In this document: positions 1-64,000 of the stretch, piece after piece
Layout of the letters: the number at the start of each line of letters is the position of its first letter
Numbering within the stretch: position 1 is the first letter of the stretch
Origin: a virus
Taxonomy: Duplodnaviria > Heunggongvirae > Uroviricota > Caudoviricetes
IMG/VR virus record: IMGVR_UViG_3300035703_000003
Length of the DNA stretch: 64,000 nt
Strand: one strand, 5' to 3'
The notes under the pieces: generated by a model
What the model saw: only the letters and a program-made list of their open reading frames with translations
Told to the model about the DNA's origin: nothing
Database searches by the model: none
Translations under genes and position numbers: made by a program

Positions 1-334
1 CAGTGTCGTTAATGTCGTCTACAATTAGGATCTTTTTTCTAATGTTAGGATCCCATCTACTTTTAAATGTTTCTTGGTCATCGACTAAACCAAATGCATC
101 ATCTGCCATCCAGCAGTTAGTTTCGCATTCTTCACCTGCAACACCATCTCGTAGTTTTACTTTTAGTGTTTCCATTCTGCAGTTAAGTTTGTGACTCAAC
201 AATATTGCCAATGGCAAACCGCCACGGGTAATACCTACAATGTAATCTGGCCGCCAGTTGTCTCTATACATTTGAAAAATAATAGAATTTGCTGCACGGT
301 CAACATCATCCCATGTGTAATATTTCTTTTTCAT
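1..334 (-). CDS. Purine phosphoribosyltransferase (Gpt-like), runs off the window edge
   Basis: Not in the ORF track. ATG at 334 gives MKKKYYTWDDV...YIVGITRGGLP...KKILIVDDINDT, which includes the PRPP-binding motif. Confidence 0.85.
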   Translation of the reverse strand, partial: MKKKYYTWDDVDRAANSIIFQMYRDNWRPDYIVGITRGGLPLAILLSHKLNCRMETLKVKLRDGVAGEECETNCWMADDAFGLVDDQETFKSRWDPNIRKKILIVDDINDT

Positions 335-708
335 TATTTGCCTTTATATGTTTCTTTCATTTTAGCAACAAGTTTAGCACTGTCAATTAAGTTTTTATAT
401 TCTGTGTATGCATCGAGAACTTCAGGATGCTCTTTCATAAACTTGTCTTCTTCTGCTTCTGCTAGCATCTTTTCATGTGCCCACTGTATAATTTCTGTCA
501 AACGATAGCTTGTGTCGATGTTAGTAGTTTGAATGTTGTCTACCTTTATCCAACAATTCCCATTCCATACAGCTATGTGGTCATTATTATACCATAGCTG
601 CCCGACTTGTGCAGTAGAGGGCATTTCTACTCCGCCGTTAATATGAATTTGGTTATCAAATTGCTGTATGAGAATATGTGGACTAAGACTAACTATTTTA
701 GAGTTCAT
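334..708 (-). CDS. Hypothetical protein with 'HPEVLDAY' C-terminal motif
   Basis: Translationally coupled ORF; its C-terminus resembles those of the two neighbouring genes. Confidence 0.7.
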   Translation of the reverse strand: MNSKIVSLSPHILIQQFDNQIHINGGVEMPSTAQVGQLWYNNDHIAVWNGNCWIKVDNIQTTNIDTSYRLTEIIQWAHEKMLAEAEEDKFMKEHPEVLDAYTEYKNLIDSAKLVAKMKETYKGK

Positions 709-1184
709 TGTTTATCGGATCCGTATAGTTTTTCTGCAATCATACGTTCACGATACAGTTCCATGTGTTTAAGATAAGATTCTTTTAGCTCTGGGTACTT
801 TTCTTCAAGCTCAATGTTACGTGTAACAAGAAGCAGTGTTGCTTGGATGTCTTCTAACGTTTGCTGGTATTTTGTTAGTGGATCGAGTGCCTTACGTTCT
901 TCGTCAGACGGCTTAACATAACCCTTAGAATTATCAGGGTAATAACTGTTTGCCGGAACAACACCGGCATCAATCCAATTGGCTCGGGCTTTGTCCATAC
1001 CTTCATGATTTATGTGTATATGAGGTCTGTTGTCACTGAACTTGCGTTCGCCACAGTCGCATTTGTAAAAACGCATCTGCCAATAAACTGTTTTTTTAGT
1101 ATCGGTATAGGTTGTGTGATACTCGTCGTTACAAGCAACAAGTTCCCAATCGTGTTCGTGTCGAGGTTTAAAAAGATTAAACAT
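705..1184 (-). CDS. Hypothetical protein with 'LEEKYPELKESY' C-terminal motif
   Basis: Start reassigned to MFNLFKP (1184), which overlaps the upstream stop. Confidence 0.7.
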   Translation of the reverse strand: MFNLFKPRHEHDWELVACNDEYHTTYTDTKKTVYWQMRFYKCDCGERKFSDNRPHIHINHEGMDKARANWIDAGVVPANSYYPDNSKGYVKPSDEERKALDPLTKYQQTLEDIQATLLLVTRNIELEEKYPELKESYLKHMELYRERMIAEKLYGSDKQ

Positions 1185-1656
1185 TGTCTTTGCCTGTGCT
1201 ATAGAGTTTTTCAGCGATACCAAGCCCACGCTTGATTTCCATGTAGTTGTCGTATGCTTCTTTAAGTTCTGGATACTTTTCTTCTAATTTTTTATCACGG
1301 GTAACAATTAGCAATGTTGCTTTGATTTCATCAAGTTCGTTAATAATATCACGACCATTAACTTCTAGTGCTGTCTTTACTTCGACTTTATTAGTATTAC
1401 CGTTGATATTTAAAATACTGCTACTAGCAGGATTAACGATAGCAGAACTAGAAACTACAGATGACCACTGTTTTTGATAAGTTTTTTGACTTAATTTTTT
1501 ATTCGATGCTGTGAGTGCTTTTTTGTAAATGTCATCAATTTTAGATTGACTTAAATTTGGAATTTTATATTCATACGTATATTCTGGATTAATGTATTTG
1601 TCTGTGTAATCTTCGGGTTCCACTGCAGTATCCTTTTTCTTAAACCATCCAAACAT
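1177..1656 (-). CDS. Hypothetical protein with 'LEEKYPELKEAY' C-terminal motif
   Basis: ORF with AGGA RBS directly behind a sigma70-like promoter. Confidence 0.75.
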   Translation of the reverse strand: MFGWFKKKDTAVEPEDYTDKYINPEYTYEYKIPNLSQSKIDDIYKKALTASNKKLSQKTYQKQWSSVVSSSAIVNPASSSILNINGNTNKVEVKTALEVNGRDIINELDEIKATLLIVTRDKKLEEKYPELKEAYDNYMEIKRGLGIAEKLYSTGKDNV

Positions 1657-1682
1657 GTCTGATCCTATAGTTTGATATACTT

Positions 1683-1710
1683 ACTATAACAAAAACGTGT
1701 AACAAGTCAA
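1683..1710 (-). promoter_or_regulatory. Sigma70-like promoter
   Basis: Minus strand TTGACT-N16-TATAGT. Confidence 0.6.
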
Positions 1711-1711
1711 T

Positions 1712-1736
1712 AAAAAAGCGCCAGTTAAGGCGCTTT
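1712..1736 (-). terminator. Intrinsic terminator
   Basis: AAAGCGCC/GGCGCTTT stem running into a U-tract on the minus strand, downstream of the operon. Confidence 0.75.
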
Positions 1737-1754
1737 GTTATTATGTGTATTAAC

Positions 1755-2051
1755 TTAGTTACCTTGCAACGCTTGCTCAACAACAATGTTTTTAACAGCA
1801 TCTCCGAGGTCTTCGCTATCACTTATTACATATAGCGATGTTCTTGAATTATCAGTTTTGCGATCATATTTGTGATACTGAACAACTCGTCCGCCACGTG
1901 CAGGAAAGACACGTAAAGTGTAACAATCTGCGTCGATATCTTCCATCGAAGAACCCTTACGACCACCTACCGATTGAACAAGAACACCTCCTCGCTCTTC
2001 GTCTCTGGCGTCGTTGACCCATTTAACTATAAGTTTCTTTAAAAATTTCAT
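1755..2051 (-). CDS. Conserved-type phage hypothetical protein
   Basis: ATGA overlap with the folE stop. Confidence 0.7.
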   Translation of the reverse strand: MKFLKKLIVKWVNDARDEERGGVLVQSVGGRKGSSMEDIDADCYTLRVFPARGGRVVQYHKYDRKTDNSRTSLYVISDSEDLGDAVKNIVVEQALQGN

Positions 2052-2731
2052 TTTGTAAATTCCTGTTGTAGCTTGATATTATCCATAAATTCTTTTTTGG
2101 TGCCCATATCGTCTTTGAATGCCCCTTTAAGCACTGTAGTTTGTGTCAATGAGCTATGTGCCATAATGCCCCTATTCTCACAACATCCATGCGTCGCCTG
2201 TATATAAACACCTACATCTTTACTGCCGGTTGCTTTGCTAATCTCACGAGCAATATCCATTGCAAGTTCTTCTTGTAGTGTGCCACGTCGAGCGCACCAC
2301 TGTGCAATACGTGTATACTTGCTTAGACCAATTAGTGTATCTGCAGCAATAATACCAATATATGCAACACCTTTAACTGGCTGGTGATGATGCGAACACA
2401 TGCTAATGATTTCACTACGAACTACTAACATGCCAGTATATGGTTCGTCTGTGTGATTAGGAAATGCTGTAGCATTTGGCATTGGATAGTAGCGACCAGA
2501 CATAAGTTCTTTAACATACATCTTAGCTAGTCTGCGTCCTGTTTCCATACTGTTAGGATCGTTTTTACGATCAATAACAAGACTGTCGAGGACATCTTCG
2601 AACTTATCAGTTAGTTCGTCAATTAGTTCATCTAGTTCACCCTCTTTGACGAACTTGCTGATATTGTCACCTGCCCAATATCTGCTGCCAGCTTCTTCAA
2701 TACGCTGTTTAATTTTTTTACTTGTTTTCAT
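2048..2731 (-). CDS. folE: GTP cyclohydrolase I
   Basis: Motifs SMCSHHHQP, GLSKYTR, LQEEL and ATHGCCENRG. Confidence 0.95.
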   Translation of the reverse strand: MKTSKKIKQRIEEAGSRYWAGDNISKFVKEGELDELIDELTDKFEDVLDSLVIDRKNDPNSMETGRRLAKMYVKELMSGRYYPMPNATAFPNHTDEPYTGMLVVRSEIISMCSHHHQPVKGVAYIGIIAADTLIGLSKYTRIAQWCARRGTLQEELAMDIAREISKATGSKDVGVYIQATHGCCENRGIMAHSSLTQTTVLKGAFKDDMGTKKEFMDNIKLQQEFTK

Positions 2732-2765
2732 TTTCTGCTCCTAGTTATAGACGGCGAGACGTCTT

Positions 2766-3860
2766 TTACATATTATCTTTAATAGTATCGTATAATTTAG
2801 CACCACTAAAGAAATTTGTCGATAGTTTTTCGACATTTGTATTTAGGTAATTGTGGTAGTTTTTATGCTTTTCCACATACTTCTTTAGTTGGTCTGCTAC
2901 CTTGTGCTTGTTTGCTTGATAGCTATCCCAATTTTCAGTCCACTCACTAGGATACTTAAACACATCGTCATACATTTCACTGTATGACAAACGATCGGGC
3001 ACCATTGGAATTGCATCGACTAGCATACCTTCATATGCACTAATGCCAAGTGTTTCTTGCAAGTTAGCACTAAACACAACCTTTGCTTCGCCTAGTAGAT
3101 TATGATATTCAATTTTTGTTAGATCACGTTCCTGACAAACAATGAATTCATACTCGGGCAGTAGTGTTGCAAGATCCTTAAAGATGTCTAGTTGCTTTTC
3201 AGGAGCAAGCCTGTGAGGAAATAGAACGATATCCTTCTTTTCCATGTTCTTATACGGAGTAAGTGTTGCTTCCATATATTCCATTGGCCAGCCTACGACT
3301 TTGACATTGTCTTGCTGTAGGAACCATTCAACTGGGGTCATACCAAACATGCTTTTAAATTGCAGCAAGTTTTCTGCAAAGATTTTAGCATGGAATTCTG
3401 TAGCAAAGAAGTTGTCATCATATGTAAAGAACATACTTTTCTCTGCATGACGAACCCAAGGTTTATCGCCAACAAGACGTCCTAGGAAATCTGCGGGATC
3501 ATAAGAGCCGGCATGCCATAGACCGCCAATCTTAATCTTTACTCCTAGCAGTTCTGCCATGTAACGTAGTTGAATAACGGTAGGGTTCCAAGCATCTGTG
3601 TAAAGGAAGTAGTCTCCGTCCTTTACTGTGCCTTTGCAAAACATTTCACCGATCTGCATAAGCTGATTTGATTTGTAAACGTTAGTGCCACCAAAGTTAA
3701 GGAAAGCCCCAGGCGTTGTAGCCTGAGGCGTTTCCCCACCGGAGATTACCACAACATCAGTGTCGGGTAAATGGTTCTTTAGTTGCACCGGTAGATGCGA
3801 CTTCCACTGTTTAGTGTAACGTGTATCTACTGCTTCGATGTCAACGATAAAGATTGTCAT
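2766..3860 (-). CDS. GT-B glycosyltransferase (family 4-like)
   Basis: FPHRLAPEKQ and ETLGISAYEG (ExxGxxxxE) motifs. Confidence 0.75.
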   Translation of the reverse strand: MTIFIVDIEAVDTRYTKQWKSHLPVQLKNHLPDTDVVVISGGETPQATTPGAFLNFGGTNVYKSNQLMQIGEMFCKGTVKDGDYFLYTDAWNPTVIQLRYMAELLGVKIKIGGLWHAGSYDPADFLGRLVGDKPWVRHAEKSMFFTYDDNFFATEFHAKIFAENLLQFKSMFGMTPVEWFLQQDNVKVVGWPMEYMEATLTPYKNMEKKDIVLFPHRLAPEKQLDIFKDLATLLPEYEFIVCQERDLTKIEYHNLLGEAKVVFSANLQETLGISAYEGMLVDAIPMVPDRLSYSEMYDDVFKYPSEWTENWDSYQANKHKVADQLKKYVEKHKNYHNYLNTNVEKLSTNFFSGAKLYDTIKDNM

Positions 3861-4168
3861 ACTGCTTTATTCACCCATGGTGCTTGAAACACACCGACGT
3901 GAATTTTTAGCTTTTTAGCACTGCGGTCTGCAGCCATTTTAACTGCGACATCATATGTAATTGCAGTGTCACGGATAGTGCTAAGAATAGTGTAGTCTTG
4001 AATTTTATCTTCGATTTGCAAATCCTTTAGATAAGCACTAAACAGATTGCGAATTTTGCTTTCGCTAGTAGGCTTCTGATCAAGAATACCATCATATGGT
4101 TCGATGATCTTAATAAGATCATACTTGATGTCGTTAATGCTTACACGGGTTTGGTCGAATTTATTCAT
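3857..4168 (-). CDS. Hypothetical protein
   Basis: Coupled ORF; start probably MNKFDQ (4168). Confidence 0.65.
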   Translation of the reverse strand: MNKFDQTRVSINDIKYDLIKIIEPYDGILDQKPTSESKIRNLFSAYLKDLQIEDKIQDYTILSTIRDTAITYDVAVKMAADRSAKKLKIHVGVFQAPWVNKAV

Positions 4169-4538
4169 AGCTGCACGATGCTCCATTTTCATTGTCTTCA
4201 CTTACTTTGATGTTGAGTTTACGGTTAGGATATTTAGAGTTGATAATTTCTGCGAGTTCATCACAAATCATTTCGCAGGACTTGTAATCGAGTTGCAAAG
4301 TTCCGTTTGCATAGAGACTTTCCAGCCATCTCTTGAATTGGATAAATTCAATGTCTCGATCGTTGTGGAACACTTCAATTTCAATTTTGAAGTGGAAAAT
4401 ATGACGATGTGGATAGCCTAAAAAGCTAACGTCATATTCGTCACCAGTAGCCAGACCAGGATCTGTTAGTGCTGCTGGATATTTGTGGATACCTTCTTTC
4501 TGAAAGGTAACCCAAATGCTGTTTGCAGTTTTGTTCAT
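4161..4538 (-). CDS. queD: 6-carboxytetrahydropterin synthase / PTPS-like T-fold protein
   Basis: HRHIFHF Zn-ligand motif, SCEM and VSEDNENG; lies next to folE. Confidence 0.7.
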   Translation of the reverse strand: MNKTANSIWVTFQKEGIHKYPAALTDPGLATGDEYDVSFLGYPHRHIFHFKIEIEVFHNDRDIEFIQFKRWLESLYANGTLQLDYKSCEMICDELAEIINSKYPNRKLNIKVSEDNENGASCSYE

Positions 4539-4539
4539 A

Positions 4540-4716
4540 TTACTCGTCGTCGTCGGATTCTGTAACTACAGAAAGTTTCTTTTCTAGGCGCTGCATAGTT
4601 TGTAGCAGTTCCCACATTTTCCAGTCCATTGCTTTTGCAAGTTCTAGAATTGTTTTGTTGAAGTCTTCTGGCACGTGCTCTTCGACTTCATCAATTACTC
4701 GAATCTTTTTAACCAT
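4540..4716 (-). CDS. Small hypothetical protein (58 aa)
   Basis: Below the ORF-track cutoff. MVKKIRVIDE...DWKMWELL, GGAG RBS, fills the operon gap. Confidence 0.7.
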   Translation of the reverse strand: MVKKIRVIDEVEEHVPEDFNKTILELAKAMDWKMWELLQTMQRLEKKLSVVTESDDDE

Positions 4717-4891
4717 TGTGTTCTCCGGTGATGTTTTGTTCGATTTTCGTTAGTTCTTGTTTAACTTGTAGTTTCTGTTTTTTCAACACAGTAATTTCAT
4801 TGTCTGTATTGTTATGTTTATACAACTCGTTAATACGATTGTCAAGTTCTTTATGTTTAGTTTGTAGGCTTTTTATTCGATCTTGGAGCAT
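4709..4891 (-). CDS. YdcH/DUF465-like coiled-coil protein
   Basis: HKELDNRI...LKKQKLQVKQEL pattern. Confidence 0.7.
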   Translation of the reverse strand: MLQDRIKSLQTKHKELDNRINELYKHNNTDNEITVLKKQKLQVKQELTKIEQNITGEHNG

Positions 4892-5312
4892 TTTCTACCC
4901 TTTCTCTCAAATCAGATGTGCTAAATCTGTGGTCACGCTTGTTAAAATACAAGTCGATGCCACGCTTGTTACAAATGTCCTTGCCAGTAAAATCTTTGTC
5001 TTTGTATTCTTCTCCTAGAATTCGGATATCGATTTCATACATATTTAGAATGTCTTTGAGATCTTGTTCTGTTTGATACGGAATAATTTCGTCAACATAC
5101 TTTACAGCCGCAAGTTGTGCATAACGTTCAACTAGTGTTTGTACAGGCTTATTTTTAGTATCTGCCCTGTCTAGAGTAGGGTCTGTTTGAATGCCAGCGA
5201 TAAGATAATCGCAGTGGTTTTTAGCTTCACGCAACATTGCCACATGACCTGCATGAAGCAAATCAAATGTGCTAAATGTAATACCAACTATTCTTTGACT
5301 TCTTTTTTTCAT
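4857..5312 (-). CDS. Glycerol-3-phosphate cytidylyltransferase-like (TagD family)
   Basis: FDLLHAGH (HxGH), VKYVDEII and RDHRFSTS motifs. Confidence 0.85.
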   Translation of the reverse strand: MKKRSQRIVGITFSTFDLLHAGHVAMLREAKNHCDYLIAGIQTDPTLDRADTKNKPVQTLVERYAQLAAVKYVDEIIPYQTEQDLKDILNMYEIDIRILGEEYKDKDFTGKDICNKRGIDLYFNKRDHRFSTSDLRERVENAPRSNKKPTN

Positions 5313-6436
5313 ATAGTTACAACCTCTAACGGAGGAAACCCATTAAATGCAACCGAACTGTATGTTGTTGTATATGCTCCGCAGTTCAACACAATAAATC
5401 TGTCACCTGATGCCAAGTCAGTTGGCAGCTCTACTTTGTTTTTCTCGTAAAGCACATCGGCACTATCACATGTAGGGCCAGCTAAAATACATGGTGCAGT
5501 ATCGTTAGCATCAGTATCTGGAGTTAAAAACTGATACTTAATAGCTTCTTGTTCTGTTTCTGCAAGTCCGTGAAACTTACCAATATTCAGATATACCCAA
5601 CGAACTGGATCATCATCATGCTTACGACTTACAAGCAATACTTCTGCAGCAATTGCACCGGCATTTCCTACTAGTCCACGCCCTGGTTCTGCCATAATGT
5701 ATTCTACATCACCGAATCGTTCTTTAACTGCATCGATGATGCTAGATCCATACTCTTCTGGCTCGGTAATGTCAACACCGTAGTATGCAGGAAAGCCACC
5801 ACCAATGTTTAACAGTGTAAGGTTAAATCCTTCTTCCTTTGCATTATTCCAAATGCCACTTACAAAATCCAAGATGTCATACCACATATGGGGATGTCTA
5901 GTTTGACTACCTACGTGAAAGCTAACACCGACTGGCTCTAGTCCTGCTTCTTTTGCAGTATGCATTAGTGGAATAACCATACTGCTACTACAACCGAATT
6001 TGCGACTTAGTGGCCATTCTGCTTCTGTGCTGCGAATAAGAATACGAATGAATACTTTACTGCCAGGTGCATATTTTGCAACTTTTTGTATTTCTTCTTC
6101 AGCATCGACTGAGAATAGTGTAATGCCTTTTTCGTGTGCAGAAACAACATCTTGCCAGCGTTTTACAGTATTGCCAAAACTAATGTGTTCAGGTTTTGCA
6201 CCTGCTTTCAAACACATATCAATTTCACCAATACTAGCTGCATCGAATCTACAGCCTAGTTTGACTAGTTTTTTTAAAATTTTAGGATGCGGGTTTGCTT
6301 TAACTGCATAATGAATATGAGCTTCTGGCATACCTGCTTTAAGCCGAACATAGTTTTCTTCTACTTGATCTACATCTAATACAAGTGTAGGACGTTCGAA
6401 TTCTTTTTTGTTAATGTGTTTAATGATCTTATTCAA
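5309..6436 (-). CDS. Ornithine/lysine decarboxylase (fold-type III PLP enzyme)
   Basis: YAVKANP, SRKFG, FHVGSQ, IGGGF, EPGR and GPTCDSAD motifs. Confidence 0.93.
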   Translation of the reverse strand: MNKIIKHINKKEFERPTLVLDVDQVEENYVRLKAGMPEAHIHYAVKANPHPKILKKLVKLGCRFDAASIGEIDMCLKAGAKPEHISFGNTVKRWQDVVSAHEKGITLFSVDAEEEIQKVAKYAPGSKVFIRILIRSTEAEWPLSRKFGCSSSMVIPLMHTAKEAGLEPVGVSFHVGSQTRHPHMWYDILDFVSGIWNNAKEEGFNLTLLNIGGGFPAYYGVDITEPEEYGSSIIDAVKERFGDVEYIMAEPGRGLVGNAGAIAAEVLLVSRKHDDDPVRWVYLNIGKFHGLAETEQEAIKYQFLTPDTDANDTAPCILAGPTCDSADVLYEKNKVELPTDLASGDRFIVLNCGAYTTTYSSVAFNGFPPLEVVTI

Positions 6437-6941
6437 TTACAGTGTCTCCTACGTAATCATCCCAATCAGTATAAACTTTGCGTTGTTGTAGTTGATGCAA
6501 GCTATGACACCACACACCTTGGTTACTGTGACCCCATGTAGTATCGTCTAGTTTAAGTGTAGCATTATAATTGAAATGCCTAATGTATGGCAACTTAACA
6601 CTAATCATACTGATAAAGGTGTTATACTCGTCGTATCCGGATTCTAGCACACCTTCTGCATATTTAACATCAAAGTCTAAGGTGCACCAATAACCTTCTT
6701 TTAGTAGAGGTTTAATCATATCTTCCCATGCCAAATATGCGCCAGGATGTTCGGGATTAAAACTTTGGCTTGTGCCAAAATATAGATGTTTAATATTATG
6801 TGCATCAGCCCGTTGCTTGATTTCTTCCCACGGTTCGATGCCAACTACGAACAATGTTTTTTGATTATACATTGCAGTGTGTTCAACTTCTGTGCCGATA
6901 AAATACACTACGTCTTGACGTTCTTCTGTGTTTAATCCCAT
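6429..6941 (-). CDS. Hypothetical protein in the modification cluster
   Basis: Overlapping, coupled ORF. Confidence 0.75.
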   Translation of the reverse strand: MGLNTEERQDVVYFIGTEVEHTAMYNQKTLFVVGIEPWEEIKQRADAHNIKHLYFGTSQSFNPEHPGAYLAWEDMIKPLLKEGYWCTLDFDVKYAEGVLESGYDEYNTFISMISVKLPYIRHFNYNATLKLDDTTWGHSNQGVWCHSLHQLQQRKVYTDWDDYVGDTVIE

Positions 6942-7846
6942 TTGATATAACCTCTATTATAGCCTGCCAGACGATTCACTGCATCAGCAAAGGCTTGTTT
7001 CCATTCTGTGTTTCTATTATAGCCACAAGTCCACGTATTGTCTACATTTAATTTACCAGACTCGATGTGTGTTACTGCTAGTTTCATCGACGGTAAGAAC
7101 TTCTCGCTTCTCGGACTAGGGAAACACATAGTAACATTTTTCCAAAGCCAATTACCAAACGTAGTTGTATAAGCAGATAGTTTTTCTGCAGCCATAATAA
7201 TCAATGCGTTTTCGGCAACATTTGCTTGTTGTAGTGTGTTATGTTCACTTAGGTCAATGATAACATCATATTCACAATCTGCAGGCTTGTGTAGCAACAA
7301 ATGCCAATACTTGATGTTACTGCTACCTACAACATCTATATCAAAGTGTAAATCTAAGTTTGATAGTGTTTGATGAACTACTTTAGCTAGAAAGCCTGTG
7401 CCAATAATGCATAGCCGTCCGCCATCACGTTTTTTAAATTCGTCTAAACTGTTTAAAATAATATTAACACCACATGCAACTGGTTCGATAATGTATTTAG
7501 GATCTAATTCTGGAACAGTTACATATGTTCCTTTCCTTGCAACATAATAGTCTGCATACGCAGGTTCACCACGTGTAGCTACATACTCGCCTGTTGCAAC
7601 ATTAATACCCAGACCTTCGTGACCATGCATACTTGCAGGTAACAGTTGAAAGTCACCTTGCATCATTGCAATGTCACTACGACACACACCTGTCATTGCT
7701 GCTTTGACAAGTATATCGCCGTCGTTTATTTCTGGTATAACATATGTGCTTTCGTAAAAAGCACCATTACCATCCGTTACTAATGCTCGGACAGTGCTTC
7801 CAACTGTTGGTGAATCCATAAATCCATATCCTTTTGTTGTTGCCAA
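6932..7846 (-). CDS. Zn-dependent (MDR family) alcohol/sugar dehydrogenase
   Basis: GVCRSD, GHEG, EPVAC and a GTGFLA Rossmann motif; start uncertain. Confidence 0.8.
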   Translation of the reverse strand: MATTKGYGFMDSPTVGSTVRALVTDGNGAFYESTYVIPEINDGDILVKAAMTGVCRSDIAMMQGDFQLLPASMHGHEGLGINVATGEYVATRGEPAYADYYVARKGTYVTVPELDPKYIIEPVACGVNIILNSLDEFKKRDGGRLCIIGTGFLAKVVHQTLSNLDLHFDIDVVGSSNIKYWHLLLHKPADCEYDVIIDLSEHNTLQQANVAENALIIMAAEKLSAYTTTFGNWLWKNVTMCFPSPRSEKFLPSMKLAVTHIESGKLNVDNTWTCGYNRNTEWKQAFADAVNRLAGYNRGYIKWD

Positions 7847-8643
7847 AACTCTTCGTTATTTTCGTTATCAAGTGCAGTTTGAATCATAGATTGATATGCT
7901 TCTTCTGGACATAGACCTAGTTCAAATGTTTTGTCATCTACGTGTATTGCGATATCATCGCCATTCATACTGCGCCAGTCTGCAACACAATTGTATTTTT
8001 CATTATATTGCAACATGCAGTAGTCGTCAACGTTATAAATTCCTTTTGGATCTACTTCGCCATAACCGCTATCGGCAACACTATCTAGGGTCCATCTTTG
8101 CTCTAGTTTACGATCAGTAACAGTGCTATCTTTCCAATCAGGATTTAGCATTTGATATAAACTTAGCATGTGTGGCATCAAGTCTCTGCTTACTCCACCA
8201 AATGCAGAATGTTTTGCAGTAAACCAACTACCTGGCTTTGGTATTCTATTATTGTTAATCCAATGAAAATTAATAACAGATGCATCGGTAGCTGCATCTT
8301 GCATTTCTTTGATGTTGCTACGATATTGATTGTTTTTAGTCATCATAATCCTAGTTTTAGAATTATCCTTTAGCAAATCTTCCCAATGGGACGATGTTGC
8401 TACACCAGGTTTTTCTACAAACACAAACTTAGATACTTTTGCTGCCTTGTCTGACAATACGTAATGTGAATAGTTTGGGGTGCAAATATGAACAGTATCG
8501 TATCTATCTTTGACGTCGTCAAAAGTTTTATAGTTTGCTTCTTTGTTGAATGGGTCAAGATATTCAATACCCCAACCCATATTTTTGTATATATTTCCGT
8601 ATAGAACTTTACCAAAGCCCATACCTACAATAAGTGTTTTCAT
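7780..8643 (-). CDS. Gfo/Idh/MocA family oxidoreductase
   Basis: IVGMGFG, ICTPNYSH, VEKP and GGVSRDLMPH motifs. Confidence 0.85.
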   Translation of the reverse strand: MKTLIVGMGFGKVLYGNIYKNMGWGIEYLDPFNKEANYKTFDDVKDRYDTVHICTPNYSHYVLSDKAAKVSKFVFVEKPGVATSSHWEDLLKDNSKTRIMMTKNNQYRSNIKEMQDAATDASVINFHWINNNRIPKPGSWFTAKHSAFGGVSRDLMPHMLSLYQMLNPDWKDSTVTDRKLEQRWTLDSVADSGYGEVDPKGIYNVDDYCMLQYNEKYNCVADWRSMNGDDIAIHVDDKTFELGLCPEEAYQSMIQTALDNENNEEFWQQQKDMDLWIHQQLEALSEH

Positions 8644-8646
8644 TTC

Positions 8647-10116
8647 TTACTCAAATAATGCGTTAAATTGTGCGCTACTGTTGACAGTTTTCTTACCAAC
8701 AGCACCTCTAGTTCCAACAACTTTCATCCATAGACGTTCGTGACTATCTACAAATGCTAGTGCTTCGTCACGATTCTCGAACTCAAAAGCTCGTGCAATA
8801 ACATCTTTAACTTCAGTTCTATCAAACTGTTCATCTACTAGCATGTTAGGATAAGTGCCGCCATCGTATGCACGATTTGCTGCTTGAACACTGTTAATAT
8901 GCGTATACACATTGTGATTCATCATAAGTGAATATGCAAAGCTATCCCAACTTGTTTTAGTTGACACACCCATACGATTTAAGTCTGTTGGATTATAGTG
9001 ACATATATCGTTAACTTTCAAACCATTAGTTATAGGTGTAGGCATCCAATCCGGATAAATTTTAGTTAGCAAGTCGTTATAAGGACTAGTATCAGTTGCT
9101 AAACCTTTGTCGTCTGGAGCATCGTTCATCATATAACTCCACTTGCCACCTTGCTCTAGACGATGACCTGTGTATACTTGACCATTAGCTGTGCATAAGA
9201 ATGGACTTGCACAATCGAATGTAATAGTAAAGTTTTCGTTATAGTTTTTACGAACTGCTCGCTGTATTGCAGTAAGCACCAATGCCCATTCTAGTTTACT
9301 TGTTCCGAGGAAGTGCATAAAGTCATGCACACCTTTTTCTAGCAAACCATCATGTATAAGTGTTATTACACGCTTAAGTGCAAGATGGATATCACACATA
9401 TTTTGTCCACCCATTGCCCAACCATTAAAGTGAGCATCTGGATATTTTTTAGGATCGCAATATTCCTTAACTTGACTATACCAGTCGTCTGCTTGTGCGA
9501 AGTTTTCGCCTTGCAATACGTTTAGGAATTTACAATTACCGTTACGATTTCTGATAAAGTAATCGTTATTAATACGTGTTCCATCAACAGCTTCTTGATA
9601 GCTGCTAATCTTACTTGCCTTAGCACCTTCCGGGCTACGGCTTACCCACGCAGGAATATCTAAGATCATACCATAGTCCATAAAGGCGTCCATCCATTCT
9701 AGAACGCCTTTACGCTTTTTCATTGCATTTGGGCAAGCAGGATCTTTCCAATCTCCTTCCCATACACCTTTACCAATTTGGAACCCTCCACTGTCTCCTA
9801 AGATCCAGCTAGTGTTTTTGTTTCGATCACGATACATGTCCTCACGAAACATATCTTTAGTAAGGTCTAGACTAGCATGACCTGCACTATGTAGACTCCA
9901 CTTGTATTGCCATAGGCCTTGAGGATCTAGCCAGTTTAGGCTTTCCACTCCGTTAGGCATACTTGCAGGGATTCGTGCAGGATCAATATATGGATTGCCT
10001 TCAATTAATCCACGACGCTGTCTCCCTACAAACAGCGCATAGAATGTGCTAAGTGCAGGGAGAAATATAGCGTAATCGTTTTGTGTTGAAGTTAAGTCAG
10101 TGTTTAGTTCATTCAT
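8647..10116 (-). CDS. dpdA: TGT-family transglycosylase, DpdA-like (7-deazaguanine DNA insertion)
   Basis: GDSGGFQ, LDIP, VLQG, HFLG and FDCASP TGT-like motifs; clustered with folE/queD and replication genes. Confidence 0.75.
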   Translation of the reverse strand: MNELNTDLTSTQNDYAIFLPALSTFYALFVGRQRRGLIEGNPYIDPARIPASMPNGVESLNWLDPQGLWQYKWSLHSAGHASLDLTKDMFREDMYRDRNKNTSWILGDSGGFQIGKGVWEGDWKDPACPNAMKKRKGVLEWMDAFMDYGMILDIPAWVSRSPEGAKASKISSYQEAVDGTRINNDYFIRNRNGNCKFLNVLQGENFAQADDWYSQVKEYCDPKKYPDAHFNGWAMGGQNMCDIHLALKRVITLIHDGLLEKGVHDFMHFLGTSKLEWALVLTAIQRAVRKNYNENFTITFDCASPFLCTANGQVYTGHRLEQGGKWSYMMNDAPDDKGLATDTSPYNDLLTKIYPDWMPTPITNGLKVNDICHYNPTDLNRMGVSTKTSWDSFAYSLMMNHNVYTHINSVQAANRAYDGGTYPNMLVDEQFDRTEVKDVIARAFEFENRDEALAFVDSHERLWMKVVGTRGAVGKKTVNSSAQFNALFE

Positions 10117-10118
10117 TA

Positions 10119-10850
10119 TTATTTGCTTTGAGCAGGTAGGATATATTCGTATACCGCAAGACCGTTATCTACGGTAATCATAGCTGCACCCATATCGCTA
10201 AACTGCATAGTGATATTTCCACTTAGTGATAGAATGCTCAATACTTCAACAATCGGATATTTCCATCCTTGCTTTAGTTCACCTGTAACGCTAGCTTGGA
10301 ATACAAAGTTACCAGTGTGACCGCTGTCGTCGCCGAAGTAAAACTTAAGATCACTACCTTCAGTCTTAGCAACGAATACAACTTCTTCACCGTTAGCTTG
10401 TGACTGGAATTTGAAGCGTTGTGTGCTAGCACTGCTTGGCTCTAGTGTAACATTCCAGTTTGCACCTTTAAAGCGAACACTTGCTAGTTTTTCTTCCATT
10501 AGTTCTTTTTGCATAAAGCGGAAGTCGTTCTTAAAGTCGCCTGTTGCATTTTCAAAGTGCATACCGAATGGTTCTTTTTCACCATTACGATCACGAGTAG
10601 TGACAGAGATCTTAGCATTTTCTTTGTATTCCGGAATGTTAAGAATAACGTTTAGTTTACTAAGATTAGGAAGACCAAATGTTCCTTCTAGACCTGGAAT
10701 TGGCTTTTTGTATCTTGCACGGACAACAACCTTATTGTCGTCATCCTTTGCTTCGACTGTAGTTGTTTCATCATTTGTGATTACTTTAACTGCTTCAATA
10801 TTGCTAACACCTTTTGTGTGTTTAACGATATCAAGTAGATAGTCTCTCAT
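10119..10850 (-). CDS. Putative DNA polymerase sliding clamp (gp45/PCNA-like)
   Basis: About 240 aa, FGLPNLSKL and C-terminal YEYILPA; near the DNA polymerase. Confidence 0.65.
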   Translation of the reverse strand: MRDYLLDIVKHTKGVSNIEAVKVITNDETTTVEAKDDDNKVVVRARYKKPIPGLEGTFGLPNLSKLNVILNIPEYKENAKISVTTRDRNGEKEPFGMHFENATGDFKNDFRFMQKELMEEKLASVRFKGANWNVTLEPSSASTQRFKFQSQANGEEVVFVAKTEGSDLKFYFGDDSGHTGNFVFQASVTGELKQGWKYPIVEVLSILSLSGNITMQFSDMGAAMITVDNGLAVYEYILPAQSK

Positions 10851-11083
10851 GTGTTTGTCCTCTTTATAAGTTTAACTTTGTAGCTGCCTAGTGTGCGTTC
10901 TAATGTAAATTCACGCACCTTTGTATTTAGACGAAGCCATTCTTCGATTTCGTCTTTTATAGCGCCTTGTCCGCAAATAACTCTACAATATGTATAATTT
11001 CCATAATAACATTCATTTATGAAATTAGCAATCTTTTTCCATGCTTCATGTATATGAAAACCATGTAAATCTATAGTAGGCAT
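10847..11083 (-). CDS. Stand-alone Smr domain protein
   Basis: MPTIDLHG...RVICGQG...GSYKV; start reassigned to 11083. Confidence 0.8.
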   Translation of the reverse strand: MPTIDLHGFHIHEAWKKIANFINECYYGNYTYCRVICGQGAIKDEIEEWLRLNTKVREFTLERTLGSYKVKLIKRTNT

Positions 11084-11084
11084 C

Positions 11085-11633
11085 TTAGAAACGAATGTTG
11101 AACTGCGCTCTGCGGTTAATTCTCCAGCAACCTTCATTAGAATCAATGCATATCGGTCTTTCTTTGCCGTATGACAACACACCGATGCGATCAGCGACAA
11201 CACCGTTGTTTACTAAAATTTGCTTAACTGATTCTGCTCTGTCTTTGCCCAGACCTAAGTTATATTCTCTTGTTCCACGCTCGTCTGCATAACCTTCGAT
11301 AATTACTGTTGCACTTGCGTTCTTCTGCAAGAATTCAATGACTGGGGTTAAGTTAGCAACTTCTTCTGCTGATAGTGTATTGCTATTAGAGTCAAAGTAA
11401 ACTGCAAAATTGTTTAGATTTGCTGCTTCGACCATAGCACTAAGTTCGGCTACTTGCTGCTCTAACGTTTTGATTTGGGTTTGCAGATCGCCGTCGGTCT
11501 TAGACAATTGCGTAACAGCATCGGTAATCTGATCGTTTACATATGCTTTGATATCTTCTTGTGTTGTAGTTGTTTGTGCAGATGCTACTGATGCTCCTAG
11601 TAGTAGTGCTGCAATTATACTAAGTTTTTTCAT
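11085..11633 (-). CDS. Secreted OmpA/Pal-type peptidoglycan-binding protein
   Basis: Signal peptide, coiled coil, VYFDSNS, IEGYADERGTREYNLGLG and NRRA motifs. Confidence 0.9.
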   Translation of the reverse strand: MKKLSIIAALLLGASVASAQTTTTQEDIKAYVNDQITDAVTQLSKTDGDLQTQIKTLEQQVAELSAMVEAANLNNFAVYFDSNSNTLSAEEVANLTPVIEFLQKNASATVIIEGYADERGTREYNLGLGKDRAESVKQILVNNGVVADRIGVLSYGKERPICIDSNEGCWRINRRAQFNIRF

Positions 11634-11648
11634 ATTTCAATCCTTTTA

Positions 11649-14348
11649 TTATCCGAAGTCAAACAAACTTTCGAAAGTAGTTTTATCTTCAGCCTTACTT
11701 AAATCCCAGCCCATAACACCTAGCAAGTTTTCAATCTTTTGTGTAATGATGCCTTCTTCCATTTCGTCTATATCAAATGGTAGTTCTTTAAACCATTCAG
11801 CTAAACGACCTTCGTCGGTCGGATAACCTATGCTTGTAAATCCCATTGGATTTGCTTTTAGTTTACAAACAATAGTTTTCATACCGTCCATAATTTCAAT
11901 GCTATACTTGTCGCCGTTTAATCTACGCAAACGGTTATAGTTGATTGCTGCACGGACATGACCTGGCATGTTAAATTTGCCTTTGTAAATTTCATTGCCT
12001 GTATGCGGATCTGTCATAAACTCTTGGCTGTAGTAATAAGTTAACTTGTTAACACGCTTAGGAGTTCCTTTAAGCCACGGAGGCATTGCTCTGAACTCTT
12101 GACGGAAATCAATGATACGATCAATGATATCGCTTTCCTTTGTGCCAGTTAGTGTTTTGAGCAGTAACTCACTTAAGAAGTCTTGCATAAACGCAGGCGT
12201 GTCACTTCGCTTAAGATCGAGACCCATAGCTTTAATTTTACCAGGCTTATCGTTTTGATCTTCTCTGTGACCTTCCGAATCATATACAAGAATAGCGTAG
12301 CGTTTTTTAGTAATGAAAATGCCTGCACTAGCACATACTTCACGACCTGCAGCAATAATTTTGCCTTGGTCTGGATTTATTACATTGTGTGCAGTTCTCA
12401 TGTAATCAGGGAATGTTGTATTTGCTTCGTTTGATACTGTGTCATACAACTCAGTTACTTTTTCTTTATTCCATTCAAACTCGCCCGATTCAATTTGCTT
12501 TTTGAATACCGGATAAGCACTAAAGTATACAGAGTCAGTATCCCCGTATATAATAGAATCGCCCTTATGGTCATATGCTCCGGTAAACAATTCGTTTACT
12601 TTTGCTGCCATGTGTCGTGCAATACAACGTCCTGTAAGTGTTGTAGATTGACCTAATCGTCCGTCGTTAAATCTTGATCCAGGATTGAGAACAGCGCCGT
12701 ATAGTGAGTTAAGGTTAATCTTCTTAACTAGCTGTCGTTTGTCCCAAAATGCAAATTGTTCGTCGTCTACACCTTTGAACTCTTTTGCTTTTTTCTGCAA
12801 CTGTTTACGTTCGCTATACCAGCGTTCTAGCAGTCCAGGAATAATACCTTTACGATCTTGTGTAACAATTGTCCCGTTAGCTGTTAACACCCAATTTTGA
12901 TCTCCATTGAAGATAATGTCGTATATTTCTGCTCCGGTTGCAGGTAGTTCTTCGCCATTTTCAAAATCAATATACAATAAGACTTCGTTGTCTTTCTCCA
13001 TCACAAGTTCGTATTCAGGACAAGCAAATCTGCCTTCCCATGCTTTTGCAACTTCCCAGTCGTGTTCTTGTAACAGCTTAACAGTAAGTGTGTGCCGCAA
13101 TTGACCAACAATAGTTTCTGTTGACATGTTAGTGCTACGCAAGATACTAGGATACAGCGAGTTTAAGTCCATTGAACCAATCCACTCGTGATAACCTTTA
13201 ACAGGAGTAGCAACATACGCACCTGCTGCAGTTACCGCCTGTGGATAACCTTTTTGAACTTTGTTATGTTCCTTGTCGGGAACAATGTAGCCACGCTGGT
13301 GTGCTTCGTTTACAATTGCTTGGTCGGTAACCGCAACTGCACCCATCGTAGTTTGAATAAGAACCGTATTATCGTGTGCAATAACGTTAGCTAAGTCAAT
13401 GAACTGTAGCTTTTTGTCTAGCTTAACTAATAGTTCAACGTCTTGCCTGTTATAGTCAATAAACGTAAAGAAGTCGTTGTTGTATAGTTGATCTAGTGTG
13501 CCTTCGTATGCAATTTTACGTTCGTTAAGTTCGTATTCACCGATTGCATCTAATGAATAGCTGTGCATTTCATGATACGTATACTTGCGATACAGTTGCA
13601 TATAGTCCAAATGTATTCTGCCAAGTGTATCAAACGTTTCCTGCATTTTACCAAAACGCTCAAACTCTCTGCGCTTAGGATATTGATGCCATAAACAAAA
13701 ACGACGAGTATGCTCTTTACCAAGAACTCTTGCTACACGATTAACGATATATGGAATGTCGAAGCCTTCCGAGTTCCAGCCTGTTAAAACGTCTGCATCT
13801 TCGACTAAGTTAAGAAATGTATCTAGCAGTTCTTCTTCATTTTCCATTAGTAGAGTGTCGTCAAACTTTTCTACAATTGTTTGTGCGTCTGCTCTACTAA
13901 GTGTTTTTGGTTTGCATACAAGACATATAGTCTTTTTAATCCAGTTTAAATGAACAGCAATAGCAGTGATCGGATTAAATGGATCACTAGGATCAGCAAA
14001 GCCTTTATCTTTATCAAAGTCAACTTCAATGTCGAAAAACGCAATGTTTAGCTTTGGCGGTTCTTTGCCTAGATAGTTTTCTTCAAAACAACGAAAAACA
14101 GGATTAATGTCACTTTCGTATAGTTTCTGGCCGCTATATAGTTTCTTTTCTTTTTGAAATGCTTTGTTACTAGATGTGATAACACGATCTAGTTTTTCGC
14201 CAAAGATACTTTCAAATTTACCACGACTATCCTTGTAATAGAAAATATAACGGGCAGGGTATTCTCTATAATCCCTGCGACCGTTATTTCTTTCAACAAC
14301 ATGGATTATGTCACGATCCCTATCGAATAGGGCGTCCACATATGACAT
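11649..14348 (-). CDS. Family B DNA polymerase (T4 gp43-like)
   Basis: FDIEV exonuclease motif, DLNSLYPS, KINLNSLYG, YGDTDS and KKRYA. Confidence 0.97.
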   Translation of the reverse strand: MSYVDALFDRDRDIIHVVERNNGRRDYREYPARYIFYYKDSRGKFESIFGEKLDRVITSSNKAFQKEKKLYSGQKLYESDINPVFRCFEENYLGKEPPKLNIAFFDIEVDFDKDKGFADPSDPFNPITAIAVHLNWIKKTICLVCKPKTLSRADAQTIVEKFDDTLLMENEEELLDTFLNLVEDADVLTGWNSEGFDIPYIVNRVARVLGKEHTRRFCLWHQYPKRREFERFGKMQETFDTLGRIHLDYMQLYRKYTYHEMHSYSLDAIGEYELNERKIAYEGTLDQLYNNDFFTFIDYNRQDVELLVKLDKKLQFIDLANVIAHDNTVLIQTTMGAVAVTDQAIVNEAHQRGYIVPDKEHNKVQKGYPQAVTAAGAYVATPVKGYHEWIGSMDLNSLYPSILRSTNMSTETIVGQLRHTLTVKLLQEHDWEVAKAWEGRFACPEYELVMEKDNEVLLYIDFENGEELPATGAEIYDIIFNGDQNWVLTANGTIVTQDRKGIIPGLLERWYSERKQLQKKAKEFKGVDDEQFAFWDKRQLVKKINLNSLYGAVLNPGSRFNDGRLGQSTTLTGRCIARHMAAKVNELFTGAYDHKGDSIIYGDTDSVYFSAYPVFKKQIESGEFEWNKEKVTELYDTVSNEANTTFPDYMRTAHNVINPDQGKIIAAGREVCASAGIFITKKRYAILVYDSEGHREDQNDKPGKIKAMGLDLKRSDTPAFMQDFLSELLLKTLTGTKESDIIDRIIDFRQEFRAMPPWLKGTPKRVNKLTYYYSQEFMTDPHTGNEIYKGKFNMPGHVRAAINYNRLRRLNGDKYSIEIMDGMKTIVCKLKANPMGFTSIGYPTDEGRLAEWFKELPFDIDEMEEGIITQKIENLLGVMGWDLSKAEDKTTFESLFDFG

Positions 14349-14369
14349 TATTATTCCTTAAAGTGTGAA

Positions 14370-14633
14370 TTATTCAGTTGCACGACCAACTGCATGAAGC
14401 ACTTCTTCTACTTCATTAAAACCGTCTTTGACTTTTGCAAATTCGTTTTTGTAAGCAATTTTGATTGCTTTATTGATAACTGCAGGCTTAAGGTCTAGTT
14501 CTTCTGAAATAGCCTTAACAGTATCCGACAACCCGCCACGTAGTGTTTCGAGCTCTGCCGTTACTTGGATACCTTCTTGGATGATTTGTTTAAGTTTTGT
14601 AATTTCGCTTTCGCTAAATGATCTGGTAGGCAT
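14370..14633 (-). CDS. Small dsDNA-binding protein (T4 DsbA/GapR-like)
   Basis: 87-aa helical protein with the pattern LSDTVKAISEELDLKPAVINKAIK. Confidence 0.55.
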   Translation of the reverse strand: MPTRSFSESEITKLKQIIQEGIQVTAELETLRGGLSDTVKAISEELDLKPAVINKAIKIAYKNEFAKVKDGFNEVEEVLHAVGRATE

Positions 14634-14662
14634 GATGACTCCTTTAACCTTGTATATCCTAC

Positions 14663-14691
14663 AATATATGTTATATTTGCACGGTTGTCAA
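14663..14691 (-). promoter_or_regulatory. Sigma70-like promoter heading the replication/modification operon
   Basis: TTGACA-N17-TATATT. Confidence 0.7.
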
Positions 14692-15512
14692 CTGTTTTTG
14701 ATTTTTTCATAAAACATATCTGCCAATGTTTTATTCACTTCTTTTCCTGGGTGAAGCAAGTCTCTGCCTAACGAAGGTCTGGCGTCTGGCCATATAACGT
14801 TGTTTTCGTTAAAAATAGTGTCTATTACAGTTAGATAATATAATTTTACATTGTTTTGCATACAAATAAGTTCTATAGCATATCTATTTTTTAAAGTTGC
14901 ATAATAAGTATTTTCTTCGTTTAACACCCAATCATCATAAAATTTTTTGTATCCTTCAAGTTCTACTTTTAATTCCGGATAAGTTGACAATGCTTCTTTT
15001 GTAAATTTATGCATTAATAAATTAATAGGTTCCTTAGAGTTATTATATATATTAAGAGGTTTTATTATTTCTTTTCTGGCAGGATCTGGTTCTAATATTA
15101 TTACAATTTTAGGTTTAATATAAGGTATCCAATGACTAGCTAATCTAAAAACAGTATCAAACGATGCTCCGCATACACCCATATTTAAACAAGTTAAGTT
15201 TAGTTGTTCAGCAAGTATATTACTAAAACGATTGCTCTCATGAATACCTTCGCCAAATGTGTGACTGCAGCCAAACGCCATTAATACATCGCTGTTTTTA
15301 AGATCATGCGTTATATCCCGAGTTCTAAAACCATAATTATTAAACTTGTAAGATATCTTGGTATCTAACCAATCTAAATTTTTTAGAAGTTTGTGTTTTT
15401 CCGGATTTTTTAAATTTCGGTTGTAGTGCTCTTCGCTATCGCCAAACAGCCATTCGAATTCAATGTTTCTGTGATAATAGGACCCTATTATCATTTTGTT
15501 TTCATCTAACAT
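14688..15512 (-). CDS. SGNH/GDSL hydrolase-like protein
   Basis: FGCSHTFG, NMGVCGAS and RDLLHPG motifs. Confidence 0.65.
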   Translation of the reverse strand: MLDENKMIIGSYYHRNIEFEWLFGDSEEHYNRNLKNPEKHKLLKNLDWLDTKISYKFNNYGFRTRDITHDLKNSDVLMAFGCSHTFGEGIHESNRFSNILAEQLNLTCLNMGVCGASFDTVFRLASHWIPYIKPKIVIILEPDPARKEIIKPLNIYNNSKEPINLLMHKFTKEALSTYPELKVELEGYKKFYDDWVLNEENTYYATLKNRYAIELICMQNNVKLYYLTVIDTIFNENNVIWPDARPSLGRDLLHPGKEVNKTLADMFYEKIKNS

Positions 15513-15516
15513 GCGC

Positions 15517-15801
15517 TTATTTTTTATTTTCTAGGTCTTTAATGCGAGCTTCTAAATCATCTATTTTTGCAACAATCTTAGGATACTTTTTCTTCCATGC
15601 ATCCTCTGGTTGTTCAAGCCAAGTCAAGCCCCAACGTGCAACTAGGTAATCTACTATGCGATCAAATTGTGCATATGCCCATAAACCTATTCTTGTTGTC
15701 CCTAGATATGCTACAACCATTGCACTAATAATACCACCGATGATTGCAGTGTAGATCCACAACCTGTCGCTAGCCATACGTTCCATCATATCCCAAAGCA
15801 T
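15517..15801 (-). CDS. Membrane protein
   Basis: N-terminal TM helix and C-terminal coiled coil. Confidence 0.7.
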   Translation of the reverse strand: MLWDMMERMASDRLWIYTAIIGGIISAMVVAYLGTTRIGLWAYAQFDRIVDYLVARWGLTWLEQPEDAWKKKYPKIVAKIDDLEARIKDLENKK

Positions 15802-15804
15802 AAT

Positions 15805-16095
15805 TTATCTCACTTTATTAAAACGTTCGACTGTTTGTCTAACAGTTTGTTGTTCATTTGCAATTTTTCTAAGATCACGGCCTTGCTCTATTACTAGAGC
15901 ATTTAGTCGACGTAGTTGCTCTTCCAATCCACGAACATATGCTTGTGTTGGTATAAGTTTTTCTTGCCCATGTTCGTCTAACATCTTAAACGAGTCTGCA
16001 CCTTGGCTTTTTAGACCACCAACAACTCTGTTTGGATTTTTTTCTTCGTCTATGGGTTTTTTCTTTTTAGCCCCATACATGTTATATATACTCAT
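15805..16095 (-). CDS. Hypothetical coiled-coil protein
   Basis: Coupled ORF. Confidence 0.7.
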   Translation of the reverse strand: MSIYNMYGAKKKKPIDEEKNPNRVVGGLKSQGADSFKMLDEHGQEKLIPTQAYVRGLEEQLRRLNALVIEQGRDLRKIANEQQTVRQTVERFNKVR

Positions 16096-16247
16096 CCGTG
16101 TTCAAACCTTGATAATGATTTTGGTATTGGTATTACATTTTTCGACTTTTCTAAGTTTTCCATGTATTGTTTCCAATACGCTGTTCTTTCATTGGTAGAA
16201 GCACGAGTTTCCTCGTGCTTCTTTAATATTTCAACATAATGTTTCAT
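16092..16247 (-). CDS. Small hypothetical protein (51 aa)
   Basis: Not in the track. MKHYVEILKKHEE..., ATGA overlap with the next gene. Confidence 0.6.
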   Translation of the reverse strand: MKHYVEILKKHEETRASTNERTAYWKQYMENLEKSKNVIPIPKSLSRFEHG

Positions 16248-16276
16248 ATCAATATTCAATTATTTAATTCCCAGTT

Positions 16277-16543
16277 TCATTTGTCACTCGCTCCAAAGAA
16301 GAAGTTAATAATTGTTGACACTGCGGTACCTAATAAAAATCCTAAAATAATATTAGCAAAATTTACACCGTCTGGTGGTAGTGGAAAGAAAGTAACGCAA
16401 AAGAAATATATTACACTTACTATTCCCCAAAACCAAGCGAACCAATATGTAAAATGTGATGCTAATTTATCACCACGTCTTACTAGTTCTTCGTGTGCAT
16501 CTCGCAAACTGTTGTCTGTTGTGTCCATATTATCGTCTGACAT
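16277..16543 (-). CDS. Putative holin (2 TM)
   Basis: TAATG overlap with the endolysin stop; two TM helices; FFFGAS end. Confidence 0.65.
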   Translation of the reverse strand: MSDDNMDTTDNSLRDAHEELVRRGDKLASHFTYWFAWFWGIVSVIYFFCVTFFPLPPDGVNFANIILGFLLGTAVSTIINFFFGASDK

Positions 16544-17415
16544 TATTTGATACCCATTGCTGCTAGTGTTTTTGGTCCTGCTACGCCGTCTGCTGTAAGA
16601 CCTTTGCTTGCTTGCCATTTTTTAAGTGCTGCTTCTGTGCCTGGACCAAAGTCACCATCGGCACCTACACCTAATACTGCCTGCATTTTCTTAACTAAGT
16701 CGCCTTTGCTGCCTTTCTTAAGTGTTGCTGTTGCTGCACTTTCACTTGCAGATTCTGCTACTGGCTTAAGTGTTACTTTACCACCGAACACTTCCATTGC
16801 TTTTTTATAACGTGATTGACGATCTGCTAACCCGATGTCACCGCCGTTGATGATTTTAGTCATCTTAACAACATCGCCTGTATCAGCAACATCATTCAGT
16901 TTCTTTGCGTTCCAGAACCAGCAAGCTGATTCAATTGCGCCTTTTTCTGTTGCAACATATTCTGCAGCTTGTTCTGCGGTCATATTAACACTCTTACCAA
17001 AGTTAGTGTAGTTCTCACGACCAGTAAGTTGTTTTAGACCACGACCACGGAATCTCCATCCGTCACCCTCTTTTACGTTACCCATCTTTGATGTGCGGAA
17101 TTCGTCCATGTAAACATAGTTTGCAATCTTTTCTGGATTCTTTGCATACTCGGCAGCATTACGCTTTCCTGCGCCAAAGTAACGTGGAAAAATCTTTAGT
17201 AGAGTTTCTTCTCTATAGTTCAAGTTTTCTTCTAGCGTCATAAAGTTTCCGCTTTCATGAGCGCATTGTGCGATAAAGCCAGCAACTCTTGCTTCTGTTA
17301 CGATATCATATTTCGGAAGAATGTCTGCAAGTGCATCGTACCACTCTTCGACTTTTTTATTTCCTGGTATTAATGCTGCTAAATGCTCTTTAGTAAAATT
17401 AAATTTAAATGCCAT
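16543..17415 (-). CDS. GH19 endolysin with C-terminal PG-binding domain
   Basis: AQCAHES, FRGRGLKQLTG, INGG and DGDFGPGT...DGVAGPKT motifs. Confidence 0.92.
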   Translation of the reverse strand: MAFKFNFTKEHLAALIPGNKKVEEWYDALADILPKYDIVTEARVAGFIAQCAHESGNFMTLEENLNYREETLLKIFPRYFGAGKRNAAEYAKNPEKIANYVYMDEFRTSKMGNVKEGDGWRFRGRGLKQLTGRENYTNFGKSVNMTAEQAAEYVATEKGAIESACWFWNAKKLNDVADTGDVVKMTKIINGGDIGLADRQSRYKKAMEVFGGKVTLKPVAESASESAATATLKKGSKGDLVKKMQAVLGVGADGDFGPGTEAALKKWQASKGLTADGVAGPKTLAAMGIK

Positions 17416-17450
17416 TATACTATTCCTTCTATAGCTTTAGTTCTTAGTAT

Positions 17451-18044
17451 TTATTTTACCCAGGCGCCGATCCGGCCGTGAATGTCTGGATAAACCCTAT
17501 ATTTGTAACCTTCTGGTGGATCAATCGATTGACCTTCCCATACAGGAATAAAATGTGTTGTGTTGCCTTCAAAGTCTTCGTTATGTCTAAAATGCACTTC
17601 AATGAGTTTACCGCCTATATATTCGCAGTTTATCCATTCGTATTTTTTTGAAAATTCTTTTAGTATAGTAGGCATCTTTAAACGGTCTGATACCCTAATC
17701 CAATGATCCCATTTTGTAAAAGTATTATTGCTTTTGTGTCCTTCTACTGCAAGAGTTTGTTTGCCCCAATGATAGTCTATGCTTAAATGTCTACCTTCGA
17801 ACCACTCACACCAAAAGTGTCCAACTGGCAAATGTGTAGTAGCTTTTTCTAACCATATTCTTTGTGCGCCTAAACCTAAACCCATCATATTAACACATGG
17901 TCTAACAATATAATAGCCTGGATGTGGAACCTCTAACCCCATCGGCCCGCAGTTATAATACATTTTTCTAGATAAGATAAGTTTGTCCATAACCCAAATA
18001 TCGTCGGGGTCTATATTTTTCCAAACTTCATCTTCTGCTGACAT
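17451..18044 (-). CDS. ATP-grasp-like phage protein
   Basis: YIVRP, HLSIDY and INCEYIGGKLIEVHFR resemble ATP-grasp elements. Confidence 0.5.
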   Translation of the reverse strand: MSAEDEVWKNIDPDDIWVMDKLILSRKMYYNCGPMGLEVPHPGYYIVRPCVNMMGLGLGAQRIWLEKATTHLPVGHFWCEWFEGRHLSIDYHWGKQTLAVEGHKSNNTFTKWDHWIRVSDRLKMPTILKEFSKKYEWINCEYIGGKLIEVHFRHNEDFEGNTTHFIPVWEGQSIDPPEGYKYRVYPDIHGRIGAWVK

Positions 18045-18224
18045 TTAAAATCCGAGTTCTATGCCGCTATCTTGCCAACCCCAATGTTGATCGTTGGTTT
18101 TTTTGCAATGATCGCAATCACAATTATGGCAAACATCGTTACGACAATCTTTGCATTCACCACCACAATGGTGGCTGCACCCACAATTTTTGCAGGTGCA
18201 GCTTGAATGTTCTGTTATTTTCAT
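18045..18224 (-). CDS. Cys/His-rich metallothionein-like peptide (59 aa)
   Basis: Not in the track. MKITEHSSCTCKNCGCSHHCGGECKDCRNDVCHNCDCDHCKK...; 11 Cys; GGAG RBS; fills the gap exactly. Confidence 0.75.
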   Translation of the reverse strand: MKITEHSSCTCKNCGCSHHCGGECKDCRNDVCHNCDCDHCKKTNDQHWGWQDSGIELGF

Positions 18225-18227
18225 GTA

Positions 18228-20768
18228 TCACTCCATTACATAAACACGATAAGCGTCTTGTGACTTAGCCCATTTTGCGGCAGCTTTTTTCGCATCTGCA
18301 AAGCTACCTTGGAATTTAAATATCTCATCATCATCTGGCATGCCGTATTCACGTGTTGTAAACATCCACAGTGCAGAGTATCCAGGATCACGTGGTTTAC
18401 GACCATGCGATCTCATATGACGTGAGTAGTCTAATGTAACTGCTTCTTTTACTCTATCTTTTTTATCGTCTTTTTTATCAGCATTTTTTTGACTTTGCTC
18501 AATGCTTTTACGAATAATGTCTTGCGCTCGTGCCATTGCTCTTGCGTTGTGTCCTGACTTGGCTTTTGCTTCGGTTGAATTCCATTTGAGTCCACTGCTA
18601 GTAAAGACCCCTTCGTTACCGTCTTCACCGTCAATGACTTTTAATCCAATTGGATCTACTCCGTTTTTCTTAGCCATATCGATAAACTTTTGTTGCAACG
18701 GGTTGCCTGTTACATTTGCGCCGAAGTAATCATTCCATTGGTCTACTAATTTACCATCAACATATAGTTCTAGCATTGCAAAGTCTTCGCTGTAGTCGTA
18801 CCATTGCTTCATATAGGTACCTTCTTCAGCTTCGTCAAGTTCGACTTCTTCGTTTGCAAACACATATTCTTTACTAGCAATTCTTCTTTTTATTTCTTTT
18901 TCTGCTGATCTGTCGTGCTTGGCTACCTTCATTAACTTGTTGTGCGACCAGTTTTTAGCAGTAGCCGATTTATCAGATCTCCAATCAGCTTTTGTATCTG
19001 TCAGATTCTTACCGTAATATTCATCGTCGGCTGCTTTGCGACGCTTTGCATGGTCGCTGCTTTCTGCTACACCTTGATTTGAAGTTTTGCACTTAGGGCA
19101 AAAGCCGTTGTTCTTTTCCCATGCTTTAGCAGTTGATACTTCGTCGCACTTGACACAAGCAATTTTTTCTACGGCTTCGTTAAATGTTGATTCTTCTAAT
19201 TTAGAAATGTCGCCTTTTAGTAAGTCAAACTCTCTAGCAGCATCTGCAGCACCTTTGCCTGTGCGTTTCATCCATGCTTTTGCTTTTCTAATTGCGACTT
19301 GGCGCTTTTGTTCTGCACGGTTAACGGCTGCACCTAGTGTAGCTTTGTCTTCTTTCATATCACGAGTATTCTTCATACCGCTGTAGTCATTGTCCAGCTC
19401 TTTGAATTCTTCGTATGAAAGATACATATCAGTGTCACGGTCATAATATGAGCCTTCCTTTGGATCGTAGTAAACAACTTTACCACTTAGTGTCATGAAC
19501 GGACCTTCTAGGCCAGGAATTTCGTCATAACGTTCTTTATCAATGCTCTTTATTGTTTTATAACCTTCTTTTTGGACACTTTCGAATCCACGGGTGCTGC
19601 CATCCATTACACCAGGAGTTGGTGACATTTCACGACGGCCAACATTTGACGCTGGTCGTCTTTGTGGTCTTATACTAGTTGTTGGTGCAAGGTTTGAGCC
19701 TGCAGCGGGTGTGTTTGATTTTGTAAGGTTGTCAGGTCTTGCTTTCGGACCTGGTATATCTGTCATAAACTTGGCCCCTGCGCCCGGCTCTACTGCACCG
19801 CTTGGCCATTCATAGCCGCCGCCCGGTAAACTTCTGCCAGGTCTTGCAACCGGGCGTATACTAGTTTTTGGTGCTTCTTCTGTTGCTGCCATTGGTCTAG
19901 GCATTGGTCTCGCACTTGCTGCAGGTGCATTTGATTTTCTGTTAGCCATATTAGTTCCTACTCTTGTTCCTATTTGTGATCCAATTGATCCGCCGATCAT
20001 TCCGCCTACTGGACCTGCAATTGCGCTGCCTGCCATACGTCCAATTTGACCGCCTACCATAGATCCTACCATTCCTGGTCTTTGATTAGGCATTCCAGTT
20101 GACGATGCTGCTGTGGATTTTCTGATAACTGATGGATTCATTGTAGGAGTAGGAGCTTCTGACATCACAGTAGTAATCATTTGTGTAGTGTCTAGTGTAG
20201 GACCTTCGTTTAACTGTGACCACCCTGTAACATTAAATGTATCGTTTTCAAAGATAGTTAGCATACGAAGTCTATCTTTGTCGTTTGCAGTTAGATTGGG
20301 ATATGATTCAACAACTTGCTTCCAATCAGCAATGTGTGCTATTTCTTTAACAGCACTTTCTGATAAGTTACGCTTATTGTAGTATAAATTACTTTGTTCT
20401 TTAGCAACGCTTTCGCTTATTTGATTTTTTACAACAATATTGCTTACCATTTTAGCTTCAGAAACTTTTTTGTATTCGTCGAGAGCGGGCTTGAATCTTT
20501 TTAGAGTATTTTCATACTCTGCTAGCATACGATTGCTTTCTATAACATAAAGTTTGTTATTATCTTTGTATAAGTTAAGATATTCTAAAATACTGTTGTG
20601 CCAGTATGTTCTTGCAGTGTTCCATTTAATAAGACCATGTGCATAACATTCAAAAATGCTATACATATGTGCAGCTACTTTATGATAATCTCTGCCACTT
20701 TCTAAGTATAAAGCTCTGGACTTTTTACTTTCTTTTATAATTTCGTATGCTAATTCTAACTTTTTCAT
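18228..20768 (-). CDS. Large modular protein (Gly zipper, Pro-rich segment, Zn ribbon); putative processed virion polyprotein
   Basis: 846 aa with a mosaic of compositions and many [ILV]xE junctions; upstream TAAATA. Confidence 0.8.
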   Translation of the reverse strand: MKKLELAYEIIKESKKSRALYLESGRDYHKVAAHMYSIFECYAHGLIKWNTARTYWHNSILEYLNLYKDNNKLYVIESNRMLAEYENTLKRFKPALDEYKKVSEAKMVSNIVVKNQISESVAKEQSNLYYNKRNLSESAVKEIAHIADWKQVVESYPNLTANDKDRLRMLTIFENDTFNVTGWSQLNEGPTLDTTQMITTVMSEAPTPTMNPSVIRKSTAASSTGMPNQRPGMVGSMVGGQIGRMAGSAIAGPVGGMIGGSIGSQIGTRVGTNMANRKSNAPAASARPMPRPMAATEEAPKTSIRPVARPGRSLPGGGYEWPSGAVEPGAGAKFMTDIPGPKARPDNLTKSNTPAAGSNLAPTTSIRPQRRPASNVGRREMSPTPGVMDGSTRGFESVQKEGYKTIKSIDKERYDEIPGLEGPFMTLSGKVVYYDPKEGSYYDRDTDMYLSYEEFKELDNDYSGMKNTRDMKEDKATLGAAVNRAEQKRQVAIRKAKAWMKRTGKGAADAAREFDLLKGDISKLEESTFNEAVEKIACVKCDEVSTAKAWEKNNGFCPKCKTSNQGVAESSDHAKRRKAADDEYYGKNLTDTKADWRSDKSATAKNWSHNKLMKVAKHDRSAEKEIKRRIASKEYVFANEEVELDEAEEGTYMKQWYDYSEDFAMLELYVDGKLVDQWNDYFGANVTGNPLQQKFIDMAKKNGVDPIGLKVIDGEDGNEGVFTSSGLKWNSTEAKAKSGHNARAMARAQDIIRKSIEQSQKNADKKDDKKDRVKEAVTLDYSRHMRSHGRKPRDPGYSALWMFTTREYGMPDDDEIFKFQGSFADAKKAAAKWAKSQDAYRVYVME

Positions 20769-20814
20769 TTTTGTTTCCTGTGAACTTGTTATTATTTATT
20801 AAAATAGTCGATTA

Positions 20815-21990
20815 CTATTTGCCCGAAACAGTTCTCGATAATTCTAATGGATCGGCAATCGGTAATAATGGGGATTTCAAAGTAGGTATATTCAATCCGC
20901 CGCCGCCAGCTGGTCTTTTCCTTGTATTACCTGGAGGTGTATTTTGCGTTTGTGTTCTAGGCGCAGTTTGTGTTCCGGGTGTAGTTTGTGTTCCGGGTGT
21001 AGTTTGTGTTCCGGGTGTAGTTTGCGTTCTGGGTGCAGGTACTGGTGTGATAGGTGCTGTCCCTGGCGCAGGTACTGGTGTAATAGGTGCTGGTTCTGGT
21101 GTAATAGGTTCGGGTCCTGGTGCAGGCTCAGGTTCTCTTACTGGAGGTGTCTCTATTTCTGGTTCAGGTTCTCTTACTGGAGGTGTCTCTATTTCTGGTT
21201 CAGGATCTCTTACTGGAGGTGTCTCTATTTCTGGCGCCGGTGAATCAGGAATAATTACAGGCGGCTCGTTTGTATTTGGAGATTCTGGCGGTGCTGTCTG
21301 CGGTATAATTACAGGCGGCTCATCTTCTCTGGGTAGAACCGGCGGTTCGTCTCGGGTTGGTCCTTCTGGTGCCTCAGGTTCAAATGGCATGTCTTCGGGC
21401 CACCAGTCTGGTTGAGTTACAGGAATGTCAACAGGTTCTGCGTCGGGAGCAAATGCAGTAGTATCTCTAGACAATATTCTACTAGCTTCTTCTGCTGCGT
21501 TATACTCATCGGACTGTCTAGGGTCAGGCCAATTACCGTCTTCAATTTGTTGTTTTTCTACTTCTGACATTGCAGCAACACTTGCATTAACCATATCCAC
21601 GTATGCTTGTGGATTATTTTTTAGAAGATCTCGCTGAAATTCATATGCAATTTGTGCCGATGAACCCAGATATTCACTGCCCTCACCTGCGGGATCCGGA
21701 GTAAGTATTAATCCGATTGCGCCTAATGCCCTACCCAATACACCTTTAAATAATGATCCTGAATTAACTCTTACATTGGCTCCTGGTGCTGCGTTCATAT
21801 TTGCGGCTGCTTGACGAGCTAAATCTGGATTGTTATTTAAAAATTGAGTTAATGCGTTTTGAACGGAAGGTGGCTTCAAACTAGGATTTTGAGTTCCCAA
21901 AAAGTTAACAATCTGTGCAACATTTGGTGCAGCTTGCTCTGCTAACTTTTTTTTATCTTTATTGTTTTCAAACAACTCGTTTATACGCAT
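20815..21990 (-). CDS. Pro-rich repeat protein with MRINELFE tag; putative internal head protein
   Basis: N-terminal tag, PEIETPPVR and TQTTPG repeats; paralog of the next gene. Confidence 0.8.
   Translation of the reverse strand: MRINELFENNKDKKKLAEQAAPNVAQIVNFLGTQNPSLKPPSVQNALTQFLNNNPDLARQAAANMNAAPGANVRVNSGSLFKGVLGRALGAIGLILTPDPAGEGSEYLGSSAQIAYEFQRDLLKNNPQAYVDMVNASVAAMSEVEKQQIEDGNWPDPRQSDEYNAAEEASRILSRDTTAFAPDAEPVDIPVTQPDWWPEDMPFEPEAPEGPTRDEPPVLPREDEPPVIIPQTAPPESPNTNEPPVIIPDSPAPEIETPPVRDPEPEIETPPVREPEPEIETPPVREPEPAPGPEPITPEPAPITPVPAPGTAPITPVPAPRTQTTPGTQTTPGTQTTPGTQTAPRTQTQNTPPGNTRKRPAGGGGLNIPTLKSPLLPIADPLELSRTVSGK
20960..21235. repeat. In-frame coding tandem repeats (18-bp and 36-bp units)
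   Basis: (TQTTPG)n and (PEIETPPVR[D/E]PE)x3. Confidence 0.85.
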
Positions 21991-22033
21991 TTTTAGATTT
22001 CCTCGTTCGGTATATTATTAACTATTCTTTAGA

Positions 22034-23413
22034 TTATGGTCTATTAGGAACAACTCTCGATAATTCCAATGGATCGGCGATCGGTAATAACGGAGATTTC
22101 ATATAAAGAGTCGGCATGCCAAACCCTCGAGTAGTGCGAGGTTGTGAACGAGGTCGTGTGCGTTGTGTTGTGCGATTTCTTCCGTTGGGGTTATTTTTCG
22201 GATCACTCTTCGTTCTCAGATCGGGCTGTTCTAGCGGGTCAGTCTTACGTGATGGATCATTAAATCTTACTGGGGGATTAAACTCAGTTGATGGCAGTGG
22301 CTGAGTAATAGTTCCCGGCTCTGCTGCGGGGTCCGGAGTTTTTTCGTCTGGATCGCCTTGGTCATCGTCATCAGTTTGTGGGTTAAATGGCACTGGCCTT
22401 AGCGGCAACGGAAAAGTCGGTATATTTGTATCTGGCTTTGTCTCATCTGGCTTTGGCTTTATTTCTGCCGGCTTTGGATCTGTCTCTGCCGGCTTTGTTT
22501 CGTCCGGCTTTGGATCCGTCTCATCTGGCTTTGGTTCATCTGGCTTTGGATCCGTCTCATCTGGCTTTGTCTCATCTGGCTTTGGATCTGTCTCTGCTGG
22601 CTCTTCGTCTTCTTTATCAGGTTTTCGTGGAATCCAACGCACCGGTGGCGGAATACCATCATCTGGCTTCGGTTCGATTCGGTTCGGGCCGGGGGTATTG
22701 TCTGGCTCCGGGTCTGGTTTTTGTGGCTCTGGATCTTTTCGTGTCGGACTGTCAGGTGCATCTGGATTGTAAGGTATACCTTCAGGCCACCAATCTGGTT
22801 TGACATCTGGTTTAGGAATTGTTATAGGGTCGTCTGGATAAGGTGTTGCAGGAGCATCAGGTGCATCCGGTTCTATTACTGGTGCATCGGGCTCTATTAC
22901 TGGTGCATCCGGTTCTTTTACAGGTGCTTCAAATCTTGATATTGTATTCCAGGCAGAAATAGCATTTCTCTGTGCAGGAGTTAGTTTAGTTGTCTCTGTA
23001 TTTTTTATGCTATCTAAATAGTCTTGTATGTTATCTATATCAATCTCTTTAGAATTTTGTAGTGCAGAAAATGTATTAACTGCCGTTTGAGATAACTTAT
23101 CAATAAATTCTTTATTAGCTTTTTTAGTTTCAGCATCATAATCAACATCTGGACCGGATATGTAATTATAGAGATTCACAAAGGCCTTTAATACACCGCC
23201 ATGCTTCCCTACATTACGTATTAGTGCCCGACGGCCTGCATACCCGAGTCCAAATGCTATTAATTCTAGTGTGCCTGCGATAATAGGTGGTACCGCTGCT
23301 ACCGCATACTCGTTAAGTTGACGACCTTCAGTTAATGAGGATTTTTTAGCGATCTTATTGCTCTTAATCGATTCATTTATGTTTTTTGTTTTGTTAAGAT
23401 CGCTTATACGCAT
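22034..23413 (-). CDS. Pro/Asp/Glu/Lys repeat protein with MRISDL tag; putative internal head protein
   Basis: Start reassigned to 23413 (GAGG RBS). C-terminal KSPLLPIADPLELSR is shared with the neighbour. Confidence 0.8.
   Translation of the reverse strand: MRISDLNKTKNINESIKSNKIAKKSSLTEGRQLNEYAVAAVPPIIAGTLELIAFGLGYAGRRALIRNVGKHGGVLKAFVNLYNYISGPDVDYDAETKKANKEFIDKLSQTAVNTFSALQNSKEIDIDNIQDYLDSIKNTETTKLTPAQRNAISAWNTISRFEAPVKEPDAPVIEPDAPVIEPDAPDAPATPYPDDPITIPKPDVKPDWWPEGIPYNPDAPDSPTRKDPEPQKPDPEPDNTPGPNRIEPKPDDGIPPPVRWIPRKPDKEDEEPAETDPKPDETKPDETDPKPDEPKPDETDPKPDETKPAETDPKPAEIKPKPDETKPDTNIPTFPLPLRPVPFNPQTDDDDQGDPDEKTPDPAAEPGTITQPLPSTEFNPPVRFNDPSRKTDPLEQPDLRTKSDPKNNPNGRNRTTQRTRPRSQPRTTRGFGMPTLYMKSPLLPIADPLELSRVVPNRP
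22430..22600. repeat. In-frame coding tandem repeats (ETDPKPDETKPD-like, 36-bp)
   Basis: Repeated tctggctttg/gatc units. Confidence 0.85.
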
Positions 23414-23414
23414 T

Positions 23415-23867
23415 TTAGATTTCCTCGGCTGGCAAGTCGTTAACAATTTGAGCAGGATATTCGTTCATTGCAAGATATTCCATATAATTTCTTACACTGT
23501 TGATATAATCTGATGCTTTAGTGATTTTTGATTGCACCCAAGGTTCTAAATTGTCAGTGTCTTGTATCATACCGTGTAACTGAATTGCATCTTTTGCAAG
23601 TTTGTATAACTCGCTCTTTGCCATCCAACCATCTTCGTCACCGTCATCTAATACGCCTTCCATGATTTCACTCATGTAAACTACTGGCTCACGACCTTCT
23701 TTTAGTTCTGCGCTGTGACGCTTCATCCAGGCTTTTGCAACATCGATGTCTTCGAACACTTTACGTTCGACGCCATTGATGTCTAATACTTTATATGTGT
23801 TAGCACTTTCTTTAATTAACATTGGTGTAGCAATGACTTTTGCTGTTTGAATTTTATCTAGTCTCAT
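23415..23867 (-). CDS. Putative internal head protein
   Basis: MRLDKI start; LEPWVQSKITKASDYI module; internal IKE/LKE/IME sites. Confidence 0.7.
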   Translation of the reverse strand: MRLDKIQTAKVIATPMLIKESANTYKVLDINGVERKVFEDIDVAKAWMKRHSAELKEGREPVVYMSEIMEGVLDDGDEDGWMAKSELYKLAKDAIQLHGMIQDTDNLEPWVQSKITKASDYINSVRNYMEYLAMNEYPAQIVNDLPAEEI

Positions 23868-24067
23868 GGGACTCTCCGAATCATATTTGTGTATACTGGG
23901 GATTGAACTGTAGCATCCTTGCTTTCAAGTCCGACAGCTTTGCGGGCAGCTTTGTGATGTGCTTTGCCTTTTTTACCTGTGAATAGAGGCATTGCAACGG
24001 CAGCAATACTACCTGCTCCTGTTGCACCTGCGCTTGCTTCTTCTTTTACAATTTCCCAGACTTTCAT
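23864..24067 (-). CDS. Small tagged protein (MKVWEIVKEE)
   Basis: Tag followed by ASAGATGAGSIA; upstream TAAATA. Confidence 0.7.
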   Translation of the reverse strand: MKVWEIVKEEASAGATGAGSIAAVAMPLFTGKKGKAHHKAARKAVGLESKDATVQSPVYTNMIRRVP

Positions 24068-24124
24068 ATACTTATTTATTCAGGTATAAGTATTTGATAT
24101 ATTACAAATCTTTAAGGACAACGC

Positions 24125-25201
24125 ATGAAAATAGCTATAATGTTAACCGGGCTTTTAATAGATAAGGTTGACACCCTGCCACATATTAAAAAAATGTTTG
24201 ATTACATAGCGGCAAAGAATAATTTAGCAATTGATTATTATTGCCACTTTTGGGCTCCGGAAAACATGTATCCATACCATATCGACTATCATGCAACAAA
24301 AATTGCTGTTCCGTGGGAAAATCAAGGTAGTATAAATCACGCAATAGATATTTTTAAACCAATAAGTTATAAGGTAAGCAAATATTCAGAGATATTGCCG
24401 TATTTTGAAAATTATACAATTAGCTTATCAAAACATGACAAATGGCTAAACGAGGCGTTTAGTGATGCAGAGATGTTTGTCAATCACAACATACACAAAA
24501 GATTCTTTGTAGATAATTTTGAAGACCCCATTACTATATTCAACAAATGGTGGACTTATCATATTAACTGGTGTCAGTTTATTCATTATACTGCTCAGGT
24601 ATACAGTGTAAGTGAATTGATGAAAATAGTATCATCTAGCAACACAGATTATGATGCTGTTATAAAATGGAGATTTGATGTACTGTTCGATTATAAAAGT
24701 TTCGAATCGATGATAGTTGATCTCATTCGTAATATTAAGGATGATAATGCATTATATACAGAACTCGCTTGGGAGGGAATACAATGGACAGCCGATCTGA
24801 GATCGGATATTAATAATGTCGATAATAAACTAATAAGCCTACACGATGGCTGGTGGATAACAAACAAAGAAGTTAATAAAATCATGGCTAATAATTATCT
24901 CAACTGTTATATGTCGGACATGTGTAACACAGTAGGAAAAGAAGCTGGAACACACACATGGCATTATAACGGCGTAGTTAAGTGTGGTCTATATATTAAA
25001 TTAATTGGTAGAATAAATCATACAATCATAAGATTTCCTGCTAAAATACCACACGACTGGCACGAAAATACATCTAGTTATTATCCTCACTTATGGAATT
25101 CGCAATTTATCGCCAAAAAAGATAGTGATTTTAAAATGTCTTTACAATATTGGGACAAACGATCTCAATATTATACTATAAAACATTTTGATTTTTATTA
25201 A
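24125..25201 (+). CDS. Putative glycosyltransferase-like protein
   Basis: MKIAIMLTG...YDAVIKWRFD; AGGA RBS; related to the convergent neighbour. Confidence 0.6.
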   Translation: MKIAIMLTGLLIDKVDTLPHIKKMFDYIAAKNNLAIDYYCHFWAPENMYPYHIDYHATKIAVPWENQGSINHAIDIFKPISYKVSKYSEILPYFENYTISLSKHDKWLNEAFSDAEMFVNHNIHKRFFVDNFEDPITIFNKWWTYHINWCQFIHYTAQVYSVSELMKIVSSSNTDYDAVIKWRFDVLFDYKSFESMIVDLIRNIKDDNALYTELAWEGIQWTADLRSDINNVDNKLISLHDGWWITNKEVNKIMANNYLNCYMSDMCNTVGKEAGTHTWHYNGVVKCGLYIKLIGRINHTIIRFPAKIPHDWHENTSSYYPHLWNSQFIAKKDSDFKMSLQYWDKRSQYYTIKHFDFY

Positions 25202-26054
25202 AATTTTCATAATCTTCTTTTAGTAACTTAAAAGTCATTTGACTCATATCGTGGTTATTCCTTAACACTGTTGAATCAAACGCAGTAGGCCATGTTACCG
25301 AAAAACTTAACCAGTTAGTTTTACTATACGCACTTGTTTTCATCCATACCCAGTGTTGTAATATTGATTTGTAGTCTCCGACTTTTAAATCATAAAACAA
25401 TGGTTTGTGCTCTGTTACCAACTTAAAACAATGTTCTTTAAGATTTTTGCTATAGTTATACCAAGGCGTCGGTAAAGAAATAAAGCAAAAATCTCCGATG
25501 TGTGGAGTTCCGCTTTCAATGTATAACCATGGTGCCATTACTTTATCTCTAAACACTGGATTTCTGTGCATATTACTAAATGCTGCTAGCCATTCAGATT
25601 CTGAAATGTTATTTAATATAGTATCACTCCGGGTTCGCAAGACAACATCGTACATACCTTCTAAATTACCGGTCATTGAGGTCATGCCGTTGATAGCTAA
25701 GTATTGTCCGAAAAAATTAAAGCTATAGTCTGATATATGAGCTTCGTTAGTTTCAAATAAAATACTATGCCTTACGTTGTCAGGAATAAGATCTAAGTAA
25801 CGATTATCCTTAACATTATACGCTTTTACATTTCTGATAAACTCAGTCATAACGCTTTTGTAATCAGCGACATGATAACGAACAGGAGCGTATGTGTTTT
25901 CGATACGTTGTTTTAGATTCGGAGAACCGTCGTCCCAAAAATAGCAATAATAATCAACCTTTATATTATTATTTGCAAATACTTTATTTTTATACCACCA
26001 AGAGCCTTCTTCTAAGAATCTCGGTTGACCAGTGACTAGTATTGCTACCCGCAT
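25176..26054 (-). CDS. Putative glycosyltransferase-like protein
   Basis: MRVAILVTGQPR...YDVVLRTRSD. Confidence 0.6.
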   Translation of the reverse strand: MRVAILVTGQPRFLEEGSWWYKNKVFANNNIKVDYYCYFWDDGSPNLKQRIENTYAPVRYHVADYKSVMTEFIRNVKAYNVKDNRYLDLIPDNVRHSILFETNEAHISDYSFNFFGQYLAINGMTSMTGNLEGMYDVVLRTRSDTILNNISESEWLAAFSNMHRNPVFRDKVMAPWLYIESGTPHIGDFCFISLPTPWYNYSKNLKEHCFKLVTEHKPLFYDLKVGDYKSILQHWVWMKTSAYSKTNWLSFSVTWPTAFDSTVLRNNHDMSQMTFKLLKEDYENFNKNQNVL

Positions 26055-26062
26055 ATAACCTC

Positions 26063-27253
26063 TTAATTTAACGGCAATTCGGGATTCGGTGTTGTGAAGT
26101 TCTTTTTACGCATTACTGTTTTAGCAACTAAGTCTAGCACTTGACTGTGTGAATCCCAATTTAACACAAAAGGAACGTTAATATCAGAACGCATGTCCTT
26201 GATAACAGCTTGTGCATCAGGACCCATTTGTGCAATCTTTTTACCATAATTAATATACGTGTCTTTGAATAAAATTGCAAGTTCTTTTATTGTGATTTGT
26301 TTCATGTTTCTTTCATCGTTAACACGGTCAAGGAAGTGACGTGTAAATTCTACGTCAATGCCTAACTTTCTAAACAGTTGGTCTAGATACTTTTCTAGTG
26401 TGTCTAACTGAACTTGTGTAATTTGCGGATTGTCTTCTTCATTTATGCCGTATTTGCTTACATATAGTTTTTCTAATTCACGTGGACTTAATCCAGCTGC
26501 GAAACTGTTTGCGATACGGAATGCATAATCACCTAACGAATGTCTTTCGCCCTTGCTTTTTACAAGTCTATGCATTGCTTCTAGTGCTGCATTGATTAGT
26601 TTTTCTTTTGCTTTTACGTTATATTCTTCTCTGTTCATTTCGCTTACATCTCTCACTGTTCTGATGCTACCATCATGGTTTACGAAATATGCTGAAAATT
26701 TCACATTAGGATATTCTTGTTGTAGTTTGTTAAACACTTTCAAGTTAGTCATACTATCGTCATACATTCTAACACGACCGTATTTTCCCGTATCCAAATA
26801 ACGTCTTACAAAAACAGCTTTTTTCTCTGCAGGTATTGCATTACTTCTAATATTACCCGCTCTATGCACATGTATTAAGTCTATATTAATACCATGTTGT
26901 CTAAATGTATCTAGGAAAAGATCTTTGTCATCGAAATCTTCTCTTGCAGTTAACATAATAACTTTACTATCGCCTGCGTTCTGCAATATAGCATTTAGTT
27001 TTGCTATCATTGGTTTCATAGGCTCGCTTTCTTTATTAAACTTCTCTGCATTTCTGAATTCGCCAAAGTCAAACTCTTCGCCGGGCTGCAATTCATAATT
27101 GTTGAATTGTTGATTGTCTAATGTTTTTACTACATTACCATCCTTTACTACTTTTATCTTAGCAGTAGTATGGAATAATGTATCATCAATATCAAATATG
27201 GTTAATCCTAAGTTAGAATCACCATAAGCCTCGAAAAGTTCTTTTAATCTCAT
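26063..27253 (-). CDS. Tagged (MRLKELFE) HAD phosphatase fused to further modules
   Basis: IFDIDDTLF, LTAR, K and YDD HAD motifs; C-terminal FTRHFLDRVNDERN module. Confidence 0.8.
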   Translation of the reverse strand: MRLKELFEAYGDSNLGLTIFDIDDTLFHTTAKIKVVKDGNVVKTLDNQQFNNYELQPGEEFDFGEFRNAEKFNKESEPMKPMIAKLNAILQNAGDSKVIMLTAREDFDDKDLFLDTFRQHGINIDLIHVHRAGNIRSNAIPAEKKAVFVRRYLDTGKYGRVRMYDDSMTNLKVFNKLQQEYPNVKFSAYFVNHDGSIRTVRDVSEMNREEYNVKAKEKLINAALEAMHRLVKSKGERHSLGDYAFRIANSFAAGLSPRELEKLYVSKYGINEEDNPQITQVQLDTLEKYLDQLFRKLGIDVEFTRHFLDRVNDERNMKQITIKELAILFKDTYINYGKKIAQMGPDAQAVIKDMRSDINVPFVLNWDSHSQVLDLVAKTVMRKKNFTTPNPELPLN

Positions 27254-27266
27254 TTATCTAAATCCT

Positions 27267-28166
27267 TTAACGGCGTGTTGTGTTTGATGGCGGTGTCAAC
27301 GGTCTAGATGTGCCGCCAGGTCTTGCGGCTTGACCTGGACCTGCTACTGTTCCGCTTGGATTGAATCTCGGAGTTCCGGGTAATGGATTTGGATTTATTG
27401 TTCCCCCAGGTCTTGCGGCTTGACCTGGACCTGCTACTGTTCCGCTTGGATTGAATCTCGGAGTTCCGGGTAATGGATTTGGATTTATTGTTCCCCCAGG
27501 TCTTGCGGCTTGACCTGGACCTGCTACTGTTCCGCTTGGATTGAATCGTGTAGGTGGTACATTACTGCTAGCTGGTGGTCTTGCTGCGTCTAAGCCATCT
27601 TGATAACCACGTCTACGTTGTAATTCTGTGTTGCCGTCTCCTCGCCCGCCTGTTGCTGGACTAGCTGCTGGCATACTACCCTGGGCGCCAACTGTTGGTC
27701 TTGCTCCGCCTTGCGCTCTGTTTAACGCAGACATAGTTTGATCACCGGCAATTCCGTCTACTTGTAAACCAAAATCTGTTTGAAATTGTTTAACCGCGGC
27801 GGCAGTTCTTGGACCAAATTTTCCATCTGCTCCGGTGTCTCCAAGATCATAACCTTTGTCTATCAACATTTGTTGAAGGCCGCTTACATCAGAACCAGAC
27901 GAGCCACGTCTTAGATTTGAAGTAGTTGTCCCAGGAGCTCGTACACCTGTGGGTGCTCCACTAGTCGATTGATCAGGTCTAGTTGGTTGTCCCCGAGTTA
28001 TAGGCCCGCTAACTTCTTGGCCTGGTCTAGCTGGTAATCCTCTGAATACAGGCCCGCCAGGTCTTGCACTTTGTCCTGGTCCAGCCACTGTTCCGTCGGG
28101 ATTAAAATTCGGAGTTCCCCTGCCGGCAGGTAATGCTGGTCTTTCAAATAAATCTTTCAATCTCAT
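27267..28166 (-). CDS. Tagged (MRLKDLFE) peptidoglycan-binding domain protein with 30-aa repeats
   Basis: LRRGSSG...DGKFGPRT...VDGIAG PG-binding domain. Confidence 0.85.
   Translation of the reverse strand: MRLKDLFERPALPAGRGTPNFNPDGTVAGPGQSARPGGPVFRGLPARPGQEVSGPITRGQPTRPDQSTSGAPTGVRAPGTTTSNLRRGSSGSDVSGLQQMLIDKGYDLGDTGADGKFGPRTAAAVKQFQTDFGLQVDGIAGDQTMSALNRAQGGARPTVGAQGSMPAASPATGGRGDGNTELQRRRGYQDGLDAARPPASSNVPPTRFNPSGTVAGPGQAARPGGTINPNPLPGTPRFNPSGTVAGPGQAARPGGTINPNPLPGTPRFNPSGTVAGPGQAARPGGTSRPLTPPSNTTRR
27316..27548. repeat. Near-perfect 90-bp coding tandem repeat (about 2.6 copies)
   Basis: Units start at 27316, 27406 and 27496 and encode PRFNPSGTVAGPGQAARPGGTINPNPLPGT. Confidence 0.9.
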
Positions 28167-28402
28167 TTTGTTTTTTTCTCCCGGACCAGATCGTCCTTGT
28201 ATTCTTCTATGTAGTATTCTAGTGATTTATCACCACTACATATTTCAAAGTTTTCATTATTTATTGTTTTGCCTCTTATAAGATTTTTAGTTTTTTTGTC
28301 AATACTCTTAACATGTATTACCATGTCCTTATCCTGATGCTTATAATAAATTATATGCTGCGGATTAAAGTATCTCCAAATCTTTTTAAAAAACAATTTC
28401 AT
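28163..28402 (-). CDS. Hypothetical protein
   Basis: ATGA overlaps on both sides. Confidence 0.65.
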   Translation of the reverse strand: MKLFFKKIWRYFNPQHIIYYKHQDKDMVIHVKSIDKKTKNLIRGKTINNENFEICSGDKSLEYYIEEYKDDLVREKKTK

Positions 28403-29811
28403 TTCTCACGACCTGCTTTCATATTAGCAAGCCAGTGTGCCATACGCTGCTTTTCGCCTGAACTATTTTTAGCTGTTTTTCGCAAATCACTAACACTGGC
28501 TTTGGTATTTACACCCATACGCTTTGCCAGACCTTTGCGCCCTGGATTTTTACCATCTGCAAAGTTTTCATTTGTTTTTTCTACAGGGAAATATGCTTTA
28601 ATAGTTTTACCCATACGTTGCGCTGCGGCTGCACGATGGTTGCCATCAATTACACTGTACTTACCGTCACTAAACTGTGGTCCTACAATAATTGGTGCGC
28701 TTAGGTCAACACGATGACTGTAGTCGATATCTACAATACGATCAAATGGATCATCATAGTCGAAGAATTCTTCCTCACTTGGGAACATGTCTGGGGTAAA
28801 GTTTCCAAGTTGCCAATCATGAGCTAAGATGAACCGATCCATGTCTTTGTTCATACCAGCATCGTGATGCATACCTCTGAAGATTTTCAGCATTTCTTTG
28901 CCAGATTCTTCAGCTAATCCTTCTCTAGCCGCCGCTGCTTTTTCATCACTAGTATCGCCGGTAACCTTGTATGTTTTACCGTTTACACTAAATTCTTTTT
29001 TACCTGCTTTGATAGCATTCATACGTGCATCAGTAAATGGGTTTGATTCGTTAATATTGTCTGATAATAGATTAACAATTTTAGGCAATAGAGACTGATT
29101 CCTTGTAGCTTCTGGCAAGTCGCTATCTTTCATTGGTCTAATGCCTTTTATTTTTACATGCTCATTCTTTTCAAAACGTTTAATAAACTTCTCAACGGGC
29201 AATGGGCCGTCATAGTCAATTAATGTGTTTCCAAGTTTAACTGCAGCGTGATCTGCGTTGCCACGATCATTAATAAGAACCACTATATCTCCACCGTGTA
29301 TTTTTTGTAATGCTTGTGCTACTAATACACATCCACCATCAAACGGACCACAATCTTCGGGTTCTAAAATGTCATAAATGTTTTCTTTTGCTTCATTAGT
29401 AAGATCATGTGCAACCTTAAGTGCTGCTGGACCTTGTGGATGTCTTGGATTGATACTAACAACATCGCCGTTCATAAGATCACTGACGCTGGCACTCTTG
29501 CCTATTTTGTCTAACAGTTGATGTAACTTATCCTCAGGATCATAACCGTTTGTCTCGTATCCTAGTTTACCACGCACTTCAGTTCGCTTGCCTGTTTGTT
29601 TGTTTAAAATATGTAGGACTAGCATACCTGCACGGTTGTCACGCTCCAGTTGTAACATGTAACTATTGCCACTGCTTTCTTTAAGATAAGGTAAACTGAA
29701 CCACAGCTTAAACCAATCGTCTGTTCCTGGCTTTACTTTCTTTTCACGCTCGATGTCACGCAAACGCTTGCTTGTATGACTAATATTTTCTGATATTTCG
29801 TTTATTTTCAT
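28399..29811 (-). CDS. Tagged (MKINEISE) multi-module protein including a ParB-like domain
   Basis: PIIV...VIDGNHRAAA ParB motif; GGC...HA...IDYDG possible Cys-His-Asp module. Confidence 0.8.
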   Translation of the reverse strand: MKINEISENISHTSKRLRDIEREKKVKPGTDDWFKLWFSLPYLKESSGNSYMLQLERDNRAGMLVLHILNKQTGKRTEVRGKLGYETNGYDPEDKLHQLLDKIGKSASVSDLMNGDVVSINPRHPQGPAALKVAHDLTNEAKENIYDILEPEDCGPFDGGCVLVAQALQKIHGGDIVVLINDRGNADHAAVKLGNTLIDYDGPLPVEKFIKRFEKNEHVKIKGIRPMKDSDLPEATRNQSLLPKIVNLLSDNINESNPFTDARMNAIKAGKKEFSVNGKTYKVTGDTSDEKAAAAREGLAEESGKEMLKIFRGMHHDAGMNKDMDRFILAHDWQLGNFTPDMFPSEEEFFDYDDPFDRIVDIDYSHRVDLSAPIIVGPQFSDGKYSVIDGNHRAAAAQRMGKTIKAYFPVEKTNENFADGKNPGRKGLAKRMGVNTKASVSDLRKTAKNSSGEKQRMAHWLANMKAGREK

Positions 29812-30173
29812 TTCGCCAGACCTAAGTTAAACAATGTATTTGTTGTGCTAGTATTTAACAGTTTTGGCTTGCCGTCGCCTCCGAAAAACTTTTTAGCTTG
29901 ACGCTCAGTTTCACCGGGCTTAACATCGACTGTAGTATTAACACCAGGAACAATTTTACCATCTTCATCTACACGCTTGCCACGCTTACCGTAAGCACCG
30001 CCTGCATACCACTCACACCATCCGTTTGGGTCTATGTTACCTGCAACTGCACTACATTTGTTAGGATCTCTCCACATTGTGCAGTTAATACATTTTTGTC
30101 CGTTCTTAGGATCAGGCTGATAACCTGCTTCAGCCTTAGACCCTTTCCCTTCAAATAGCTCATGTATTCTCAT
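29808..30173 (-). CDS. Tagged (MRIHELFE) high-potential iron-sulfur protein (HiPIP)-like
   Basis: AGYQ...CINC-x8-C-x10-GWCEWY, the four-Cys HiPIP pattern. Confidence 0.8.
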   Translation of the reverse strand: MRIHELFEGKGSKAEAGYQPDPKNGQKCINCTMWRDPNKCSAVAGNIDPNGWCEWYAGGAYGKRGKRVDEDGKIVPGVNTTVDVKPGETERQAKKFFGGDGKPKLLNTSTTNTLFNLGLAK

Positions 30174-31366
30174 CTTGGTCCTACTCCCATTGCCGTTGGC
30201 GGTGTTCCAGTTGATGGTTTAGGTTTAGGAGGAGTGATAGGCTTTGGTGCAGACTTGGGGGGAGTTAATCCGGTCCCTGTTCTATCTTGTGCGCCCATCG
30301 GTGTTGGACTTCCTGACCCTGTAGTTAGTTTAGGTATATTAGTCGGAGTAGTTGGGGCCACTCTCGGTGTTGGACTAACAGGTCTAGTAGGTAAACTTAC
30401 GTTGTTAAAGATTTCTCGCATAGCACTTAATGTTTGCACGCCTGCTATACCATCAACTTGTAGACCGTAATCTTGTTGAAACTTTCTTACCGCTGCAGTT
30501 GTATTCCCGCCATAACGACCGTCGACTCCCTGATCGCCTACAGTATATCCTAATGTTGTAAGACCTTTTTGTAAAGTTTTAACACTGTCTAATGGAACAC
30601 CTTCTGCTCTGTAATCTCTTTTAAGATTTATTGCTCCACTAGGACCTGGCAACTTACTAACATCAATTTTAGGGATAACTTTAGGTGGTATAACGTTTAC
30701 TCTAGCAGGAATACTTGTAAATGGATTTGGAACGGCATTCGGGGGAGTTAACTTGGGACGTTCTAAGTTCGGTGCGGACATAGTAGACACTGTTGTTCTA
30801 AACGCAGATGGTGATGTATAATTTGGCCCAGCTGTAGTTAATGCTCTATCTAATGTATTATATCCTGCTGATAAGTTTGCATATCCATCTGCACTGTAAT
30901 TAGGATCAGTGCGACGCCATCTAATATAGTTGTCTCCTAATACTTCTGCTGCAGTGTTAGGGTCAATATCAGGATTTCCTAAAAATTCGGTTGCAGTTCT
31001 ACGATATGACGGCTCGTTTTCCATTTCATATCTAACAAACTTTGCTTGTGCATCTAATGTTTCTTGTCCGGGTATAAGATTTCCGCTATTATCTATCCGG
31101 CCTTGGTCGTTCATAAATCTCATAAATGAATCATGACGTGGTCCTTGCCAGCTAATCATACCTGCATTGCTAGCACGATTGTATGGATCTGTATGCGTTC
31201 CATACAAATATCTGTCTTGAAAACTATTTTCTCTATTAACCTCTGCAGTAAGAGCTCTTGCTTGAGCATCACTAAATCCTGCATTAGTAAATGCATTATA
31301 AACGCCCAATGCGTTTGCTTCACGACTAGTTAATTCTCCTGCTTCGAACAGTTCTTTTAATCTCAT
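30170..31366 (-). CDS. Tagged (MRLKELFE) phage tail lysozyme-like domain plus PG-binding domain
   Basis: GFSDAQARALTAEVNRENSF, GMISWQGPR and LDAQAKFV; DGRYGGNT...VDGIAG. Confidence 0.8.
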   Translation of the reverse strand: MRLKELFEAGELTSREANALGVYNAFTNAGFSDAQARALTAEVNRENSFQDRYLYGTHTDPYNRASNAGMISWQGPRHDSFMRFMNDQGRIDNSGNLIPGQETLDAQAKFVRYEMENEPSYRRTATEFLGNPDIDPNTAAEVLGDNYIRWRRTDPNYSADGYANLSAGYNTLDRALTTAGPNYTSPSAFRTTVSTMSAPNLERPKLTPPNAVPNPFTSIPARVNVIPPKVIPKIDVSKLPGPSGAINLKRDYRAEGVPLDSVKTLQKGLTTLGYTVGDQGVDGRYGGNTTAAVRKFQQDYGLQVDGIAGVQTLSAMREIFNNVSLPTRPVSPTPRVAPTTPTNIPKLTTGSGSPTPMGAQDRTGTGLTPPKSAPKPITPPKPKPSTGTPPTAMGVGPR

Positions 31367-31370
31367 TTTA

Positions 31371-32006
31371 TTATCCTGCTAGTATAGTTAATAGTTGTAG
31401 TATTGCTTCTGGATGCATCGATTGTCTTGGTGTAGCTAACAGTTGAATTTCTGTTCGCATTTTGTCTGCGTCTTCTGGACTTACTCCACGGCTTTCTAGT
31501 TTGTCGATAAGATTGTTAATTTTATTTAAATCAATCGGGAGTGGTGGTTGCTCTTGTTCTCCTGCTTCTGTTGCAAAGGATCTTAATTTTCTTGCTATTT
31601 TAGGGTCTCTTAGTAATCTTAACGCTTTTACTCCTAGTTGGCCGACACGGCCATCGCTTATTCCCAATACATTTGCTATTTGTGTATTTGTCATAGGATT
31701 ATTAAATGGTTCAATTCCAAACTGTGCTTTAAGTATTAGTGCGTATCGGCGTGGTAATTGATCTATTGCTGCATGTATTTCTTTTGTTAGTTCTTCACGA
31801 TTTACTGTATCGAATTGGTCAGCATCATAGCTACCGGTGGGGAAATCAACTTGTGTGCCTTTAACAGTAATGTCTCTTTTACTAATACTTTTACTGTTAG
31901 GCACTCTGCCCCCGATAGTAGTGTTGCGGTATGTTTCGCTGTCTGGATTGTATAACGCCATTACCTGCTTATCACTAAATGTTTCTGATAAATCTCTTAG
32001 TTTCAT
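31371..32006 (-). CDS. Tagged (MKLRDLSE) sigma70 region-4-like HTH protein
   Basis: LPRRYALILKAQFGI...RVGQLGVKALRLLRDPKIARKLRSF aligns by eye to the RpoD C-terminus. Confidence 0.8.
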   Translation of the reverse strand: MKLRDLSETFSDKQVMALYNPDSETYRNTTIGGRVPNSKSISKRDITVKGTQVDFPTGSYDADQFDTVNREELTKEIHAAIDQLPRRYALILKAQFGIEPFNNPMTNTQIANVLGISDGRVGQLGVKALRLLRDPKIARKLRSFATEAGEQEQPPLPIDLNKINNLIDKLESRGVSPEDADKMRTEIQLLATPRQSMHPEAILQLLTILAG

Positions 32007-32560
32007 TTTTTATATTGTCCCAAATATTCAGCTACTAAGTCAAAGAAAGGTTTACCATCAATCATAGTATCGGCAGATACACCTGCAGCATCTGCAAATG
32101 CTTGTTTGTCTCCCATTGCAACCGCTGTTCTTAATGCAGTTGCACTACTTAATCTTGGTGTTGGCACTTGTGTTATTTTAGGGAAGTTATAACCACCATG
32201 TGCGCCCTCTTTGCCATTATATTGCTGTAATGTTTTTAAAACCCAATCTTCGTCGGTATAGATCCTCAATTCAACATCGCCGTGTTTTTGATAAATTTCG
32301 TTTGCAAGTGTAAGCCAGCTTTGACTAGGTGCAATATGCTTTGCTACTTCTGGCCAAATAGTTTCCATTGCTTTTATTTTTACATCATATGGTAACGGAT
32401 CTTTTGGACCTTGTGTAGATTTGTTTGTGCCAACATACCAAGCAGGATTTTCACTAGCCATTTGCCATGCAGCTTTATGACCTTTATGAGGAGGATTGAA
32501 TCGTCCAAATATTAATCCTACACTATTAACGTTTGCTTCAAATAATTCGAATAATCTCAT
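32003..32560 (-). CDS. Tagged (MRLFELFE) HxGH nucleotidyltransferase
   Basis: FGRFNPPHKGH, KDPL and SSATALR motifs. Confidence 0.85.
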   Translation of the reverse strand: MRLFELFEANVNSVGLIFGRFNPPHKGHKAAWQMASENPAWYVGTNKSTQGPKDPLPYDVKIKAMETIWPEVAKHIAPSQSWLTLANEIYQKHGDVELRIYTDEDWVLKTLQQYNGKEGAHGGYNFPKITQVPTPRLSSATALRTAVAMGDKQAFADAAGVSADTMIDGKPFFDLVAEYLGQYKK

Positions 32561-32587
32561 TTTACTGTTTCCTTGTCAACCTTGTCA

Positions 32588-32944
32588 TCACCAAGCCCTG
32601 CAACTCCAGTATCTTGCTTTAGTCTTAGGCCCAGGATTATCGCAATTGTGTCTTGCACGGAAACTACGGCGACGTGCTGGGTTTGATTTTTTAATACGCA
32701 TGTTTGGATCACCAAAGTTTACTTTTTTAACATTTCCTGTGCCAGGATCTTTTACATAAACTTTGAATTTTTTTACATCGCCTTGCATAGGCTTGTTGAG
32801 CTGCACATTGCGCCCTTGATATTCGGCTTCGAAGAGACCATCTTCGTCATATGCTAAGTAGCCAAATTCTTCGTGAAAATCTTGATTATCATCTAACGTG
32901 ATTTCGTTTTCACTATTCTCGGTTATAAGGTCTGAAAATTTCAT
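32588..32944 (-). CDS. Tagged (MKFSDLITE) basic protein
   Basis: Acidic leader, then LFE|AEYQG and a basic domain RRSFRARHNC...RYWSCRAW. Confidence 0.8.
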   Translation of the reverse strand: MKFSDLITENSENEITLDDNQDFHEEFGYLAYDEDGLFEAEYQGRNVQLNKPMQGDVKKFKVYVKDPGTGNVKKVNFGDPNMRIKKSNPARRRSFRARHNCDNPGPKTKARYWSCRAW

Positions 32945-32948
32945 AAGA

Positions 32949-32992
32949 ACACCCTCGGTAATACTTTAATATAGTATTTAGCCCGAGGGTGT
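32949..32992 (-). promoter_or_regulatory. Late promoter (TAAATA) within an RBS-sequestering hairpin
   Basis: 10-bp inverted repeat ACACCCTCGG/CCGAGGGTGT flanks TAAATA; the 3' arm contains the GAGG RBS. Confidence 0.7.
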
Positions 32993-33003
32993 ATGGTTTA
33001 CTA

Positions 33004-33921
33004 TTATGCGTTAGTAATTTTAGCAACAGTTGAAGTTGCAGTGCCTAGTGTCCACGGAACGCTTCTACCAGTTGTGAATACTGTACCTGTTCCCTGAGTC
33101 AATGTTGCTCTACGAGCAGTTAACTTAGTTACATAATATGTATCACCTGCAGCGTCTGTAGCAACAATACTGCATTCACCTGCCGCATTCGCTAATGAAG
33201 ATTGCAGTTGGACAATGCCAGTGCGAGTACCGTCTGTTACTTTATAACGGTTTGTGGAAACTTGACGCAATATGTCAACTTGTACAGCCGAACCACCGGT
33301 TAAGAAACCAATCATTGTGATTGAGTTTTCTTGGTTTCCTGTAGTTCCTATAATACCACTGTCAGTACCAAGTACGGCTGTAGCAGCACCAGTGCCACCG
33401 CTAAATGTGATAGCTGCATCTGCTGCATCAGTATAACCAGAACCTTGTTCAGTAATAGTAATGTCTTTAACACGATATGTGATAGTTAGTGTAGCACCAG
33501 TGCCGCCTGCTGGAGCAACTGTTGTTGTTTTAGCACCAGTAGTTGTTGCAGTGAATGTACCACGATTTAGTGGTGTTACTGTTGCAACTGCAGTAGTCGA
33601 CAATGTTGCTACTGTGAATGTAGCTGTTTGACCACCGTAAGTAACAGTTAGCACATCATTCACAGAGTAGCCTGACCCGCCTGCTGTTACAACTGCACTT
33701 AGTACTTCCATAACAGTAGTACCAGTAGCAGTAACACCGCCAACTGCTGCCTTGTCAGGTGCAGAAAACGTTACTGTTGGCTGGTCGGCACCTAGATATG
33801 AACCTGCAGTAGTAATAGTTACACTTGATACAAAACCACCGCCGATGCCGTTGTCTGCTGCTGTGCTTGCGGAACCGATATTGCGGTTACCGAAGAATTT
33901 CTTATTTAATGGACGCCCCAT
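33004..33921 (-). CDS. Virion structural protein (Thr/Gly/Ala-rich)
   Basis: GSGY repeats, strong AAGGAG RBS, late promoter. Confidence 0.75.
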   Translation of the reverse strand: MGRPLNKKFFGNRNIGSASTAADNGIGGGFVSSVTITTAGSYLGADQPTVTFSAPDKAAVGGVTATGTTVMEVLSAVVTAGGSGYSVNDVLTVTYGGQTATFTVATLSTTAVATVTPLNRGTFTATTTGAKTTTVAPAGGTGATLTITYRVKDITITEQGSGYTDAADAAITFSGGTGAATAVLGTDSGIIGTTGNQENSITMIGFLTGGSAVQVDILRQVSTNRYKVTDGTRTGIVQLQSSLANAAGECSIVATDAAGDTYYVTKLTARRATLTQGTGTVFTTGRSVPWTLGTATSTVAKITNA

Positions 33922-34002
33922 TTTGTTTCTCCTTAATTTGACGTTCTAGGTCCTACGGGGTGGGAGCCCCATAACGCTGCAATTATTACAGTTCCTATAC
34001 AT

Positions 34003-34010
34003 TATTTATA
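34003..34010 (-). promoter_or_regulatory. T4-type late promoter TATAAATA
   Basis: Exact match overlapping the upstream stop codon. Confidence 0.65.
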
Positions 34011-34506
34011 AGATTGGACGTCTTATACCCAATGCATAACTTGCAGGATATAACTTAAAACTAACACTGTTGTTTTGATTGCCGCCTAACACCCAATACC
34101 ATTTTTTGCCGTCTATATATACAGTGCTAGCATGTATACCTACATGTCCTTGCCAACTTTGACTTCCACGTGGAAATACAAGTATGTCACCGGACTGCGC
34201 TACATTGACCGGGTGACCCCATTTTAAGAAACTTCTAGCTAACAACGGATTGTCGCTTACAGTACCAGACCCTTGTATGTCGTTCATATCTAATACTGCA
34301 TTTACAAATGCAGCACACCACTCAGTTCTAACAGGATCCACACCAAGTGTTTCGGTCAACTGTCTTCTGTGATGCTTTTCTGAAAAACCAGTGAACTGTT
34401 CAGCAGTGCTGATAATTTCCTCGGAAGGAGTTTCTTTTGGTTTATCGAGTGTGAATAAAGGCGCACACCCTGTTATTAGTAAACAAAATAAAATCACTCT
34501 CATCAC
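34006..34506 (-). CDS. TIGR02594-like NlpC/P60 (CHAP-type) lipoprotein
   Basis: Lipobox ITGC; EWCAAFVN, GHVG and LGGNQ motifs. Confidence 0.85.
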   Translation of the reverse strand: MMRVILFCLLITGCAPLFTLDKPKETPSEEIISTAEQFTGFSEKHHRRQLTETLGVDPVRTEWCAAFVNAVLDMNDIQGSGTVSDNPLLARSFLKWGHPVNVAQSGDILVFPRGSQSWQGHVGIHASTVYIDGKKWYWVLGGNQNNSVSFKLYPASYALGIRRPIL

Positions 34507-34569
34507 ATGTATTTAAAGAAAAATCTAAAAATACACAGTGACAAGAGTGACGGATAAGCAAAAAGTTGC

Positions 34570-35406
34570 TTATTCAATAAACCAATTTTTGATTACTAAT
34601 AGAGGAACAGTGTTATCGATGTTAGTTCTGATTTCACTTGTAACTACGTTTACTTCAACTCCTTCGTTAATTTGTTTACTAAAATTAACAATAAATGGGC
34701 TGTGCTTACGATCAACATGAATTTCGACAGCACCGATGTTAGACTCGCAAATGTAGTAATGGTTGTTACGCTGCGAAAACTCAAATACATTCTTTACAAA
34801 CAATTTACGATTTTTGTATTCTTCAGGATCGTAAGCAAAACGTTCACTTCTTGCAAAGTATGATACGTAGTTGTTGTAAATCGCAGTTTTAAGAAAAGGT
34901 GCAGCATTTGTTAACATGCCCTCTACACTTACATTTTCACTAAGTCGATCACATGTAGTATCAATACGATACTGTAGTTCTAACCACAATGCAAACCTAA
35001 TCATTTTGTCGATTTGTTCATGTCGAGAAGTCTTGTTAGTTGTTCCGCTAAACACATCTCTATCGACATTTTTACTTTTTTCAAAAATAAAGTCTTTAAG
35101 ATTTTCTCTAAAACCACTAAGGCTAAATTGACACAACGTAGCTCGAATAAACTGTTCTCGATAATAGTTCCAAATTGTTTCTGCTTCAGATTTACTCAGT
35201 TTAGGATTGGATAAACAAAACAAATCAAAGTTAGTGGTTTTACTCGGAATACACTTAAATGTATGCCCAGTTCCATTAACTGTGTAAGTGTGCATCTCTT
35301 TGTCTATGCTATCATCAATTCCTTGTCCATACAACGTTGCACCAGGATTATTATACTGCCGAGTTACTGCAGTTACAGTTGCTACAGCTGGATTAAAAAA
35401 AGACAT
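34570..35406 (-). CDS. Hypothetical protein
   Basis: 278-aa ORF with GAGG RBS. Confidence 0.7.
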   Translation of the reverse strand: MSFFNPAVATVTAVTRQYNNPGATLYGQGIDDSIDKEMHTYTVNGTGHTFKCIPSKTTNFDLFCLSNPKLSKSEAETIWNYYREQFIRATLCQFSLSGFRENLKDFIFEKSKNVDRDVFSGTTNKTSRHEQIDKMIRFALWLELQYRIDTTCDRLSENVSVEGMLTNAAPFLKTAIYNNYVSYFARSERFAYDPEEYKNRKLFVKNVFEFSQRNNHYYICESNIGAVEIHVDRKHSPFIVNFSKQINEGVEVNVVTSEIRTNIDNTVPLLVIKNWFIE

Positions 35407-35413
35407 TATTCCC

Positions 35414-35851
35414 TCAAAAGTCGTCGTTGAAAATTAGATTTTGTTGTTTTACTGATCCGAGCTTTGCAGCAATTTTATAGTTGTTCCATGCTTCTTCTGC
35501 TGCGGGATTATCAGCAAGCCCATCCGGAGTCAAAATAAGATCATACCAATAAAAATCTAGCCTTGGAGGAAAAGCACCGAACTGTCTTGGTTGATGAAGT
35601 TTTCCTTGCTTTTTAAGTTGGATACAGATTTTCCTAAATGCTAGTTCGTCGGTATAACCCCACCACTCAGGGTGACTCCACATACTGCCTGAGGTATTAC
35701 CTCCGCCATAACCTTTCCAAATCTGTGTCCATTGGCTATCATTTTCGGGATCGAAATCAGTCCGTGCTATAATTGCAAGAACATCCTTTTCGTCTACCCG
35801 TTTATCGAAGATGTCTTTTACACAACGACTTAAACTTAACCCGACCTTCAT
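35414..35851 (-). CDS. Conserved-type phage hypothetical protein
   Basis: MKVGLSLSRC...KLHQPRQFG; coupled ORF. Confidence 0.75.
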   Translation of the reverse strand: MKVGLSLSRCVKDIFDKRVDEKDVLAIIARTDFDPENDSQWTQIWKGYGGGNTSGSMWSHPEWWGYTDELAFRKICIQLKKQGKLHQPRQFGAFPPRLDFYWYDLILTPDGLADNPAAEEAWNNYKIAAKLGSVKQQNLIFNDDF

Positions 35852-36081
35852 TCGTTAACCTCGTTTTGTTTACGGTTTTTACTGTAGTTTACAGTTGCGT
35901 TCCAAAACCAAACCAACCCATAACAAAAGATAGCCAACACTGTTGCTAAGATATTAACAACGCCAATGACTATAATTGTTGCTGCGATTGTCAACCACCA
36001 ATCGTTTTCGGCATAGGATTGGTAGTATACTATACCAAAGATTGCAGCATACAATGCCAAGTTCCAAATTTGTTCTTTCAT
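35848..36081 (-). CDS. Small membrane protein
   Basis: Two hydrophobic segments; coupled ORF. Confidence 0.7.
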   Translation of the reverse strand: MKEQIWNLALYAAIFGIVYYQSYAENDWWLTIAATIIVIGVVNILATVLAIFCYGLVWFWNATVNYSKNRKQNEVNE

Positions 36082-36434
36082 TTCACTTGTTCCTTTTTTG
36101 CCCAGTAATCGGCTTTGAATTGTTTTACATCTACAACTGCACTCTTAAGAGTCTCGGCATAATTGATAGCAACTTGTTCTTTCAAAACAATGGTTGTTTG
36201 CATTTCTGCATATCCTTTGGTAAGGATTTGCCAAATTTGCTGCCAACGATTCTTTTCCCACCACTTGGTATGGTTCTTTACATAGATGTGAACACTAACG
36301 TCAACATCGTCTGCTTCAACATTTAGTTCGTGCGAACAATCGTCGCCACCGCACTCGCATCGAATGTGATACCACTTGCTATCGCCCCACTCGCTGGTCT
36401 TTAGAATGCCTTCTGCTGGCTTTTCTGCGTTCAT
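36078..36434 (-). CDS. Hypothetical protein (CxC...CxH)
   Basis: Start reassigned to MNAEK, ATGA overlap with uvsE. Confidence 0.7.
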   Translation of the reverse strand: MNAEKPAEGILKTSEWGDSKWYHIRCECGGDDCSHELNVEADDVDVSVHIYVKNHTKWWEKNRWQQIWQILTKGYAEMQTTIVLKEQVAINYAETLKSAVVDVKQFKADYWAKKEQVK

Positions 36435-37465
36435 TTCATATTCCATTGATTGTAGAGTTGCTGGCTTGCTAGATTTTTCATCTTTGCTTCTACCATAATA
36501 TCGAATTCTTCCCAAAAAGTCAAGGCCCAATCGTTACATGCTGTATTCCAGCAATAGTCACTGTGGGCCCTTAGCTTCGCTTTTTTGTAACCTTCTTGGA
36601 GGAGCGTTTCGTAGTCTGGGCGTAGATTTGTTTTAGCTGTGGGAATAACGTCTTCACGGCTAATGCTATAATGAAGAACGGGCCTAATACCCCGCCAACT
36701 ATCAATAACTTTTCTAATACGTTCATCTGTTACCTCAATATACTCGCCTGTTTTAACCCAATGATGATGGATATCGACTACGAGTGCAACATCGTTCATT
36801 AGCTCTAAGCTAGCTTCGAGACCCCAACTGTTTTCGTCGTTTTCGATAGTGATACAGTTTCTTGCTTCTGGAGACAATCGTGGAAGGATGTTTTTGATAC
36901 CGGCTGGACCTCTTTTGCCGGAGATGTGGACGTTACACTTGAAGTCTTGCCAATTGCGACCGTAGCCCATCCACCTGATGATATCCGCATGATATTCAAA
37001 TTCCTCTAGTGAGTTTGCGACAATGCTGTCATTATCGGAAGCCAGAACGGTGAACTGCCCAGGGTGAAAAGACAAGCGAACATCAAGGCTACGTGCAATT
37101 TCGCCAACATACGAGTATTTTCGTTCGAGCCATGTTCGGACACTTTCTTGCCGATAAAAATAATCCCAATCACGGTGAGTATAAGCAGGAAGAAGACCTG
37201 AGCCAATACGAACCATACGTAGCTCGGGCTGTAGAGATCCAACATATCTGATTAGCCTTTCTAATGCTGCAACATTGTGTTCAATAATTTCTTGCAACCG
37301 CTGTTCTGCAACGTTGCGCTTTTGATTATTCAGCCAAGTGATAGTTGTAGTTTTTTCGTTATATGGTCGCTGAATATCTTCTAGTAGTTTAGACTTAAGA
37401 TTCTGGTTGTGATGCATATATTTACATGCAAATCCGATGCGCTTAGTCAACAGAGCTATCCTCAA
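36431..37465 (-). CDS. uvsE: UV damage endonuclease
   Basis: RIGFAC, SFHPGQF, IENDE, DIHHHW and AHSD motifs. Confidence 0.93.
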   Translation of the reverse strand: MRIALLTKRIGFACKYMHHNQNLKSKLLEDIQRPYNEKTTTITWLNNQKRNVAEQRLQEIIEHNVAALERLIRYVGSLQPELRMVRIGSGLLPAYTHRDWDYFYRQESVRTWLERKYSYVGEIARSLDVRLSFHPGQFTVLASDNDSIVANSLEEFEYHADIIRWMGYGRNWQDFKCNVHISGKRGPAGIKNILPRLSPEARNCITIENDENSWGLEASLELMNDVALVVDIHHHWVKTGEYIEVTDERIRKVIDSWRGIRPVLHYSISREDVIPTAKTNLRPDYETLLQEGYKKAKLRAHSDYCWNTACNDWALTFWEEFDIMVEAKMKNLASQQLYNQWNMK

Positions 37466-37519
37466 TATACTACGGTTACTTTATAAACATAGCATAAAAG
37501 ATAAGAAAGTCAACCTACT

Positions 37520-38074
37520 TCAAAATTTACTTGTGTTTTTACTATAGTAATCTACTAAGTCTTTATCGCTACGTTGCAAGTATCGTTTGTAACTTTCTGG
37601 TAAGTCATCCCATGGACGCATACATGGATGTGTTTTATTGGCGATGTCTAAATCTAAACCAAAGCGCCAACCTTTTTCCATTTGTTCAAGTATCCATGCA
37701 TTGTGTGCTTTTCTTGAAACTGCATCTAACAGTATATTTCTTGCTTCGTCATCCATTGAAATATCATATTCAAATGGAATTCCAAAGTTTGCATTTGCTT
37801 GATACACATTACTTGTTTCAATTTCAAAGTCATGTGTTGTAACACGCATATATCCTTCAACGATTTTCTCAGCTTCGTCTGCACTAAGATGTCTTACTAG
37901 AGGAATAATATATAGATATTTGTTTAGATGAATTCCTAGCATTAAGCTAGTAGTATCATCGTCTCCTGCTAATATGCCATCTGGTGCTAACAAGTTAACA
38001 GTGTAATACCACTTTTTAACTTCGTCTGCTTTTAACGGGCTGTCTGATCGTTGAAGGATATAAAAGTCTTGCAT
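37520..38074 (-). CDS. RyR-domain protein
   Basis: HNAW...GWRFG...KTHPCMRPWDDLPE. Confidence 0.75.
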   Translation of the reverse strand: MQDFYILQRSDSPLKADEVKKWYYTVNLLAPDGILAGDDDTTSLMLGIHLNKYLYIIPLVRHLSADEAEKIVEGYMRVTTHDFEIETSNVYQANANFGIPFEYDISMDDEARNILLDAVSRKAHNAWILEQMEKGWRFGLDLDIANKTHPCMRPWDDLPESYKRYLQRSDKDLVDYYSKNTSKF

Positions 38075-38089
38075 ATTGTTACTTATCTA

Positions 38090-38449
38090 TTAGGTTTCGT
38101 CGCTGCTTGATCTAGTGCTAGTGTATGCTTGTGAACCATAGAACGCTGCAACAATTGCTGCTACTGAAACGAAATATGTTGGTGCCATATCTCCTAATAT
38201 ACCAGGTGCTGCATCTAGTCCTAGCCAATTTGCTCCTATAACTGCCGCTGGATATAGTAGCATACCGAACAGTGCAAACCATGCCATGTTGCGTTGTGCA
38301 TCTTCACGCTTGTCTTGGTTTTCAATTTGTATCATTTTTTCCTGTGCTGCGATTTCAGAATCTGTAACCACACCATCACCGTCAACATCAAATGCTTCGT
38401 ATTTTGATCCTGACTCTAGTGTCTTTGGTCCTCTTGGTGCTCGTGCCAT
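38090..38449 (-). CDS. EF-hand plus 2-TM membrane protein (holin-like)
   Basis: DVDGDGVVTDSE loop followed by two TM helices. Confidence 0.7.
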   Translation of the reverse strand: MARAPRGPKTLESGSKYEAFDVDGDGVVTDSEIAAQEKMIQIENQDKREDAQRNMAWFALFGMLLYPAAVIGANWLGLDAAPGILGDMAPTYFVSVAAIVAAFYGSQAYTSTRSSSDET

Positions 38450-38504
38450 TGGGTGTCACTCCTTGTTTACTCTCTACTATATTTATTTGATTTACTGTAT
38501 ACAA

Positions 38505-38530
38505 TAAAAAAGGGCCCATACGAGCCCTTA
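38505..38530 (-). terminator. Intrinsic terminator
   Basis: AAGGGC/GCCCTT stem with U-tract. Confidence 0.7.
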
Positions 38531-38558
38531 ATTATGCGTTTTTACTGAATGCAGTAAA

Positions 38559-38891
38559 TTAGAATGTGTATGCTACAACTGTTGCTGCACTTGCATCATA
38601 GCTATTAGTTCCTACTGTAGAACCTAATGCTCTGATAGCAGTTTGTAATGCGGCTGCAGTCCAGCTACTAGTTTGTAACATTACACGGAAACCACCAGAG
38701 CTATCTTCTGCACCAACTGCAAGAATAGTTGCATCTTCATTGATAACTCTCATAATGTATTCCATAGCTTCGCCTGGATTTGTTTCATTTGCAAGTGTTG
38801 CACCGCCGTCGATTGTGTAGCACTGAATTTCGCCGCCAATGCCGTTGAAGTGTCCGAATGCAATTAAGTTATTAGGATTGCGTTCTACCAT
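38559..38891 (-). CDS. Small virion structural protein (paralog A)
   Basis: ALQTAIRALG motif, late promoter, AGGAG RBS. Confidence 0.75.
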   Translation of the reverse strand: MVERNPNNLIAFGHFNGIGGEIQCYTIDGGATLANETNPGEAMEYIMRVINEDATILAVGAEDSSGGFRVMLQTSSWTAAALQTAIRALGSTVGTNSYDASAATVVAYTF

Positions 38892-38922
38892 AATATATCT
38901 CCTTTAATATATTTATTGAAAT

Positions 38923-38951
38923 AAAAAAAGCCCCGCATGAAGCGAGGCTTT
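38923..38951 (-). terminator. Intrinsic terminator
   Basis: AAAGCCTCGC/GCGGGGCTTT stem with U-tract. Confidence 0.75.
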
Positions 38952-38973
38952 AGTATTTTTACTAATTTAGATA

Positions 38974-39330
38974 TTAGCTAACTGCTGCCGCTGTTAGGAT
39001 ACCTAGTTTAGTTGCAGTTACAGTTGCACCCGATAGGTCAACGCTGTCGTATGTACCTAGTGCTCTGATCGCAGTTTGTAGTGCAGTAAGTTCTGTTGAT
39101 GACATATCACGCTCTACAGCAAATGTTTGCTGGGTGTTAGTGTCTACAAGTGGACCTGCTGCGATGATTGTAGCAACGTTCATAATAGTGTTTAGAACTG
39201 CTACTTGTGCGCCTTCTGGACCTGCAGAACCGTTGATTGCGTTAATGTAGTCAACTGTGAAGAATGTGATTTCCTTACCAATTACTTCATAGTTAGTTGT
39301 AGTTGCTGTTGGGTTTACTTTAGTAACCAT
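38974..39330 (-). CDS. Small virion structural protein (paralog B)
   Basis: ALQTAIRALG motif, late promoter, own terminator. Confidence 0.75.
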   Translation of the reverse strand: MVTKVNPTATTTNYEVIGKEITFFTVDYINAINGSAGPEGAQVAVLNTIMNVATIIAAGPLVDTNTQQTFAVERDMSSTELTALQTAIRALGTYDSVDLSGATVTATKLGILTAAAVS

Positions 39331-39382
39331 AATTTAATCTCCTAAGATATGTTTGCGCTGTGCGCTTATATTTATTTATCAT

Positions 39383-41326
39383 TTACTGATGATTTATGCT
39401 AGTTGTCTTTACAAAAGCAGTCCATCTGACAGATTCGCCAGATTCACCTGTTACTTTTACCACAATAGTATCATTAGTATTGTCCGCTTCGACTACTACA
39501 CTCCAAGTATTATCTACTTGTGCAAAGATAGTTTGATTGTTTGTGTTTACTAATACAGTGTTATTACTAGTTTTATCCATAACACCCTGAATCTTAATAA
39601 CTGAATGTTTTGTTCCTGTGATATTTCTTCCGATAATATCTACTTCAAACATCATAGTTGAATTGTTAGCTAATGTTATTCTTGTGCTTGATGGATCTAA
39701 AAATAATTCTCTTTGTGTTCCGTTTGATGTGCTACCATATAGCACATGCATTGAATGCTCTATTAATGCAGCACTAGGATTTGTTAAAATTATTTCGCTT
39801 GTATTAAAGGTTGCATTTCCGCTAACAGTTAACGACCCGTTAGTATCTAAGTTTGTAGAAAATACAGTATCCCAACGCTTTAGCGATGAACCTAAACTAT
39901 AAGTTGATGTCGAGTCTGGCGTTATGTTGCTAGAAATATCAGCGTTAACAGTAATATTATCACTTGTATCGCTACCTAATATAACATCTCCACTAAATGT
40001 AGCAGTATTTGTTACGTCAAGCGTTCCAGTGACACTAGCATTAGCTACTCGAATGTTTGCATCAGTAAGAGTTAAGTTTCCGCTTGAACTACCAGTAAAT
40101 GTGCCAGTTCCGATGGTAAACACGTCGGCACTTTCGTCCCAACCGAAGAATACATTATTCTCGTCGCCACGCTCAATAATAACACCACTATCGCCGCCGG
40201 GTGCGCCTGTTGTGCCGGTAGCCAACTCGATTAGTTTATCAGACACTGTCATATTAGTTGTATTGATAATAGTAGCAGTTCCGCTTACAGTAAGATCACC
40301 TGCAACAGAAATGTTACCGCCAACTGTTAAGTTATCGCCAATACCAACACCTCCCGCAACTACAATTGCACCAGTGATTGCACTACTACTATTAGTATTG
40401 TCAGTAACGTTTATTGTTGAATTAAATTCTGTTGGGTTGTTAAATGTTTGTTCGGCATTAAATGTTTTTTCGCCAGTAATAGTTTGTGCAGTATCAAGTG
40501 TTACAAAGTTTCCTGATAAGTTGGTTACTGCACCACCTTGGAAATAAATTGCTTTAGATGAACTTAGTTTAAAGAAAGCCGGAACAACTCGTTGACCAGA
40601 TGTTGGCGCAGTAGTTGTTAGTTTTCCTGGATTTGCATTATCCCAATAAAAATATGGACCAGCACCTGCAAGTGCAAGGTCTACAATGCTTCCGGTAGGT
40701 CTATATCTAAAACTGCCAGTAATAGGATTGTCAATTTCAGTTACAGTTCCTACCCATATTGCATTTGTAGTTAGCAACTGGTAAGTGCTAGTTCCGGTAT
40801 TGTATGTAATTAAATCGCCTACTACAAATGAATGTGCTTGTGTAACATCAATCAGTTTACTTTGTCTTAAGTATTCAAATCTGCTTTGTATTTCACTAGC
40901 ATAATCTTTAATAAAGCCCACTACTTCGGTGCTTTGATCGCCATATGGAAATAGTATAGGCTTGCCTTCGATTACTTCAAATACAACACCAGTGTTGCTA
41001 GTAATATATGCATCACTGTTACCAGTCGGGTCTTGCTGTTGATTTTGTCTAAACTCGTCTTCTACAGTAACTGATGCTGCACTTGTGCTTTGACTTGCAA
41101 TCGCAACAATTTTCATTATACGACCACCGGGCTCTGTTGCTACATAATCACCTACATTAAGATCGGTTAAATCATACATGCCACCTAAACTTGCATCGCT
41201 ATGTATTTGTGGGTTAACCATTGTAAGAGAACCAGTAAACTGGTATATCTTACCGTCAACATCTGCAGCTTGCGGTGTTCCTAATGCAAAGTGGATTGGT
41301 AATAATTTCGCTGGTCTTATTAACAT
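39383..41326 (-). CDS. Tail fibre/virion structural protein
   Basis: GAIVVAGGVGIG, GDLTVSGT and YSLGSSLKRW fibre-type motifs. Confidence 0.75.
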   Translation of the reverse strand: MLIRPAKLLPIHFALGTPQAADVDGKIYQFTGSLTMVNPQIHSDASLGGMYDLTDLNVGDYVATEPGGRIMKIVAIASQSTSAASVTVEDEFRQNQQQDPTGNSDAYITSNTGVVFEVIEGKPILFPYGDQSTEVVGFIKDYASEIQSRFEYLRQSKLIDVTQAHSFVVGDLITYNTGTSTYQLLTTNAIWVGTVTEIDNPITGSFRYRPTGSIVDLALAGAGPYFYWDNANPGKLTTTAPTSGQRVVPAFFKLSSSKAIYFQGGAVTNLSGNFVTLDTAQTITGEKTFNAEQTFNNPTEFNSTINVTDNTNSSSAITGAIVVAGGVGIGDNLTVGGNISVAGDLTVSGTATIINTTNMTVSDKLIELATGTTGAPGGDSGVIIERGDENNVFFGWDESADVFTIGTGTFTGSSSGNLTLTDANIRVANASVTGTLDVTNTATFSGDVILGSDTSDNITVNADISSNITPDSTSTYSLGSSLKRWDTVFSTNLDTNGSLTVSGNATFNTSEIILTNPSAALIEHSMHVLYGSTSNGTQRELFLDPSSTRITLANNSTMMFEVDIIGRNITGTKHSVIKIQGVMDKTSNNTVLVNTNNQTIFAQVDNTWSVVVEADNTNDTIVVKVTGESGESVRWTAFVKTTSINHQ

Positions 41327-41327
41327 A

Positions 41328-42263
41328 TTAGAATATCACATTTACTTTTGCACTACCATTCGGGTCAGCGCCTGTTGCAGTTGAGTTAACATTTAGTTTG
41401 AATCGTGTTGTTTCGAAACCCTCTGGCACGGTGGCTTGGAAACCACTAGTAGGAAATCTTAACTGCCATCCATTTGTTGGATCAGACCCCCAATAACTAA
41501 TATTTTTGACCATAACACCTGCAGTATGTGTTATAGTAATGTTATTACCTGATACTGAAGAAGACCACCCTGTCGGCAATCCAGACACAGAAGATACATT
41601 GCCGCTGCCGTCAAAGCCGATTGTAAACTGATATGTAAAGCCTGTGTTTGGCGCACTGCCTGTTGCTATAGTTACTTCGGTGCTAGAGGATGTAATAGTA
41701 ACATTTGATCCTGCAACTAGACTTTTGAATTGTAAGTCGTATGTGCTTTTTTGGGCAAATAATCCAGTCCCAGTTCCTACATTGCTTGCAGTGTTGATTT
41801 CTGCAGTATTGACAAATTCAACTTCGTTGCCTGTTCCGCTTGCAGAGATTGTAAGATTAATATTGCCTGTTCCGGCTTTTAAAGATCGTAGCTGTATATT
41901 GTCGCCAGACTTACTAGTAAAAATTCCGGTTCCGGTTCCGATGTTTACTGCACTTGTATTTGCACCGCTTGTTGCTACTGTGATACCAGTTGCGCTCTGA
42001 GTTAGTGTAATACCGGCACCTGCAACTAGTGTTCTGAATTCTAAGTTGCCATTTGTTTCTTGTTTGAATACTTCATAACCTGCACCTAAGTTAGATGCAC
42101 TTAAAACAAATCCTGCACCTGATAATGTTAGTGCTTGATTTTCAAACTTACCAGTTGTTGCATTATATTGTAATATCTGGTCTTGTGCGAGTGTTGTTTG
42201 ATCTATGTCTACTAACGGTATCAGTAGATTTCTGAGTGTAGAACTTTGTGCATAAATGGGCAT
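41328..42263 (-). CDS. Virion structural protein (fibre-like repeats)
   Basis: Three repeats N[LIV]GxG...[FL][RK][ST]LxAG. Confidence 0.75.
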   Translation of the reverse strand: MPIYAQSSTLRNLLIPLVDIDQTTLAQDQILQYNATTGKFENQALTLSGAGFVLSASNLGAGYEVFKQETNGNLEFRTLVAGAGITLTQSATGITVATSGANTSAVNIGTGTGIFTSKSGDNIQLRSLKAGTGNINLTISASGTGNEVEFVNTAEINTASNVGTGTGLFAQKSTYDLQFKSLVAGSNVTITSSSTEVTIATGSAPNTGFTYQFTIGFDGSGNVSSVSGLPTGWSSSVSGNNITITHTAGVMVKNISYWGSDPTNGWQLRFPTSGFQATVPEGFETTRFKLNVNSTATGADPNGSAKVNVIF

Positions 42264-42297
42264 ATCTGTTTCCTAAACATTTACTGTTGTTATACAG

Positions 42298-42305
42298 TAT
42301 TTATA
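42298..42305 (-). promoter_or_regulatory. T4-type late promoter TATAAATA
   Basis: Exact match overlapping a stop codon. Confidence 0.65.
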
Positions 42306-42714
42306 GGTTTAGGAGGATCTTTTCTACCGTGCCGTGTTCTGAACTAACATATTGTGACGGTGTTGGATCAATATAACTACGATCTACTCTTGCTCTGATC
42401 CACAGTAAATTTGCACGGAATGTCCATGCTTCGGTGATAGTGTCACCTATACCGCCTGCGCCGCTAGGGGTATTTGTTACTGGATATTGTTTAAAACTAT
42501 TACCACTAGTTAAGTAGATAGGAAACCAGTCTGCCGCAGTTGGATCTGTTGCAAGACTGGCTTCAATGTGAATACGACCTACAAAATTGTTAACAGTTAC
42601 ACTAACAGTGTGAACACCGTCAGTCTTGCCATAATAGCCATCAGCTTTAACTGCTTCTCCGCTATAGCTGAGACTACTTTGATTTGTTAATAACGTTACG
42701 CTTGTTGCACTCAT
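42301..42714 (-). CDS. Putative structural protein
   Basis: Beta-rich; sits in a late structural operon. Confidence 0.7.
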   Translation of the reverse strand: MSATSVTLLTNQSSLSYSGEAVKADGYYGKTDGVHTVSVTVNNFVGRIHIEASLATDPTAADWFPIYLTSGNSFKQYPVTNTPSGAGGIGDTITEAWTFRANLLWIRARVDRSYIDPTPSQYVSSEHGTVEKILLNL

Positions 42715-42875
42715 TCTTTTATAATTTCTACTAACTTGCCTGGTCCAACTAATTCTTGAACAACTGCTTCAATACTATTTATTGTATCAGCGTCAAGAAT
42801 TAAAGTTGCTTCCTGCTCGTCACGTAGTAATTCACTTACTTTTATAACTACCATACTTGTATTAAGTTTAGCCAT
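42711..42875 (-). CDS. Small hypothetical protein (54 aa)
   Basis: Not in the track. MAKLNTSMVVIKVSEL..., AGGAG RBS, upstream TAAATA. Confidence 0.7.
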   Translation of the reverse strand: MAKLNTSMVVIKVSELLRDEQEATLILDADTINSIEAVVQELVGPGKLVEIIKE

Positions 42876-42902
42876 GCTATACTCCTATTATAGTAGTATT
42901 TA

Positions 42903-43601
42903 TTACGCTTCGCTAAACAATTCGACTTTTGTGGTTTTACGAATATCGTTTTTGTATATCATATGTATTGTGCATAAGTCTTCGTAATTTTTCAAATAAA
43001 CAGATGCAGCTATACGCCAAGGCATGTAAGCAGAACCAAATATACTAACAGGTGAGGATTGTGAGGATTTAAAATAATAATCGTATGATGAAAACCCGTT
43101 ACTGAACTTATAACTTCCTTCTTCAAAGTTCTCTGTTATAAAGTCTCTGAAGTTGTCAATAAAATCCATACCTTCTGATCGATAACAAACTATATCTACT
43201 TTATATCTATACAAGTTATAGTATAATTTATTTTTATAGATAACATTAATGTCTGCTAACATTGTGTCTTGTTGTTTTTCAGACATAGGTCCAGTGATAT
43301 GTTCGACAAAATTCCAACCCACTTCATTGGCAATTTTAAATACATCGTCGGCAGTTTTCAAATAAACGTTAAAGTATGTATCTGATCTTATCCTATATTC
43401 TATACCTGCAGATTTTTTCATAAACTTTCGCAATTGGCGCTGCATCTTAATAATATCATCGTTTGCAACACCAATACGACCGCCGTCCACTATCCAATAG
43501 CCAGACAAACTAAGCCTGTATGGGAATTTATTATACCAGACCTCTTGCGAGATCTGGTAATTTTTATGTGTCTTAAGATGTTCTAACGCAGAGTGTGTCA
43601 T
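42903..43601 (-). CDS. Hypothetical protein (internally duplicated)
   Basis: Two similar halves (YNKFPYRL/YNLYRYKV; VYLK twice). Confidence 0.7.
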   Translation of the reverse strand: MTHSALEHLKTHKNYQISQEVWYNKFPYRLSLSGYWIVDGGRIGVANDDIIKMQRQLRKFMKKSAGIEYRIRSDTYFNVYLKTADDVFKIANEVGWNFVEHITGPMSEKQQDTMLADINVIYKNKLYYNLYRYKVDIVCYRSEGMDFIDNFRDFITENFEEGSYKFSNGFSSYDYYFKSSQSSPVSIFGSAYMPWRIAASVYLKNYEDLCTIHMIYKNDIRKTTKVELFSEA

Positions 43602-45810
43602 TTTCTAGGACCAATTGAACTGTTGTAATATTGTCACCAAACAGTAATTCTTTAGCAAGCGGCTTTTTAACTTTTTCGTTAATTAACCGGGCCATTGGTC
43701 TAGCGCCCATACTTTCAGTGAACCCATTGGTAGTAAGCCATTCGAGAGCATCTTCATCGAATGTAAATTCAATGTTACGTGGCTTAAGCATATCGTCTAG
43801 TTCCTTTAAGAACTTAATGGTTACATTATGCATTAGCTCTTTGTCTAGTTTGCGGAATGTAACAATTGCATCGAGACGATTACGGAATTCTGGACTAAAG
43901 AAACGTTTTACTGCTTCGTCACTTGCAGACGTATTTGTGTTGTTTCCAAATCCAATAGTGTTACGTTCTGCATCACGGGCACCTAGGTTACTAGTAAGGA
44001 TAAGAATAGTGTTTCTTGCACTTACTGTTTTACCTTCACTGTTAGTAATCATACCGTTATCCATAAGTTGTAGCAACACATTGCTTACGTCTGGATGTGC
44101 TTTTTCAATCTCATCTAGCAGTAGAATACAGTTTGGATTTTCTTCTAGTTTGTTTACAAGAAGACCACTACCTTGACCACCTTCGCCATAACCTACATAC
44201 CCAGGAGGTGCACCGATTAGTTTAGCAACAGTGTGCCGCTCTTGATACTCGCTCATATCGAAACGAACAAGAGGCATAGTCATTGCTGTACTAAGTTGTT
44301 TTGCAGTTTCAGTTTTACCTACACCGGTTGGGCCTGTAAATAGGAAACAACCGATTGGCTTGTTAGGATCTTTAAGTCCTGCTTTTGCAATATAGATAGC
44401 ATCTGCAAGTCTTGTTAGTGCTTCATCTTGACCAAACACTTTTGTTTTAAGTGTAGCTTCAATATTGATAGGCTTTTCTTTTTTGTATTCGCTGTCTTTG
44501 GTAAGAACAAGCTGGTCAACAGGAATACGTGTTAGTTTGGCTACTTCAAAACGAATATCATCTAGTTCGAGAACATGCTTACGCTTATCCATCGGCAATA
44601 GCTTTTGTCTAGCTGCGGCTGCATCAAGAGCATCAAATGCCTTATCGGGTAATTGCCTGTTGTGCCAATATTGATGTGTAAGATCTACAGCACCGTGCAA
44701 TGCATCTTTTGTGTATGTGATTTCGTGGAATAGTTCGTATGACGGAATAGCATTTTCTACAATACGTTTTGCATCTGCTACACTTGGCTCGGGCACATCG
44801 ACTTTGTAAAAACGTCTTACAAGGGCCTTGTCCTTCTCGAAGTGTTCACGATACTCGTCGTATGTAGTAGACCCAATGCAACGTAGCTTACCCTTTTGTA
44901 GGGCAGGTTTGAGTAGGTTTGCAACGTCCATGTTGCCGCCGCCTGCACTACCTGCACCCATAATCATATGAATTTCGTCGATAAACAAAATTGCATCGTC
45001 ACGGTTTTCTAGAACGTCTAGCACTTCTTTAATACGTTCTTCGAAGTCTCCACGGAATTTTGTGCCTGCTAGTAATGCACCAATGTCTAGTCCGTAAATT
45101 GTGTGATCTTTAATAACATCAGGAACATTGTCCTCATTGATAAGATGTGCAAGACCTTCGACAATTGCAGTTTTGCCTACACCGCTTTCGCCAACAAGAA
45201 TGACGTTATTCTTTTTACGACGAGCAATAGTCTGGACTAGTTGTTCTAATTCATTTTCACGACCAATAATCGGATCAACAATACCATCTGCAGCTTGCTC
45301 GTTTAAGTTAACGCAAAATTTACGTAGCAGTCGATCACCTTTAATCGGCTTTGCTTTTAAGTCAACTTCGTCTGCAGTAGGTTTGTGTGTATCGCTAATA
45401 TAACCCACAAGCGAGTCACGATTAATGCCATAGTTGCCTAATAGGTAAACTGCAGGGCTACTCGACTCACTCAAAATGCTGATAAGCAAATCACGTGGAT
45501 CTAGTTTTTGCCTTCCGTTAAACAGTGCTTGTGTGAATGCACGATTGAATACACGCTCTAGCATAACTGTTTTTTTTGGCTGAACGTTTTCTTCGTTAGG
45601 TAAACTATCTACTTCATTTTCTAGGTAGGTTGTTAATGCAGTTAGAATTACTGATGCATCTTGATTAAAATCTGCCAAGATATCTTGAACTTCATCTGTA
45701 TCTAGCAAGATTGCAAGCAAGTGTTCTAACGTAACATATTCGTGTTTTAGGTCTTTTGATAGAGCAAATATACGTTCTACGAGTTGTTCAATTTTGTCAT
45801 TTTGCGACAT
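43573..45810 (-). CDS. clpA: ATP-dependent Clp protease ATP-binding subunit ClpA
   Basis: Two AAA domains (GESGVGKT, GPTGVGKT), IGF loop, no ClpB M-domain. Confidence 0.92.
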   Translation of the reverse strand: MSQNDKIEQLVERIFALSKDLKHEYVTLEHLLAILLDTDEVQDILADFNQDASVILTALTTYLENEVDSLPNEENVQPKKTVMLERVFNRAFTQALFNGRQKLDPRDLLISILSESSSPAVYLLGNYGINRDSLVGYISDTHKPTADEVDLKAKPIKGDRLLRKFCVNLNEQAADGIVDPIIGRENELEQLVQTIARRKKNNVILVGESGVGKTAIVEGLAHLINEDNVPDVIKDHTIYGLDIGALLAGTKFRGDFEERIKEVLDVLENRDDAILFIDEIHMIMGAGSAGGGNMDVANLLKPALQKGKLRCIGSTTYDEYREHFEKDKALVRRFYKVDVPEPSVADAKRIVENAIPSYELFHEITYTKDALHGAVDLTHQYWHNRQLPDKAFDALDAAAARQKLLPMDKRKHVLELDDIRFEVAKLTRIPVDQLVLTKDSEYKKEKPINIEATLKTKVFGQDEALTRLADAIYIAKAGLKDPNKPIGCFLFTGPTGVGKTETAKQLSTAMTMPLVRFDMSEYQERHTVAKLIGAPPGYVGYGEGGQGSGLLVNKLEENPNCILLLDEIEKAHPDVSNVLLQLMDNGMITNSEGKTVSARNTILILTSNLGARDAERNTIGFGNNTNTSASDEAVKRFFSPEFRNRLDAIVTFRKLDKELMHNVTIKFLKELDDMLKPRNIEFTFDEDALEWLTTNGFTESMGARPMARLINEKVKKPLAKELLFGDNITTVQLVLENDTLCVRTS

Positions 45811-45869
45811 ACTGTTGTTACCTTAAAGTTATAATATTTCTATAATAAACTATATGCAGTAGATGTCAA

Positions 45870-46700
45870 TTAGTTAAAAACATCACGCAAAGTTTTATCT
45901 AAGTCTTCTTCTGTTAAGCTAGGTATAATAACACTAACTTCTATATATAGATTTCCGTTGGGACTATTGCGTTGAGGCAAGCCGCCCTCTGGTATTCTAA
46001 GTCGTGTTCCTGTCTGTGTTCCTGATTTTATATGTAGTTTTAGTTGACGGTTGTCAAGTGTATCTACCACTTTTTCTGTTCCCAACATTGCTTCTTTTAG
46101 CGAAAGTCGGATTGGTAGAACTACATTGTATTCTTCTACTCTGAATTTTGCATGTGACTTAATTTGAAACGTAACTACAAGGTTACCTGGTTTACCTTGG
46201 TAAGTGTTATCACCAAACCCTTGATATCTTATTTGTGTTCCGTGAGTAACGCCCTTAGGTATTTCGATAGTTACTGCCCTTTGTGTTCCGTTTGGTAGAT
46301 TTATGTTTAGGTTTTTCTTAGCGCAGTTGAACACATCTTCTAAATCCACACTGTATGTAATATTTATATCTTGGTTACGTGAATTCTGTTTAAAATCAGT
46401 AAAAGGATTTCTGCCACCAAAGTGTTGTGCAAACAAGTCATTAAAATTTGCAAACGGGTCTGCGTCGGGACGCCTTGATTGATAGTTGCGAAATGCTTGT
46501 TCGGACGCTTGTTCTTCGTTGAACTTTTCTCTAGCATTAGCATCTTTGATACTATCATATGCTCCGTTTATTTCTGCAAACTTTTCGTGAGATCCTCCTT
46601 TATCAGGATGATACTCTTTTGCAAGTTTACGATAGGCAGCTTTAATTTCAGCATCAGACGAAGTCTTGCTAACGCCCAATACGCTATATGGATCGGTCAT
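45870..46700 (-). CDS. DnaJ-class co-chaperone (type II, CbpA-like)
   Basis: J-domain HPD, G/F region and C-terminal domain; no Zn finger. Confidence 0.92.
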   Translation of the reverse strand: MTDPYSVLGVSKTSSDAEIKAAYRKLAKEYHPDKGGSHEKFAEINGAYDSIKDANAREKFNEEQASEQAFRNYQSRRPDADPFANFNDLFAQHFGGRNPFTDFKQNSRNQDINITYSVDLEDVFNCAKKNLNINLPNGTQRAVTIEIPKGVTHGTQIRYQGFGDNTYQGKPGNLVVTFQIKSHAKFRVEEYNVVLPIRLSLKEAMLGTEKVVDTLDNRQLKLHIKSGTQTGTRLRIPEGGLPQRNSPNGNLYIEVSVIIPSLTEEDLDKTLRDVFN

Positions 46701-47095
46701 TGAGTAACGGTGTCGTTGAATTCTTGAATTGCTTGATCTGCGTTTTTGTAATAGTTTTCGTATGCAATAATAATTGCTTGTTGTTGTTGAACTAACGCTC
46801 TAATATCGCTAATGTTTAGCCCTAAGTTTTCATAACCTTCACCTGTTAGAACAAACATTGCTAGTGGTTTGCCGCCTGCAGTGAGTTCTGCAAGTTTAGC
46901 ATCGAGATTATCTTTGTTAATGATAATCCAGTTTACTTCACGTAAACGCAACTCGTCTACCGGAGGCAACGTTAGTTCTGGTTTGTCAATAGGCTTTGCG
47001 CTGACTTCAATTACTTGGGGTTGGAGTCGGTTGCATGCCACTAGTGTTAGGACCAGGCCAAAGCCAAGGACACTCTTTGTTAAAACTTTCGCCAT
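46697..47095 (-). CDS. Outer-membrane spanin (lipoprotein, Rz1-like)
   Basis: Lipobox LVAC, Pro-rich segment, overlaps the i-spanin 3' end. Confidence 0.7.
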   Translation of the reverse strand: MAKVLTKSVLGFGLVLTLVACNRLQPQVIEVSAKPIDKPELTLPPVDELRLREVNWIIINKDNLDAKLAELTAGGKPLAMFVLTGEGYENLGLNISDIRALVQQQQAIIIAYENYYKNADQAIQEFNDTVTQ

Positions 47096-47492
47096 CTTTT
47101 GCATTTAGTTCGCTTTCTGTTAACGGTGATCCTGACAGGATCTCAAAACATCTACCTGCGTTTACAGTGCCTCTATTAACTGCACGTTCGATTGATGTTG
47201 GTTTTTCTGCTGCTAATAGGCTTAAATCTATATCAGCAAGTTTATTAGCTAGTCTGCTATTTTCTCTACGGATATTTGCGTATTCTGTGTTTATACGATT
47301 AAGTTCGTTTTGTTGTGAAGCAAAATCTGCTTGCATTTGATCTATTGCTGCTTCGTTGGTTGCAACAGCAACTTCTAATTTAGCATTATTTTCTTGTAAT
47401 ATAGCCATACGTTGTTGTGTATCATTATAATACCAATAACCTATACCGCTCATTACCATAATAACTACTAAAAGAATACCTGCTAGTTTCAT
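47007..47492 (-). CDS. Inner-membrane spanin (Rz-like)
   Basis: N-terminal TM, long coiled coil, C-terminal Cys residues. Confidence 0.7.
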   Translation of the reverse strand: MKLAGILLVVIMVMSGIGYWYYNDTQQRMAILQENNAKLEVAVATNEAAIDQMQADFASQQNELNRINTEYANIRRENSRLANKLADIDLSLLAAEKPTSIERAVNRGTVNAGRCFEILSGSPLTESELNAKDGESFNKECPWLWPGPNTSGMQPTPTPSN

Positions 47493-47495
47493 GCT

Positions 47496-47714
47496 TTACT
47501 TGTATCTATATATGATACGTCCTCTACTTAAATCATATGGTGTCATCTCTACATCAACACGATCATGTTGCAGAATATTAATGTTGTGTTTTCGAATACG
47601 TCCGCTAATCGTAGCAGTAATAACCATATCGTTTTCTAATTTAACTTTAAAAATAGCATTAGGAAGACAATCAGTAACAACACCCGAAACTGTAATTACT
47701 TCTTCTTTAGACAT
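47496..47714 (-). CDS. infA: Translation initiation factor IF-1
   Basis: MSKEEVI...LPNA.F.V.LEN...ISGRIRK...[13 protein letters not shown]. Confidence 0.96.
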
Positions 47715-48193
47715 TAGATTTTAACACCAGCTAAGAGCTTAATCCTGTTAATAGATTCATTTGTATCTTCTACTGTTTTATACTTTAACACATATTGTTC
47801 AGGACTGTCAACTATTGAATTGCGTAAATTATCCTCGTTTAACTCAAGTGCAGTTGCACCTTTATAGAAGTTAAAATGCCACTCTTTTATACCAGTGACG
47901 TTGTTTACAACTTTCATGATACCTAAAATATTTTCGTGCAGTTTGTTGTTACGTTCAAATTCAACAAACACCATATACTTGCCATCATCGTTTGGACCTT
48001 GACTAATATCTACGTCGAGGCTTTCAATAACATCGGTCTCAATCAAGTTGCTTAAATCTTTAGCAGGCTGTTCAGACATAACTTCAAACGCAACCACTAC
48101 AGTTTCGTTAGCTTCTCCAATTTTTGGTTTATACTGGTCAATACTAATAACAGGTGTTACTAAATTTTCCATTTCTCCATATTTAACTGTCAT
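47714..48193 (-). CDS. Conserved-type phage hypothetical protein
   Basis: TAATG coupling. Confidence 0.75.
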
Positions 48194-48732
48194 TATAGTT
48201 TATCCGTTACTTCTGCTTTGTCTGGAGTCACGTCAGACTGATAGTCGTCATCATACGCACCGTCGACGTCTCCTAAGTCAATTTCGGTTCCGTTAATAGT
48301 AACTTTACTACTTTCGAACTCATCGACGAAATCACGTGGCATTTCGATAGTTACGAGCCAAATATTAGTTTCTTTTTTCTTTGGTTTTCTTACACCGGTA
48401 CGGGGATCTGTATCTCCTAAGTCATCCGGAGTAACAATTTTTACAGGTTCAATTAGTTTATCTTTTTTATAATAAACTTTTGCACCATGCTTTGTTAAAC
48501 GCAATGCACCGTCTGGGTCTGGCATTAGCTTTTCTGGATACAGTAATGTAACAGTAATCCAATAACGTGATACGTCTGGTCCCGCTATAACTTCGCCATA
48601 TTCCCAGTTCTTATATGCATATAAATGCAAGTTGTCTAATACTTCTTCGAATTCAAGCAGGATGCTTAGATCACTGGATGAATCTACTAAGTTATCGAGT
48701 GTTTGTTTTAATTGTTCTAATTCTGTTGCCAT
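48193..48732 (-). CDS. Conserved-type phage hypothetical protein
   Basis: MPDPDGALRL motif; upstream TAAATA; start probably MATELEQ. Confidence 0.75.
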   Translation of the reverse strand: MATELEQLKQTLDNLVDSSSDLSILLEFEEVLDNLHLYAYKNWEYGEVIAGPDVSRYWITVTLLYPEKLMPDPDGALRLTKHGAKVYYKKDKLIEPVKIVTPDDLGDTDPRTGVRKPKKKETNIWLVTIEMPRDFVDEFESSKVTINGTEIDLGDVDGAYDDDYQSDVTPDKAEVTDKL

Positions 48733-48809
48733 CTTAATACTATTTAGCACCTTTCACGGTAAATACTTATGCGTAGATACATTGGGCTCACACAACAATG
48801 GAGTTCTAC

Positions 48810-49529
48810 ATGACAAAACAAAGAGCGAGAAAACAAAATCGGAGTTCGTTTAACGATATGGTAGTTGAATTACAAACATACCATAAAAAGAAAATTAAAA
48901 TTTTGCCACGTAATGTTCATCAAGAAGATTACATAGACTTACTCAATGATACTCAAAAATCGATAGTATTTGCAACTGGGCCAGCAGGAACAGGTAAAAC
49001 AATGCTGGCTGTGCAAATGGGTATTCAAAAGTTAGACGCAGGCGAAATTGACCGTATCGTTGTAACAAGACCCGCAGTTAGCGTTGACGAGCAACACGGT
49101 TTCTTACCAGGCGACCTAAACAAAAAAATGGAACCTTGGACTAGACCGATATTCGACTTCCTAGAAGAACATTACACACCAAAGCATGTGTTGCAAATGC
49201 TAGAGAATAAAGAAATTGAAATTTCACCTCTAGCATATATGCGTGGTAGAACTTTTAAGCGTTGTTGGATTGTTGCCGACGAAATGCAAAATGCTACACC
49301 TGAACAAATGAAAATGCTACTTACACGTATCGGTGAAGGTAGTAAAATAGTTGTTACCGGCGACTTAGCACAACATGACAGAGGATACGAAGCAAATGGT
49401 TTAAAAGACTTCACTGATAGACTCAACCCAAATCATACTAGAATCGGCCTAGTGCATTTTACAAAAAAGGATGTCGAAAGACATCCTGTTGTAGTTGATG
49501 TACTTAACATTTATAACGACGAAATTTAA
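48810..49529 (+). CDS. phoH: PhoH-like ATPase
   Basis: GPAGTGKT, RGRTF, DEMQN and GDLAQ motifs; GGAG RBS favours the start at 48810. Confidence 0.95.
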   Translation: MTKQRARKQNRSSFNDMVVELQTYHKKKIKILPRNVHQEDYIDLLNDTQKSIVFATGPAGTGKTMLAVQMGIQKLDAGEIDRIVVTRPAVSVDEQHGFLPGDLNKKMEPWTRPIFDFLEEHYTPKHVLQMLENKEIEISPLAYMRGRTFKRCWIVADEMQNATPEQMKMLLTRIGEGSKIVVTGDLAQHDRGYEANGLKDFTDRLNPNHTRIGLVHFTKKDVERHPVVVDVLNIYNDEI

Positions 49530-50092
49530 GAGATAGTATTAACGATCTGAGCCCAATTATCTACCATCTTAACACCGTCGTAAGCAAAGTTAGCATTGTG
49601 AGGATGCCGAACTAGCAAAGACTTCAAACCAAAGTCTGCGCCAAGTTTTGCGTTTTCTGGTTTATCTTCGATCCAAAACATTCCGCTGTCTTTGAACGGC
49701 AGTAGTGCTTCGTCTTTATCTGCACCAGTGTCGATGCAAGTTACAAAATCAAACACATCGCCAAATACTTCCCGCAAGTTCTGTTCACGCAACTTAGCTG
49801 CAAACGGATCGTTGCTCAAACTGGTAATAGCACCAAACCGGTAACCTTTGGAATAAAGCGCAAATACTCCGTCTACTGCATCTCGTAAAGGTTTCAAGCA
49901 ACAAATCCAAGCACTCTCGTTGAACTCTCGAATTAGTGCTTTAATATGCGCTTTCTCTTTGTTGTAAACAATATGCATGTCGTAGGTTGCGATATTGTTA
50001 CGTTCAAAGCCTTTTGCTTCCATCCAGTCGTGGAATGCATCTTCCCAATTGAGCAAGACTCCATCTACGTCTGTGAGGATTAGTTTATTCAT
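49526..50092 (-). CDS. HAD 5'(3')-deoxyribonucleotidase-like
   Basis: LTDVDGVL and WIEDKPEN motifs. Confidence 0.85.
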   Translation of the reverse strand: MNKLILTDVDGVLLNWEDAFHDWMEAKGFERNNIATYDMHIVYNKEKAHIKALIREFNESAWICCLKPLRDAVDGVFALYSKGYRFGAITSLSNDPFAAKLREQNLREVFGDVFDFVTCIDTGADKDEALLPFKDSGMFWIEDKPENAKLGADFGLKSLLVRHPHNANFAYDGVKMVDNWAQIVNTIS

Positions 50093-50119
50093 TGTTTTCT
50101 CTCTTTTGCTTACAGTATT

Positions 50120-50148
50120 AATATAGTGTGTCGAAAGCAGAAAGTCAA
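50120..50148 (-). promoter_or_regulatory. Sigma70-like early promoter
   Basis: TTGACT-N17-TATATT. Confidence 0.7.
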
Positions 50149-50354
50149 CCGATAACTTTCTGCTCCAACATCTTTTTACACTCGATAATCACCTTACGTT
50201 GGAATGGAGTATAATCCTTCCAACGCATTGCAAACGGTGTATCCATCTCGGTAAGTTCTTCTCCAAGAAAGCTAAGAAGATTAGCTAGTTGATCGTCCTT
50301 TACTTTGAACGTGAGGTCCATCATAAAACGACCGAGTGCAGGTGCAGTTACCAT
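50145..50354 (-). CDS. Hypothetical protein
   Basis: Coupled ORF. Confidence 0.6.
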   Translation of the reverse strand: MVTAPALGRFMMDLTFKVKDDQLANLLSFLGEELTEMDTPFAMRWKDYTPFQRKVIIECKKMLEQKVIG

Positions 50355-50635
50355 GTTTTAGGCTCCACTTTTTTCCATTTAAGATTGCGATCCATCGTGC
50401 CAACAAGTGCATGACGACCATTTTCGTCGATAGCATAAACCATTGCACTACGAATACGATTTGCTTCTTGCAGCACTACCTTACTATATTCTTGTGCTGC
50501 AGCTATGTCTTCGAACGACTGATAAACACGACTAGTAGTCCCGGGTTGAAACATAACAACGTTGTAAGCAACTGCTCTATTTCGAATGCCTTCTTCCCAC
50601 GCATCCATCGGCTTAAGTTCGCCTCGTTTAGCCAT
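50348..50635 (-). CDS. Hypothetical protein
   Basis: Start reassigned to MAKRGE (TAATG overlap). Confidence 0.7.
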   Translation of the reverse strand: MAKRGELKPMDAWEEGIRNRAVAYNVVMFQPGTTSRVYQSFEDIAAAQEYSKVVLQEANRIRSAMVYAIDENGRHALVGTMDRNLKWKKVEPKTW

Positions 50636-50769
50636 TATACATCTTCCTCGACGACACATCCAGGATAACGAGCTTCAACTTCTGCAGCACTTTTACCAAA
50701 CGCAAACCACGGATACCAACGATACACGTGGGGAGGATTCATTATCGGCGAAACAATAAAAGTCTTCAT
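50635..50769 (-). CDS. Small early protein (44 aa)
   Basis: Not in the track. MKTFIVSP..., GGAG RBS behind a promoter. Confidence 0.6.
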   Translation of the reverse strand: MKTFIVSPIMNPPHVYRWYPWFAFGKSAAEVEARYPGCVVEEDV

Positions 50770-50785
50770 TCGGCATCTCCATCGC

Positions 50786-50824
50786 TTACATATAATATAT
50801 AATGCAAGATGTCTTGGATGTCAA
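50786..50824 (-). promoter_or_regulatory. Early promoter with palindromic spacer box
   Basis: TTGACA-TCC-AAGACATCTT-GCAT-TATATA. Confidence 0.75.
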
Positions 50825-50832
50825 TACAAAAT

Positions 50833-51438
50833 TTAACCAAAACACGGATTTGAATAGAAATTTGCTAGAGAAATTAAGTTTTTCATTGTAGGTTTTGTAA
50901 TCCTGAATGCCCACACTTCTGTTAATTCCCGTCTTTCGAAGTATGCTCCGGTAGAATCGCCCATCTTTTCATATGATTTTGGTTTTGAAGCAATTTTGCT
51001 TAGTATATCTTGTCTTGCAATTTCATAATAATCTTCGAGTTTTGATTGAATAATCGAGTTTGATAAATCTACTGTATCGATGGATGAAATTTCAACATAC
51101 CTTTTTACATCATAACCGACAAGAATCATAAATTTGCATTTATCAGATATAGGTATATCTTTGTATGTTGTAGTTAAAATGTCTTTTGTAGTAGAGGTTC
51201 CGATTGTCCACGAAGAGTTTTTGGAGGAAATTTCATACGATTTAGTTTCCCAAGGCATAGTGAAGATATTCATGTCTGCCCCTTTCCCGTTTTGATAATT
51301 CAAACAGCCTTCATATTGATCATGAATCCAATTTCCGATAGCACCAGAATGTCCGCCGAGATATTCCTTCATTACATTAGGTGGTATAGGATCACCTACA
51401 CGTGGACCATAATTAAGATATATTGTATTCGATCTCAT
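50833..51438 (-). CDS. Hypothetical protein, possible PD-(D/E)xK nuclease
   Basis: GADM...WETKS pattern; weak support for function. Confidence 0.55.
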   Translation of the reverse strand: MRSNTIYLNYGPRVGDPIPPNVMKEYLGGHSGAIGNWIHDQYEGCLNYQNGKGADMNIFTMPWETKSYEISSKNSSWTIGTSTTKDILTTTYKDIPISDKCKFMILVGYDVKRYVEISSIDTVDLSNSIIQSKLEDYYEIARQDILSKIASKPKSYEKMGDSTGAYFERRELTEVWAFRITKPTMKNLISLANFYSNPCFG

Positions 51439-51459
51439 TCTACTCGTCCTGTTATACTA

Positions 51460-51642
51460 TTAAGAAGAAACTTTAAAGCAGCCAACTACTTTATACAGAT
51501 TACCATATTGTGCTTGCACTAGACCACGTGCTGTATAATCATCACGTGCATCAATATGAACATCTTCTTGTAGTGGACCCATGTTATTGACAGTAGTTTT
51601 TACTTGGTTATTTCGTAGGATAGTAACACGATATGTAGGCAT
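51460..51642 (-). CDS. Small hypothetical protein
   Basis: AGGAG RBS. Confidence 0.65.
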   Translation of the reverse strand: MPTYRVTILRNNQVKTTVNNMGPLQEDVHIDARDDYTARGLVQAQYGNLYKVVGCFKVSS

Positions 51643-51653
51643 AATTTTCTCCT

Positions 51654-51845
51654 TTATAGCCCTAACACTTTTCCGACACTTTCATCTAACCCTTTATACG
51701 GGTTTTTATGCAGGTGATCAGCGACCTGTTCAAAGTAAAATGCAGCATCGTCTTCGCCTGCATCACGTAGCTTGTTAGCAGAAGATTGCATGAACTCGAT
51801 AAGTTGTTTAATGCTTACACGACCATCGGTAGGTTTATTCATCAT
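51654..51845 (-). CDS. Small hypothetical protein
   Basis: AAGGA RBS before MMNKP. Confidence 0.6.
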   Translation of the reverse strand: MMNKPTDGRVSIKQLIEFMQSSANKLRDAGEDDAAFYFEQVADHLHKNPYKGLDESVGKVLGL

Positions 51846-51990
51846 TGATATCCTTTTTAGAAAAATGTTGAGCCCATTCGAGCAAATCATCAAACCATGG
51901 ATGATTGTAGTTATTGAGAATATCTACAATTTCTTCCATTGTCAAGTTTTTAAATTGCTTTGGTTTTTTCGTTTCGATCACTGTTGTCAC
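51835..51990 (-). CDS. Small hypothetical protein (51 aa)
   Basis: Not in the track. GTG start overlapping the upstream TGA; fills the gap. Confidence 0.5.
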   Translation of the reverse strand: MTTVIETKKPKQFKNLTMEEIVDILNNYNHPWFDDLLEWAQHFSKKDINDE

Positions 51991-52235
51991 TTCTGCCCCC
52001 TAAGTTTACTTACAATTTTACGCTCACGAACTTCTTCTTCGTGCTGTTTTACAAATTCTTCTTCGCCTGCATATGTGCTGCACTTGTCGAGTTGCTCTTG
52101 CACAAACCACAATAGTTCATACAAGTCCTGTTTACAACCCCATGTTACAAATCCATCCATTCTGGGATCTGTAGCGGCCCAGGTTATTCTGGATATTTCT
52201 TGTTTGATATCCGACTTAGACCAATCGATTATCAT
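51987..52235 (-). CDS. Hypothetical protein
   Basis: DGFVTWGCKQDLY; coupled ORF. Confidence 0.7.
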   Translation of the reverse strand: MIIDWSKSDIKQEISRITWAATDPRMDGFVTWGCKQDLYELLWFVQEQLDKCSTYAGEEEFVKQHEEEVRERKIVSKLRGQK

Positions 52236-52519
52236 TATTCTTTCCAGCTAGATAGCCGTTCGATGACCTTTTTTTCTTGTTGAATTTCTACGTGTGCTTT
52301 GTCTTTGGCTGACGACCACATCAATGAACCGAACAGATATGTGATAAACCCTAGTGCTACAATAGCAAACTCACTACCTTCCATAAAGCCGAAATATTTA
52401 ACAACATGACCGAGAACGTAAACTATCACCGCAGTTGTAGTTGCAAACGCAAGACCTTTGCCTACGTTAATAGAAAAATGCTTGATGGTTAGTTTTTGTA
52501 CTTCTGTTAAGTTACGCAT
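52235..52519 (-). CDS. Membrane protein (2 TM)
   Basis: GGAGG RBS before MRNLTE. Confidence 0.65.
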   Translation of the reverse strand: MRNLTEVQKLTIKHFSINVGKGLAFATTTAVIVYVLGHVVKYFGFMEGSEFAIVALGFITYLFGSLMWSSAKDKAHVEIQQEKKVIERLSSWKE

Positions 52520-52688
52520 GTGCAGGTTCCTCCATTTCAGAATAAAGTTTATCCATTTCAGATTCATACTCGTTGATCTGATTTAGTAATGCCCGACGGC
52601 GAGTTCGGATCAGTTTGCGTTGAACGTTAGGATCAAGTTCTCCTAGTAGGGCTTCTAGGAAATCAACTTCTTCATACATTTCGATCAT
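52512..52688 (-). CDS. Small hypothetical protein
   Basis: ATGA coupling. Confidence 0.55.
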   Translation of the reverse strand: MIEMYEEVDFLEALLGELDPNVQRKLIRTRRRALLNQINEYESEMDKLYSEMEEPAHA

Positions 52689-52867
52689 TCGAGTGACTCC
52701 GTGCAATCACAGTCGCCGACCCACTCCATCCAAATTGTATCGTAAGCAACGTCTTTTTGAGCTAGCCAATGACCTACCCATTCCGGGTTCATTCGAGCAG
52801 TAACAGCTACTACAAGAACATACATCACTAACAAAAAGATTGCAAAGTCACGCATATTGCGGATCAT
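52685..52867 (-). CDS. Small membrane-anchored protein
   Basis: GAGG RBS; N-terminal TM. Confidence 0.55.
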   Translation of the reverse strand: MIRNMRDFAIFLLVMYVLVVAVTARMNPEWVGHWLAQKDVAYDTIWMEWVGDCDCTESLE

Positions 52868-52972
52868 GATATACCTCAGAACAAAAGATAAATGATTGCG
52901 AAGGCAGTAAGACAGTTTAGTATACCGCTAAGGGGTTCGATAACCAAACTGTTAAGCAGTTTCTTTTTCATG

Positions 52973-53122
52973 TTAGCCTGCCATTTCCAAGGTTTCTTCA
53001 CGGATAGTCAATGTTTTGCCGGTCATTTCTTCCAGCACCATCCACAGTTCAGCAGCATTACCAAAGTCAGGCTCTTCGCCATACACTTTATCAGTCTCGT
53101 CGACAATCACAAAGTTGGTCAT
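52973..53122 (-). CDS. Small acidic protein (49 aa)
   Basis: Not in the track. MTNFVIVDE..., GGAG RBS behind a TTGACA promoter. Confidence 0.55.
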   Translation of the reverse strand: MTNFVIVDETDKVYGEEPDFGNAAELWMVLEEMTGKTLTIREETLEMAG

Positions 53123-53185
53123 CAGTGTTCTCCGTCGTTTCCTACAGTATTTTTATAGCATAGCACAACTATACTGTCAACACTT

Positions 53186-53554
53186 TTATTTCACTACAAT
53201 CCGAATGTTTCCGCTGTTAACGTTATATTCTGCAGCAAAGCCAAGTTCTTCCATGGCGTTCAAAACATCGACCGATTTCACATAACGATTGGGCATGAAC
53301 TTGAACACTGTAACATCAGTGAACACACCCTTGCTTTTCTGATCCCGGGCAGTTTCAAAAATCTTTTCGTAAAAGCTAGTGTTATTCACACGAAGCATTG
53401 ACCGCAGTGTGGACACTGCAGTTTCAACTTTGGAGCGGTGCGACTGGCTTTCAAAAAAGTGACTGTTTGCATTATACGCTGCACGGGCCCGAAGCTCTGC
53501 ATCGACTGCAAAAAACTTGGCTTGCTTTTCGTCTTTGGCTGATTTCTGAAACAT
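53186..53554 (-). CDS. Early hypothetical protein
   Basis: GGAG RBS; own promoter. Confidence 0.75.
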   Translation of the reverse strand: MFQKSAKDEKQAKFFAVDAELRARAAYNANSHFFESQSHRSKVETAVSTLRSMLRVNNTSFYEKIFETARDQKSKGVFTDVTVFKFMPNRYVKSVDVLNAMEELGFAAEYNVNSGNIRIVVK

Positions 53555-53570
53555 AGTGTTTTCTCCGCTG

Positions 53571-53610
53571 TCTACATATACAATATAGTGTAAGAGCTCT
53601 TGGATGTCAA
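53571..53610 (-). promoter_or_regulatory. Early promoter with palindromic spacer box
   Basis: TTGACA-TCC-AAGAGCTCTT-ACAC-TATATT. Confidence 0.8.
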
Positions 53611-53618
53611 CCTATTTT

Positions 53619-53804
53619 TTACTCTTCGCCTTCTGCAATTTCTGCTAGCATTTCTTTAACATCGTAGCCATACGCTTGAATTGCAGCAACAATCTCTTTT
53701 GCACTTGCGTATGCGTCCCAGCTTTGCACGTCGTCTTCATCACTGTCGTCGTATGCGTTAGCAGCAATGTCGGTAATGTTAGCAAACAGTTCTTCCAGTG
53801 TCAT
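53619..53804 (-). CDS. Small, very acidic early protein
   Basis: Own promoter and AGGA RBS; D/E-rich. Confidence 0.7.
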   Translation of the reverse strand: MTLEELFANITDIAANAYDDSDEDDVQSWDAYASAKEIVAAIQAYGYDVKEMLAEIAEGEE

Positions 53805-53820
53805 TGTATCTTTCCTTTTT

Positions 53821-53860
53821 CTTACATATACAATATAGTGTAAGAGTTCTTGGATGTCAA
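53821..53860 (-). promoter_or_regulatory. Early promoter with palindromic spacer box (near-identical to 53571-53610)
   Basis: TTGACA-TCC-AAGAACTCTT-ACAC-TATATT. Confidence 0.8.
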
Positions 53861-53871
53861 TAGTCGATTAT

Positions 53872-53901
53872 AAAAAAAGTTGCCCCGAAGGGCAACTTTT
53901 T
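53872..53901 (-). terminator. Intrinsic terminator with UUCG tetraloop
   Basis: AAAAGTTGCCC-TTCG-GGGCAACTTTTTTT. Confidence 0.9.
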
Positions 53902-54505
53902 AATCATTGCTAGCTACAACAATTTCCTCGTTGTAAAAAACGTGATTATCAATTTGGACTACTCGGTTGAATTTTTTCCTCCAACCTGGTTTTGAATAGT
54001 CTGCGTGGAAGTAAGTTGATCCTTCTGTAGGATCTAACTCTGTGTGGTAGTTTTTGAGAACGTAAGTAGCAATATCCTTTGCCTTTTCCCACGCTTCCTT
54101 ATCTTTAGGTTTATCGCTCTTGCCATCATTGGTCCAGCTGAATTGACCTGATTGCCAAACAACATTACAAATAGTGTTTGGAAATTCGATGCTGAAAACT
54201 CTATTCATTGTGACCCAAGCAACGGCCTCTTGACCGATGGCACTTTCGCCTCTAGACTCAAAATAAATGTTTTGTGCTAGACAATAGAACTCGTTTTCAG
54301 ACGTTGTATCATATAGTGTAAGTATTGGTTTTTCTACTTCGATGTATTTCGGAACATACACTATCTGAATTGGTTGATACTGCGAGGCAATATCTTCTGG
54401 GGGTGCTGCAACAGCAGGACTCACCGAACCACTTAGGTATAAGCTAGTTGCTAACCCCAGTGCGATTCCAGTTGCAAATCCTCCCATTAATATAGACATC
54501 TTCAT
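53900..54505 (-). CDS. SleB-like cell wall hydrolase (Hydrolase_2)
   Basis: CLAQNIYFESRGE, NRV, QFSW and YFHA motifs; N-terminal TM/signal. Confidence 0.9.
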   Translation of the reverse strand: MKMSILMGGFATGIALGLATSLYLSGSVSPAVAAPPEDIASQYQPIQIVYVPKYIEVEKPILTLYDTTSENEFYCLAQNIYFESRGESAIGQEAVAWVTMNRVFSIEFPNTICNVVWQSGQFSWTNDGKSDKPKDKEAWEKAKDIATYVLKNYHTELDPTEGSTYFHADYSKPGWRKKFNRVVQIDNHVFYNEEIVVASND

Positions 54506-54560
54506 ACACTTCTCCTTTTCAGTAAGTTACTTATAGAATGTTGTGTGGTAGATGTCTACT

Positions 54561-54595
54561 AATAAAATAATCGTAAGCGGGTTTCCGCTTACGAT
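54561..54595 (-). terminator. Intrinsic terminator
   Basis: 11-bp stem ATCGTAAGCGG/CCGCTTACGAT, then a U-rich tail. Confidence 0.8.
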
Positions 54596-54603
54596 ACAGG
54601 GGA

Positions 54604-54888
54604 TCAAACAGCTTCTAGCATACCTGCAGGGACCTTATACGTAGTGGTCCCAAACATGCCGTGGTTAGCAACCTTAACGAGCACCGTTTTTTGGTTTACT
54701 TTGCTAACAGTGCCTTTGATAACAGCACCGCCCCGAGCAGTAAACTTAACAGTGTCGCCGATAACAAAGTTGCGAATGTTGCGGCGGCTCAGATAGGTCA
54801 TCTGTAGCTTGACAGCTTCGATAACTTGGTTGAGTTCGGTTTGCGTTTTAATGTGGCGGATCTGATCTACGAGAGTATTCACGCTCAT
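54604..54888 (-). CDS. SH3-like early protein
   Basis: IGDTVKF...GTVSKVNQKTV pattern. Confidence 0.7.
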   Translation of the reverse strand: MSVNTLVDQIRHIKTQTELNQVIEAVKLQMTYLSRRNIRNFVIGDTVKFTARGGAVIKGTVSKVNQKTVLVKVANHGMFGTTTYKVPAGMLEAV

Positions 54889-54917
54889 TGTACTTTCCTT
54901 TCAGTCGTTATGTTTGA

Positions 54918-55298
54918 TTAGCGCAGGTAGTGGGGACCGGTCCAGGCAATGCTGTAACCGTTAAACACGTTACCACGGGCGGCGGTCGACAATGAGGGGC
55001 TTGCCCAGCTAACAGCTTTAAGGATGTCACCTTGTTTAAACTTGGGACCGTTGTCTTTAACAATGAAGCCCCACACGCTGCCGTTCTGGACAATCTTGAT
55101 ATACTTTCTACCTTCCTCGACACGTAGGGTTTTTTCGAACCGCTCGATCATGTCTCGGTTGGTTTCGCTATATTCGGGACCATCTTCACGCTTGGCAGCA
55201 AGACCGCCGAACGAACGGTTCATCCAATCTCGGTAGTCAGTTTTGATAGCTTCGACAAGAACTTCGATAGCAACAGTCATATCAGTTAGTTTCATCAC
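54918..55298 (-). CDS. Conserved-type early phage protein
   Basis: GRKYIKIV...GDILKA...ARGNV; GAGGAG RBS. Confidence 0.75.
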   Translation of the reverse strand: MMKLTDMTVAIEVLVEAIKTDYRDWMNRSFGGLAAKREDGPEYSETNRDMIERFEKTLRVEEGRKYIKIVQNGSVWGFIVKDNGPKFKQGDILKAVSWASPSLSTAARGNVFNGYSIAWTGPHYLR

Positions 55299-55313
55299 AT
55301 CTCTCCTCTATCG

Positions 55314-55361
55314 TCTACATTATTAATATAAGATGTCTTGGTCAGAAGATCAAGAGTTATT
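55314..55361 (-). promoter_or_regulatory. Early promoter with palindromic box(es)
   Basis: TTGATC-N17-TATATT; AAGACATCTT abuts the -10 and a variant lies upstream of the -35. Confidence 0.65.
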
Positions 55362-55389
55362 TTGTCTTTTTTTGAAAAAAGATTTAAGT

Positions 55390-55713
55390 TTACTCTTCGA
55401 TATTTTCTGATCGAAATTCTCCGATCTCGATACGTTCGATCGAGTCTGGCGGATACCAAACGTTGTCGAGTTTGATACCGTTTTTAGCACGTTTTCTTAG
55501 CCACTCGTTAACATCGGAAGAGTCGTAACGATAGCTACCAAGTGAACCCATTCTAAAGTCGTCAAACTCGATGACCCGTTCAAACGGAGTTTCATTGCCT
55601 TTGATGTAAATTTTAAGTTCTTGGCTATGTCGCTGCAGAGGATTAGTCTCGTAACGCTTTTGTTCGTTGGTCCTTGGATCCCAGAGCCACTTTAGTGTAT
55701 CAACTAGTCCCAT
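55390..55713 (-). CDS. Hypothetical protein
   Basis: AAGGA RBS. Confidence 0.65.
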   Translation of the reverse strand: MGLVDTLKWLWDPRTNEQKRYETNPLQRHSQELKIYIKGNETPFERVIEFDDFRMGSLGSYRYDSSDVNEWLRKRAKNGIKLDNVWYPPDSIERIEIGEFRSENIEE

Positions 55714-55724
55714 TTTATATTTCC

Positions 55725-55946
55725 TTAGTTGTCAACTTTTTCAACAGTACCATCACATCGAACAAGCTCTATATACACAGCACCGCCGACGCTTTTACCA
55801 ATATAACGTCCTGCCCGTGGGGAAAACCCCAACCGTGCATAGTTTATTGCATGTGTTTTCGCATCTTTTTTGCTGCCAAATGTACGGTTCAAGTCTTCCT
55901 GTCCTGGCTTACATACACGATAAAATGAAATCTTTGCTTTTGACAT
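55725..55946 (-). CDS. Hypothetical basic protein
   Basis: Start probably MSKAK. Confidence 0.6.
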   Translation of the reverse strand: MSKAKISFYRVCKPGQEDLNRTFGSKKDAKTHAINYARLGFSPRAGRYIGKSVGGAVYIELVRCDGTVEKVDN

Positions 55947-55966
55947 TGTTAACCCTTCCCTCCTGA

Positions 55967-56242
55967 TTACGACCAATCCATATCAATTTCTTCAGTGTAG
56001 CCACCGCTGTTAACAACTTGACCACCAACGATCACCGAGTTGGGACCAGTGTAGCGCCAATACATTGAACTGCGAGTGGTAATTTTTTCTGCCCACCCGT
56101 AATCACGCAAGTCTCCAATGCAAACGGAATACGCAGATCCACTTGCATCAGTCAGTTCGACCGTAATACCGGCAGCAATCTTTGCAACTGCTTCGGTAAC
56201 CATTTCACGCTTTTCTTCACGAGTGGGCAGCTTTATCATCAT
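55967..56242 (-). CDS. Early hypothetical protein
   Basis: Directly behind a promoter. Confidence 0.65.
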   Translation of the reverse strand: MMIKLPTREEKREMVTEAVAKIAAGITVELTDASGSAYSVCIGDLRDYGWAEKITTRSSMYWRYTGPNSVIVGGQVVNSGGYTEEIDMDWS

Positions 56243-56256
56243 ATCTCTCTTCTTTG

Positions 56257-56296
56257 CTTACATTACGAATATAAAGTATGATGTCTTACTTGTCAA
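56257..56296 (-). promoter_or_regulatory. Early promoter with spacer box variant
   Basis: TTGACA-AGT-AAGACATCAT-ACTT-TATATT. Confidence 0.75.
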
Positions 56297-56757
56297 GTCT
56301 TTTTCTTGCCTAAATAGTCTTTTTCGGTATAAGTTTTTGCCATATGACACAACACACATAATGTATTAATATTATCTCCTGTGTCGGCGCCGCCTTGACT
56401 TTTTAGTTTAATATGATCTCCGTGCATTACGCCACGCATGGCACGAATTTTGTCATATTCGTTTTCTACATGTCCAAACCGTAATTCATCTTCACGTGGA
56501 TCGTAACCGCAATTTTTACAAATCCAACCACGATAAAATGTATAAGGGCGTTCTGGTTTACCCATCCCGCCGTATTCTACACATTCTAGTTGATGTTTAC
56601 GGCATAGCAAATTGCTACCGGGGCCGTCGTATGTGCTTAATGGTTCGCAACAATCTTCTAGCATACAAGTGGCCCCTCGGGCCACTTGCTCTTTAATTAC
56701 AGCATTACTTTTGCTTTGATCTTTTTTTAAGTCACGGATCGTAGCCATTAGTTCCAC
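56293..56757 (-). CDS. HNH endonuclease
   Basis: CKNC...DHIKLKSQGG...NINTLCVLCH. Confidence 0.85.
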   Translation of the reverse strand: MELMATIRDLKKDQSKSNAVIKEQVARGATCMLEDCCEPLSTYDGPGSNLLCRKHQLECVEYGGMGKPERPYTFYRGWICKNCGYDPREDELRFGHVENEYDKIRAMRGVMHGDHIKLKSQGGADTGDNINTLCVLCHMAKTYTEKDYLGKKKT

Positions 56758-57905
56758 AAGTCTGTTTCTGCTACAGTAAAACCGTTGTTAGGAATATACT
56801 TAGGTGTTGCTAGTTTAGTGCTCTTTTTAAGTTGAGCAATCAAAAACGGAATACCTGTCCGCATTTCTGTAGTAAATCCACGAACAATAACCTCGCCGTG
56901 TTCGTTAACATCGTCACTGTTTTCGTTTTTACTACGATACCAATTATTATACGCATTTTGCACTTTATTCCAAAACATGCCGTTTGGACTAAAGTCTGCT
57001 TCAAAGAACTCTTTGGTAAACGTAACAAACTCAGACATATACTTGTCGTTGACTTTGATATTTTGTTCATAACACAAGTTAAAGTATTCAAACAACTGAC
57101 GAGCCTCTTTTGCATCTACTGGGCGGTTTGCATTTAGCCGTGCCCAATAATCGCAAAACATACGAGTTACTTCCGGATTTTTACGGGTCTTTGCACTCTT
57201 ACTCATTAGTGTATCTGCAAGTAGGGTAAATGCGCCAGATTCATCCTCGTCGCCAAACTTACTGTTTGTAGCAAACAAATCTGCTGCAGCAAGATAATCG
57301 TTTTTTTGTGCAGCGTCCAACCATTCAGGATCATCAGCACCATCGACCTTAACACCGAACACCATTTGTTTATAAGTGTCAATGAAGTCGAGCGGTTCTT
57401 TTGCATCACCGTTGAGCAAAATAAAGTTACGACGAATTTCTAGTTTTTGACTTGTTGAGTATACAACAATTGGCACAATACACTTTGCTAGTCGTTCGCC
57501 ATATACAAGTGCAGCAATGATATATAAGGCTATCGCTGTATGCTGCCCGTCCCATGCTACGTATTTGCCGTCGCTATTTTGATAAACTTGCAACGACATA
57601 ACCATAGTTTCTCGGAAATTGTTAATGATATTGATAATATGTCGAATGTTCGGCTGTCGCTGCATACTTGTATCAACTAAGATACAGTCCAACGAAGATT
57701 CCAAACCTTTGCAGAGGTTAATGTCTGCAAACTTTCCCCAGTTTGGATTTCGACGTTTAAATTCGTCCACTGCTTGATCGAGTTGGACTTTAAAATGAGG
57801 CGCTTTATCTAGTGCTTCATTTAGACGCTGTTGAAGCGTTACGAAATTGGATTTGCTTGACTCGTATTCTTTGTTCACACGAGTAGCGTATGATAGTTCT
57901 GTCAT
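56748..57905 (-). CDS. ParB/Srx-like (DGQH motif) protein
   Basis: VDTSMQR and AWDGQHT motifs. Confidence 0.7.
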   Translation of the reverse strand: MTELSYATRVNKEYESSKSNFVTLQQRLNEALDKAPHFKVQLDQAVDEFKRRNPNWGKFADINLCKGLESSLDCILVDTSMQRQPNIRHIINIINNFRETMVMSLQVYQNSDGKYVAWDGQHTAIALYIIAALVYGERLAKCIVPIVVYSTSQKLEIRRNFILLNGDAKEPLDFIDTYKQMVFGVKVDGADDPEWLDAAQKNDYLAAADLFATNSKFGDEDESGAFTLLADTLMSKSAKTRKNPEVTRMFCDYWARLNANRPVDAKEARQLFEYFNLCYEQNIKVNDKYMSEFVTFTKEFFEADFSPNGMFWNKVQNAYNNWYRSKNENSDDVNEHGEVIVRGFTTEMRTGIPFLIAQLKKSTKLATPKYIPNNGFTVAETDLWN

Positions 57906-57969
57906 TTTAGTTTCTCCATTTTAACGGTCATCCTGACCTGTGGTTGCGAGCTTCTCTTGCTCAATTACT

Positions 57970-57998
57970 AATATAGCTTAACTTTATAGTTATGTCAA
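57970..57998 (-). promoter_or_regulatory. Sigma70-like promoter
   Basis: TTGACA-N17-TATATT. Confidence 0.7.
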
Positions 57999-58005
57999 CT
58001 ACTTT

Positions 58006-58362
58006 TTATCCCCAATCGAACAAATCTTTACCTGTAGCTACTGTTTCTTTCACAGTATTTTTTCGCATCTTAGATGCGGGATAATTTTTAGTCTTCGACA
58101 ATGATCTAACAGCACCTGCAATGATGCTCGGATATTCGCCTAAGAAACTGCCTGCTTCCAACATATCTTTTGAAAGCAAGTGTTTGTGATAATGTGCTAT
58201 GTTATCGAAATTTGCTAGTAACTGCTTAGACATACTGTCATACATAGCGTCACTAAGAATAGGATCATCCAACACATAGTATGCATATGATGCCATCAAA
58301 TACCACGGCACTAACATATTCTTATTGTCTGCTATGATCTTTGCAGCATAATCGTCATACAT
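58006..58362 (-). CDS. Stand-alone NAD-dependent DNA ligase domain Ia-like protein
   Basis: YAYYVLDDPILSDAMYD. Confidence 0.7.
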   Translation of the reverse strand: MYDDYAAKIIADNKNMLVPWYLMASYAYYVLDDPILSDAMYDSMSKQLLANFDNIAHYHKHLLSKDMLEAGSFLGEYPSIIAGAVRSLSKTKNYPASKMRKNTVKETVATGKDLFDWG

Positions 58363-58382
58363 CGTTTTAATCCGGTCATGTC

Positions 58383-58628
58383 TCAGATAGATTGAAACAA
58401 AAACTTGTATGCAGCAACATGCTCTGGACTTAGCTTAAACTTTGCATGTAAGTAATTCATATAATTTTCGTCTGTTTGCTCTTTATCTAAGTATACTATT
58501 GTAGCGTCATATTCTTTAAGAAATTTTCCTTTAGGATCACAACGCATCCAGTCTTGCAATGCAGTAAAAGGATCAACTATACCGTCGTTGTAATATACTG
58601 AAATGCTTATAGTATCAATACTCAACAC
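58383..58628 (-). CDS. Hypothetical protein
   Basis: Coupled ORF. Confidence 0.55.
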   Translation of the reverse strand: MLSIDTISISVYYNDGIVDPFTALQDWMRCDPKGKFLKEYDATIVYLDKEQTDENYMNYLHAKFKLSPEHVAAYKFLFQSI

Positions 58629-58861
58629 TTAACCCCGATACTAGTAAGCATCAGTTTTGCTACAGTAGTATCCATATCCTCACTCTCATCTTCTTCAATT
58701 GATGCCATGAGTGCTAGTCTAATAAGTGTTAGACATCGAGTCCGGACTCCTGGGGATTGTCTGTTAATCCACAAATGTAATTCTTCGTCTGTGTCGAGAC
58801 TCCACATATAGTCCAATAGCTTAACATCTTGCGGAGTTAGTCCTGGTATTTGAATTGTCAT
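58622..58861 (-). CDS. Hypothetical protein
   Basis: Coupled ORF. Confidence 0.65.
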   Translation of the reverse strand: MTIQIPGLTPQDVKLLDYMWSLDTDEELHLWINRQSPGVRTRCLTLIRLALMASIEEDESEDMDTTVAKLMLTSIGVKC

Positions 58862-59253
58862 ACTACAGTAAATCCTGTTCCTAGTAGGTCTTTGGCAAGC
58901 GAATTACGTTGTTCTAGTGACCAATTACCTTTAATAACGCCGTCGCCGCCTGCACATGCAGCATCAGTGACATCTTTCGATTCTTTAAGACCAAAGCCAG
59001 ACATGAATCTGATTGACTTGACGGCTTCGATAATCCTTACATCTTTACTGTTGTCACGACGAATTCTAATATTGCCAGACATTTCTCCGGTGATCAGACG
59101 AAACATCAGCTCATCACGAAGTTCAGGATCAAATGCATCCATCATTGCATAAACACGGTCAGCACCGAGATCGCCTGCCTCTTCTCGAGCAGTGCGAATA
59201 AACTCAAGTGCAAGAGTAGTTAGTTGGTCACTAAACCGGTATGTCATAATCAC
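58858..59253 (-). CDS. Ribosomal protein L7/L12 C-terminal domain-like protein
   Basis: IIEAVKSIRFMSGFGLKESKDVTD. Confidence 0.75.
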   Translation of the reverse strand: MIMTYRFSDQLTTLALEFIRTAREEAGDLGADRVYAMMDAFDPELRDELMFRLITGEMSGNIRIRRDNSKDVRIIEAVKSIRFMSGFGLKESKDVTDAACAGGDGVIKGNWSLEQRNSLAKDLLGTGFTVV

Positions 59254-59435
59254 GACTCCATGACGGGTTGCTGCCCGTCATTTTCCATCTCCGCCTCCTC
59301 CTCCTCTTCAATTTGACGAACTTTTGCTTCCAGTTGAGCAATATAGTGATCTAGTGCTTCCTGCATTGCAGATTCAGGAAGCTCGACAATATCGCCCAGC
59401 TTGTCGATGATTGCGATCAGTGTCAGGTAATGCAT
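59250..59435 (-). CDS. Small acidic protein
   Basis: GAGGGA RBS before MHYLT. Confidence 0.6.
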   Translation of the reverse strand: MHYLTLIAIIDKLGDIVELPESAMQEALDHYIAQLEAKVRQIEEEEEAEMENDGQQPVMES

Positions 59436-59506
59436 GGTGTCCCTCTTTGCGTTGTGTGTTAGTGGTAGCACATATGTTACAGCATGTCAAGCCAGTTTAT
59501 TGTATT

Positions 59507-59866
59507 TTACGACCCCATACAAAGAGTAAGCGAGCCGTCGTCTTCCATATGGAAGTCTTCGACAAAGGTGTGCCAGTCACCTTGTGCTTTAGCTTGTTGA
59601 TAGCAAGATTCTGCGGCACGCCAAAGGGCACGGACACCGCCGCTTTCTGCTACTGCCGACACAGTGATCCATTTTGCGGTCCCGTTCATCAACTCCTCTA
59701 TCGTAGCATCTTGAGAGATAAAGGAGTAGTTCACATTGCGGGGCTTATCAGTGAAGATTTTTGTATCTACGGATTGTGCTTCCCAAATGGACCAAACCGT
59801 TTCAACCCCAAGCTCAGCTTGGCAATCGGACCAGTATTTAACTTCGATCATTGCATCGGTTATCAT
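59507..59866 (-). CDS. Early hypothetical protein
   Basis: Start reassigned to MITDAM because a promoter and RBS lie in the tracked N-terminus. Confidence 0.7.
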   Translation of the reverse strand: MITDAMIEVKYWSDCQAELGVETVWSIWEAQSVDTKIFTDKPRNVNYSFISQDATIEELMNGTAKWITVSAVAESGGVRALWRAAESCYQQAKAQGDWHTFVEDFHMEDDGSLTLCMGS

Positions 59867-59882
59867 AGCTATCTCCCTCTGT

Positions 59883-59922
59883 CTACATTTATGAATATAG
59901 TGTATGAGTTCTTGCTTGTCAA
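59883..59922 (-). promoter_or_regulatory. Early promoter with spacer box variant
   Basis: TTGACA-AGC-AAGAACTCAT-ACAC-TATATT. Confidence 0.75.
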
Positions 59923-59925
59923 CCA

Positions 59926-60225
59926 TTATTTGTCTGTAGCTAGAACTACATCGTAACCTTGTAGCTTTAGTTGTATCATCTCGTCGTATGTAAGATAATT
60001 GTAATTAGGAAAGTATTCACGAGTAAGAGCAATCCAAAGATCATGTTGCCATTTCAACGGATCATTCGTTGCAATCTGAGACAAATTCGTTGCAATCTGA
60101 GACAATGGTTTTGTAACAATGTAACGTTTTCTGCCGGTTTTCTTTAGCATATCTTCGTTACGTTGTTTTAACCGTGATGCAAAGTTAGGTTCCCATTTAC
60201 GACTATGTTTATCCCATTTTGCCAT
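59926..60225 (-). CDS. Hypothetical protein ('QLKLQGY' family)
   Basis: Start MAKWD through a TAATG overlap. Confidence 0.65.
   Translation of the reverse strand: MAKWDKHSRKWEPNFASRLKQRNEDMLKKTGRKRYIVTKPLSQIATNLSQIATNDPLKWQHDLWIALTREYFPNYNYLTYDEMIQLKLQGYDVVLATDK
60064..60105. repeat. Perfect 21-bp tandem duplication
   Basis: attcgttgcaatctgagacaa x2, encoding LSQIATN twice. Confidence 0.9.
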
Positions 60226-60401
60226 TATAAGTGACTCCATACAAGTTTACAGTATACACCATCTTCGTAATTTTCAAACCAAATGGCGGTAAGGTTTTCT
60301 AATCGCCAACGCTTAGGTGGTCCGCCGTATGTTTCAAAAAGCCATGACACTAGGCTACAAAACTTTTCTTCTGATATTGGTTTTGTAAACTTTACTATCA
60401 T
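60225..60401 (-). CDS. Small protein (58 aa), 'FxxYxDxxxFKLxW' family
   Basis: Not in the track. Ends WFENYEDGVYCKLVWSHL. Confidence 0.65.
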   Translation of the reverse strand: MIVKFTKPISEEKFCSLVSWLFETYGGPPKRWRLENLTAIWFENYEDGVYCKLVWSHL

Positions 60402-60411
60402 AGCTTTTTAT

Positions 60412-60702
60412 TTAAAACAGTTGTTTATTTTTTACAGCTTGAATTCGTTCTTCCATAGTCATTGATTGTTGAACTGGCTGTCTGCCCCAGCGTCGTCGTT
60501 GATTTTCTTCGTAGGTTAGTTCTTTGCTGAGATACTCTCCACTCCAGCTATCAATTACATCTGCCATTTCTAACAGTGCTGCAATTACGCTGCTTTTGTC
60601 TCCCCACCCATGTTCTAAGTATGAATCAGATTGGCGAGCGTTGAGAAAGTCAGCACGTTCTCTCATCGCAGTTGATAAACTTTTTGGGTTGTTCATAGTC
60701 AA
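60412..60702 (-). CDS. Hypothetical protein
   Basis: ORF in a tight minus-strand array. Confidence 0.6.
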   Translation of the reverse strand: MTMNNPKSLSTAMRERADFLNARQSDSYLEHGWGDKSSVIAALLEMADVIDSWSGEYLSKELTYEENQRRRWGRQPVQQSMTMEERIQAVKNKQLF

Positions 60703-60711
60703 CTCGTGCTA

Positions 60712-60972
60712 CTAGACTGGTTGGACACTTTTGACATTTGCCACACGGAATGAACGCCATTCATTTTTATCTGTGCAATATACAACCATCACTTCTTCGT
60801 TAACAGCACGAACCTTTTTCTGTGATAGTGGGTCTTCTTTAACTGCAGGCGGAAGTAAATCTTCACGTAGTGTGCATGGCATAGTGCGCTCTGTTCCGTC
60901 TACTTTAGTAAACGTAACGTTATATACACCTGATTGTAGTTGTTCTGCTAGTTCTTGACGTGTTAGTAACAT
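60712..60972 (-). CDS. WYL_2/Sm-like SH3-barrel protein
   Basis: VTFTKVDGTERTMPCT...WRSFR. Confidence 0.75.
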   Translation of the reverse strand: MLLTRQELAEQLQSGVYNVTFTKVDGTERTMPCTLREDLLPPAVKEDPLSQKKVRAVNEEVMVVYCTDKNEWRSFRVANVKSVQPV

Positions 60973-60973
60973 G

Positions 60974-61264
60974 TTATATTCCTCTTGTTAATATTGTTAA
61001 TTTAAATTCAATCCCACGGTTGTATTCTGGGAATACAAGATAACGTTTTCCATTTTGTTGCACAACTGCTCCGCCTTGCTCCCATAACCAACCTTCAAAA
61101 TTTTGATTATATCCGGTTCTAGATACCCGTTGATATGATGTTTTGATTCCCCACTCACTCCAGTTGCGTCCTTCATGGTGTTGTTCAATTTTCCATATTC
61201 TATATACTTTGTCTAAATCATCTGGCTCTAGTGTAAACTGTTGATAGTTCATGATTGTTTCCAT
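60974..61264 (-). CDS. Hypothetical protein ('FKL' family)
   Basis: FPEYNRGIEFKLT. Confidence 0.6.
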   Translation of the reverse strand: METIMNYQQFTLEPDDLDKVYRIWKIEQHHEGRNWSEWGIKTSYQRVSRTGYNQNFEGWLWEQGGAVVQQNGKRYLVFPEYNRGIEFKLTILTRGI

Positions 61265-61473
61265 TTTAGTTTAAACGCTAAACTATCATTGTAGTCATTG
61301 AAGTAGTAACTTCCTACATAATCATAACCACTGACATCACTTGTATCTGCTACTTTATAAGTTACATAACTTTCACAACATTCAACTGCCCACTCGTGCA
61401 TGTTTTCAAACACTGCATACGGATCTGCCCATTCTATTCTATCACCTATGCTTATACGGTATGTCATGACCAA
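61249..61473 (-). CDS. Hypothetical protein ('FKLxW' family)
   Basis: FNDYNDSLAFKLKW. Confidence 0.65.
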   Translation of the reverse strand: MVMTYRISIGDRIEWADPYAVFENMHEWAVECCESYVTYKVADTSDVSGYDYVGSYYFNDYNDSLAFKLKWKQS

Positions 61474-61892
61474 ACTGTTTTAAATGTAATATAATCGTTG
61501 TAATCTTTAAACCCAAAAAATAGTTCGTCTGTACCACCTATGCCATTAGGCAGATATTGGCCTGCATGATCTTGTATTACTCGTTCCCAATGCCAACGAT
61601 ACTTATTGCGACAATTTTCCTTACACCATTCTTCAACCCGAGAGCCATTCCATACTTCTCCCCACATAGCATCAACTCTAGCTTCTAAATGTTTGTAGTT
61701 GACCACTGCTACATAAGGATAACCGAACAATTGATCTCTCACAGTGAGACCACGGATATTGAAGTCAGGATCGTTATAGCGTAGATAACTTTCCCAATGA
61801 TGATGTCCGCTCTTTTTAAGTATGCGGTCCCACTTCCACTCAAGAAACTTATACTTAATCGTCGTAATCGAAAACCATTTCAACAGTGTCAA
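61464..61892 (-). CDS. Hypothetical protein ('FKxxW' family)
   Basis: FKDYNDYITFKTVW. Confidence 0.65.
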   Translation of the reverse strand: MTLLKWFSITTIKYKFLEWKWDRILKKSGHHHWESYLRYNDPDFNIRGLTVRDQLFGYPYVAVVNYKHLEARVDAMWGEVWNGSRVEEWCKENCRNKYRWHWERVIQDHAGQYLPNGIGGTDELFFGFKDYNDYITFKTVWS

Positions 61893-62094
61893 TTTTATAG
61901 CCTTGTAATTTTAGCTGAACTAACTCAGTATGTGTTAGATATAAAAAATCATTTTTACCATCAGGTGATAGAACAAGATAACATCTACGCCTTCCTTTAG
62001 GACTAAACAAATCGTTGTGTCCGTAAGGATCTTTACTCTGTTTAAGTCGTTGTTCTAGACTTACTTCATACTTAGGTGCTCGATTTTTCTTCAT
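61855..62094 (-). CDS. Hypothetical protein ('QLKLQGY' family)
   Basis: ELVQLKLQGY. Confidence 0.6.
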   Translation of the reverse strand: MKKNRAPKYEVSLEQRLKQSKDPYGHNDLFSPKGRRRCYLVLSPDGKNDFLYLTHTELVQLKLQGYKIDTVEMVFDYDD

Positions 62095-62416
62095 TTACTG
62101 CATCAATTAGTTCTTGCGCCCGTTGCATTGACAAATAATAGTCGCTATACGGAACAGGTTTTCCTGTAAACAATATGCTAAACAATTCTTCGGCCGTTAT
62201 AGCAGGCGGATCTTTTCTAATATCCTTGATCGTTTCAAACCTGAAAGTCTTTTTATTCATCTTCCAAATACGATGAGACTGCCCGTCGAGATTTTCTTTA
62301 TTTTTTGCATCCTTATCAACAGGCATGAAATAGTATTCGTATCCGCTACGAGTTTTTACTTCGTAGTATTCAATATACAGCGTCACGAGTAGTGTACCAA
62401 GTTTACCAAACGCCAT
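62072..62416 (-). CDS. Hypothetical protein
   Basis: True start probably GTG near 62386. Confidence 0.6.
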   Translation of the reverse strand: MAFGKLGTLLVTLYIEYYEVKTRSGYEYYFMPVDKDAKNKENLDGQSHRIWKMNKKTFRFETIKDIRKDPPAITAEELFSILFTGKPVPYSDYYLSMQRAQELIDAVNEEKSST

Positions 62417-62760
62417 GGCTTTGAGTTAAGCCATTCAAAGTGTTCAGGATACAGTCGTTTAAACTTTGACATATAATCCCAACGCATTTGATCCAGCACA
62501 TTATGACTGATGTCAACTTCGTTTGAGTTAACCATTTCTCCCCAACGTGCATCGCCACTGTCATACAGACATTCTCCAAACACCATATACTTGCCCATCA
62601 TACCGTCCATAAGAACGTGTGCTTGAGCGTCTGCGGGTTCTTTGTTGTAGCCATAGGTATCGGTATTGGCTTCTTCTACAGCCTCGTAGGCATCGTAGAA
62701 CTCATTATTCCACTCAGTGCGAACACCCCAATAGCTATAGACGTGAACGTTAATTCCCAT
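62383..62760 (-). CDS. Hypothetical protein
   Basis: Coupled ORF. Confidence 0.7.
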   Translation of the reverse strand: MGINVHVYSYWGVRTEWNNEFYDAYEAVEEANTDTYGYNKEPADAQAHVLMDGMMGKYMVFGECLYDSGDARWGEMVNSNEVDISHNVLDQMRWDYMSKFKRLYPEHFEWLNSKPWRLVNLVHYS

Positions 62761-63182
62761 TAGAAAGCCACCTCATCATCTTCATAACGTTCTTTTAACT
62801 CCAAATACAGATCGTATTCGTTGTCGTTTTCGTATTTTGCTTTAAGTTTCAAAAATAGTTCGTAATCTCGATCTGGGCCGATTTCAGCAACCGGTTGTTC
62901 TCGATTTTCATAACGCTGTTTTGCATCTTCGATTACGGTATTGTAGTTACCTTTGATGGGATCACCCATCCATGTTAGGGTAGCAGTGTGCTCAGTGACT
63001 GGCGCCCAATCGATACGTTCTTGACCAGCGCCTTCGTATGCTTTAAGACTTTGATTCTCGGTGTTGTAAACTAAGTGCCAGCAACCATTTTCGACCCAGC
63101 CTCTCCATACCCCATCTTTAAAAGATACATCTGAGCAGTATAGCCAGCCGTGATCGTCGAATAGAAATACTTTGCCAGTCAT
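62760..63182 (-). CDS. Hypothetical protein
   Basis: C-terminal duplicated Y[ED]L[FY]LxLKx[KR]YE. Confidence 0.7.
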   Translation of the reverse strand: MTGKVFLFDDHGWLYCSDVSFKDGVWRGWVENGCWHLVYNTENQSLKAYEGAGQERIDWAPVTEHTATLTWMGDPIKGNYNTVIEDAKQRYENREQPVAEIGPDRDYELFLKLKAKYENDNEYDLYLELKERYEDDEVAF

Positions 63183-63619
63183 TGATACTTTGTGCTTTCT
63201 CGTTTACTTACTAGTTTGTGGTTTTTGCAGTCTTCAATAAAGACATTGAAATTTGCACTGTCTCTATTAACTGTGTAACATATCTGCCCACCAAAGTAAA
63301 CCAGAAATTCTCGAGTAGTGTAACATTCTAGAACAATAGTATATGCAGTAGTCATAGCAGCGCCACCCATGCCGCCATGCCCTAGCGCAGTGCTACCCCA
63401 TGTTTGAGGGAACATAGCATACACACCAAAGTCTCTAGTAGTAGGACGACGAAGTGCTTTTACTGTAGCACTCATGCTTGCTCGCTTTTCTTCGGCGGTT
63501 CTAGCATTGCGAACAGCATCGTAGTCCATTCGTTCGTATTCAATGTCTGAGAAGCCCACATACTGAGCGTGGGCGATGCAGTCTGCTAGATCTGTAATTG
63601 GATTTTCTACATACATCAT
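63179..63619 (-). CDS. Conserved-type phage hypothetical protein
   Basis: FPQTWGSTALG...AMTTAYT. Confidence 0.75.
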   Translation of the reverse strand: MMYVENPITDLADCIAHAQYVGFSDIEYERMDYDAVRNARTAEEKRASMSATVKALRRPTTRDFGVYAMFPQTWGSTALGHGGMGGAAMTTAYTIVLECYTTREFLVYFGGQICYTVNRDSANFNVFIEDCKNHKLVSKRESTKYQ

Positions 63620-63978
63620 TCTCTCGATTCTCTAAGATTCTGAATATACTTTTCCGCTTCTTCACGTGTTGTAAACCAGTCTTTGAAATCCTCAGGCCAT
63701 GAGGGTTCAGTTTCGCCGTGAATTTGCCCGTCAGGATAACGGAAGTGATATTCGTCTAGACGATCTTCATCGAATCGAACTTCACCTTCTTCTACAAATG
63801 TTACTTTGCCACAATATTCACGTTCTTCAATCAAATATACCCAAGTATCTTTATCATAACGGAACCATTCGACTCCGTCTGCATCCACCATTCTAATTTT
63901 AGCTTTAATAAATCTGTTATTTTCTTCTTTAACAACATATACTTTGTCGCCGAATGTTAGTTCTTCAAATTCTACCAT
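63616..63978 (-). CDS. Hypothetical protein
   Basis: GAGG RBS. Confidence 0.7.
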   Translation of the reverse strand: MVEFEELTFGDKVYVVKEENNRFIKAKIRMVDADGVEWFRYDKDTWVYLIEEREYCGKVTFVEEGEVRFDEDRLDEYHFRYPDGQIHGETEPSWPEDFKDWFTTREEAEKYIQNLRESRE

Positions 63979-64000
63979 TTAATAATTCCTCTTAATATCT

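Follow-up and report, generated by a model that had tools for sequence, protein, structure and literature searches.

Organisation of the gene run

The locus occupies positions 1755–14633 of a 64-kb stretch of viral DNA (64,000 nucleotides), which is referred to below as the window. The tightly coupled gene run proposed in a preliminary description is real: all ORFs named there were found on the minus strand at the positions given below, with a gene spacing of −67 to +34 nt and a sole exception of 318 nt, a stretch occupied by two small ORFs of 60 and 58 aa. The following features were distinguished.

14663–14691, minus strand: sigma-70-like promoter match, TTGACA-17-TATATT (11 of 12 positions agree)
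14370–14633, minus strand: 87-aa conserved small protein at the head of the PolB operon (phrog_12534; weak match to a transcription-regulator phrog)
11649–14348, minus strand: family B DNA polymerase, PolB (Pfam DNA_pol_B and exonuclease domain)
11085–11633, minus strand: OmpA-family protein with a signal-like N-terminus (Pfam OmpA, 69 bits)
10847–11203, minus strand: Smr-domain protein (Pfam Smr, 44 bits)
10119–10850, minus strand: probable sliding clamp (Atlas neighbours; phrog_12062, function not assigned)
8647–10116, minus strand: predicted Zn-less TGT-fold base transglycosylase, divergent and DpdA-like, with a disordered C-terminal QFNALFE tail (predicted structure)
7780–8643, minus strand: Gfo/Idh/MocA oxidoreductase, sub-lineage accessory (Pfam, 29.5 bits, N-terminal domain)
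6932–7846, minus strand: MDR/Zn-dehydrogenase-like protein, sub-lineage accessory (ADH_N, 27.6 bits)
6429–6941, minus strand: conserved 170-aa protein, core module member, fold without assignment (synteny)
5309–6436, minus strand: PLP-dependent lysine/ornithine-type decarboxylase (Pfam, 175 bits; PDB 2plj, 1e-52)
4857–5312, minus strand: small sugar-phosphate nucleotidyltransferase, RfaE domain II/TagD-like (Pfam, 57 bits; NCBIfam, 2e-22 and 4e-20; phrog_7878, 1e-34)
4540–4891, minus strand: the two small ORFs in the only gap
4161–4538, minus strand: DpdL, a QueD paralogue and proposed 7-carboxy-7-deazaguanine decarboxylase (hhalign and signature)
3857–4201, minus strand: 114-aa protein, no assignment, specific to the Gfo sub-lineage
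2766–3860, minus strand: GT4-type GT-B glycosyltransferase with EX7E, E269...E277 (predicted structure and invariant residues)
2048–2731, minus strand: GTP cyclohydrolase I, FolE (Pfam, 132 bits; NCBIfam, 140 bits)
1755–2051, minus strand: 98-aa protein, no assignment, final gene ahead of the terminator (ORF list and Pfam)
1715–1736, minus strand: intrinsic-terminator-like hairpin followed by a T run (consensus match)

Consensus matches exist both for the promoter at 14691 and for the terminator at 1736 that were thought to bound the run. Terminator-like sites are enriched (20 observed, 10 ± 3 in shuffles), but promoter-like sites overall are not above shuffles (45 observed, 51 ± 8 shuffled). 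A purine PRTase suspected nearby (1177–1656) found no support in Pfam and phrog searches.

Replication genes

Synteny was surveyed in 80 related viral contigs, and the counts given here cover the loci where the flank allows. The DNA polymerase was confirmed by Pfam as a PolB, 43–48% identical to PolB of jumbo phages and ending in FESLFDFG. The 87-aa protein is encoded upstream of PolB in 62 related loci, as well as in phages PA5oct, Phosso and Vibrio 2.275.O. Between PolB and the clamp lie a lineage-specific insert encoding the OmpA-family protein, seen only in the closest relative, and a sub-lineage insert with the Smr gene (4/80 loci plus the Gfo lineage). The clamp call can be held as probable at most: the product of 10119–10850 has no Pfam and no PDB match, but its Atlas neighbours, on which the identity rests, are named as PCNA-domain proteins or gp45 sliding clamp (score 0.95–0.97, TM 0.96). 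The gene precedes the TGT-like gene in 77/77 loci.

Transglycosylase

The gene at 8647–10116 starts 2 nt after the clamp gene in the PolB operon and encodes a protein of 489 aa. The earlier call of a TGT/DpdA-like gene stands for the TGT fold of the predicted structure, but HMM classification gave no match to either TGT or DpdA. The AF2 model (pLDDT 84) matched TGT in Foldseek at 7e-8, and the VIA comparison with the TGT fold gave Z 17.9 along some 300 residues. Among solved structures, the nearest are without exception tRNA-guanine transglycosylases, and the BFVD matches include phage TGT/DpdA-type proteins, among them those of nt-1 and phiST. As in bacterial DpdA (Salmonella Montevideo Dpd; PMC10164549) and TGTs, a TIM-barrel TGT fold is predicted and the three active-site Asp motifs (general acid/base, base recognition, nucleophile) are kept, D108, D153 and D301 being invariant. 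Unlike those enzymes, the protein has long insertions, a clamp-peptide-like tail and no DpdB partner; it also lacks the Cys triad and with it the zinc site (CXCX2CX22H), which is said to be conserved across DpdA and TGT. The conserved disordered tail QFNALFE resembles the C-terminus of PolB. The product is probably a divergent DpdA with a TGT fold, the fold being apparent by structure only.

Genes of 7-deazaguanine synthesis

The FolE call was confirmed, and FolE was found in 27/28 related loci. The gene at 4161–4538, taken earlier for QueD-like, proved to encode DpdL, known from the 7-deazaguanine system of phiST as a paralogue of QueD: hhalign to phiST CGPG_00067 gave a probability of 98.7% (E 2e-16), the LxxxHRHxF signature of DpdL is present and the catalytic Cys is absent. 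DpdL occurs in 60/60 related loci; its decarboxylase activity is a prediction. No canonical QueD turned up in the window, nor did one in several of the relatives.

It was noted before that the window contains neither QueE nor QueC, and this is true for its 64 kb. For QueE the absence is an effect of the window edge, which cuts before the gene: in the closest relative, QueE lies about 2.9 kb beyond the window start and about 5.6 kb past FolE, and it is present in 22/27 related loci. Near-complete relatives, one of them 85% complete, lack QueC, as do PA5oct and Phosso.

Glycosyltransferase

The GT-B fold of the glycosyltransferase (GT) was confirmed by structure only. Its AF2 model (pLDDT 87.5) matched BshA, MshA, PimA and the BH4 glucosyltransferase in Foldseek (1e-9, TM 0.65), and UDP-glucose:tetrahydrobiopterin glucosyltransferase 5zes is among the matches at 1.6e-8. 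The nearest GT4 structures use small-molecule acceptors. Since the targets of GT4 enzymes are mostly small molecules or lipids, the GT may belong to the synthesis of a different product. To our knowledge, 7-deazaguanine has no obvious hydroxyl for a glycosyltransferase, and this counts against the sugar step.

The GT is nevertheless an obligate companion of the transglycosylase. It accompanies the TGT-like gene in 53/53 viral loci and in cultured phages PA5oct, Phosso and ACP17, the last with a different DpdA-like protein, and the pair is adjacent in 17/17 alphaproteobacterial loci. These lack the rest of the phage context; in the two examined, which are mobile islands with an integrase or resolvase, the pair is the neighbour of a YhhQ-like precursor transporter, and no FolE or PTPS match was found among the island genes tested. 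Since the GT always occurs with the transglycosylase, a sugar-bearing deazaguanine, as suggested in the preliminary description, is a reasonable prediction; the phage DNA may carry such a purine, which is not described in the papers searched.

Accessory genes

The domains of the Gfo/Idh/MocA oxidoreductase and of the Zn-dehydrogenase were both confirmed. The Gfo product has weak PDB matches to aldose oxidoreductase and glycoside 3-oxidase DgpA. All 10 homologue loci of Gfo found are inside the module, which agrees with the suggested part in modification, but this holds for a sub-lineage only (Gfo in 6/69 loci; MDR in 6/64, always paired with Gfo). The 170-aa protein occurs in 69/69 loci and has homologues in PA5oct (46%) and ACP17 (30%), with no Pfam, PDB, PADLOC or Atlas assignment.

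The ornithine decarboxylase call was confirmed as a PLP-dependent Lys/Orn-type enzyme, the nearest solved structure being 2plj. The gene was found inside the module only in the closest relative and in none of the 47 loci with enough flank, out of 80; elsewhere it occurs in unrelated contexts (17/18 viral contigs, likewise Phosso). It is a mobile auxiliary gene that landed in the operon, a passenger separate from the modification genes. The similarity behind the cytidylyltransferase call was upheld, but its membership in the module is supported only in part: the nucleotidyltransferase is present in 43/80 loci, where its gene usually has another place in the operon than here, most often between those of PolB and the clamp. 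Its gene overlaps that of the decarboxylase by 4 nt in the window and in the closest relative.

Comparison with known systems

PolB, the clamp, the TGT-like protein, the 170-aa protein, DpdL and the GT are encoded in every related locus wherever the flank allows. Cultured PA5oct, Phosso and ACP17 share the gene set. Pseudomonas jumbo phage PA5oct (Wroclawvirus) has, besides QueE, homologues of four proteins, namely the TGT-like protein (35%), GT (49%), DpdL (61%) and 170-aa protein (46%), but no Gfo, MDR, decarboxylase or nucleotidyltransferase gene at the locus, and its 170-aa gene is about 27 kb away. PA5oct DNA was reported as probably G-modified: it withstands enzymes whose restriction sites contain G, and it is attacked by END nucleases, a type directed at hypermodified phage genomes (PMC12191111). 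The setting differs in Vibrio phage 2.275.O, whose member of the TGT-like family is found beside QueC, QueF and Gat-QueC.

The dDG system of phage phiST (FolE, QueD, QueE, DpdL, DpdA3; PMC10516641) is likewise QueC-less with FolE and QueE, its DpdL is 37% identical and shares the signature, and its TGT-superfamily transglycosylase adjoins polymerase genes, as here. The differences are that the present transglycosylase cannot be recognised as DpdA3 from its sequence (hhalign 2%) and matches it in fold alone (7e-4), that phiST lacks the GT4 glycosyltransferase and the 170-aa protein, and that the present module is embedded behind the clamp with no canonical QueD found nearby. Among cultured DpdL phages, a GT homologue at a distance of about 3 kb or less is found in the PA5oct group, Phosso, ACP17, X1, BUDD, BCSR5 and BUCT-ZZ01; the plain dDG phage phiST has none.

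The T4 alpha- and beta-glucosyltransferases acting on 5-hydroxymethylcytosine DNA also have a GT-B fold and are encoded with modification and replication genes of a large phage; the role proposed here, post-replicative sugar addition against restriction, is similar. The present GT differs in being GT4-like with EX7E, its predicted acceptor would be a purine analogue rather than 5hmC, and its activity is predicted. Huimycin and dapiramicin biosynthesis (bioRxiv 10.64898/2026.04.15.718813) gives a precedent for a glycosyltransferase that adds a sugar to a 7-deazaguanine-type base, although these glycosylated 7-deazapurines are free actinomycete secondary metabolites made from preQ0 without nucleic-acid insertion machinery.

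Interpretation

The 7-deazaguanine DNA-modification module co-operonic with the replisome, as first proposed, is supported. It seems probable that the run combines the replisome core of an uncultured marine jumbo phage of about 350 kb with a QueC-less DpdL-type deazaguanine system having a divergent DpdA and probable sugar addition. The TGT fold and Asp motifs, DpdL homology, the EX7E of the GT-B enzyme, FolE, synteny, the bacterial pair, the tail likeness and PA5oct DNA argue for this reading; a transglycosylase with neither a Zn site nor an HMM match, the failure to find canonical QueD, the merely predicted activity of DpdL, the usual acceptors of GT4 enzymes and the tentative clamp call argue against it.

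From these folds, motifs, homologies and gene linkages we infer which substrates are used and how the steps follow one another, and also that DNA is modified and a sugar added. FolE, the QueE encoded shortly beyond the window and a QueD supplied by the host or by another part of the genome would yield 7-carboxy-7-deazaguanine, which DpdL, by the proposed decarboxylation, would convert to 7-deazaguanine. In phage DNA that has just been synthesised, the Zn-less TGT-fold enzyme would replace guanine with the deazaguanine base; a C-terminal peptide that binds the clamp, similar to the one of the polymerase, would probably keep the enzyme at the fork. The linked GT would add a sugar to the base before or after insertion. 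The 170-aa protein may have a part in the modification, its role being left unassigned. The Gfo and MDR dehydrogenases, together with the nucleotidyltransferase, probably serve in this sub-lineage to produce or modify the activated sugar donor, and the decarboxylase would be an unrelated insertion.

It is rather unlikely that the system is a plain dDG one of the kind known from Cellulophaga phage phiST, in which the 7-deazaguanine stays unadorned, the GT and sugar/redox enzymes act on something else, for example a small metabolite or a glycan of the host envelope, and operon history is all that links them to it. The GT-less phiST pathway, the small-molecule acceptors of related GT4 structures and the lack of an obvious glycosyl acceptor favour it, but the constant GT linkage in viral loci, in three unrelated cultured phage groups and in bacteria speaks against it. 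Decoration with a polyol or with putrescine/cadaverine, where, for example, the nucleotidyltransferase-like enzyme would activate the carboxyl of 7-carboxy-7-deazaguanine for coupling to the decarboxylase product, an amine, is improbable. Amide-linked deazapurine natural products exist, the two genes overlap, and the nucleotidyltransferase weakly resembles pantoate ligase, an enzyme that adenylates a carboxylate (E 0.0013, short of the cut-off); it is, however, a far better match to sugar-phosphate or glycerol-phosphate nucleotidyltransferases. The putrescine branch is unsupported: the preliminary description itself named failure of the accessory genes to co-occur with dpdA as a refutation, and the decarboxylase was not detected in the 47 of 80 related loci that had enough flank.

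Action on host or phage tRNA in a queuosine- or archaeosine-type pathway, which the structural neighbours of the transglycosylase would suggest, is very improbable given its place in the PolB operon, its PolB-like terminal peptide, the lack of a Zn subdomain, the vicinity of DpdL as a marker of DNA systems and the G-modified behaviour of PA5oct DNA; no tRNA gene was found in the 64-kb window. Hardly any weight falls on a pterin glycoside, formed by FolE and a PTPS-like T-fold enzyme and glycosylated by a BGluT-like GT as in cyanobacterial biopterin glucoside synthesis. The 5zes match and the presence of FolE with a QueD/PTPS paralogue fit this pathway, but the T-fold protein shows the DpdL signature and lacks the catalytic Cys, the conserved partner genes include QueE and a base transglycosylase, and on the bacterial islands the GT is found together with the TGT-like gene and the transporter. 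If the DpdL-type system with sugar addition is the true one, the phage DNA would bear a sugar-linked purine that is not described in the papers searched.

Gene Organisation and Source Phage

The genes between 14633 and 1755 form one minus-strand series of tightly spaced ORFs, with intergenic distances of -67 to +34 nt and a sole larger gap of 318 nt, which is occupied by two small ORFs. The preliminary description, which placed base-modification genes in one run with the replisome, was largely right as an observation.

Features of the gene run
14691-14663, minus strand, sigma-70-like promoter match (strong, of a class no commoner here than in shuffled sequence)
11649-14348, minus strand, family B DNA polymerase (PolB)
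10119-10850, minus strand, probable sliding clamp
8647-10116, minus strand, TGT-like protein
7780-8643, minus strand, Gfo/Idh/MocA protein (Gfo)
6932-7846, minus strand, MDR dehydrogenase (MDR)
6429-6941, minus strand, 170-aa protein
5309-6436, minus strand, PLP decarboxylase
4857-5312, minus strand, nucleotidyltransferase
4161-4538, minus strand, DpdL (125 aa)
3857-4201, minus strand, 114-aa gene
2766-3860, minus strand, glycosyltransferase (GT, 364 aa)
2048-2731, minus strand, FolE
1736-1715, minus strand, hairpin with a T run (sequence match)

Pfam supports PolB, an OmpA-family protein, an Smr protein, the Gfo/Idh/MocA N-terminal domain, ADH_N, the cytidylyltransferase-like protein, FolE and both PLP decarboxylase domains. 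FolE scores 132 bits with PF01227 (cut-off 27) and 140 bits with the NCBIfam FolE models, which is under their equivalog cut-offs. The nucleotidyltransferase is similar to RfaE domain II and to TagD. The product of 10119-10850 has no Pfam or PDB profile match; the neighbouring Atlas clusters bear the names PCNA-domain or gp45 sliding clamp, with PF09116 on 10-16% of members, and it is probably a sliding clamp. PDB-sequence profile searches also gave nothing for DpdL, GT or the 170-aa protein, and PADLOC matched no module protein. The OmpA-family protein, which has a signal-like N-terminus, and the Smr-domain protein are encoded in the interval separating PolB from the clamp (10847-11633); the OmpA gene was otherwise seen solely in the closest relative. 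Between the nucleotidyltransferase and DpdL (4709-4891) come two short ORFs, one of 60 aa with a coiled coil and one of 58 aa that is acidic. The ORF at 1177-1656, taken earlier for a purine PRTase near the module, had no Pfam hit at E <= 0.01, only a weak PHROG match of unknown function and no similarity to the PRTase of Cellulophaga phage phiST, and that assignment was not borne out.

No close DNA relative of the window was found among cultured phages. The polymerase shares 43-48% identity with its counterparts in Sinorhizobium phage Phosso and in Rak2/CBB-type jumbo phages. Related viral contigs reach 256-302 kb with CheckV completeness estimates of 72-85%, which makes the source a marine jumbo phage with a genome of some 350 kb. 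The remainder of the window (16543-64000) encodes a ClpB-like AAA+ chaperone, DnaJ, PhoH, a UvdE UV endonuclease, a sigma-70 region 4 protein, an NAD-ligase-like N-terminal domain, an HNH nuclease and three proteins with peptidoglycan-binding domains; no tRNA genes were found in this part.

A TGT-Fold Protein without the Zinc Site

The product of 8647-10116 had no match in Pfam (E <= 0.01), NCBIfam or PADLOC (E <= 1), including TGT PF01702 and the PADLOC DpdA, nor in PHROGs, and yet its relatives at E <= 0.001 number more than 7000, and the top 120 are at least 62% identical. A structure model built on 25 relatives (pLDDT 84) is a (beta/alpha)8 TGT-type barrel. Foldseek matched it to the TGTs of Z. 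mobilis and mouse (7e-8), and the VIA comparison with TGT gave a Z of 17.9 and an rmsd of 4.3 over 301 aligned residues. Thus, the earlier assignment of this gene as TGT/DpdA-like found no counterpart among TGT or DpdA HMMs, but is upheld by structure at the level of the fold. Among predicted viral structures (BFVD), the model matches phage TGT-fold proteins, among them a protein of Vibrio phage nt-1 (7e-10), which appears to be the published DpdA2 of that phage, and phiST DpdA3 (M4SLA5, 7e-4). At the sequence level, comparison with phiST DpdA3 (CGPG_00065) gave an hhalign probability of 2%, with a QG...HFLG stretch alone aligned, and nothing with tblastn.

The DpdA and TGT families share three invariant Asp residues and a Zn site. 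The Asp residues are kept in the TGT-like protein, where D108 (DSGGFQ), D153 and D301 (FDCASP) show no variation among 25 sequences. The residue of E. coli Tgt aligned with D301 is the nucleophile Asp of its MFDC motif, and D108 and D153 were given active-site roles (acid/base, base recognition) by motif. The Zn site CXCX2CX22H, in contrast, is missing: the same 25 sequences have no invariant Cys triad, and the segment opposite CDCxxC of E. coli Tgt is without Cys.

Although modelled as disordered, the C-terminal 19 residues are conserved (Q483, F484, L487, F488). This tail reads QFNALFE, and the C-terminus of PolB reads FESLFDFG. Judging from these sequences, the C-terminal peptide may dock on the sliding clamp and tie DNA modification to it. 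Base exchange on DNA is the predicted activity of the enzyme, given its location in the clamp operon, its PolB-like tail and its linkage with DpdL. The protein would then be the missing DpdA of these phages, a Zn-less TGT-fold enzyme invisible to current HMMs and presumably acting on DNA.

DpdL and the Glycosyltransferase

The 125-aa protein described earlier as QueD-like aligns with phiST CGPG_00067 (hhalign probability 98.7%, E 2e-16, 108 columns; tblastn 1e-11) and does not align with phiST QueD. It carries the signature L40-G-Y-P-H44-R-H46-I-F48, that is LxxxHRHxF, with conserved His and Phe residues; in DpdL this motif replaces the CxxxHGH motif of QueD (PMC10516641). DpdL is a proposed 7-carboxy-7-deazaguanine decarboxylase, an activity that is only predicted (PMC10516641). 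In the relatives' loci, DpdL co-occurs with the DpdA-like protein, FolE and QueE and without QueC, the window itself being without QueE.

The model of GT (pLDDT 87.5) shows a two-Rossmann GT-B fold. It is nearest to the GT4 enzymes BshA (5d01, 1.3e-9, TM 0.64-0.66), MshA and PimA, and a tetrahydrobiopterin glucosyltransferase is also among the matches. The EX7E motif of GT4 enzymes is present as E269 and E277, neither of which varies across 24 sequences. The protein remains under the gathering score of Pfam Glycos_transf_1 (16 bits vs 26.4). The 170-aa protein received no Atlas assignment, and hhalign detected no relationship to phiST CGPG_00066 or to the Phosso 'glycosylase'.

Conservation of the Module in Related Viral Loci

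Synteny was analysed in 80 IMG/VR loci with TGT-like genes sharing 60-76% identity with that of the window.

Occurrence of module genes, counted in loci with enough flank for each gene
Clamp: 77/77
PolB: 55/55
170-aa protein: 69/69
DpdL: 60/60
GT: 53/53
FolE: 27/28
QueE: 22/27
Gfo: 6/69
MDR: 6/64
Decarboxylase: 0/47
Nucleotidyltransferase, any position: 43/80, mostly between PolB and clamp

A search seeded with Gfo gave 10 loci, all with a gene order identical to that of the window. The decarboxylase-seeded search gave 18 contigs, with the gene inside the module in the closest relative only; the Phosso copy lies ~120 kb from the Phosso module. The counts and seeded searches together define a core of the TGT-like protein, the 170-aa protein, DpdL, GT and FolE, close to which QueE lies. 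Gfo, MDR, the 114-aa gene and the nucleotidyltransferase in its altered position are hallmarks of a sub-lineage, and the decarboxylase is a passenger gene. The interpretation offered earlier, a 7-deazaguanine module extended with sugar, polyol and polyamine enzymes, is right in kind as to a deazaguanine module with a sugar enzyme. Of the accessory genes expected to co-occur with the transglycosylase, GT, DpdL and the 170-aa protein proved constant, Gfo and MDR are confined to the sub-lineage, and polyamine decoration is rejected on the distribution of the decarboxylase. The name ornithine decarboxylase was itself fair: the protein scores 175 bits with PF02784 and 52 bits with PF00278, and its best PDB match is the Vibrio lysine/ornithine decarboxylase 2plj (1e-52), ahead of ornithine and diaminopimelate enzymes.

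A YhhQ-like queuosine-precursor transporter adjoins FolE in several loci (L005, 17310-17867; also L004, L006, L042, L056, L073, L077 and L112), and some phages of this clade may also salvage deazaguanine bases. A conserved protein of ~200 aa follows QueE in most relatives (L023, 16264-16551, and ~25 other loci) and in PA5oct (EST35_0324); it was not detected in the window and possibly belongs to the pathway as well.

No QueE, QueC or PTPS-family QueD was found in the window. In the closest relative contig, PolB is 96% identical and the gene order matches down to the first ORFs of the window; QueE lies there ~5.6 kb past FolE, which places QueE ~2.9 kb past the left edge of the window. The previously reported lack of QueE and QueC in the window thus stands, but the absence of QueE does not carry the meaning attached to it. 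The Pfam Radical_SAM model misses the QueE of this lineage, and family-based calls of QueE absence are accordingly unreliable. QueC was not found in an 85%-complete relative, PA5oct or Phosso, in keeping with a DpdL system of the QueC-less kind. True PTPS genes are present in some relatives and were not found in others. Four contigs of relatives (G001, G002, G009 and G012, which carry loci L016, L033, L110 and L120) each show between 11 and 20 matches to Radical_SAM (E <= 0.01); the open frames concerned are some 230-670 aa long, and many form tandem arrays, e.g., at ~159-187 kb of G002.

Homologous Modules in Cultured Phages and Bacterial Islands

A single locus of PA5oct contains the TGT-like gene, GT, DpdL and then QueE; its 170-aa gene is at another position. 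Phosso has PolB, clamp, DpdL, GT, FolE and QueE together, with the TGT-like gene elsewhere. The 156-kb Acidovorax phage ACP17 encodes QueD, FolE, a 170-aa homologue, a different 424-aa DpdA-like protein, GT, DpdL and QueE. In Vibrio phage 2.275.O, the TGT-like family is paired with QueF, QueC and Gat-QueC and there is no GT; the genes after the TGT-like gene in this phage and in Phosso are not GT homologues. Among cultured DpdL phages, a GT homologue occurs within ~3 kb in seven groups, unlike phiST, whose DNA contains plain dDG (7-deazaguanine) and which is without a GT homologue.

In bacteria, a GT homologue adjoins a TGT-like homologue in 17/17 alphaproteobacterial loci; the latter is not matched by canonical Tgt. 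On mobile islands in Shimia and Pelagibacterium, the pair, of which the TGT-like member is invisible to Pfam, is accompanied by a YhhQ/Vut_1-like transporter and lies near an integrase or resolvase (L159, 7492-10557; L153, 6089-9035). The bacterial pair with its transporter provides independent support for a functional GT/transglycosylase pair using a salvaged deazaguanine precursor, and the island is possibly a host self-modification system. The Shimia island has an ABC-3C defence system next door and is followed by a gene for a 585-aa unknown protein and a second GT1 gene.

Predicted Modification and Its Significance

No description of glycosylated deazaguanine in DNA was found in the literature searched, where all 7-deazaguanine DNA modifications have small 7-substituents. 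To our knowledge, the known sugar-bearing DNA bases are pyrimidines. Glycosylated free deazapurines are known, e.g., huimycin (bioRxiv 10.64898/2026.04.15.718813). The DNA of PA5oct is reported to resist several restriction enzymes having G in their sites, and END nucleases, which are aimed at hypermodified phage genomes, hit this phage (PMC12191111, preprint). The same preprint names QueE and PTPS for PA5oct, with no transglycosylase and no sugar.

A tentative joint reading, possible rather than probable, is that these phages, PA5oct, Phosso, ACP17 and the mobile islands of marine and soil Alphaproteobacteria bear glycosylated 7-deazaguanine in DNA. A Zn-less DpdA tethered to the clamp, acting with its partner GT4 enzyme, would introduce the base at the replication fork, and in the sub-lineage of the window the Gfo and MDR dehydrogenases, along with the nucleotidyltransferase, would modify the putative sugar further. 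A sugar-bearing deazaguanine would account for both the restriction resistance of PA5oct DNA and its sensing by END nucleases. A GT is locked to a deazaguanine transglycosylase in more than 50 marine jumbo-phage contigs, therapy-relevant PA5oct-like phages and bacterial islands; such linkage predicts DNA bases of a new class and, if this is true, glycosylated 7-deazaguanine would be the first genomic purine analogue with a sugar attached.

Follow-up and report, generated by a model that had tools for sequence, protein, structure and literature searches.

What is the role of a short N-terminal peptide that recurs on otherwise dissimilar proteins encoded side by side? This question is raised by positions 18228-32944 of a 64-kb stretch of DNA (the window) from an uncultured jumbo phage, which belongs to the T4 superfamily and has a T4-type DNA polymerase. 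The block comprises 16 ORFs, 13 of which are tagged, all on the minus strand (Table 1). A sequence-only reading had proposed about 12 N-terminally tagged proteins clustered at this locus. The 13 N-termini that it listed were all present in the sequence at the starts it gave, and the strict form of the tag was confined to the block.

Extent and composition of the tag

The core form of the tag consists of 8 residues, M-[RK] and then the triplet [LI]-x-[ED] twice in tandem, and the total length varies from 8 to 20 residues. The strict pattern, ^M[RK][ILVF].[DE][ILMV].{1,2}E, was applied to the 108 ORFs of the window. It matched 10 of the 16 ORFs of the block versus 0 of the 92 ORFs located elsewhere (Fisher p = 2e-10), for a chance expectation of about 0.02 matches per 108 ORFs, and it was found at none of 480 internal Met positions. 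Looser and longer tags, ending in [IV]-x-E, were present on the three genes starting at 20768 (MKKLELAYEIIKE), 23413 (MRISDLNKTKNINE) and 23867 (MRLDKIQ..LIKE). For the second of these genes, translation likely starts at the ATG that has a GAGGAAA ribosome-binding site rather than at the TTG codon upstream, at 23446. The Arg, Leu, Glu, and Phe codons vary synonymously among copies of the tag and the DNA upstream of the copies is unrelated, indicating that selection acts on the peptide.

Following removal of the tag, pairwise similarity was restricted to two pairs, the Pro-rich paralogs 20815-21990 and 22034-23413, which have the C-terminal motif KSPLLPIADPLELSR in common, and the proteins encoded by 27267-28166 and 30170-31366, which have a PG_binding_1 domain in common. 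The claim that the proteins are unrelated beyond the tag therefore holds for most of them, but not for these two pairs. Domains recognized by the earlier reading were confirmed for Phage_lysozyme2 with PG_binding_1, a second PG_binding_1, HiPIP, and Sigma70_r4. The suggested nucleotidyltransferase was supported as a cytidylyltransferase by PHROG (cytidyltransferase phrog_3041, 1e-13) and tblastn (7e-12), the Pfam score being below cut-off. The HAD/polynucleotide-kinase-like assignment of 26063-27253 is a lead only, favored by a DxDxT motif and a match to phrog_415 (2e-7). This protein had no Pfam match, and its C-terminal domain matched phrog_23027 (2e-26). The ParB-like call for 28399-29811, which contains the candidate ParB/Srx-like motif IDGNHR, was not confirmed. 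Both the Gly-zipper segment of 18228-20768 and the lysozyme domain of 30170-31366 matched phrog_6922. The genes had also been said to follow late-type promoters, a claim that is supported in part. The sequence ATAAATA occurred 13 times in the window, always on the coding strand, and upstream of tagged genes only at 20793 and 24073. Two to three candidate sites are retained, but not a promoter before each gene, and TATAAATA was absent from the block (18228-32944).

Table 1. ORFs of the block. A slash separates the end of the tag from the following residue.
Coordinates	Strand	Length (aa)	N-terminus	Features
32588-32944	minus	118	MKFSDLITE/N	Tagged; conserved phage protein, phrog_7595
32003-32560	minus	185	MRLFELFE/A	Tagged; cytidylyltransferase/NMNAT-like, GRFNPPHKGH motif
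31371-32006	minus	211	MKLRDLSE/T	Tagged; Sigma-70 region 4, PF04545, 30.7 bits (cut-off 24.1)
30170-31366	minus	398	MRLKELFE/A	Tagged; Phage_lysozyme2 (phage tail lysozyme) and PG_binding_1, Pro-rich tail
29808-30173	minus	121	MRIHELFE/G	Tagged; HiPIP-like Cys-rich domain, PF01355, 24.5 bits (cut-off 22)
28399-29811	minus	470	MKINEISE/N	Tagged; multi-module; candidate ParB/Srx-like motif
28163-28402	minus	79	MKLFFKK	Untagged
27267-28166	minus	299	MRLKDLFE/R	Tagged; PG_binding_1 between Pro/Gly-rich repeats; mature pI 11.7
26063-27253	minus	396	MRLKELFE/A	Tagged; candidate N-terminal HAD/polynucleotide-kinase-phosphatase-like domain (DIDDTL)
25176-26054	minus	292	MRVAILVTG	Untagged
24125-25201	plus	358		Untagged; opposite strand; missing from relative L001; probably an insertion
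23864-24067	minus	67	MKVWEIVKE/E	Tagged; small basic protein, mature pI 10.4; ATAAATA at 24073-24079
23415-23867	minus	150	MRLDKIQTAKVIATPMLIKE/S	Loosely tagged; acidic
22034-23413	minus	459	MRISDLNKTKNINE/S	Loosely tagged; Pro-rich repeat protein
20815-21990	minus	391	MRINELFE/N	Tagged; Pro-rich repeat protein
18228-20768	minus	846	MKKLELAYEIIKE/S	Loosely tagged; multi-module; Gly-zipper segment; ATAAATA at 20793-20799

Conservation of the tag and of the prohead protease in relatives

In relative L001 (73% identical), identity was 90% in the tags, 79% in the next 20 residues, and 67% in the remainder of the proteins. The L001 ortholog of 27267-28166 retained 7 of the 8 residues of the tag and 2 of the following 20, this segment having been replaced, and the ortholog of 28399-29811 (1148 aa) contained the same modules in a changed order. 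A DNA pattern for MRLxELFE was detected in more than 120 viral contigs, with about 80 matches located exactly at ORF starts. In total, 151 tagged ORFs fell into at least 37 families after removal of the tag. Two kinds of untagged homologues, the CBB cytidylyltransferase (at its Rossmann strand) and podophage lysozymes, begin at the start of the fold, and untagged homologues of 30170-31366 in other phages begin about 10 residues further in. The tag is therefore an add-on.

Head genes were absent from the 64-kb window, and the gp21-type protease was for this reason predicted from relatives (DNA polymerase 56-62% identical). Peptidase_S77, the T4 gp21-type protease, was found in six of the nine large relatives that bear the tag, among them each of the four with a completeness of at least 82%; the other three are fragments (29-35% complete). 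In relative G002, the portal, the protease, and the major capsid protein are all of T4 type. Small proteins encoded next to gp21 begin with MKFLELRE in G002 and MKINDLTILNE in G004, which favors a capsid-targeting role of the tag.

Likeness to T4 propeptides and to cyanophage virion proteins

Processing of the T4 capsid-targeting sequence (CTS), MKTYQEFIAE, is governed by residues 8 and 10. All 13 tags fit this rule, ending in a hydrophobic [LIV]-x-E, with the limitation that three of them are loose and that [LIV]-x-E is frequent by chance within 20 residues. The closest sequence match is the propeptide of T4 gp24, MAKINELLRE, which resembles MRINELFE and MKINEISE (K-I-N-E-L-L-R-E versus R-I-N-E-L-F-E). 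The tag grades into the CTS of T4 internal proteins (IPs) through relatives (Melnitz, MKKFSEIIEA; S-SM2, MKSFFQFLSE; G004, MKSTEFITE), and the most IP-like form of the window is that of 32588-32944. With 8 residues, the tag does not reach the length of the T4 CTS, and the likeness to T4 depends on very few residues.

On its sequence, the product of 23864-24067 is predicted to be a counterpart of T4 internal proteins. Beyond the tag it starts with SAGATGAGSIAAV, a copy of the N-arm seen on mature T4-type major capsid proteins. The tag-to-mature junction of the small basic proteins, ELFE/TASAGATSAGNIA, agrees with the site at which the major capsid protein of relatives is presumed to mature (YLSE/SVSAGATSSGNVAV, placed by homology with T4 gp23). 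The small tagged proteins have the same post-cut words as the shell protein, whereas the propeptides are carried by shell proteins in T4 and by non-shell proteins of many folds here.

The T4 system (Ip1-3, the polymorphic ip loci of T-even phages, and Alt) resembles the block in having a short N-terminal peptide with a hydrophobic-x-Glu end on unrelated proteins, a plastic clustered locus in a T4-superfamily phage, a small very basic member, and a gp21-type protease, seen in relatives on the window side. The T4 peptide has 10 residues instead of 8 and is carried by three Ips plus Alt instead of 13 proteins. T4 cargo consists of small restriction inhibitors, in contrast to the cargo predicted here, which includes enzymes of considerable size and multi-module proteins as long as 846 aa. 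In phiKZ-like giants (phiKZ, 201phi2-1, SPN3US), N-terminal propeptides also load many head-internal proteins (ejection and inner-body proteins) and are cut after Glu by a diverged gp21 homologue, some substrates being multi-site or polyprotein-like. These propeptides mostly exceed 100 residues with Ser, Ala, or Gly at P3, in contrast to the window, in which the tags have 8 to 20 residues and P3 is Leu, Ile, or Val, as in T4.

Homologues of the cytidylyltransferase/NMNAT-like protein are, like other 'non-structural' proteins, virion proteins in T4-like cyanophages. The Kyanoviridae counterpart of 32003-32560 (T4-GC190) has been detected by mass spectrometry in purified virions of S-SM1, S-CREM2, S-SCSM1, and S-CBWM1, and homologues start with MKSFFQFLSE (S-SM2), MKNFSSFLTE (S-CREM2), and MKSFLQFLKE (S-SCSM1). 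This tag differs from that of the window, with 10 residues (M-K-x-F-x-x-F-L-x-E) often followed by a long linker. In S-CREM2, all five ORFs with a T4-type tag belong to the published 52-protein virion proteome and the tag was present on none of 178 others (p = 4e-4), the pattern having been composed after part of its matches had been seen; the check in S-SCSM1 was the only blind one and concerned one protein. The authors of the proteome cautioned that detection in CsCl-purified virions may reflect carry-over of abundant proteins. The cited cyanophage virion studies draw no link between virion presence and a targeting sequence, and a full-text literature search combining 'capsid targeting' and 'cyanophage' returned a T4 review alone. 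Together, the [LIV]-x-E rule, the likeness to gp24, the intermediate forms, Peptidase_S77 in relatives, and the cyanophage virion homologues support what had been proposed from the letters of the window, a T4-like capsid-targeting tag that is portable and that a gp21-type protease removes.

Proposed role of the tag and alternatives

We consider it likely that the tag is a propeptide that directs proteins to the capsid and is cleaved by the prohead protease; about 13 varied cargo proteins would be loaded in this way. According to an unlikely alternative, the tag docks and is clipped in the prohead core, but most tagged proteins are assembly or head-internal components (core, scaffold, DNA-condensing, or capsid-lining proteins, degraded or retained in the capsid) rather than host effectors. 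T4 gp67, gp68, and gp22 belong to the core and are cleaved by gp21 but not injected, the small gp21-adjacent proteins of G002 and G004 have tag-like starts, and the Pro-rich, low-complexity, and multi-module members as well as the capsid-arm mimic have a structural look. However, the cytidylyltransferase, HAD/PNK-like, sigma region 4, and lysozyme proteins have no obvious role inside a capsid, and the CTS carriers of T4 (IPs and Alt) are injected.

Recognition of the N-terminus by another phage machine, as a degron or chaperone handle for ClpA/ClpP and DnaJ or as the leader of a radical-SAM maturase, is very improbable. Genes for ClpA and DnaJ lie at a distance of 10-14 kb from the block, in L017 and G004 they directly adjoin tagged genes, and G002 has four CxxxCxxC ORFs 3-9 kb from its tagged cluster. 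Such ORFs are nevertheless absent from the 64-kb window and more than 55 kb away in G004, and neither a ClpA nor a radical-SAM gene was found in the annotation tables and a CxxxCxxC scan of S-CREM2, in which proteins with a related tag occur in virions. ClpA/ClpS N-degrons require a free N-terminal Leu, Phe, Tyr, or Trp, and a Met-Arg start does not fit them; the tag moreover follows the rule for gp21 cleavage and is similar to the propeptide of gp24. Finally, a by-product without targeting role (a relic of repeated duplication of one 5' gene end, or a translation-initiation feature with A/T-rich early codons) is extremely unlikely since, despite the A/T-rich tag codons and the ribosome-binding string and first codons common to the Pro-rich paralogs, copies differ in synonymous codons and upstream DNA, the tag is missing from 92 other ORFs with the same codon bias, and the peptide, conserved between orthologs above the remainder of the proteins, is retained across many contigs in at least 37 families unrelated to one another.

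For the preferred reading, a capsid-targeting propeptide, we infer docking, cleavage, packaging, and injection in the source phage. As in T4, to which the system is analogous and probably homologous, the propeptide would dock the newly synthesized protein on the scaffolding core during prohead assembly. The gp21-type protease would cut after the last Glu of the tag (P3 = L/I/V, P1 = E), the peptide of 8 to 20 residues would depart, and the mature protein would remain inside the head alongside the DNA. The putative cargo would include enzymes (lysozyme, cytidylyltransferase/NMNAT-like, HAD/PNK-like), the small basic internal-protein analogue, peptidoglycan-binding, sigma region-4, and HiPIP-like proteins, the Pro-rich proteins, and several multi-module proteins. 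A head-packaged lysozyme or HiPIP would need to work in the periplasm, a point against this reading, for which T4 gives no precedent. Positions 18228-32944 are probably a cargo island of a jumbo phage. During infection, the cargo would most likely exit the head together with the DNA, and the source phage probably ships an enzyme kit along with its DNA.

The N-terminal tag in the window

Coding sequence in the window lies almost wholly on the minus strand, and 16 ORFs fall within the block at positions 18228-32944. The sequence-only reading had listed 13 tagged N-termini in this block, all of which are present at the coordinates it gave. The strict pattern ^M[RK][ILVF].[DE][ILMV].{1,2}E matched 10 of the 16 block ORFs and none of the 92 other window ORFs, taken as those of at least 45 aa outside the block (Fisher p = 2e-10). 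About 0.02 matches were expected by chance, and none of the 480 internal Met positions matched. Longer, looser tags still ending in I-x-E are carried by three genes (starts at 20768, 23413, and 23867), and three block ORFs are untagged. In keeping with the cleavage rule of the T4 prohead protease gp21, each of the 13 tags ends in Glu (P1), with Leu, Ile, or Val two positions before it (P3) (LFE six times, IKE twice, and ISE, LSE, ITE, VKE, and INE once each). In its core form, the tag consists of Met, then Arg or Lys, then a tandem pair of [Leu/Ile]-x-[Glu/Asp] triplets.

The codons of the tag vary among its copies (CGT or AGA for Arg; TTA, TTG, CTT, CTA, or CTG for Leu; those of Glu and Phe also differ), and the DNA upstream of the copies is unrelated. 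Thus, the conserved object is the peptide and not a DNA element. These differences between copies rule out a nucleotide-level repeat or a shared 5' element behind the tags.

Features of the window (tagged genes are on the minus strand)
Coordinates	Feature	Assignment	Basis
16543-17415	untagged, just outside the block	GH19-like hydrolase with PG_binding_1	
18045-18224	59-aa protein	Cys-rich	
20815-21990	tagged	Pro-rich paralog	
22034-23413	tagged	Pro-rich paralog	
23864-24067	tagged	67-aa basic protein	
24125-25201 (+)	untagged block ORF		
25176-26054	untagged block ORF		
26063-27253	tagged	HAD/polynucleotide-kinase-like N-terminal domain	Pfam/PHROGs searches
27267-28166	tagged	PG_binding_1	Pfam/PHROGs searches
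28163-28402	untagged block ORF		
28399-29811	tagged	470-aa protein	
29808-30173	tagged	HiPIP domain	Pfam/PHROGs searches
30170-31366	tagged	Phage_lysozyme2 + PG_binding_1	Pfam/PHROGs searches
31371-32006	tagged	Sigma70 region 4	Pfam/PHROGs searches
32003-32560	tagged	cytidylyltransferase/NMNAT-like enzyme	PHROG 1e-13; Pfam below its cut-off
	tagged	four proteins without family assignment, the 470-aa protein among them	
~32950-32991	9-bp inverted repeat (minus strand)		
43573-45810	ClpA-like ATPase	phrog_4871	1e-249
45870-46700	DnaJ-like protein		

As in proteins bearing the T4 capsid targeting sequence (CTS), a short peptide at the extreme N-terminus is common to otherwise unrelated proteins, here the products of 13 genes. 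The claim that the proteins are unrelated after the tag held for most of them once the tags were removed, and failed for two pairs, the Pro-rich paralogs and the two PG_binding_1 proteins. The ParB-like call made for the 470-aa protein was not confirmed and is kept as a lead: neither Pfam nor PHROG gave a match, and all atlas structure matches had a TM score below 0.3. The Pro-rich paralogs differ in their internal tandem repeats; their ribosome-binding strings and first codons are nearly identical, and both harbor the C-terminal motif KSPLLPIADPLELSR. T4 Alt is another protein processed C-terminally, but the motif of the paralogs departs from the [LIV]-x-E rule.

All 13 occurrences of ATAAATA in the window are on the coding strand, and most immediately precede a gene start, the arrangement expected of a T4-like late promoter. 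The sequence-only reading had placed such promoters before the tagged genes. ATAAATA occurs only twice in the block, upstream of two tagged genes (20793 and 24073), and TATAAATA is absent from the block (18228-32944), which speaks against a late promoter before each tagged gene. The tightly packed tagged genes more likely form a few operons. The inverted repeat (CACCCTCGG ... CCGAGGGTG), which is perfect and has TAAATA in its loop, falls in the 59-nt gap that precedes the first tagged gene; it may serve as a terminator, promoter-stem-loop element, or site of recombination.

The untagged GH19-like hydrolase is probably the lysis endolysin and stands in contrast to the Phage_lysozyme2 protein, which is tagged and lies within the block. 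The 59-aa protein, encoded immediately downstream of the 846-aa tagged protein, starts with MKITEH, contains 13 Cys and several His in CxCxxCxC-type runs, and looks metallothionein- or zinc-ribbon-like. Genes encoding ClpA-like and DnaJ-like proteins are located near tagged genes in the window, in contig L017 (759-4363), and in the tag-bearing relative G004 (119523-123037); these two proteins might help to unfold or handle cargo.

Tagged loci and head genes of relatives

The DNA polymerase of the window is of the T4 type, with 48% identity to that of Sinorhizobium phage Phosso and about 43% to those of Rak2/CBB-like jumbo phages. Comparison of the block with 50,697 phage records by megablast revealed no close cultured relative, and none of the screened window ORFs was recognised as a head gene. 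A search for an exact 40-mer of the window in viral_contigs and metagenome_contigs gave no match; the lysozyme of the block recurred on a single 5-kb Logan contig. Contigs L002-L011, retrieved via the lysozyme domain, were rejected as relatives, being unrelated, podophage-like, and devoid of the tag, and were kept as untagged controls.

In L001, an IMG/VR relative with 73% protein identity, the synteny of the block is kept and the orthologs are tagged. Identity in nine ortholog pairs was 90% for the first 8 residues, 79% for the next 20, and 67% for the remainder. The PG_binding_1 protein without a lysozyme domain retained 7 of the 8 tag residues, and its following 20 residues were replaced (2 of 20 identical). 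The locus is therefore plastic and fast-changing, as are CTS loci: between the window and L001, one gene was inserted, one post-tag sequence was replaced, modules were permuted (470 versus 1148 aa), and a sigma domain was swapped. The 470-aa protein and its 1148-aa L001 ortholog (11552-14998) have common modules in a changed order, with breakpoints directly after [LIV]-x-E (PYLKE/, LTNE/, NINE/, or IHAE/). This arrangement would fit a polyprotein cut by the head protease, with modules shuffled at the cut sites. Only the C-terminal ~60 residues are common to the sigma region-4 protein and its counterpart in L001 (~9650-10000), which begins with MKINEF and lacks the sigma domain; this is a domain swap behind a tag-like start.

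A degenerate DNA pattern for M-R-L-x-E-L-F-E was detected in more than 120 viral contigs, with about 80 matches exactly at an ORF start and often several tagged ORFs per locus. The 151 tagged ORFs fell into at least 37 families once the tag was removed, indicating that the peptide is portable. Untagged homologues begin where the fold begins (MVYGRFNP for the CBB cytidylyltransferase; about 10 residues further in for podophage lysozymes), indicating that the tag is an add-on. Since the complete 344-kb contig G004 harbors a single strict 8-mer tag and MKSTEFITE-type forms in its place, the census pattern was widened.

Of nine large IMG/VR contigs bearing the tag, six encode a protein that scored above cut-off for Peptidase_S77, the family of the T4 prohead protease gp21. 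Among these six are all four contigs with a completeness of at least 82%; the three contigs without a match are fragments 29-35% complete. G002 (231 kb) and G004 encode polymerases 62% and 56% identical to that of the window, respectively. In both, the gene order is portal, small protein, protein, protease, scaffold-like protein, and major capsid protein; PHROG searches identified the portal, head maturation protease, and major head protein of G002, whose gp21 homologue lies at 46571-47212. The small proteins between portal and protease start with MKFLELRE (G002 48201-48428) and MKINDLTILNE (G004 268205-268444). They occupy the position of T4 gp67/gp68 and are presumed to be prohead-core proteins with tag-like starts.

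If T4 gp23 is taken as the homologous guide, the major capsid proteins of these relatives would mature at the junctions YLSE/SVSAGATSSGNVAV and HLAE/SASSGATAAGNVATL. More than 20 small basic tagged proteins from IMG/VR display, after the tag, the same words as the capsid-protein junction (ELFE/TASAGATSAGNIA), as does the 67-aa protein of the window (VKE/EASAGATGAGSIAAV). The simplest account of these sequences would be that one protease cuts both the capsid protein and the small tagged proteins. The mature start of the 67-aa protein consists of words of the T4-type major-capsid N-arm (SAGAT.AG.IA.V ... IRRV.P), as in more than 20 small Lys/Pro-rich IMG/VR relatives (compared loci: G002 44271-45440, equivalent to L164 4271-5440, and G004 264347-265537). 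Either mimicry of the capsid arm or duplication of a 5' piece of the capsid gene could account for the protein. [quoted passage not shown]

T4 propeptides and cyanophage virion proteins

In the CTS of T4 internal proteins, MKTYQEFIAE, residues 4 and 7 are important for targeting, and residues 8 and 10 for gp21 processing. Fusion to this sequence leads to packaging of foreign proteins, and at least 10 such Ip proteins of T-even phages are recognised by their signal sequence. T4 gp24 is annotated as cleaved by gp21, with a propeptide cited as 10-20 residues. To the eye, and over peptides too short for a statistical test of homology, the gp24 N-terminus MAKINELLRE is close to MRINELFE and MKINEISE of the window. 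Intermediates between the 8-mer and the internal-protein CTS are found in the window (MKFSDLITE), G004 (MKSTEFITE and MRATEFITE), Melnitz (MKKFSEIIEA and MKKFSELTSE), and S-SM2 (MKSFFQFLSE). Melnitz, a cultured Methylophilales phage (EXVC044M), carries the homologous cluster as gp15-gp18 and gp27. In contrast, the ejection or inner-body proteins of phiKZ-like phages have propeptides mostly longer than 100 aa with Ser/Ala/Gly-x-Glu sites, unlike the 8- to 20-residue tags of the window with Leu, Ile, or Val at P3.

Cytidylyltransferases have been detected in purified virions of S-SM1 (T4-GC190) and of S-CREM2, in the latter case alongside further proteins that include a SAM hydrolase and a kinase. 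NMNAT-like proteins have been found in virions of S-SCSM1, S-CBWM1, and another estuarine cyanophage. The authors of the S-CREM2 and S-SCSM1 papers state that they cannot tell whether such proteins are carry-over, and a targeting sequence is not mentioned in the sections consulted. All ORFs of S-CREM2 (OR473000) were scanned with ^M[KRQN].[FLYIW]..[FLIM][LIFMVT].E, which matched gp6 (SAM hydrolase), gp13, gp14 (kinase), gp136, and gp154 (cytidylyltransferase). All five belong to the 52-protein virion list and none of the 178 other ORFs matched (p = 4e-4, for a pattern that was partly post hoc, having been written once some matches had been seen). Without modification, the pattern was also run on the 17 annotated ORFs surrounding the virion NMNAT of S-SCSM1 (MK867354), where it matched the NMNAT alone (MKSFLQFLKE). 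The neighbours of this gene are annotated as virion proteins, and, as in Melnitz, primase and RNR genes border the locus.

Proposed role of the tag

We infer that the tagged proteins of the window phage are docked, cut, retained, and injected. The tag would act as a propeptide docking the protein onto the assembling scaffold core; a gp21-type protease would cut after the last tag Glu, and the peptide would leave; the mature protein would stay with the DNA in the head and be released at infection. Tentatively, the 8-residue tag may be a minimal, freely portable head-loading and cleavage signal of a large clade of uncultured aquatic T4-related jumbo phages, with which the window phage would deliver at DNA entry a ready-made kit comprising a nucleotidyl/NAD-type transferase, a HAD/kinase-like end-repair enzyme, sigma region-4, wall-degrading, and redox proteins, and polyprotein-like multi-module chains, which would act before any phage gene expression, for example by pre-empting NAD-depleting or RNA-cutting host defences.

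Alternatively, the tagged proteins may be assembly or head-internal components and not delivered effectors, which is plausible for the Pro-rich and capsid-arm-like members and less so for the enzymes. The tag could also be a handle for another machine, such as the nearby ClpA/DnaJ proteins or a radical-SAM maturase. A maturase acting on leader peptides would be encoded within a few genes of the tagged ones; however, no CxxxCxxC ORF is present in the 64-kb window or in S-CREM2, and distances to tagged genes are inconsistent in G002 and G004. Neither a ClpA nor a radical-SAM gene appeared in the annotation tables and CxxxCxxC scan of S-CREM2, yet its tagged proteins are in virions. A duplication or translation relic is made less likely by the synonymous codon variation, the spread of the tag over at least 37 families, and its absence from other window ORFs.

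The CTS principle dates from Mullaney and Black (1996), and its use by T4-like phages to load varied proteins has been suggested in reviews. A full-text search for 'capsid targeting' and cyanophages returned only a T4 review joining the two. New here are the 8-residue variant near the gp24 propeptide, its use by about 13 genes of a single block, among whose products are enzymes and multi-module chains, the wide spread of this tag in uncultured aquatic T4-related jumbo phages, and its link to unexplained 'non-structural' virion proteins of cyanophages.

If head loading by the tag is correct, it would provide a simple sequence rule to predict injected proteins in uncultured phage genomes and a compact means of directing foreign proteins into phage heads. 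It would also explain the recurrent NMNAT/cytidylyltransferases, kinases, and SAM hydrolase of purified cyanophage virions. The T4 internal-protein mechanism would then extend beyond a T-even curiosity of a few small restriction inhibitors to a general cargo system of aquatic T4-related phages, in which each virion could be loaded with at least a dozen enzymes and regulators.

What the first reader, a model, noticed from the sequence alone, without database searches (positions are those of the whole stretch)
18228..29811. Beads-on-a-string polyproteins with internal [ILV/hydrophobic]xE junctions between modules
Seen: in 28399-29811 the modules are separated by YLKE|SS, LTNE|AK, NINE|SN, GLAEE|SG and KTNE|NF. 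In 18228-20768 the junctions are NLSE|S, QLNE|G, KLEE|STFNE|A, GVAE|S, ELDE|A and RVKE|A. In 26063-27253 they are DVSE|M and GINEE|D. Beyond this span, 29808 has RVDE|DG and 32588 has GLFE|AE. Composition changes abruptly at these points. Inference: the prohead protease cuts single gene products into several small independent effectors, so one tag delivers many cargos and modules can be shuffled between genes.
Basis: partly seen in the sequence, partly recalled or inferred. Interest (0 to 1): 0.85.

Follow-up and report, generated by a model that had tools for sequence, protein, structure and literature searches.

The report
Phage head-cargo polyproteins with protease-site joints
An uncultured giant T4-like water phage builds several of its probably head-packaged proteins as strings of small swappable modules, and every joint carries the short motif that T4-type head proteases cut, so one gene probably yields several small injected proteins, although no cut has been measured.

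Summary
All 17 junction strings are present in minus-strand ORFs. The motif alone proves nothing: [LIV]xE is no denser in these genes (1.44 per 100 aa) than in the window's other ORFs (1.56).

Homology to the 470-aa protein (28399-29811) breaks at its five listed sites, in 80 IMG/VR loci and 2,501 representative proteins. The modules recur in other orders. They also occur as stand-alone genes where a T4-like capsid-targeting tag ends in Glu directly before the module (MRINELFE|NFADG).

- One module has 49 different upstream contexts. P1 is Glu in 49 of 49 and P3 is V/I/L/M in 38 of 49.
- Module interiors are depleted of the motif.
- AlphaFold places the junctions in low-confidence linkers.
- A syntenic complete relative (382 kb) has a gp21-type protease and a scaffold with 9.1 sites per 100 aa.

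One listed site (NLSE|S) is uncorroborated, and three junctions were missed.

Cleavage, packaging and injection are inferred, not shown. I rate it a new variant of the T4 internal-protein system. I found no paper describing it. This scan has noted the same pattern on many other phage genomes.

The parts
28399..29811 (-). P0002, a 470-aa cargo polyprotein. Layout: tag MKINEISE, then module A (9-45), B (46-140), C (141-255, Cys/His-bearing), D (256-302), E (303-415, ParB/Srx-like with IDGNHR) and F (416-470, basic, NFADGKNPGRKG).
   Evidence: Translation. Homology break-points fall at 43-51, 140-143, 297-303 and 409-415. There are 2,501 representative relatives with module-wise matches. AlphaFold gives mean pLDDT 77.9 and pTM 0.36, with low-confidence linkers at all five junctions. 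ParB-fold matches are weak: PadC Z 4.4, SerK Z 4.3, SbnI Z 4.0.
28567..29679 (-). The five P1 Glu codons of the P0002 junctions: E45 (29677-29679), E140 (29392-29394), E255 (29047-29049), E302 (28906-28908) and E415 (28567-28569).
   Evidence: Coordinates. In relative L002, module B is absent between YLKE| and |AKENIY, exactly at the two predicted scissile bonds.
18228..20768 (-). P0001, an 846-aa protein. It has an N-terminal helical domain (1 to about 155), a disordered Gly/Pro/Met-rich stretch with a glycine zipper (about 165-398), then about seven small modules: 402-473, 474-531, 532-569 (zinc ribbon), 570-646, 647-733, 734-775 and 776-846.
   Evidence: Translation, PHROG hits and homology break-points. 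Relatives L089 and L093 split the gene at KLEE|STFNE|A, and their second gene starts MRFDNINE|GVAKIA. L084 and L085 insert several extra modules (4 and 8 by my reading), each bounded by VDE|A, LSE|A, INE|A or MNE|S. AlphaFold result.
18444..20207 (-). P1 Glu codons of the supported P0001 junctions: E188 (20205-20207), E401 (19566-19568), E473 (19350-19352), E526 (19191-19193), E531 (19176-19178), E569 (19062-19064), E646 (18831-18833), E733 (18570-18572) and E775 (18444-18446). NLSE137 (20358-20360) is not corroborated.
26063..27253 (-). P0003, 396 aa. Layout: tag MRLKELFE, a HAD-type phosphatase module (9-205), module 206-272, and module 273-396. The P1 Glu codons are E205 (26639-26641) and E272 (26438-26440).
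   Evidence: Translation. Weak HAD and polynucleotide-kinase hits. The HAD module stands alone in 201-203-aa genes with tags MISFKEFITE|G and MKRFSQFIAE|A. It also sits inside other polyproteins after LLNE|A and NMFE|E. Residues 216-395 and 277-393 occur as stand-alone genes.
29808..30173 (-). A 121-aa protein: tag MRIHELFE, a HiPIP-like module, RVDE70|DG (Glu codon 29964-29966), then a 51-aa C-terminal module.
   Evidence: Pfam HiPIP hit, E 3.4e-5. In relative G001 the same C-terminal module follows NMNE| at residue 242 of a 484-aa protein, after other inserted modules.
32588..32944 (-). A 118-aa tagged protein with GLFE39|A (Glu codon 32828-32830). The conserved module starts at residue 40.
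   Evidence: The phrog_7595 match starts at residue 40. The site is listed. Support is only partial.
18045..32944 (-). A run of 14 minus-strand ORFs, nearly all starting with a T4 CTS-like leader (MRLKELFEA, MRINELFEN, MRLKDLFER, MRIHELFEG, MRLFELFEA and others). Two untagged low-GC genes at 24125-26054 and a 79-aa ORF at 28163-28402 interrupt it.
   Evidence: ORF list with N-termini. Domains found: lysozyme and peptidoglycan-binding, sigma-70 region 4, cytidylyltransferase, HiPIP.

Best explanation
The window comes from an uncultured aquatic jumbo phage of the T4 superfamily. Genes 18045-32944 encode head cargo: proteins carrying an N-terminal leader like the T4 capsid-targeting sequence.

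Several of them are polyproteins (18228-20768, 26063-27253, 28399-29811, 29808-30173). Each is a string of independently folding modules of about 40 to 200 residues, most of them the size of a T4 internal protein. Short linkers ending in [V/I/L/M/F/T]-x-Glu join the modules.

Inferred mechanism:
1. The leader docks the precursor onto the scaffold core of the prohead.
2. The gp21-type prohead protease cuts after each exposed junction Glu, as it cuts the leader.
3. The released modules stay in the head and enter the host with the DNA.

Because targeting is supplied once and each joint is a self-contained three-residue signal, modules can be inserted, deleted or moved at the joints without loss of delivery. 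This would explain the combinatorial shuffling seen across thousands of metagenomic proteins.

Shown here: modularity, shuffling with break-points at the joints, conservation of P1 Glu and a hydrophobic P3, depletion of the motif inside modules, linker location in the models, and the protease gene plus motif-rich scaffold in a syntenic relative.

Inferred only: packaging, cleavage, retention in the head, injection, and the functions of the modules.
For: **Tags.** 14 clustered ORFs start with leaders resembling the T4 CTS. In T4 the CTS is 10 residues. Residues 4 and 7 govern targeting and residues 8 and 10 (P3 and P1) govern processing. Asp at P1 blocks cutting. The gp21 motif is L/I-X-E (PMC9026906). 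T4 Alt is cut at ITE-6 and LTE-619 (PMC5694885).

**Module boundaries.** HSP break-points of P0002 cluster at the five listed sites, and matches in 2,501 representative proteins are module-wise.

**Same Glu in tags and joints.** In stand-alone genes the tag's last Glu directly precedes the module: MRINELFE|NFADG, MRAKEFITE|NFADG, MKINEVILKE|GYQLRLE, MKISDILSE|ENIYDILEPEDC, MRAIELITE|SISGT and MRFDNINE|GVAKIAC. Internal copies of the same modules follow xVAE|, GLTE|, YLKE|, GLAE| and TFNE|.

**Motif conservation.** Module F has 49 distinct upstream contexts. P1 is Glu in 49 of 49 and P3 is V/M/I/L in 38 of 49. P4 to P6 do not resemble the tag.

**Depletion inside modules.** Across homologues, cores hold 0.14 to 0.56 sites per 100 aa (modules A, B and E) where 1.3 to 2.3 are expected, z -6.6 to -8.2. 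Non-cargo ORFs of the window are not depleted.

**Structure.** In P0002 all five junctions fall in or next to the only pLDDT<50 segments, and pTM is 0.36. P0001 broadly agrees.

**Exact rearrangements.** Module B is excised between YLKE| and |AKENIY in L002. Modules are inserted at RVKE| in L084 and L085. The gene is split at TFNE| in L089. A module is inserted after the HiPIP domain in G001.

**Protease.** PF03420 (gp21-type) is present in 3 of 5 large related contigs. G001 is syntenic with the window (DNA polymerase 58% identical). Next to its protease gene lies a scaffold with 33 sites in 363 aa, against 1.89 per 100 aa genome-wide.
Against: - No proteomic or biochemical datum exists for this phage or any close relative. 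Cutting, packaging and injection are all inferred.
- The window holds no protease gene and no whole genome is held. The protease is known only from relatives.
- Raw motif density is not enriched in the cargo genes.
- T4 gp21 does not cut every L/I-x-E, so some joints may stay intact.
- Some joints deviate from the motif: P3 is Thr in LTNE and KTNE, Gln in VQKE401|G, and Ser in NSTE733|A.
- The helical N-terminal domain of P0001 holds about 11 motif matches inside confident helices, which cannot all be joints.
- AlphaFold draws KLEE526/TFNE531 inside a continuous helix.
- Homologous segments are not independent, so the depletion z-scores are inflated.
- The invariant Glu could in principle belong to each module's own conserved N-terminus.
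- Some modules also occur in cultured T4-like phages without an obvious tag: KVP40.0154, Melnitz_31 and phiM12 gp159.
Confidence: 0.7

Rival explanations
1. These are uncut multidomain ejection proteins, that is, ordinary polyvalent proteins. The N-terminal leader may be removed, but the internal [hydrophobic]-x-Glu linkers are only flexible joints. The chains are packaged and injected whole.
For: T4 gp21 leaves many L/I-x-E sites uncut. Polyvalent proteins of 2 to 15 domains are known, and some, such as the N4 virion RNA polymerase, are packaged unprocessed (PMC5512222). AlphaFold draws some joints as helix, namely E301/302 of P0002 and E526/531 of P0001.
Against: A mere linker does not need an invariant Glu (49 of 49) with a hydrophobic residue two positions before it across unrelated upstream modules. 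It does not explain why the tag's own terminal Glu occupies the same place in stand-alone genes. It also does not explain why module interiors avoid the motif.
Confidence: 0.15
2. The junction motifs are scars or recombination signals, not protease sites. Either each module was once a separate tagged gene and fusions left the last residues of the downstream tag behind, or the joints are short DNA cassettes that promote module exchange. Under this view the protein-level motif is a by-product.
For: In related loci the frequent QGVAE linker is fixed at silent positions. GTG makes up 78% of its Val codons and GCG 73% of its Ala codons, against 18% and 7% in the same loci. Genes split and fuse exactly at joints.
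Against: The window's own joints differ from each other in DNA and protein. Its single QGVAE uses the common codons GTA and GCA. Across contexts only P1 and P3 are kept, which are the processing positions of the T4 CTS, and not the rest of the tag. An unselected scar would decay. A three-residue degenerate motif is too short to drive homologous recombination. The DNA-cassette role can coexist with cleavage rather than replace it.
Confidence: 0.1
3. The sites were selected by eye from a common tripeptide and have no meaning. The proteins are ordinary multidomain proteins unrelated to the capsid.
For: [LIV]xE is common: 1.44 per 100 aa here and 1.56 in the other ORFs.
Against: Break-point enrichment, junction logos, AlphaFold linkers, motif depletion within modules, and exact-bond rearrangements. 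By my own rough estimate, not a tool result, five of five P0002 boundaries each having a site within 3 residues has a chance probability near 4e-5, given 9 sites in 470 aa.
Confidence: 0.03

Closest known systems
Phage T4 internal proteins IPI, IPII, IPIII and Alt: capsid-targeting sequence plus gp21 processing (Mullaney & Black 1996; reviewed in PMC9026906, PMC5694885)
   Same: Both have a short N-terminal leader ending in a hydrophobic-x-Glu site, clustered hypervariable cargo genes, and a gp21-type serine protease in the lineage. Most modules are the size of T4 internal proteins. Alt is cut at both ends (ITE-6 and LTE-619).
   Different: T4 cargo genes encode one mature protein each. Here one leader precedes up to about eight unrelated modules, each joint keeps only the processing half of the CTS, and modules are permuted between genes on a very large scale. 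No sequence similarity to the T4 internal proteins was seen.
Polyvalent proteins of phages and conjugative elements (Iyer, Burroughs, Anand, de Souza & Aravind 2017, PMC5512222)
   Same: Many unrelated domains sit in one polypeptide that is predicted to enter the host with the DNA. ParB-like, peptidoglycan-degrading and nucleotide-enzyme domains occur. Mosaicism is extensive.
   Different: That paper predicts processing by embedded zincin-like metallopeptidase domains or autoproteolysis. Here no peptidase domain was detected. The joints instead carry the motif of the separate prohead protease, and an N-terminal CTS-like leader supplies targeting.
T4 scaffold and core proteins gp22, gp67 and gp68, which gp21 cuts at many sites
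   Same: One chain carries multiple L/I-x-E sites. The G001 scaffold homologue has 9.1 sites per 100 aa.
   Different: Scaffold fragments are disposable peptides. Here the pieces between sites are conserved, folded modules that avoid the motif internally.
Processed head and inner-body proteins of phiKZ, 201phi2-1 and SPN3US (S/A/G-x-E; PMC5694885, PMC10052503)
   Same: A gp21-related protease cuts after Glu, and several sites can occur in one ejection-protein precursor.
   Different: In those phages the extra sites lie in N-terminal propeptides that are discarded. P3 is small (Ser, Ala or Gly) there, whereas it is V/I/L/M here.
Polyproteins of RNA viruses
   Same: One translation product is cut by a viral protease at short recurring junction motifs into separate functional proteins.
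   Different: This is an analogy only. Here the substrate is an accessory cargo of a dsDNA phage, cut inside the prohead, and the module order is free.

Membership tests
T4-type capsid-targeted, gp21-processed head cargo | An N-terminal leader of about 8-10 residues ending in L/I-x-Glu | tested here: met
   MRLKELFE|A, MRIHELFE|G, MRLFELFE|A, MKINEISE|N and similar leaders start most of the 14 clustered ORFs. Relatives carry MKRFSQFIAE|A and MISFKEFITE|G; for comparison, the T4 leader as I recall it is MKTYQEFIAE, which no call here returned.
T4-type capsid-targeted, gp21-processed head cargo | A gp21-type prohead serine protease (Peptidase_S77, PF03420) encoded by the phage | tested here: inconclusive
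   The window has none and no whole genome is held. It is present over the curated cut-off in 3 of 5 large related contigs, including the complete, syntenic 381,886-bp G001.
T4-type capsid-targeted, gp21-processed head cargo | The protein is physically in the head and is cut after the motif Glu | not testable with these tools
   This needs virion proteomics or a protease assay.
T4-type capsid-targeted, gp21-processed head cargo | Sequence homology to T4 IPI, IPII, IPIII or Alt | tested here: inconclusive
   No Pfam or PHROG family of internal proteins matched. No direct comparison with the T4 proteins was run. T4 internal proteins are known to be poorly conserved (PMC9026906).
Polyvalent proteins (Iyer et al. 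2017) | 2 to 15 domains of disparate activity in one polypeptide of a phage or plasmid | tested here: met
   P0002 has six modules including a ParB/Srx-like one. P0003 has a HAD phosphatase plus two others. P0001 has about nine parts.
Polyvalent proteins (Iyer et al. 2017) | An embedded zincin-like metallopeptidase or other peptidase domain predicted to process the chain | tested here: inconclusive
   No peptidase family was found in P0001-P0003 at E<=0.01, nor in the P0002 and P0003 segments scanned at E<=5. Module C carries Cys, His and Asp residues of unknown role, so a cryptic peptidase is not excluded.
phiKZ-type processed ejection and inner-body proteins | Cleavage motif S/A/G-x-Glu, with a small residue at P3 | tested here: not met
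   P3 is V/M/I/L in 38 of 49 contexts of module F and Ala or Ser in 2. The window's joints have L, T, I, L, T, V, L, V, V, I and F at P3.

The most novel reading that the evidence does not exclude
The joints are dual-purpose elements. At the protein level they are a minimal, processing-only half of the capsid-targeting signal, so that any module placed behind one is released in the head. At the DNA level, in some lineages (the codon-fixed QGVAE cassette), they are a recombination boundary. Together these would form a natural plug-and-play system that lets aquatic T4-like phages assemble and re-assort their repertoire of injected proteins module by module. This would be a polyprotein strategy not so far described for dsDNA phages.
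Probability: 0.35. Interest if true: 0.78.

Novelty: new variant of a known kind. Interest (0 to 1): 0.62.

Why it matters
Proteins injected with phage DNA act before any phage gene is expressed, so they are prime candidates for counter-defence and host take-over. In T4 each cargo has its own gene and tag.

If one tag can load a chain that the head protease cuts into many small proteins, three things follow.
- The injected repertoire of abundant aquatic T4-like and jumbo phages is much larger and more fluid than gene counts suggest.
- Thousands of 'hypothetical' metagenomic proteins gain a predicted location and processing map.
- The rule that a module released after hydrophobic-x-Glu is delivered gives a simple way to find new early-acting phage proteins, and to load several proteins at once into T4-type capsids.

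The prediction is directly testable by virion mass spectrometry.

Tried and rejected
- **Raw motif enrichment.** It is not significant against the window's other ORFs, so I rejected it as evidence.
- **Nucleotide and protein searches of cultured phages.** The 12-kb region has no megablast match and P0002 has no tblastn match. Only single modules of P0001 and P0003 occur in cultured T4-like phages (KVP40 group, Melnitz, phiM12, Flavobacterium and Paraglaciecola phages), without an obvious tag there. No proteomic evidence could be borrowed.
- **Whole genome of the window.** It is not held.
- **Pfam on single modules.** This gave nothing beyond weak HAD and ParB-fold (DUF1015) hints.
- **Fold searches of the whole P0002 model.** Foldseek gave no match at E<=0.001. 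VIA-align gave no Z>=5, and only weak ParB/Srx-fold rows. The Atlas search for module B found only a 97-aa viral hypothetical cluster. Module functions therefore stay mostly unknown.
- **A simple regular expression for tags.** It under-counts them because at least three leader variants exist.
- **Literature searches for a prior description.** None was found. The terms tried were capsid targeting sequence, polyprotein, prohead protease, ejection proteins and internal proteins.

Full report
**What the window is**

The window is phage DNA. Its family-B DNA polymerase (11649-14348) is 43-48% identical to those of Rak2/CBB-like jumbo phages and Sinorhizobium phage Phosso. There is no nucleotide match in cultured phages, and no whole genome is held.

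A complete 381,886-bp IMG/VR contig, G001, is syntenic with the window. The shared order is DNA polymerase (58% identical), a phrog_3577 homologue, a tagged gene cluster, structural genes, ClpA and DnaJ.

**The observation**

They lie in a run of 14 ORFs (18045-32944). Nearly all begin with a leader such as MRLKELFEA, MRINELFEN, MRIHELFEG or MKINEISEN. These resemble the T4 capsid-targeting sequence (CTS).

Counting alone does not support the finding.
- [LIV]xE occurs 1.44 times per 100 aa in the tagged genes and 1.56 in the other ORFs.

**Homology boundaries, P0002 (28399-29811)**

A scan of IMG/VR gave 217 relatives, of which 80 were kept. An exhaustive profile search gave 2,501 representative proteins at E<=0.001.

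The matches are module-wise. HSP break-points cluster at residues 43-51, 140-143, 297-303 and 409-415. The best-stretch ranges add a boundary at about 252-257.

The modules recur in other orders. In the closest relative (L002, 1,148 aa) the order is A-C-x-D-x-E-x-B-x-F. There module B is missing between YLKE| and |AKENIY, exactly at the two predicted scissile bonds.

The modules also occur as stand-alone genes in which the tag's last Glu directly precedes the module. Examples are MRINELFE|NFADGK (65 aa), MRAKEFITE|NFADG, MKINEVILKE|GYQLRLE, MKISDILSE|ENIYDILEPEDC and MRAIELITE|SISGT.

**Junction logos**

Module F (NFADGKNPGRKG...) has 49 distinct upstream contexts.
- P1 is Glu in 49 of 49.
- P3 is V/M/I/L in 38 of 49.
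- P2 varies.
- P4 to P6 do not resemble the tag.

Module B is preceded by [LIVMF]-x-E-G in most of 61 contexts. Modules C, D and E behave the same way.

I ran an unbiased all-against-all test on 164 proteins. [LIVMF]xE is 3 to 6.6 times enriched at offsets -2 to +6 from 1,952 internal HSP starts. Over offsets -3 to +7, 69% have a site where 19% is expected.

Module interiors show the opposite. Across homologues they hold 0.25 (A), 0.56 (B) and 0.14 (E) sites per 100 aa, where composition predicts 1.3 to 2.3. The z-scores are -6.6 to -8.2. These z-scores are inflated because homologues are not independent. Non-cargo ORFs show no depletion.

**P0003, P0001 and the neighbouring genes**

P0003:
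- Its HAD module (to about residue 205, DVSE|M) stands alone in 201-203-aa genes with tags MISFKEFITE|G and MKRFSQFIAE|A.
- The same module sits inside other polyproteins behind LLNE|A or NMFE|E.
- Residues 216-395 and 277-393 occur as separate genes.

P0001:
- Relatives L089 and L093 split the gene at KLEE|STFNE|A, and the second gene begins MRFDNINE|GVAKIAC.
- L084 and L085 insert several extra modules of roughly 50 to 200 aa (4 and 8 by my reading), each bounded by VDE|A, LSE|A, INE|A or MNE|S. The last insertion is exactly at RVKE|A.
- NLSE137|S has no support.

HiPIP gene (29808-30173): the module after RVDE70| follows NMNE| at residue 242 of a 484-aa G001 protein.

ORF 32588-32944: its PHROG match begins at residue 40, right after GLFE39.

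**Structure**

The AlphaFold model of P0002 used a 52-sequence alignment. Mean pLDDT is 77.9 but pTM is only 0.36, which indicates confident domains without a fixed mutual arrangement. The only segments below pLDDT 50 are 43-47, 143-161, 235-255, 298-300 and 415-420, and these are the five junctions.

P0001 is modelled less well (pLDDT 60). It has folded parts at 1-150, 401-460, 650-730 and 800-846. Low-confidence segments end or begin near E401, E646, E733 and E775. KLEE526/TFNE531 is drawn inside a helix. The many motif matches in the N-terminal helical domain lie within confident helices, so they are not joints.

Fold searches identified only a weak ParB/Srx-like fold for module E.

**The protease**

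T4 gp21 cuts after Glu in L/I-X-E. In the 10-residue T4 CTS, residues 4 and 7 govern targeting and residues 8 and 10 (P3 and P1) govern processing. Asp at P1 blocks cutting (PMC9026906). Alt is cut at ITE-6 and LTE-619 (PMC5694885).

The internal joints here keep exactly the two processing positions and not the rest of the tag.

PF03420 (gp21-type) is present in 3 of 5 large related contigs. In G001 it sits in T4 order between the portal and the scaffold and major capsid genes. The scaffold has 33 [LIVMF]xE sites in 363 aa, or 9.1 per 100 aa, against 1.89 genome-wide. This is what a gp22-like substrate of such a protease should look like.

**Rival readings**

- *Uncut multidomain proteins.* This does not explain the invariant Glu, the shared position with the tag's end, or the internal depletion.
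- *Fusion scars or DNA recombination signals.* This has some support in relatives. The common QGVAE linker is encoded with GTG (78%) and GCG (73%), while these codons make up 18% and 7% of Val and Ala codons in the same loci. The window's own joints are diverse, however, and its one QGVAE uses the common codons. This mechanism may therefore add to cleavage rather than replace it.

**Comparison with what is known**

The CTS and gp21 system, and the diversity of internal proteins, are classic T4 knowledge. Multi-site cutting is known for scaffolds and for the propeptides of phiKZ-like phages.

Multidomain injected 'polyvalent proteins' are also described. Their predicted processing is by embedded metallopeptidases, which were not detected here.

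I found no paper describing cargo polyproteins joined at prohead-protease motifs. Earlier notes of this scan report the same pattern in many other uncultured T4-like phages, so this window is one more instance of a recurrent, apparently unpublished phenomenon.

**Verdict**

Noticed in passing
L134:10134-11225 (G001 190134-191225, minus strand) and about 70-aa ORFs such as L052:7512-7727: The scaffold homologue of the relative ends in ...IDIKRLAGLN. A widespread family of about 70-aa ORFs starts with M(D/N)xxxxxK(K/R)LAG(I/V)(N/T)E| followed by module A of P0002. This second leader type resembles the scaffold's C-terminus and may be another way of docking to the prohead.
   Followed up: no
related loci L006-L080 (for example L040, L045, L037); window 19062-19076: The frequent linker QGVAE is encoded almost always as CAA GGT GTG GCG GAA in related phages. 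GTG is 78% of its Val codons against 18% background, and GCG is 73% of its Ala codons against 7%. This suggests a DNA-level cassette boundary. The window's single QGVAE uses GTA GCA.
   Followed up: partly
window 24125-26054: Two untagged genes face each other in convergent orientation: 24125-25201 (+) and 25176-26054 (-). Their N-termini are similar (MKIAIMLTG... and MRVAILVTG...). GC is markedly lower here (0.33 against about 0.40), and they interrupt the cargo cluster. This looks like an inserted pair. Function is unknown apart from a phrog_13607 match.
   Followed up: no
window 18045-18224: A 59-aa tagged ORF (MKITEHSS...) is extremely rich in Cys and His (CTCKNCGCSHHCGGECKDCRNDVCHNCDCDHC). 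It could be a metal-binding mini-cargo.
   Followed up: no
window 20199-20768 and 19575-20198: P0001 differs from the other cargo genes. It has a conserved helical N-terminal domain (pLDDT>90) with 13 hydrophobic-x-Glu matches in 190 aa, then about 230 disordered residues with a glycine-zipper stretch that matches phrog_15869 and phrog_6922. It may be a membrane-inserting ejection protein, or a scaffold-like part that is degraded.
   Followed up: partly
window 20815-21990 and 22034-23413: Two tagged proteins carry short Pro-rich tandem repeats (PVREPE twice; PVKEPD, PVIEPD, PVIEPD). These also match hydrophobic-x-Glu but are followed by Pro.
   Followed up: no
L147:2414-2665 (KVP40.0154); L146:3905-4354 (Melnitz_31); L145:1540-3348 (phiM12 gp159): Single modules of the window's polyproteins exist in cultured T4-like phages as small stand-alone or differently fused genes in early or replication regions, without an evident capsid tag. 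Cargo polyproteins seem to recruit modules from the general pool of small phage genes.
   Followed up: partly
window 16543-17415, 27267-28166, 30170-31366: Three separate proteins carry the PG_binding_1 domain. One is an untagged endolysin-like protein (16543-17415). Two are tagged cargo proteins, and one of those also has a tail-lysozyme domain. This implies wall-degrading enzymes delivered from the head as well as a lysis enzyme.
   Followed up: no
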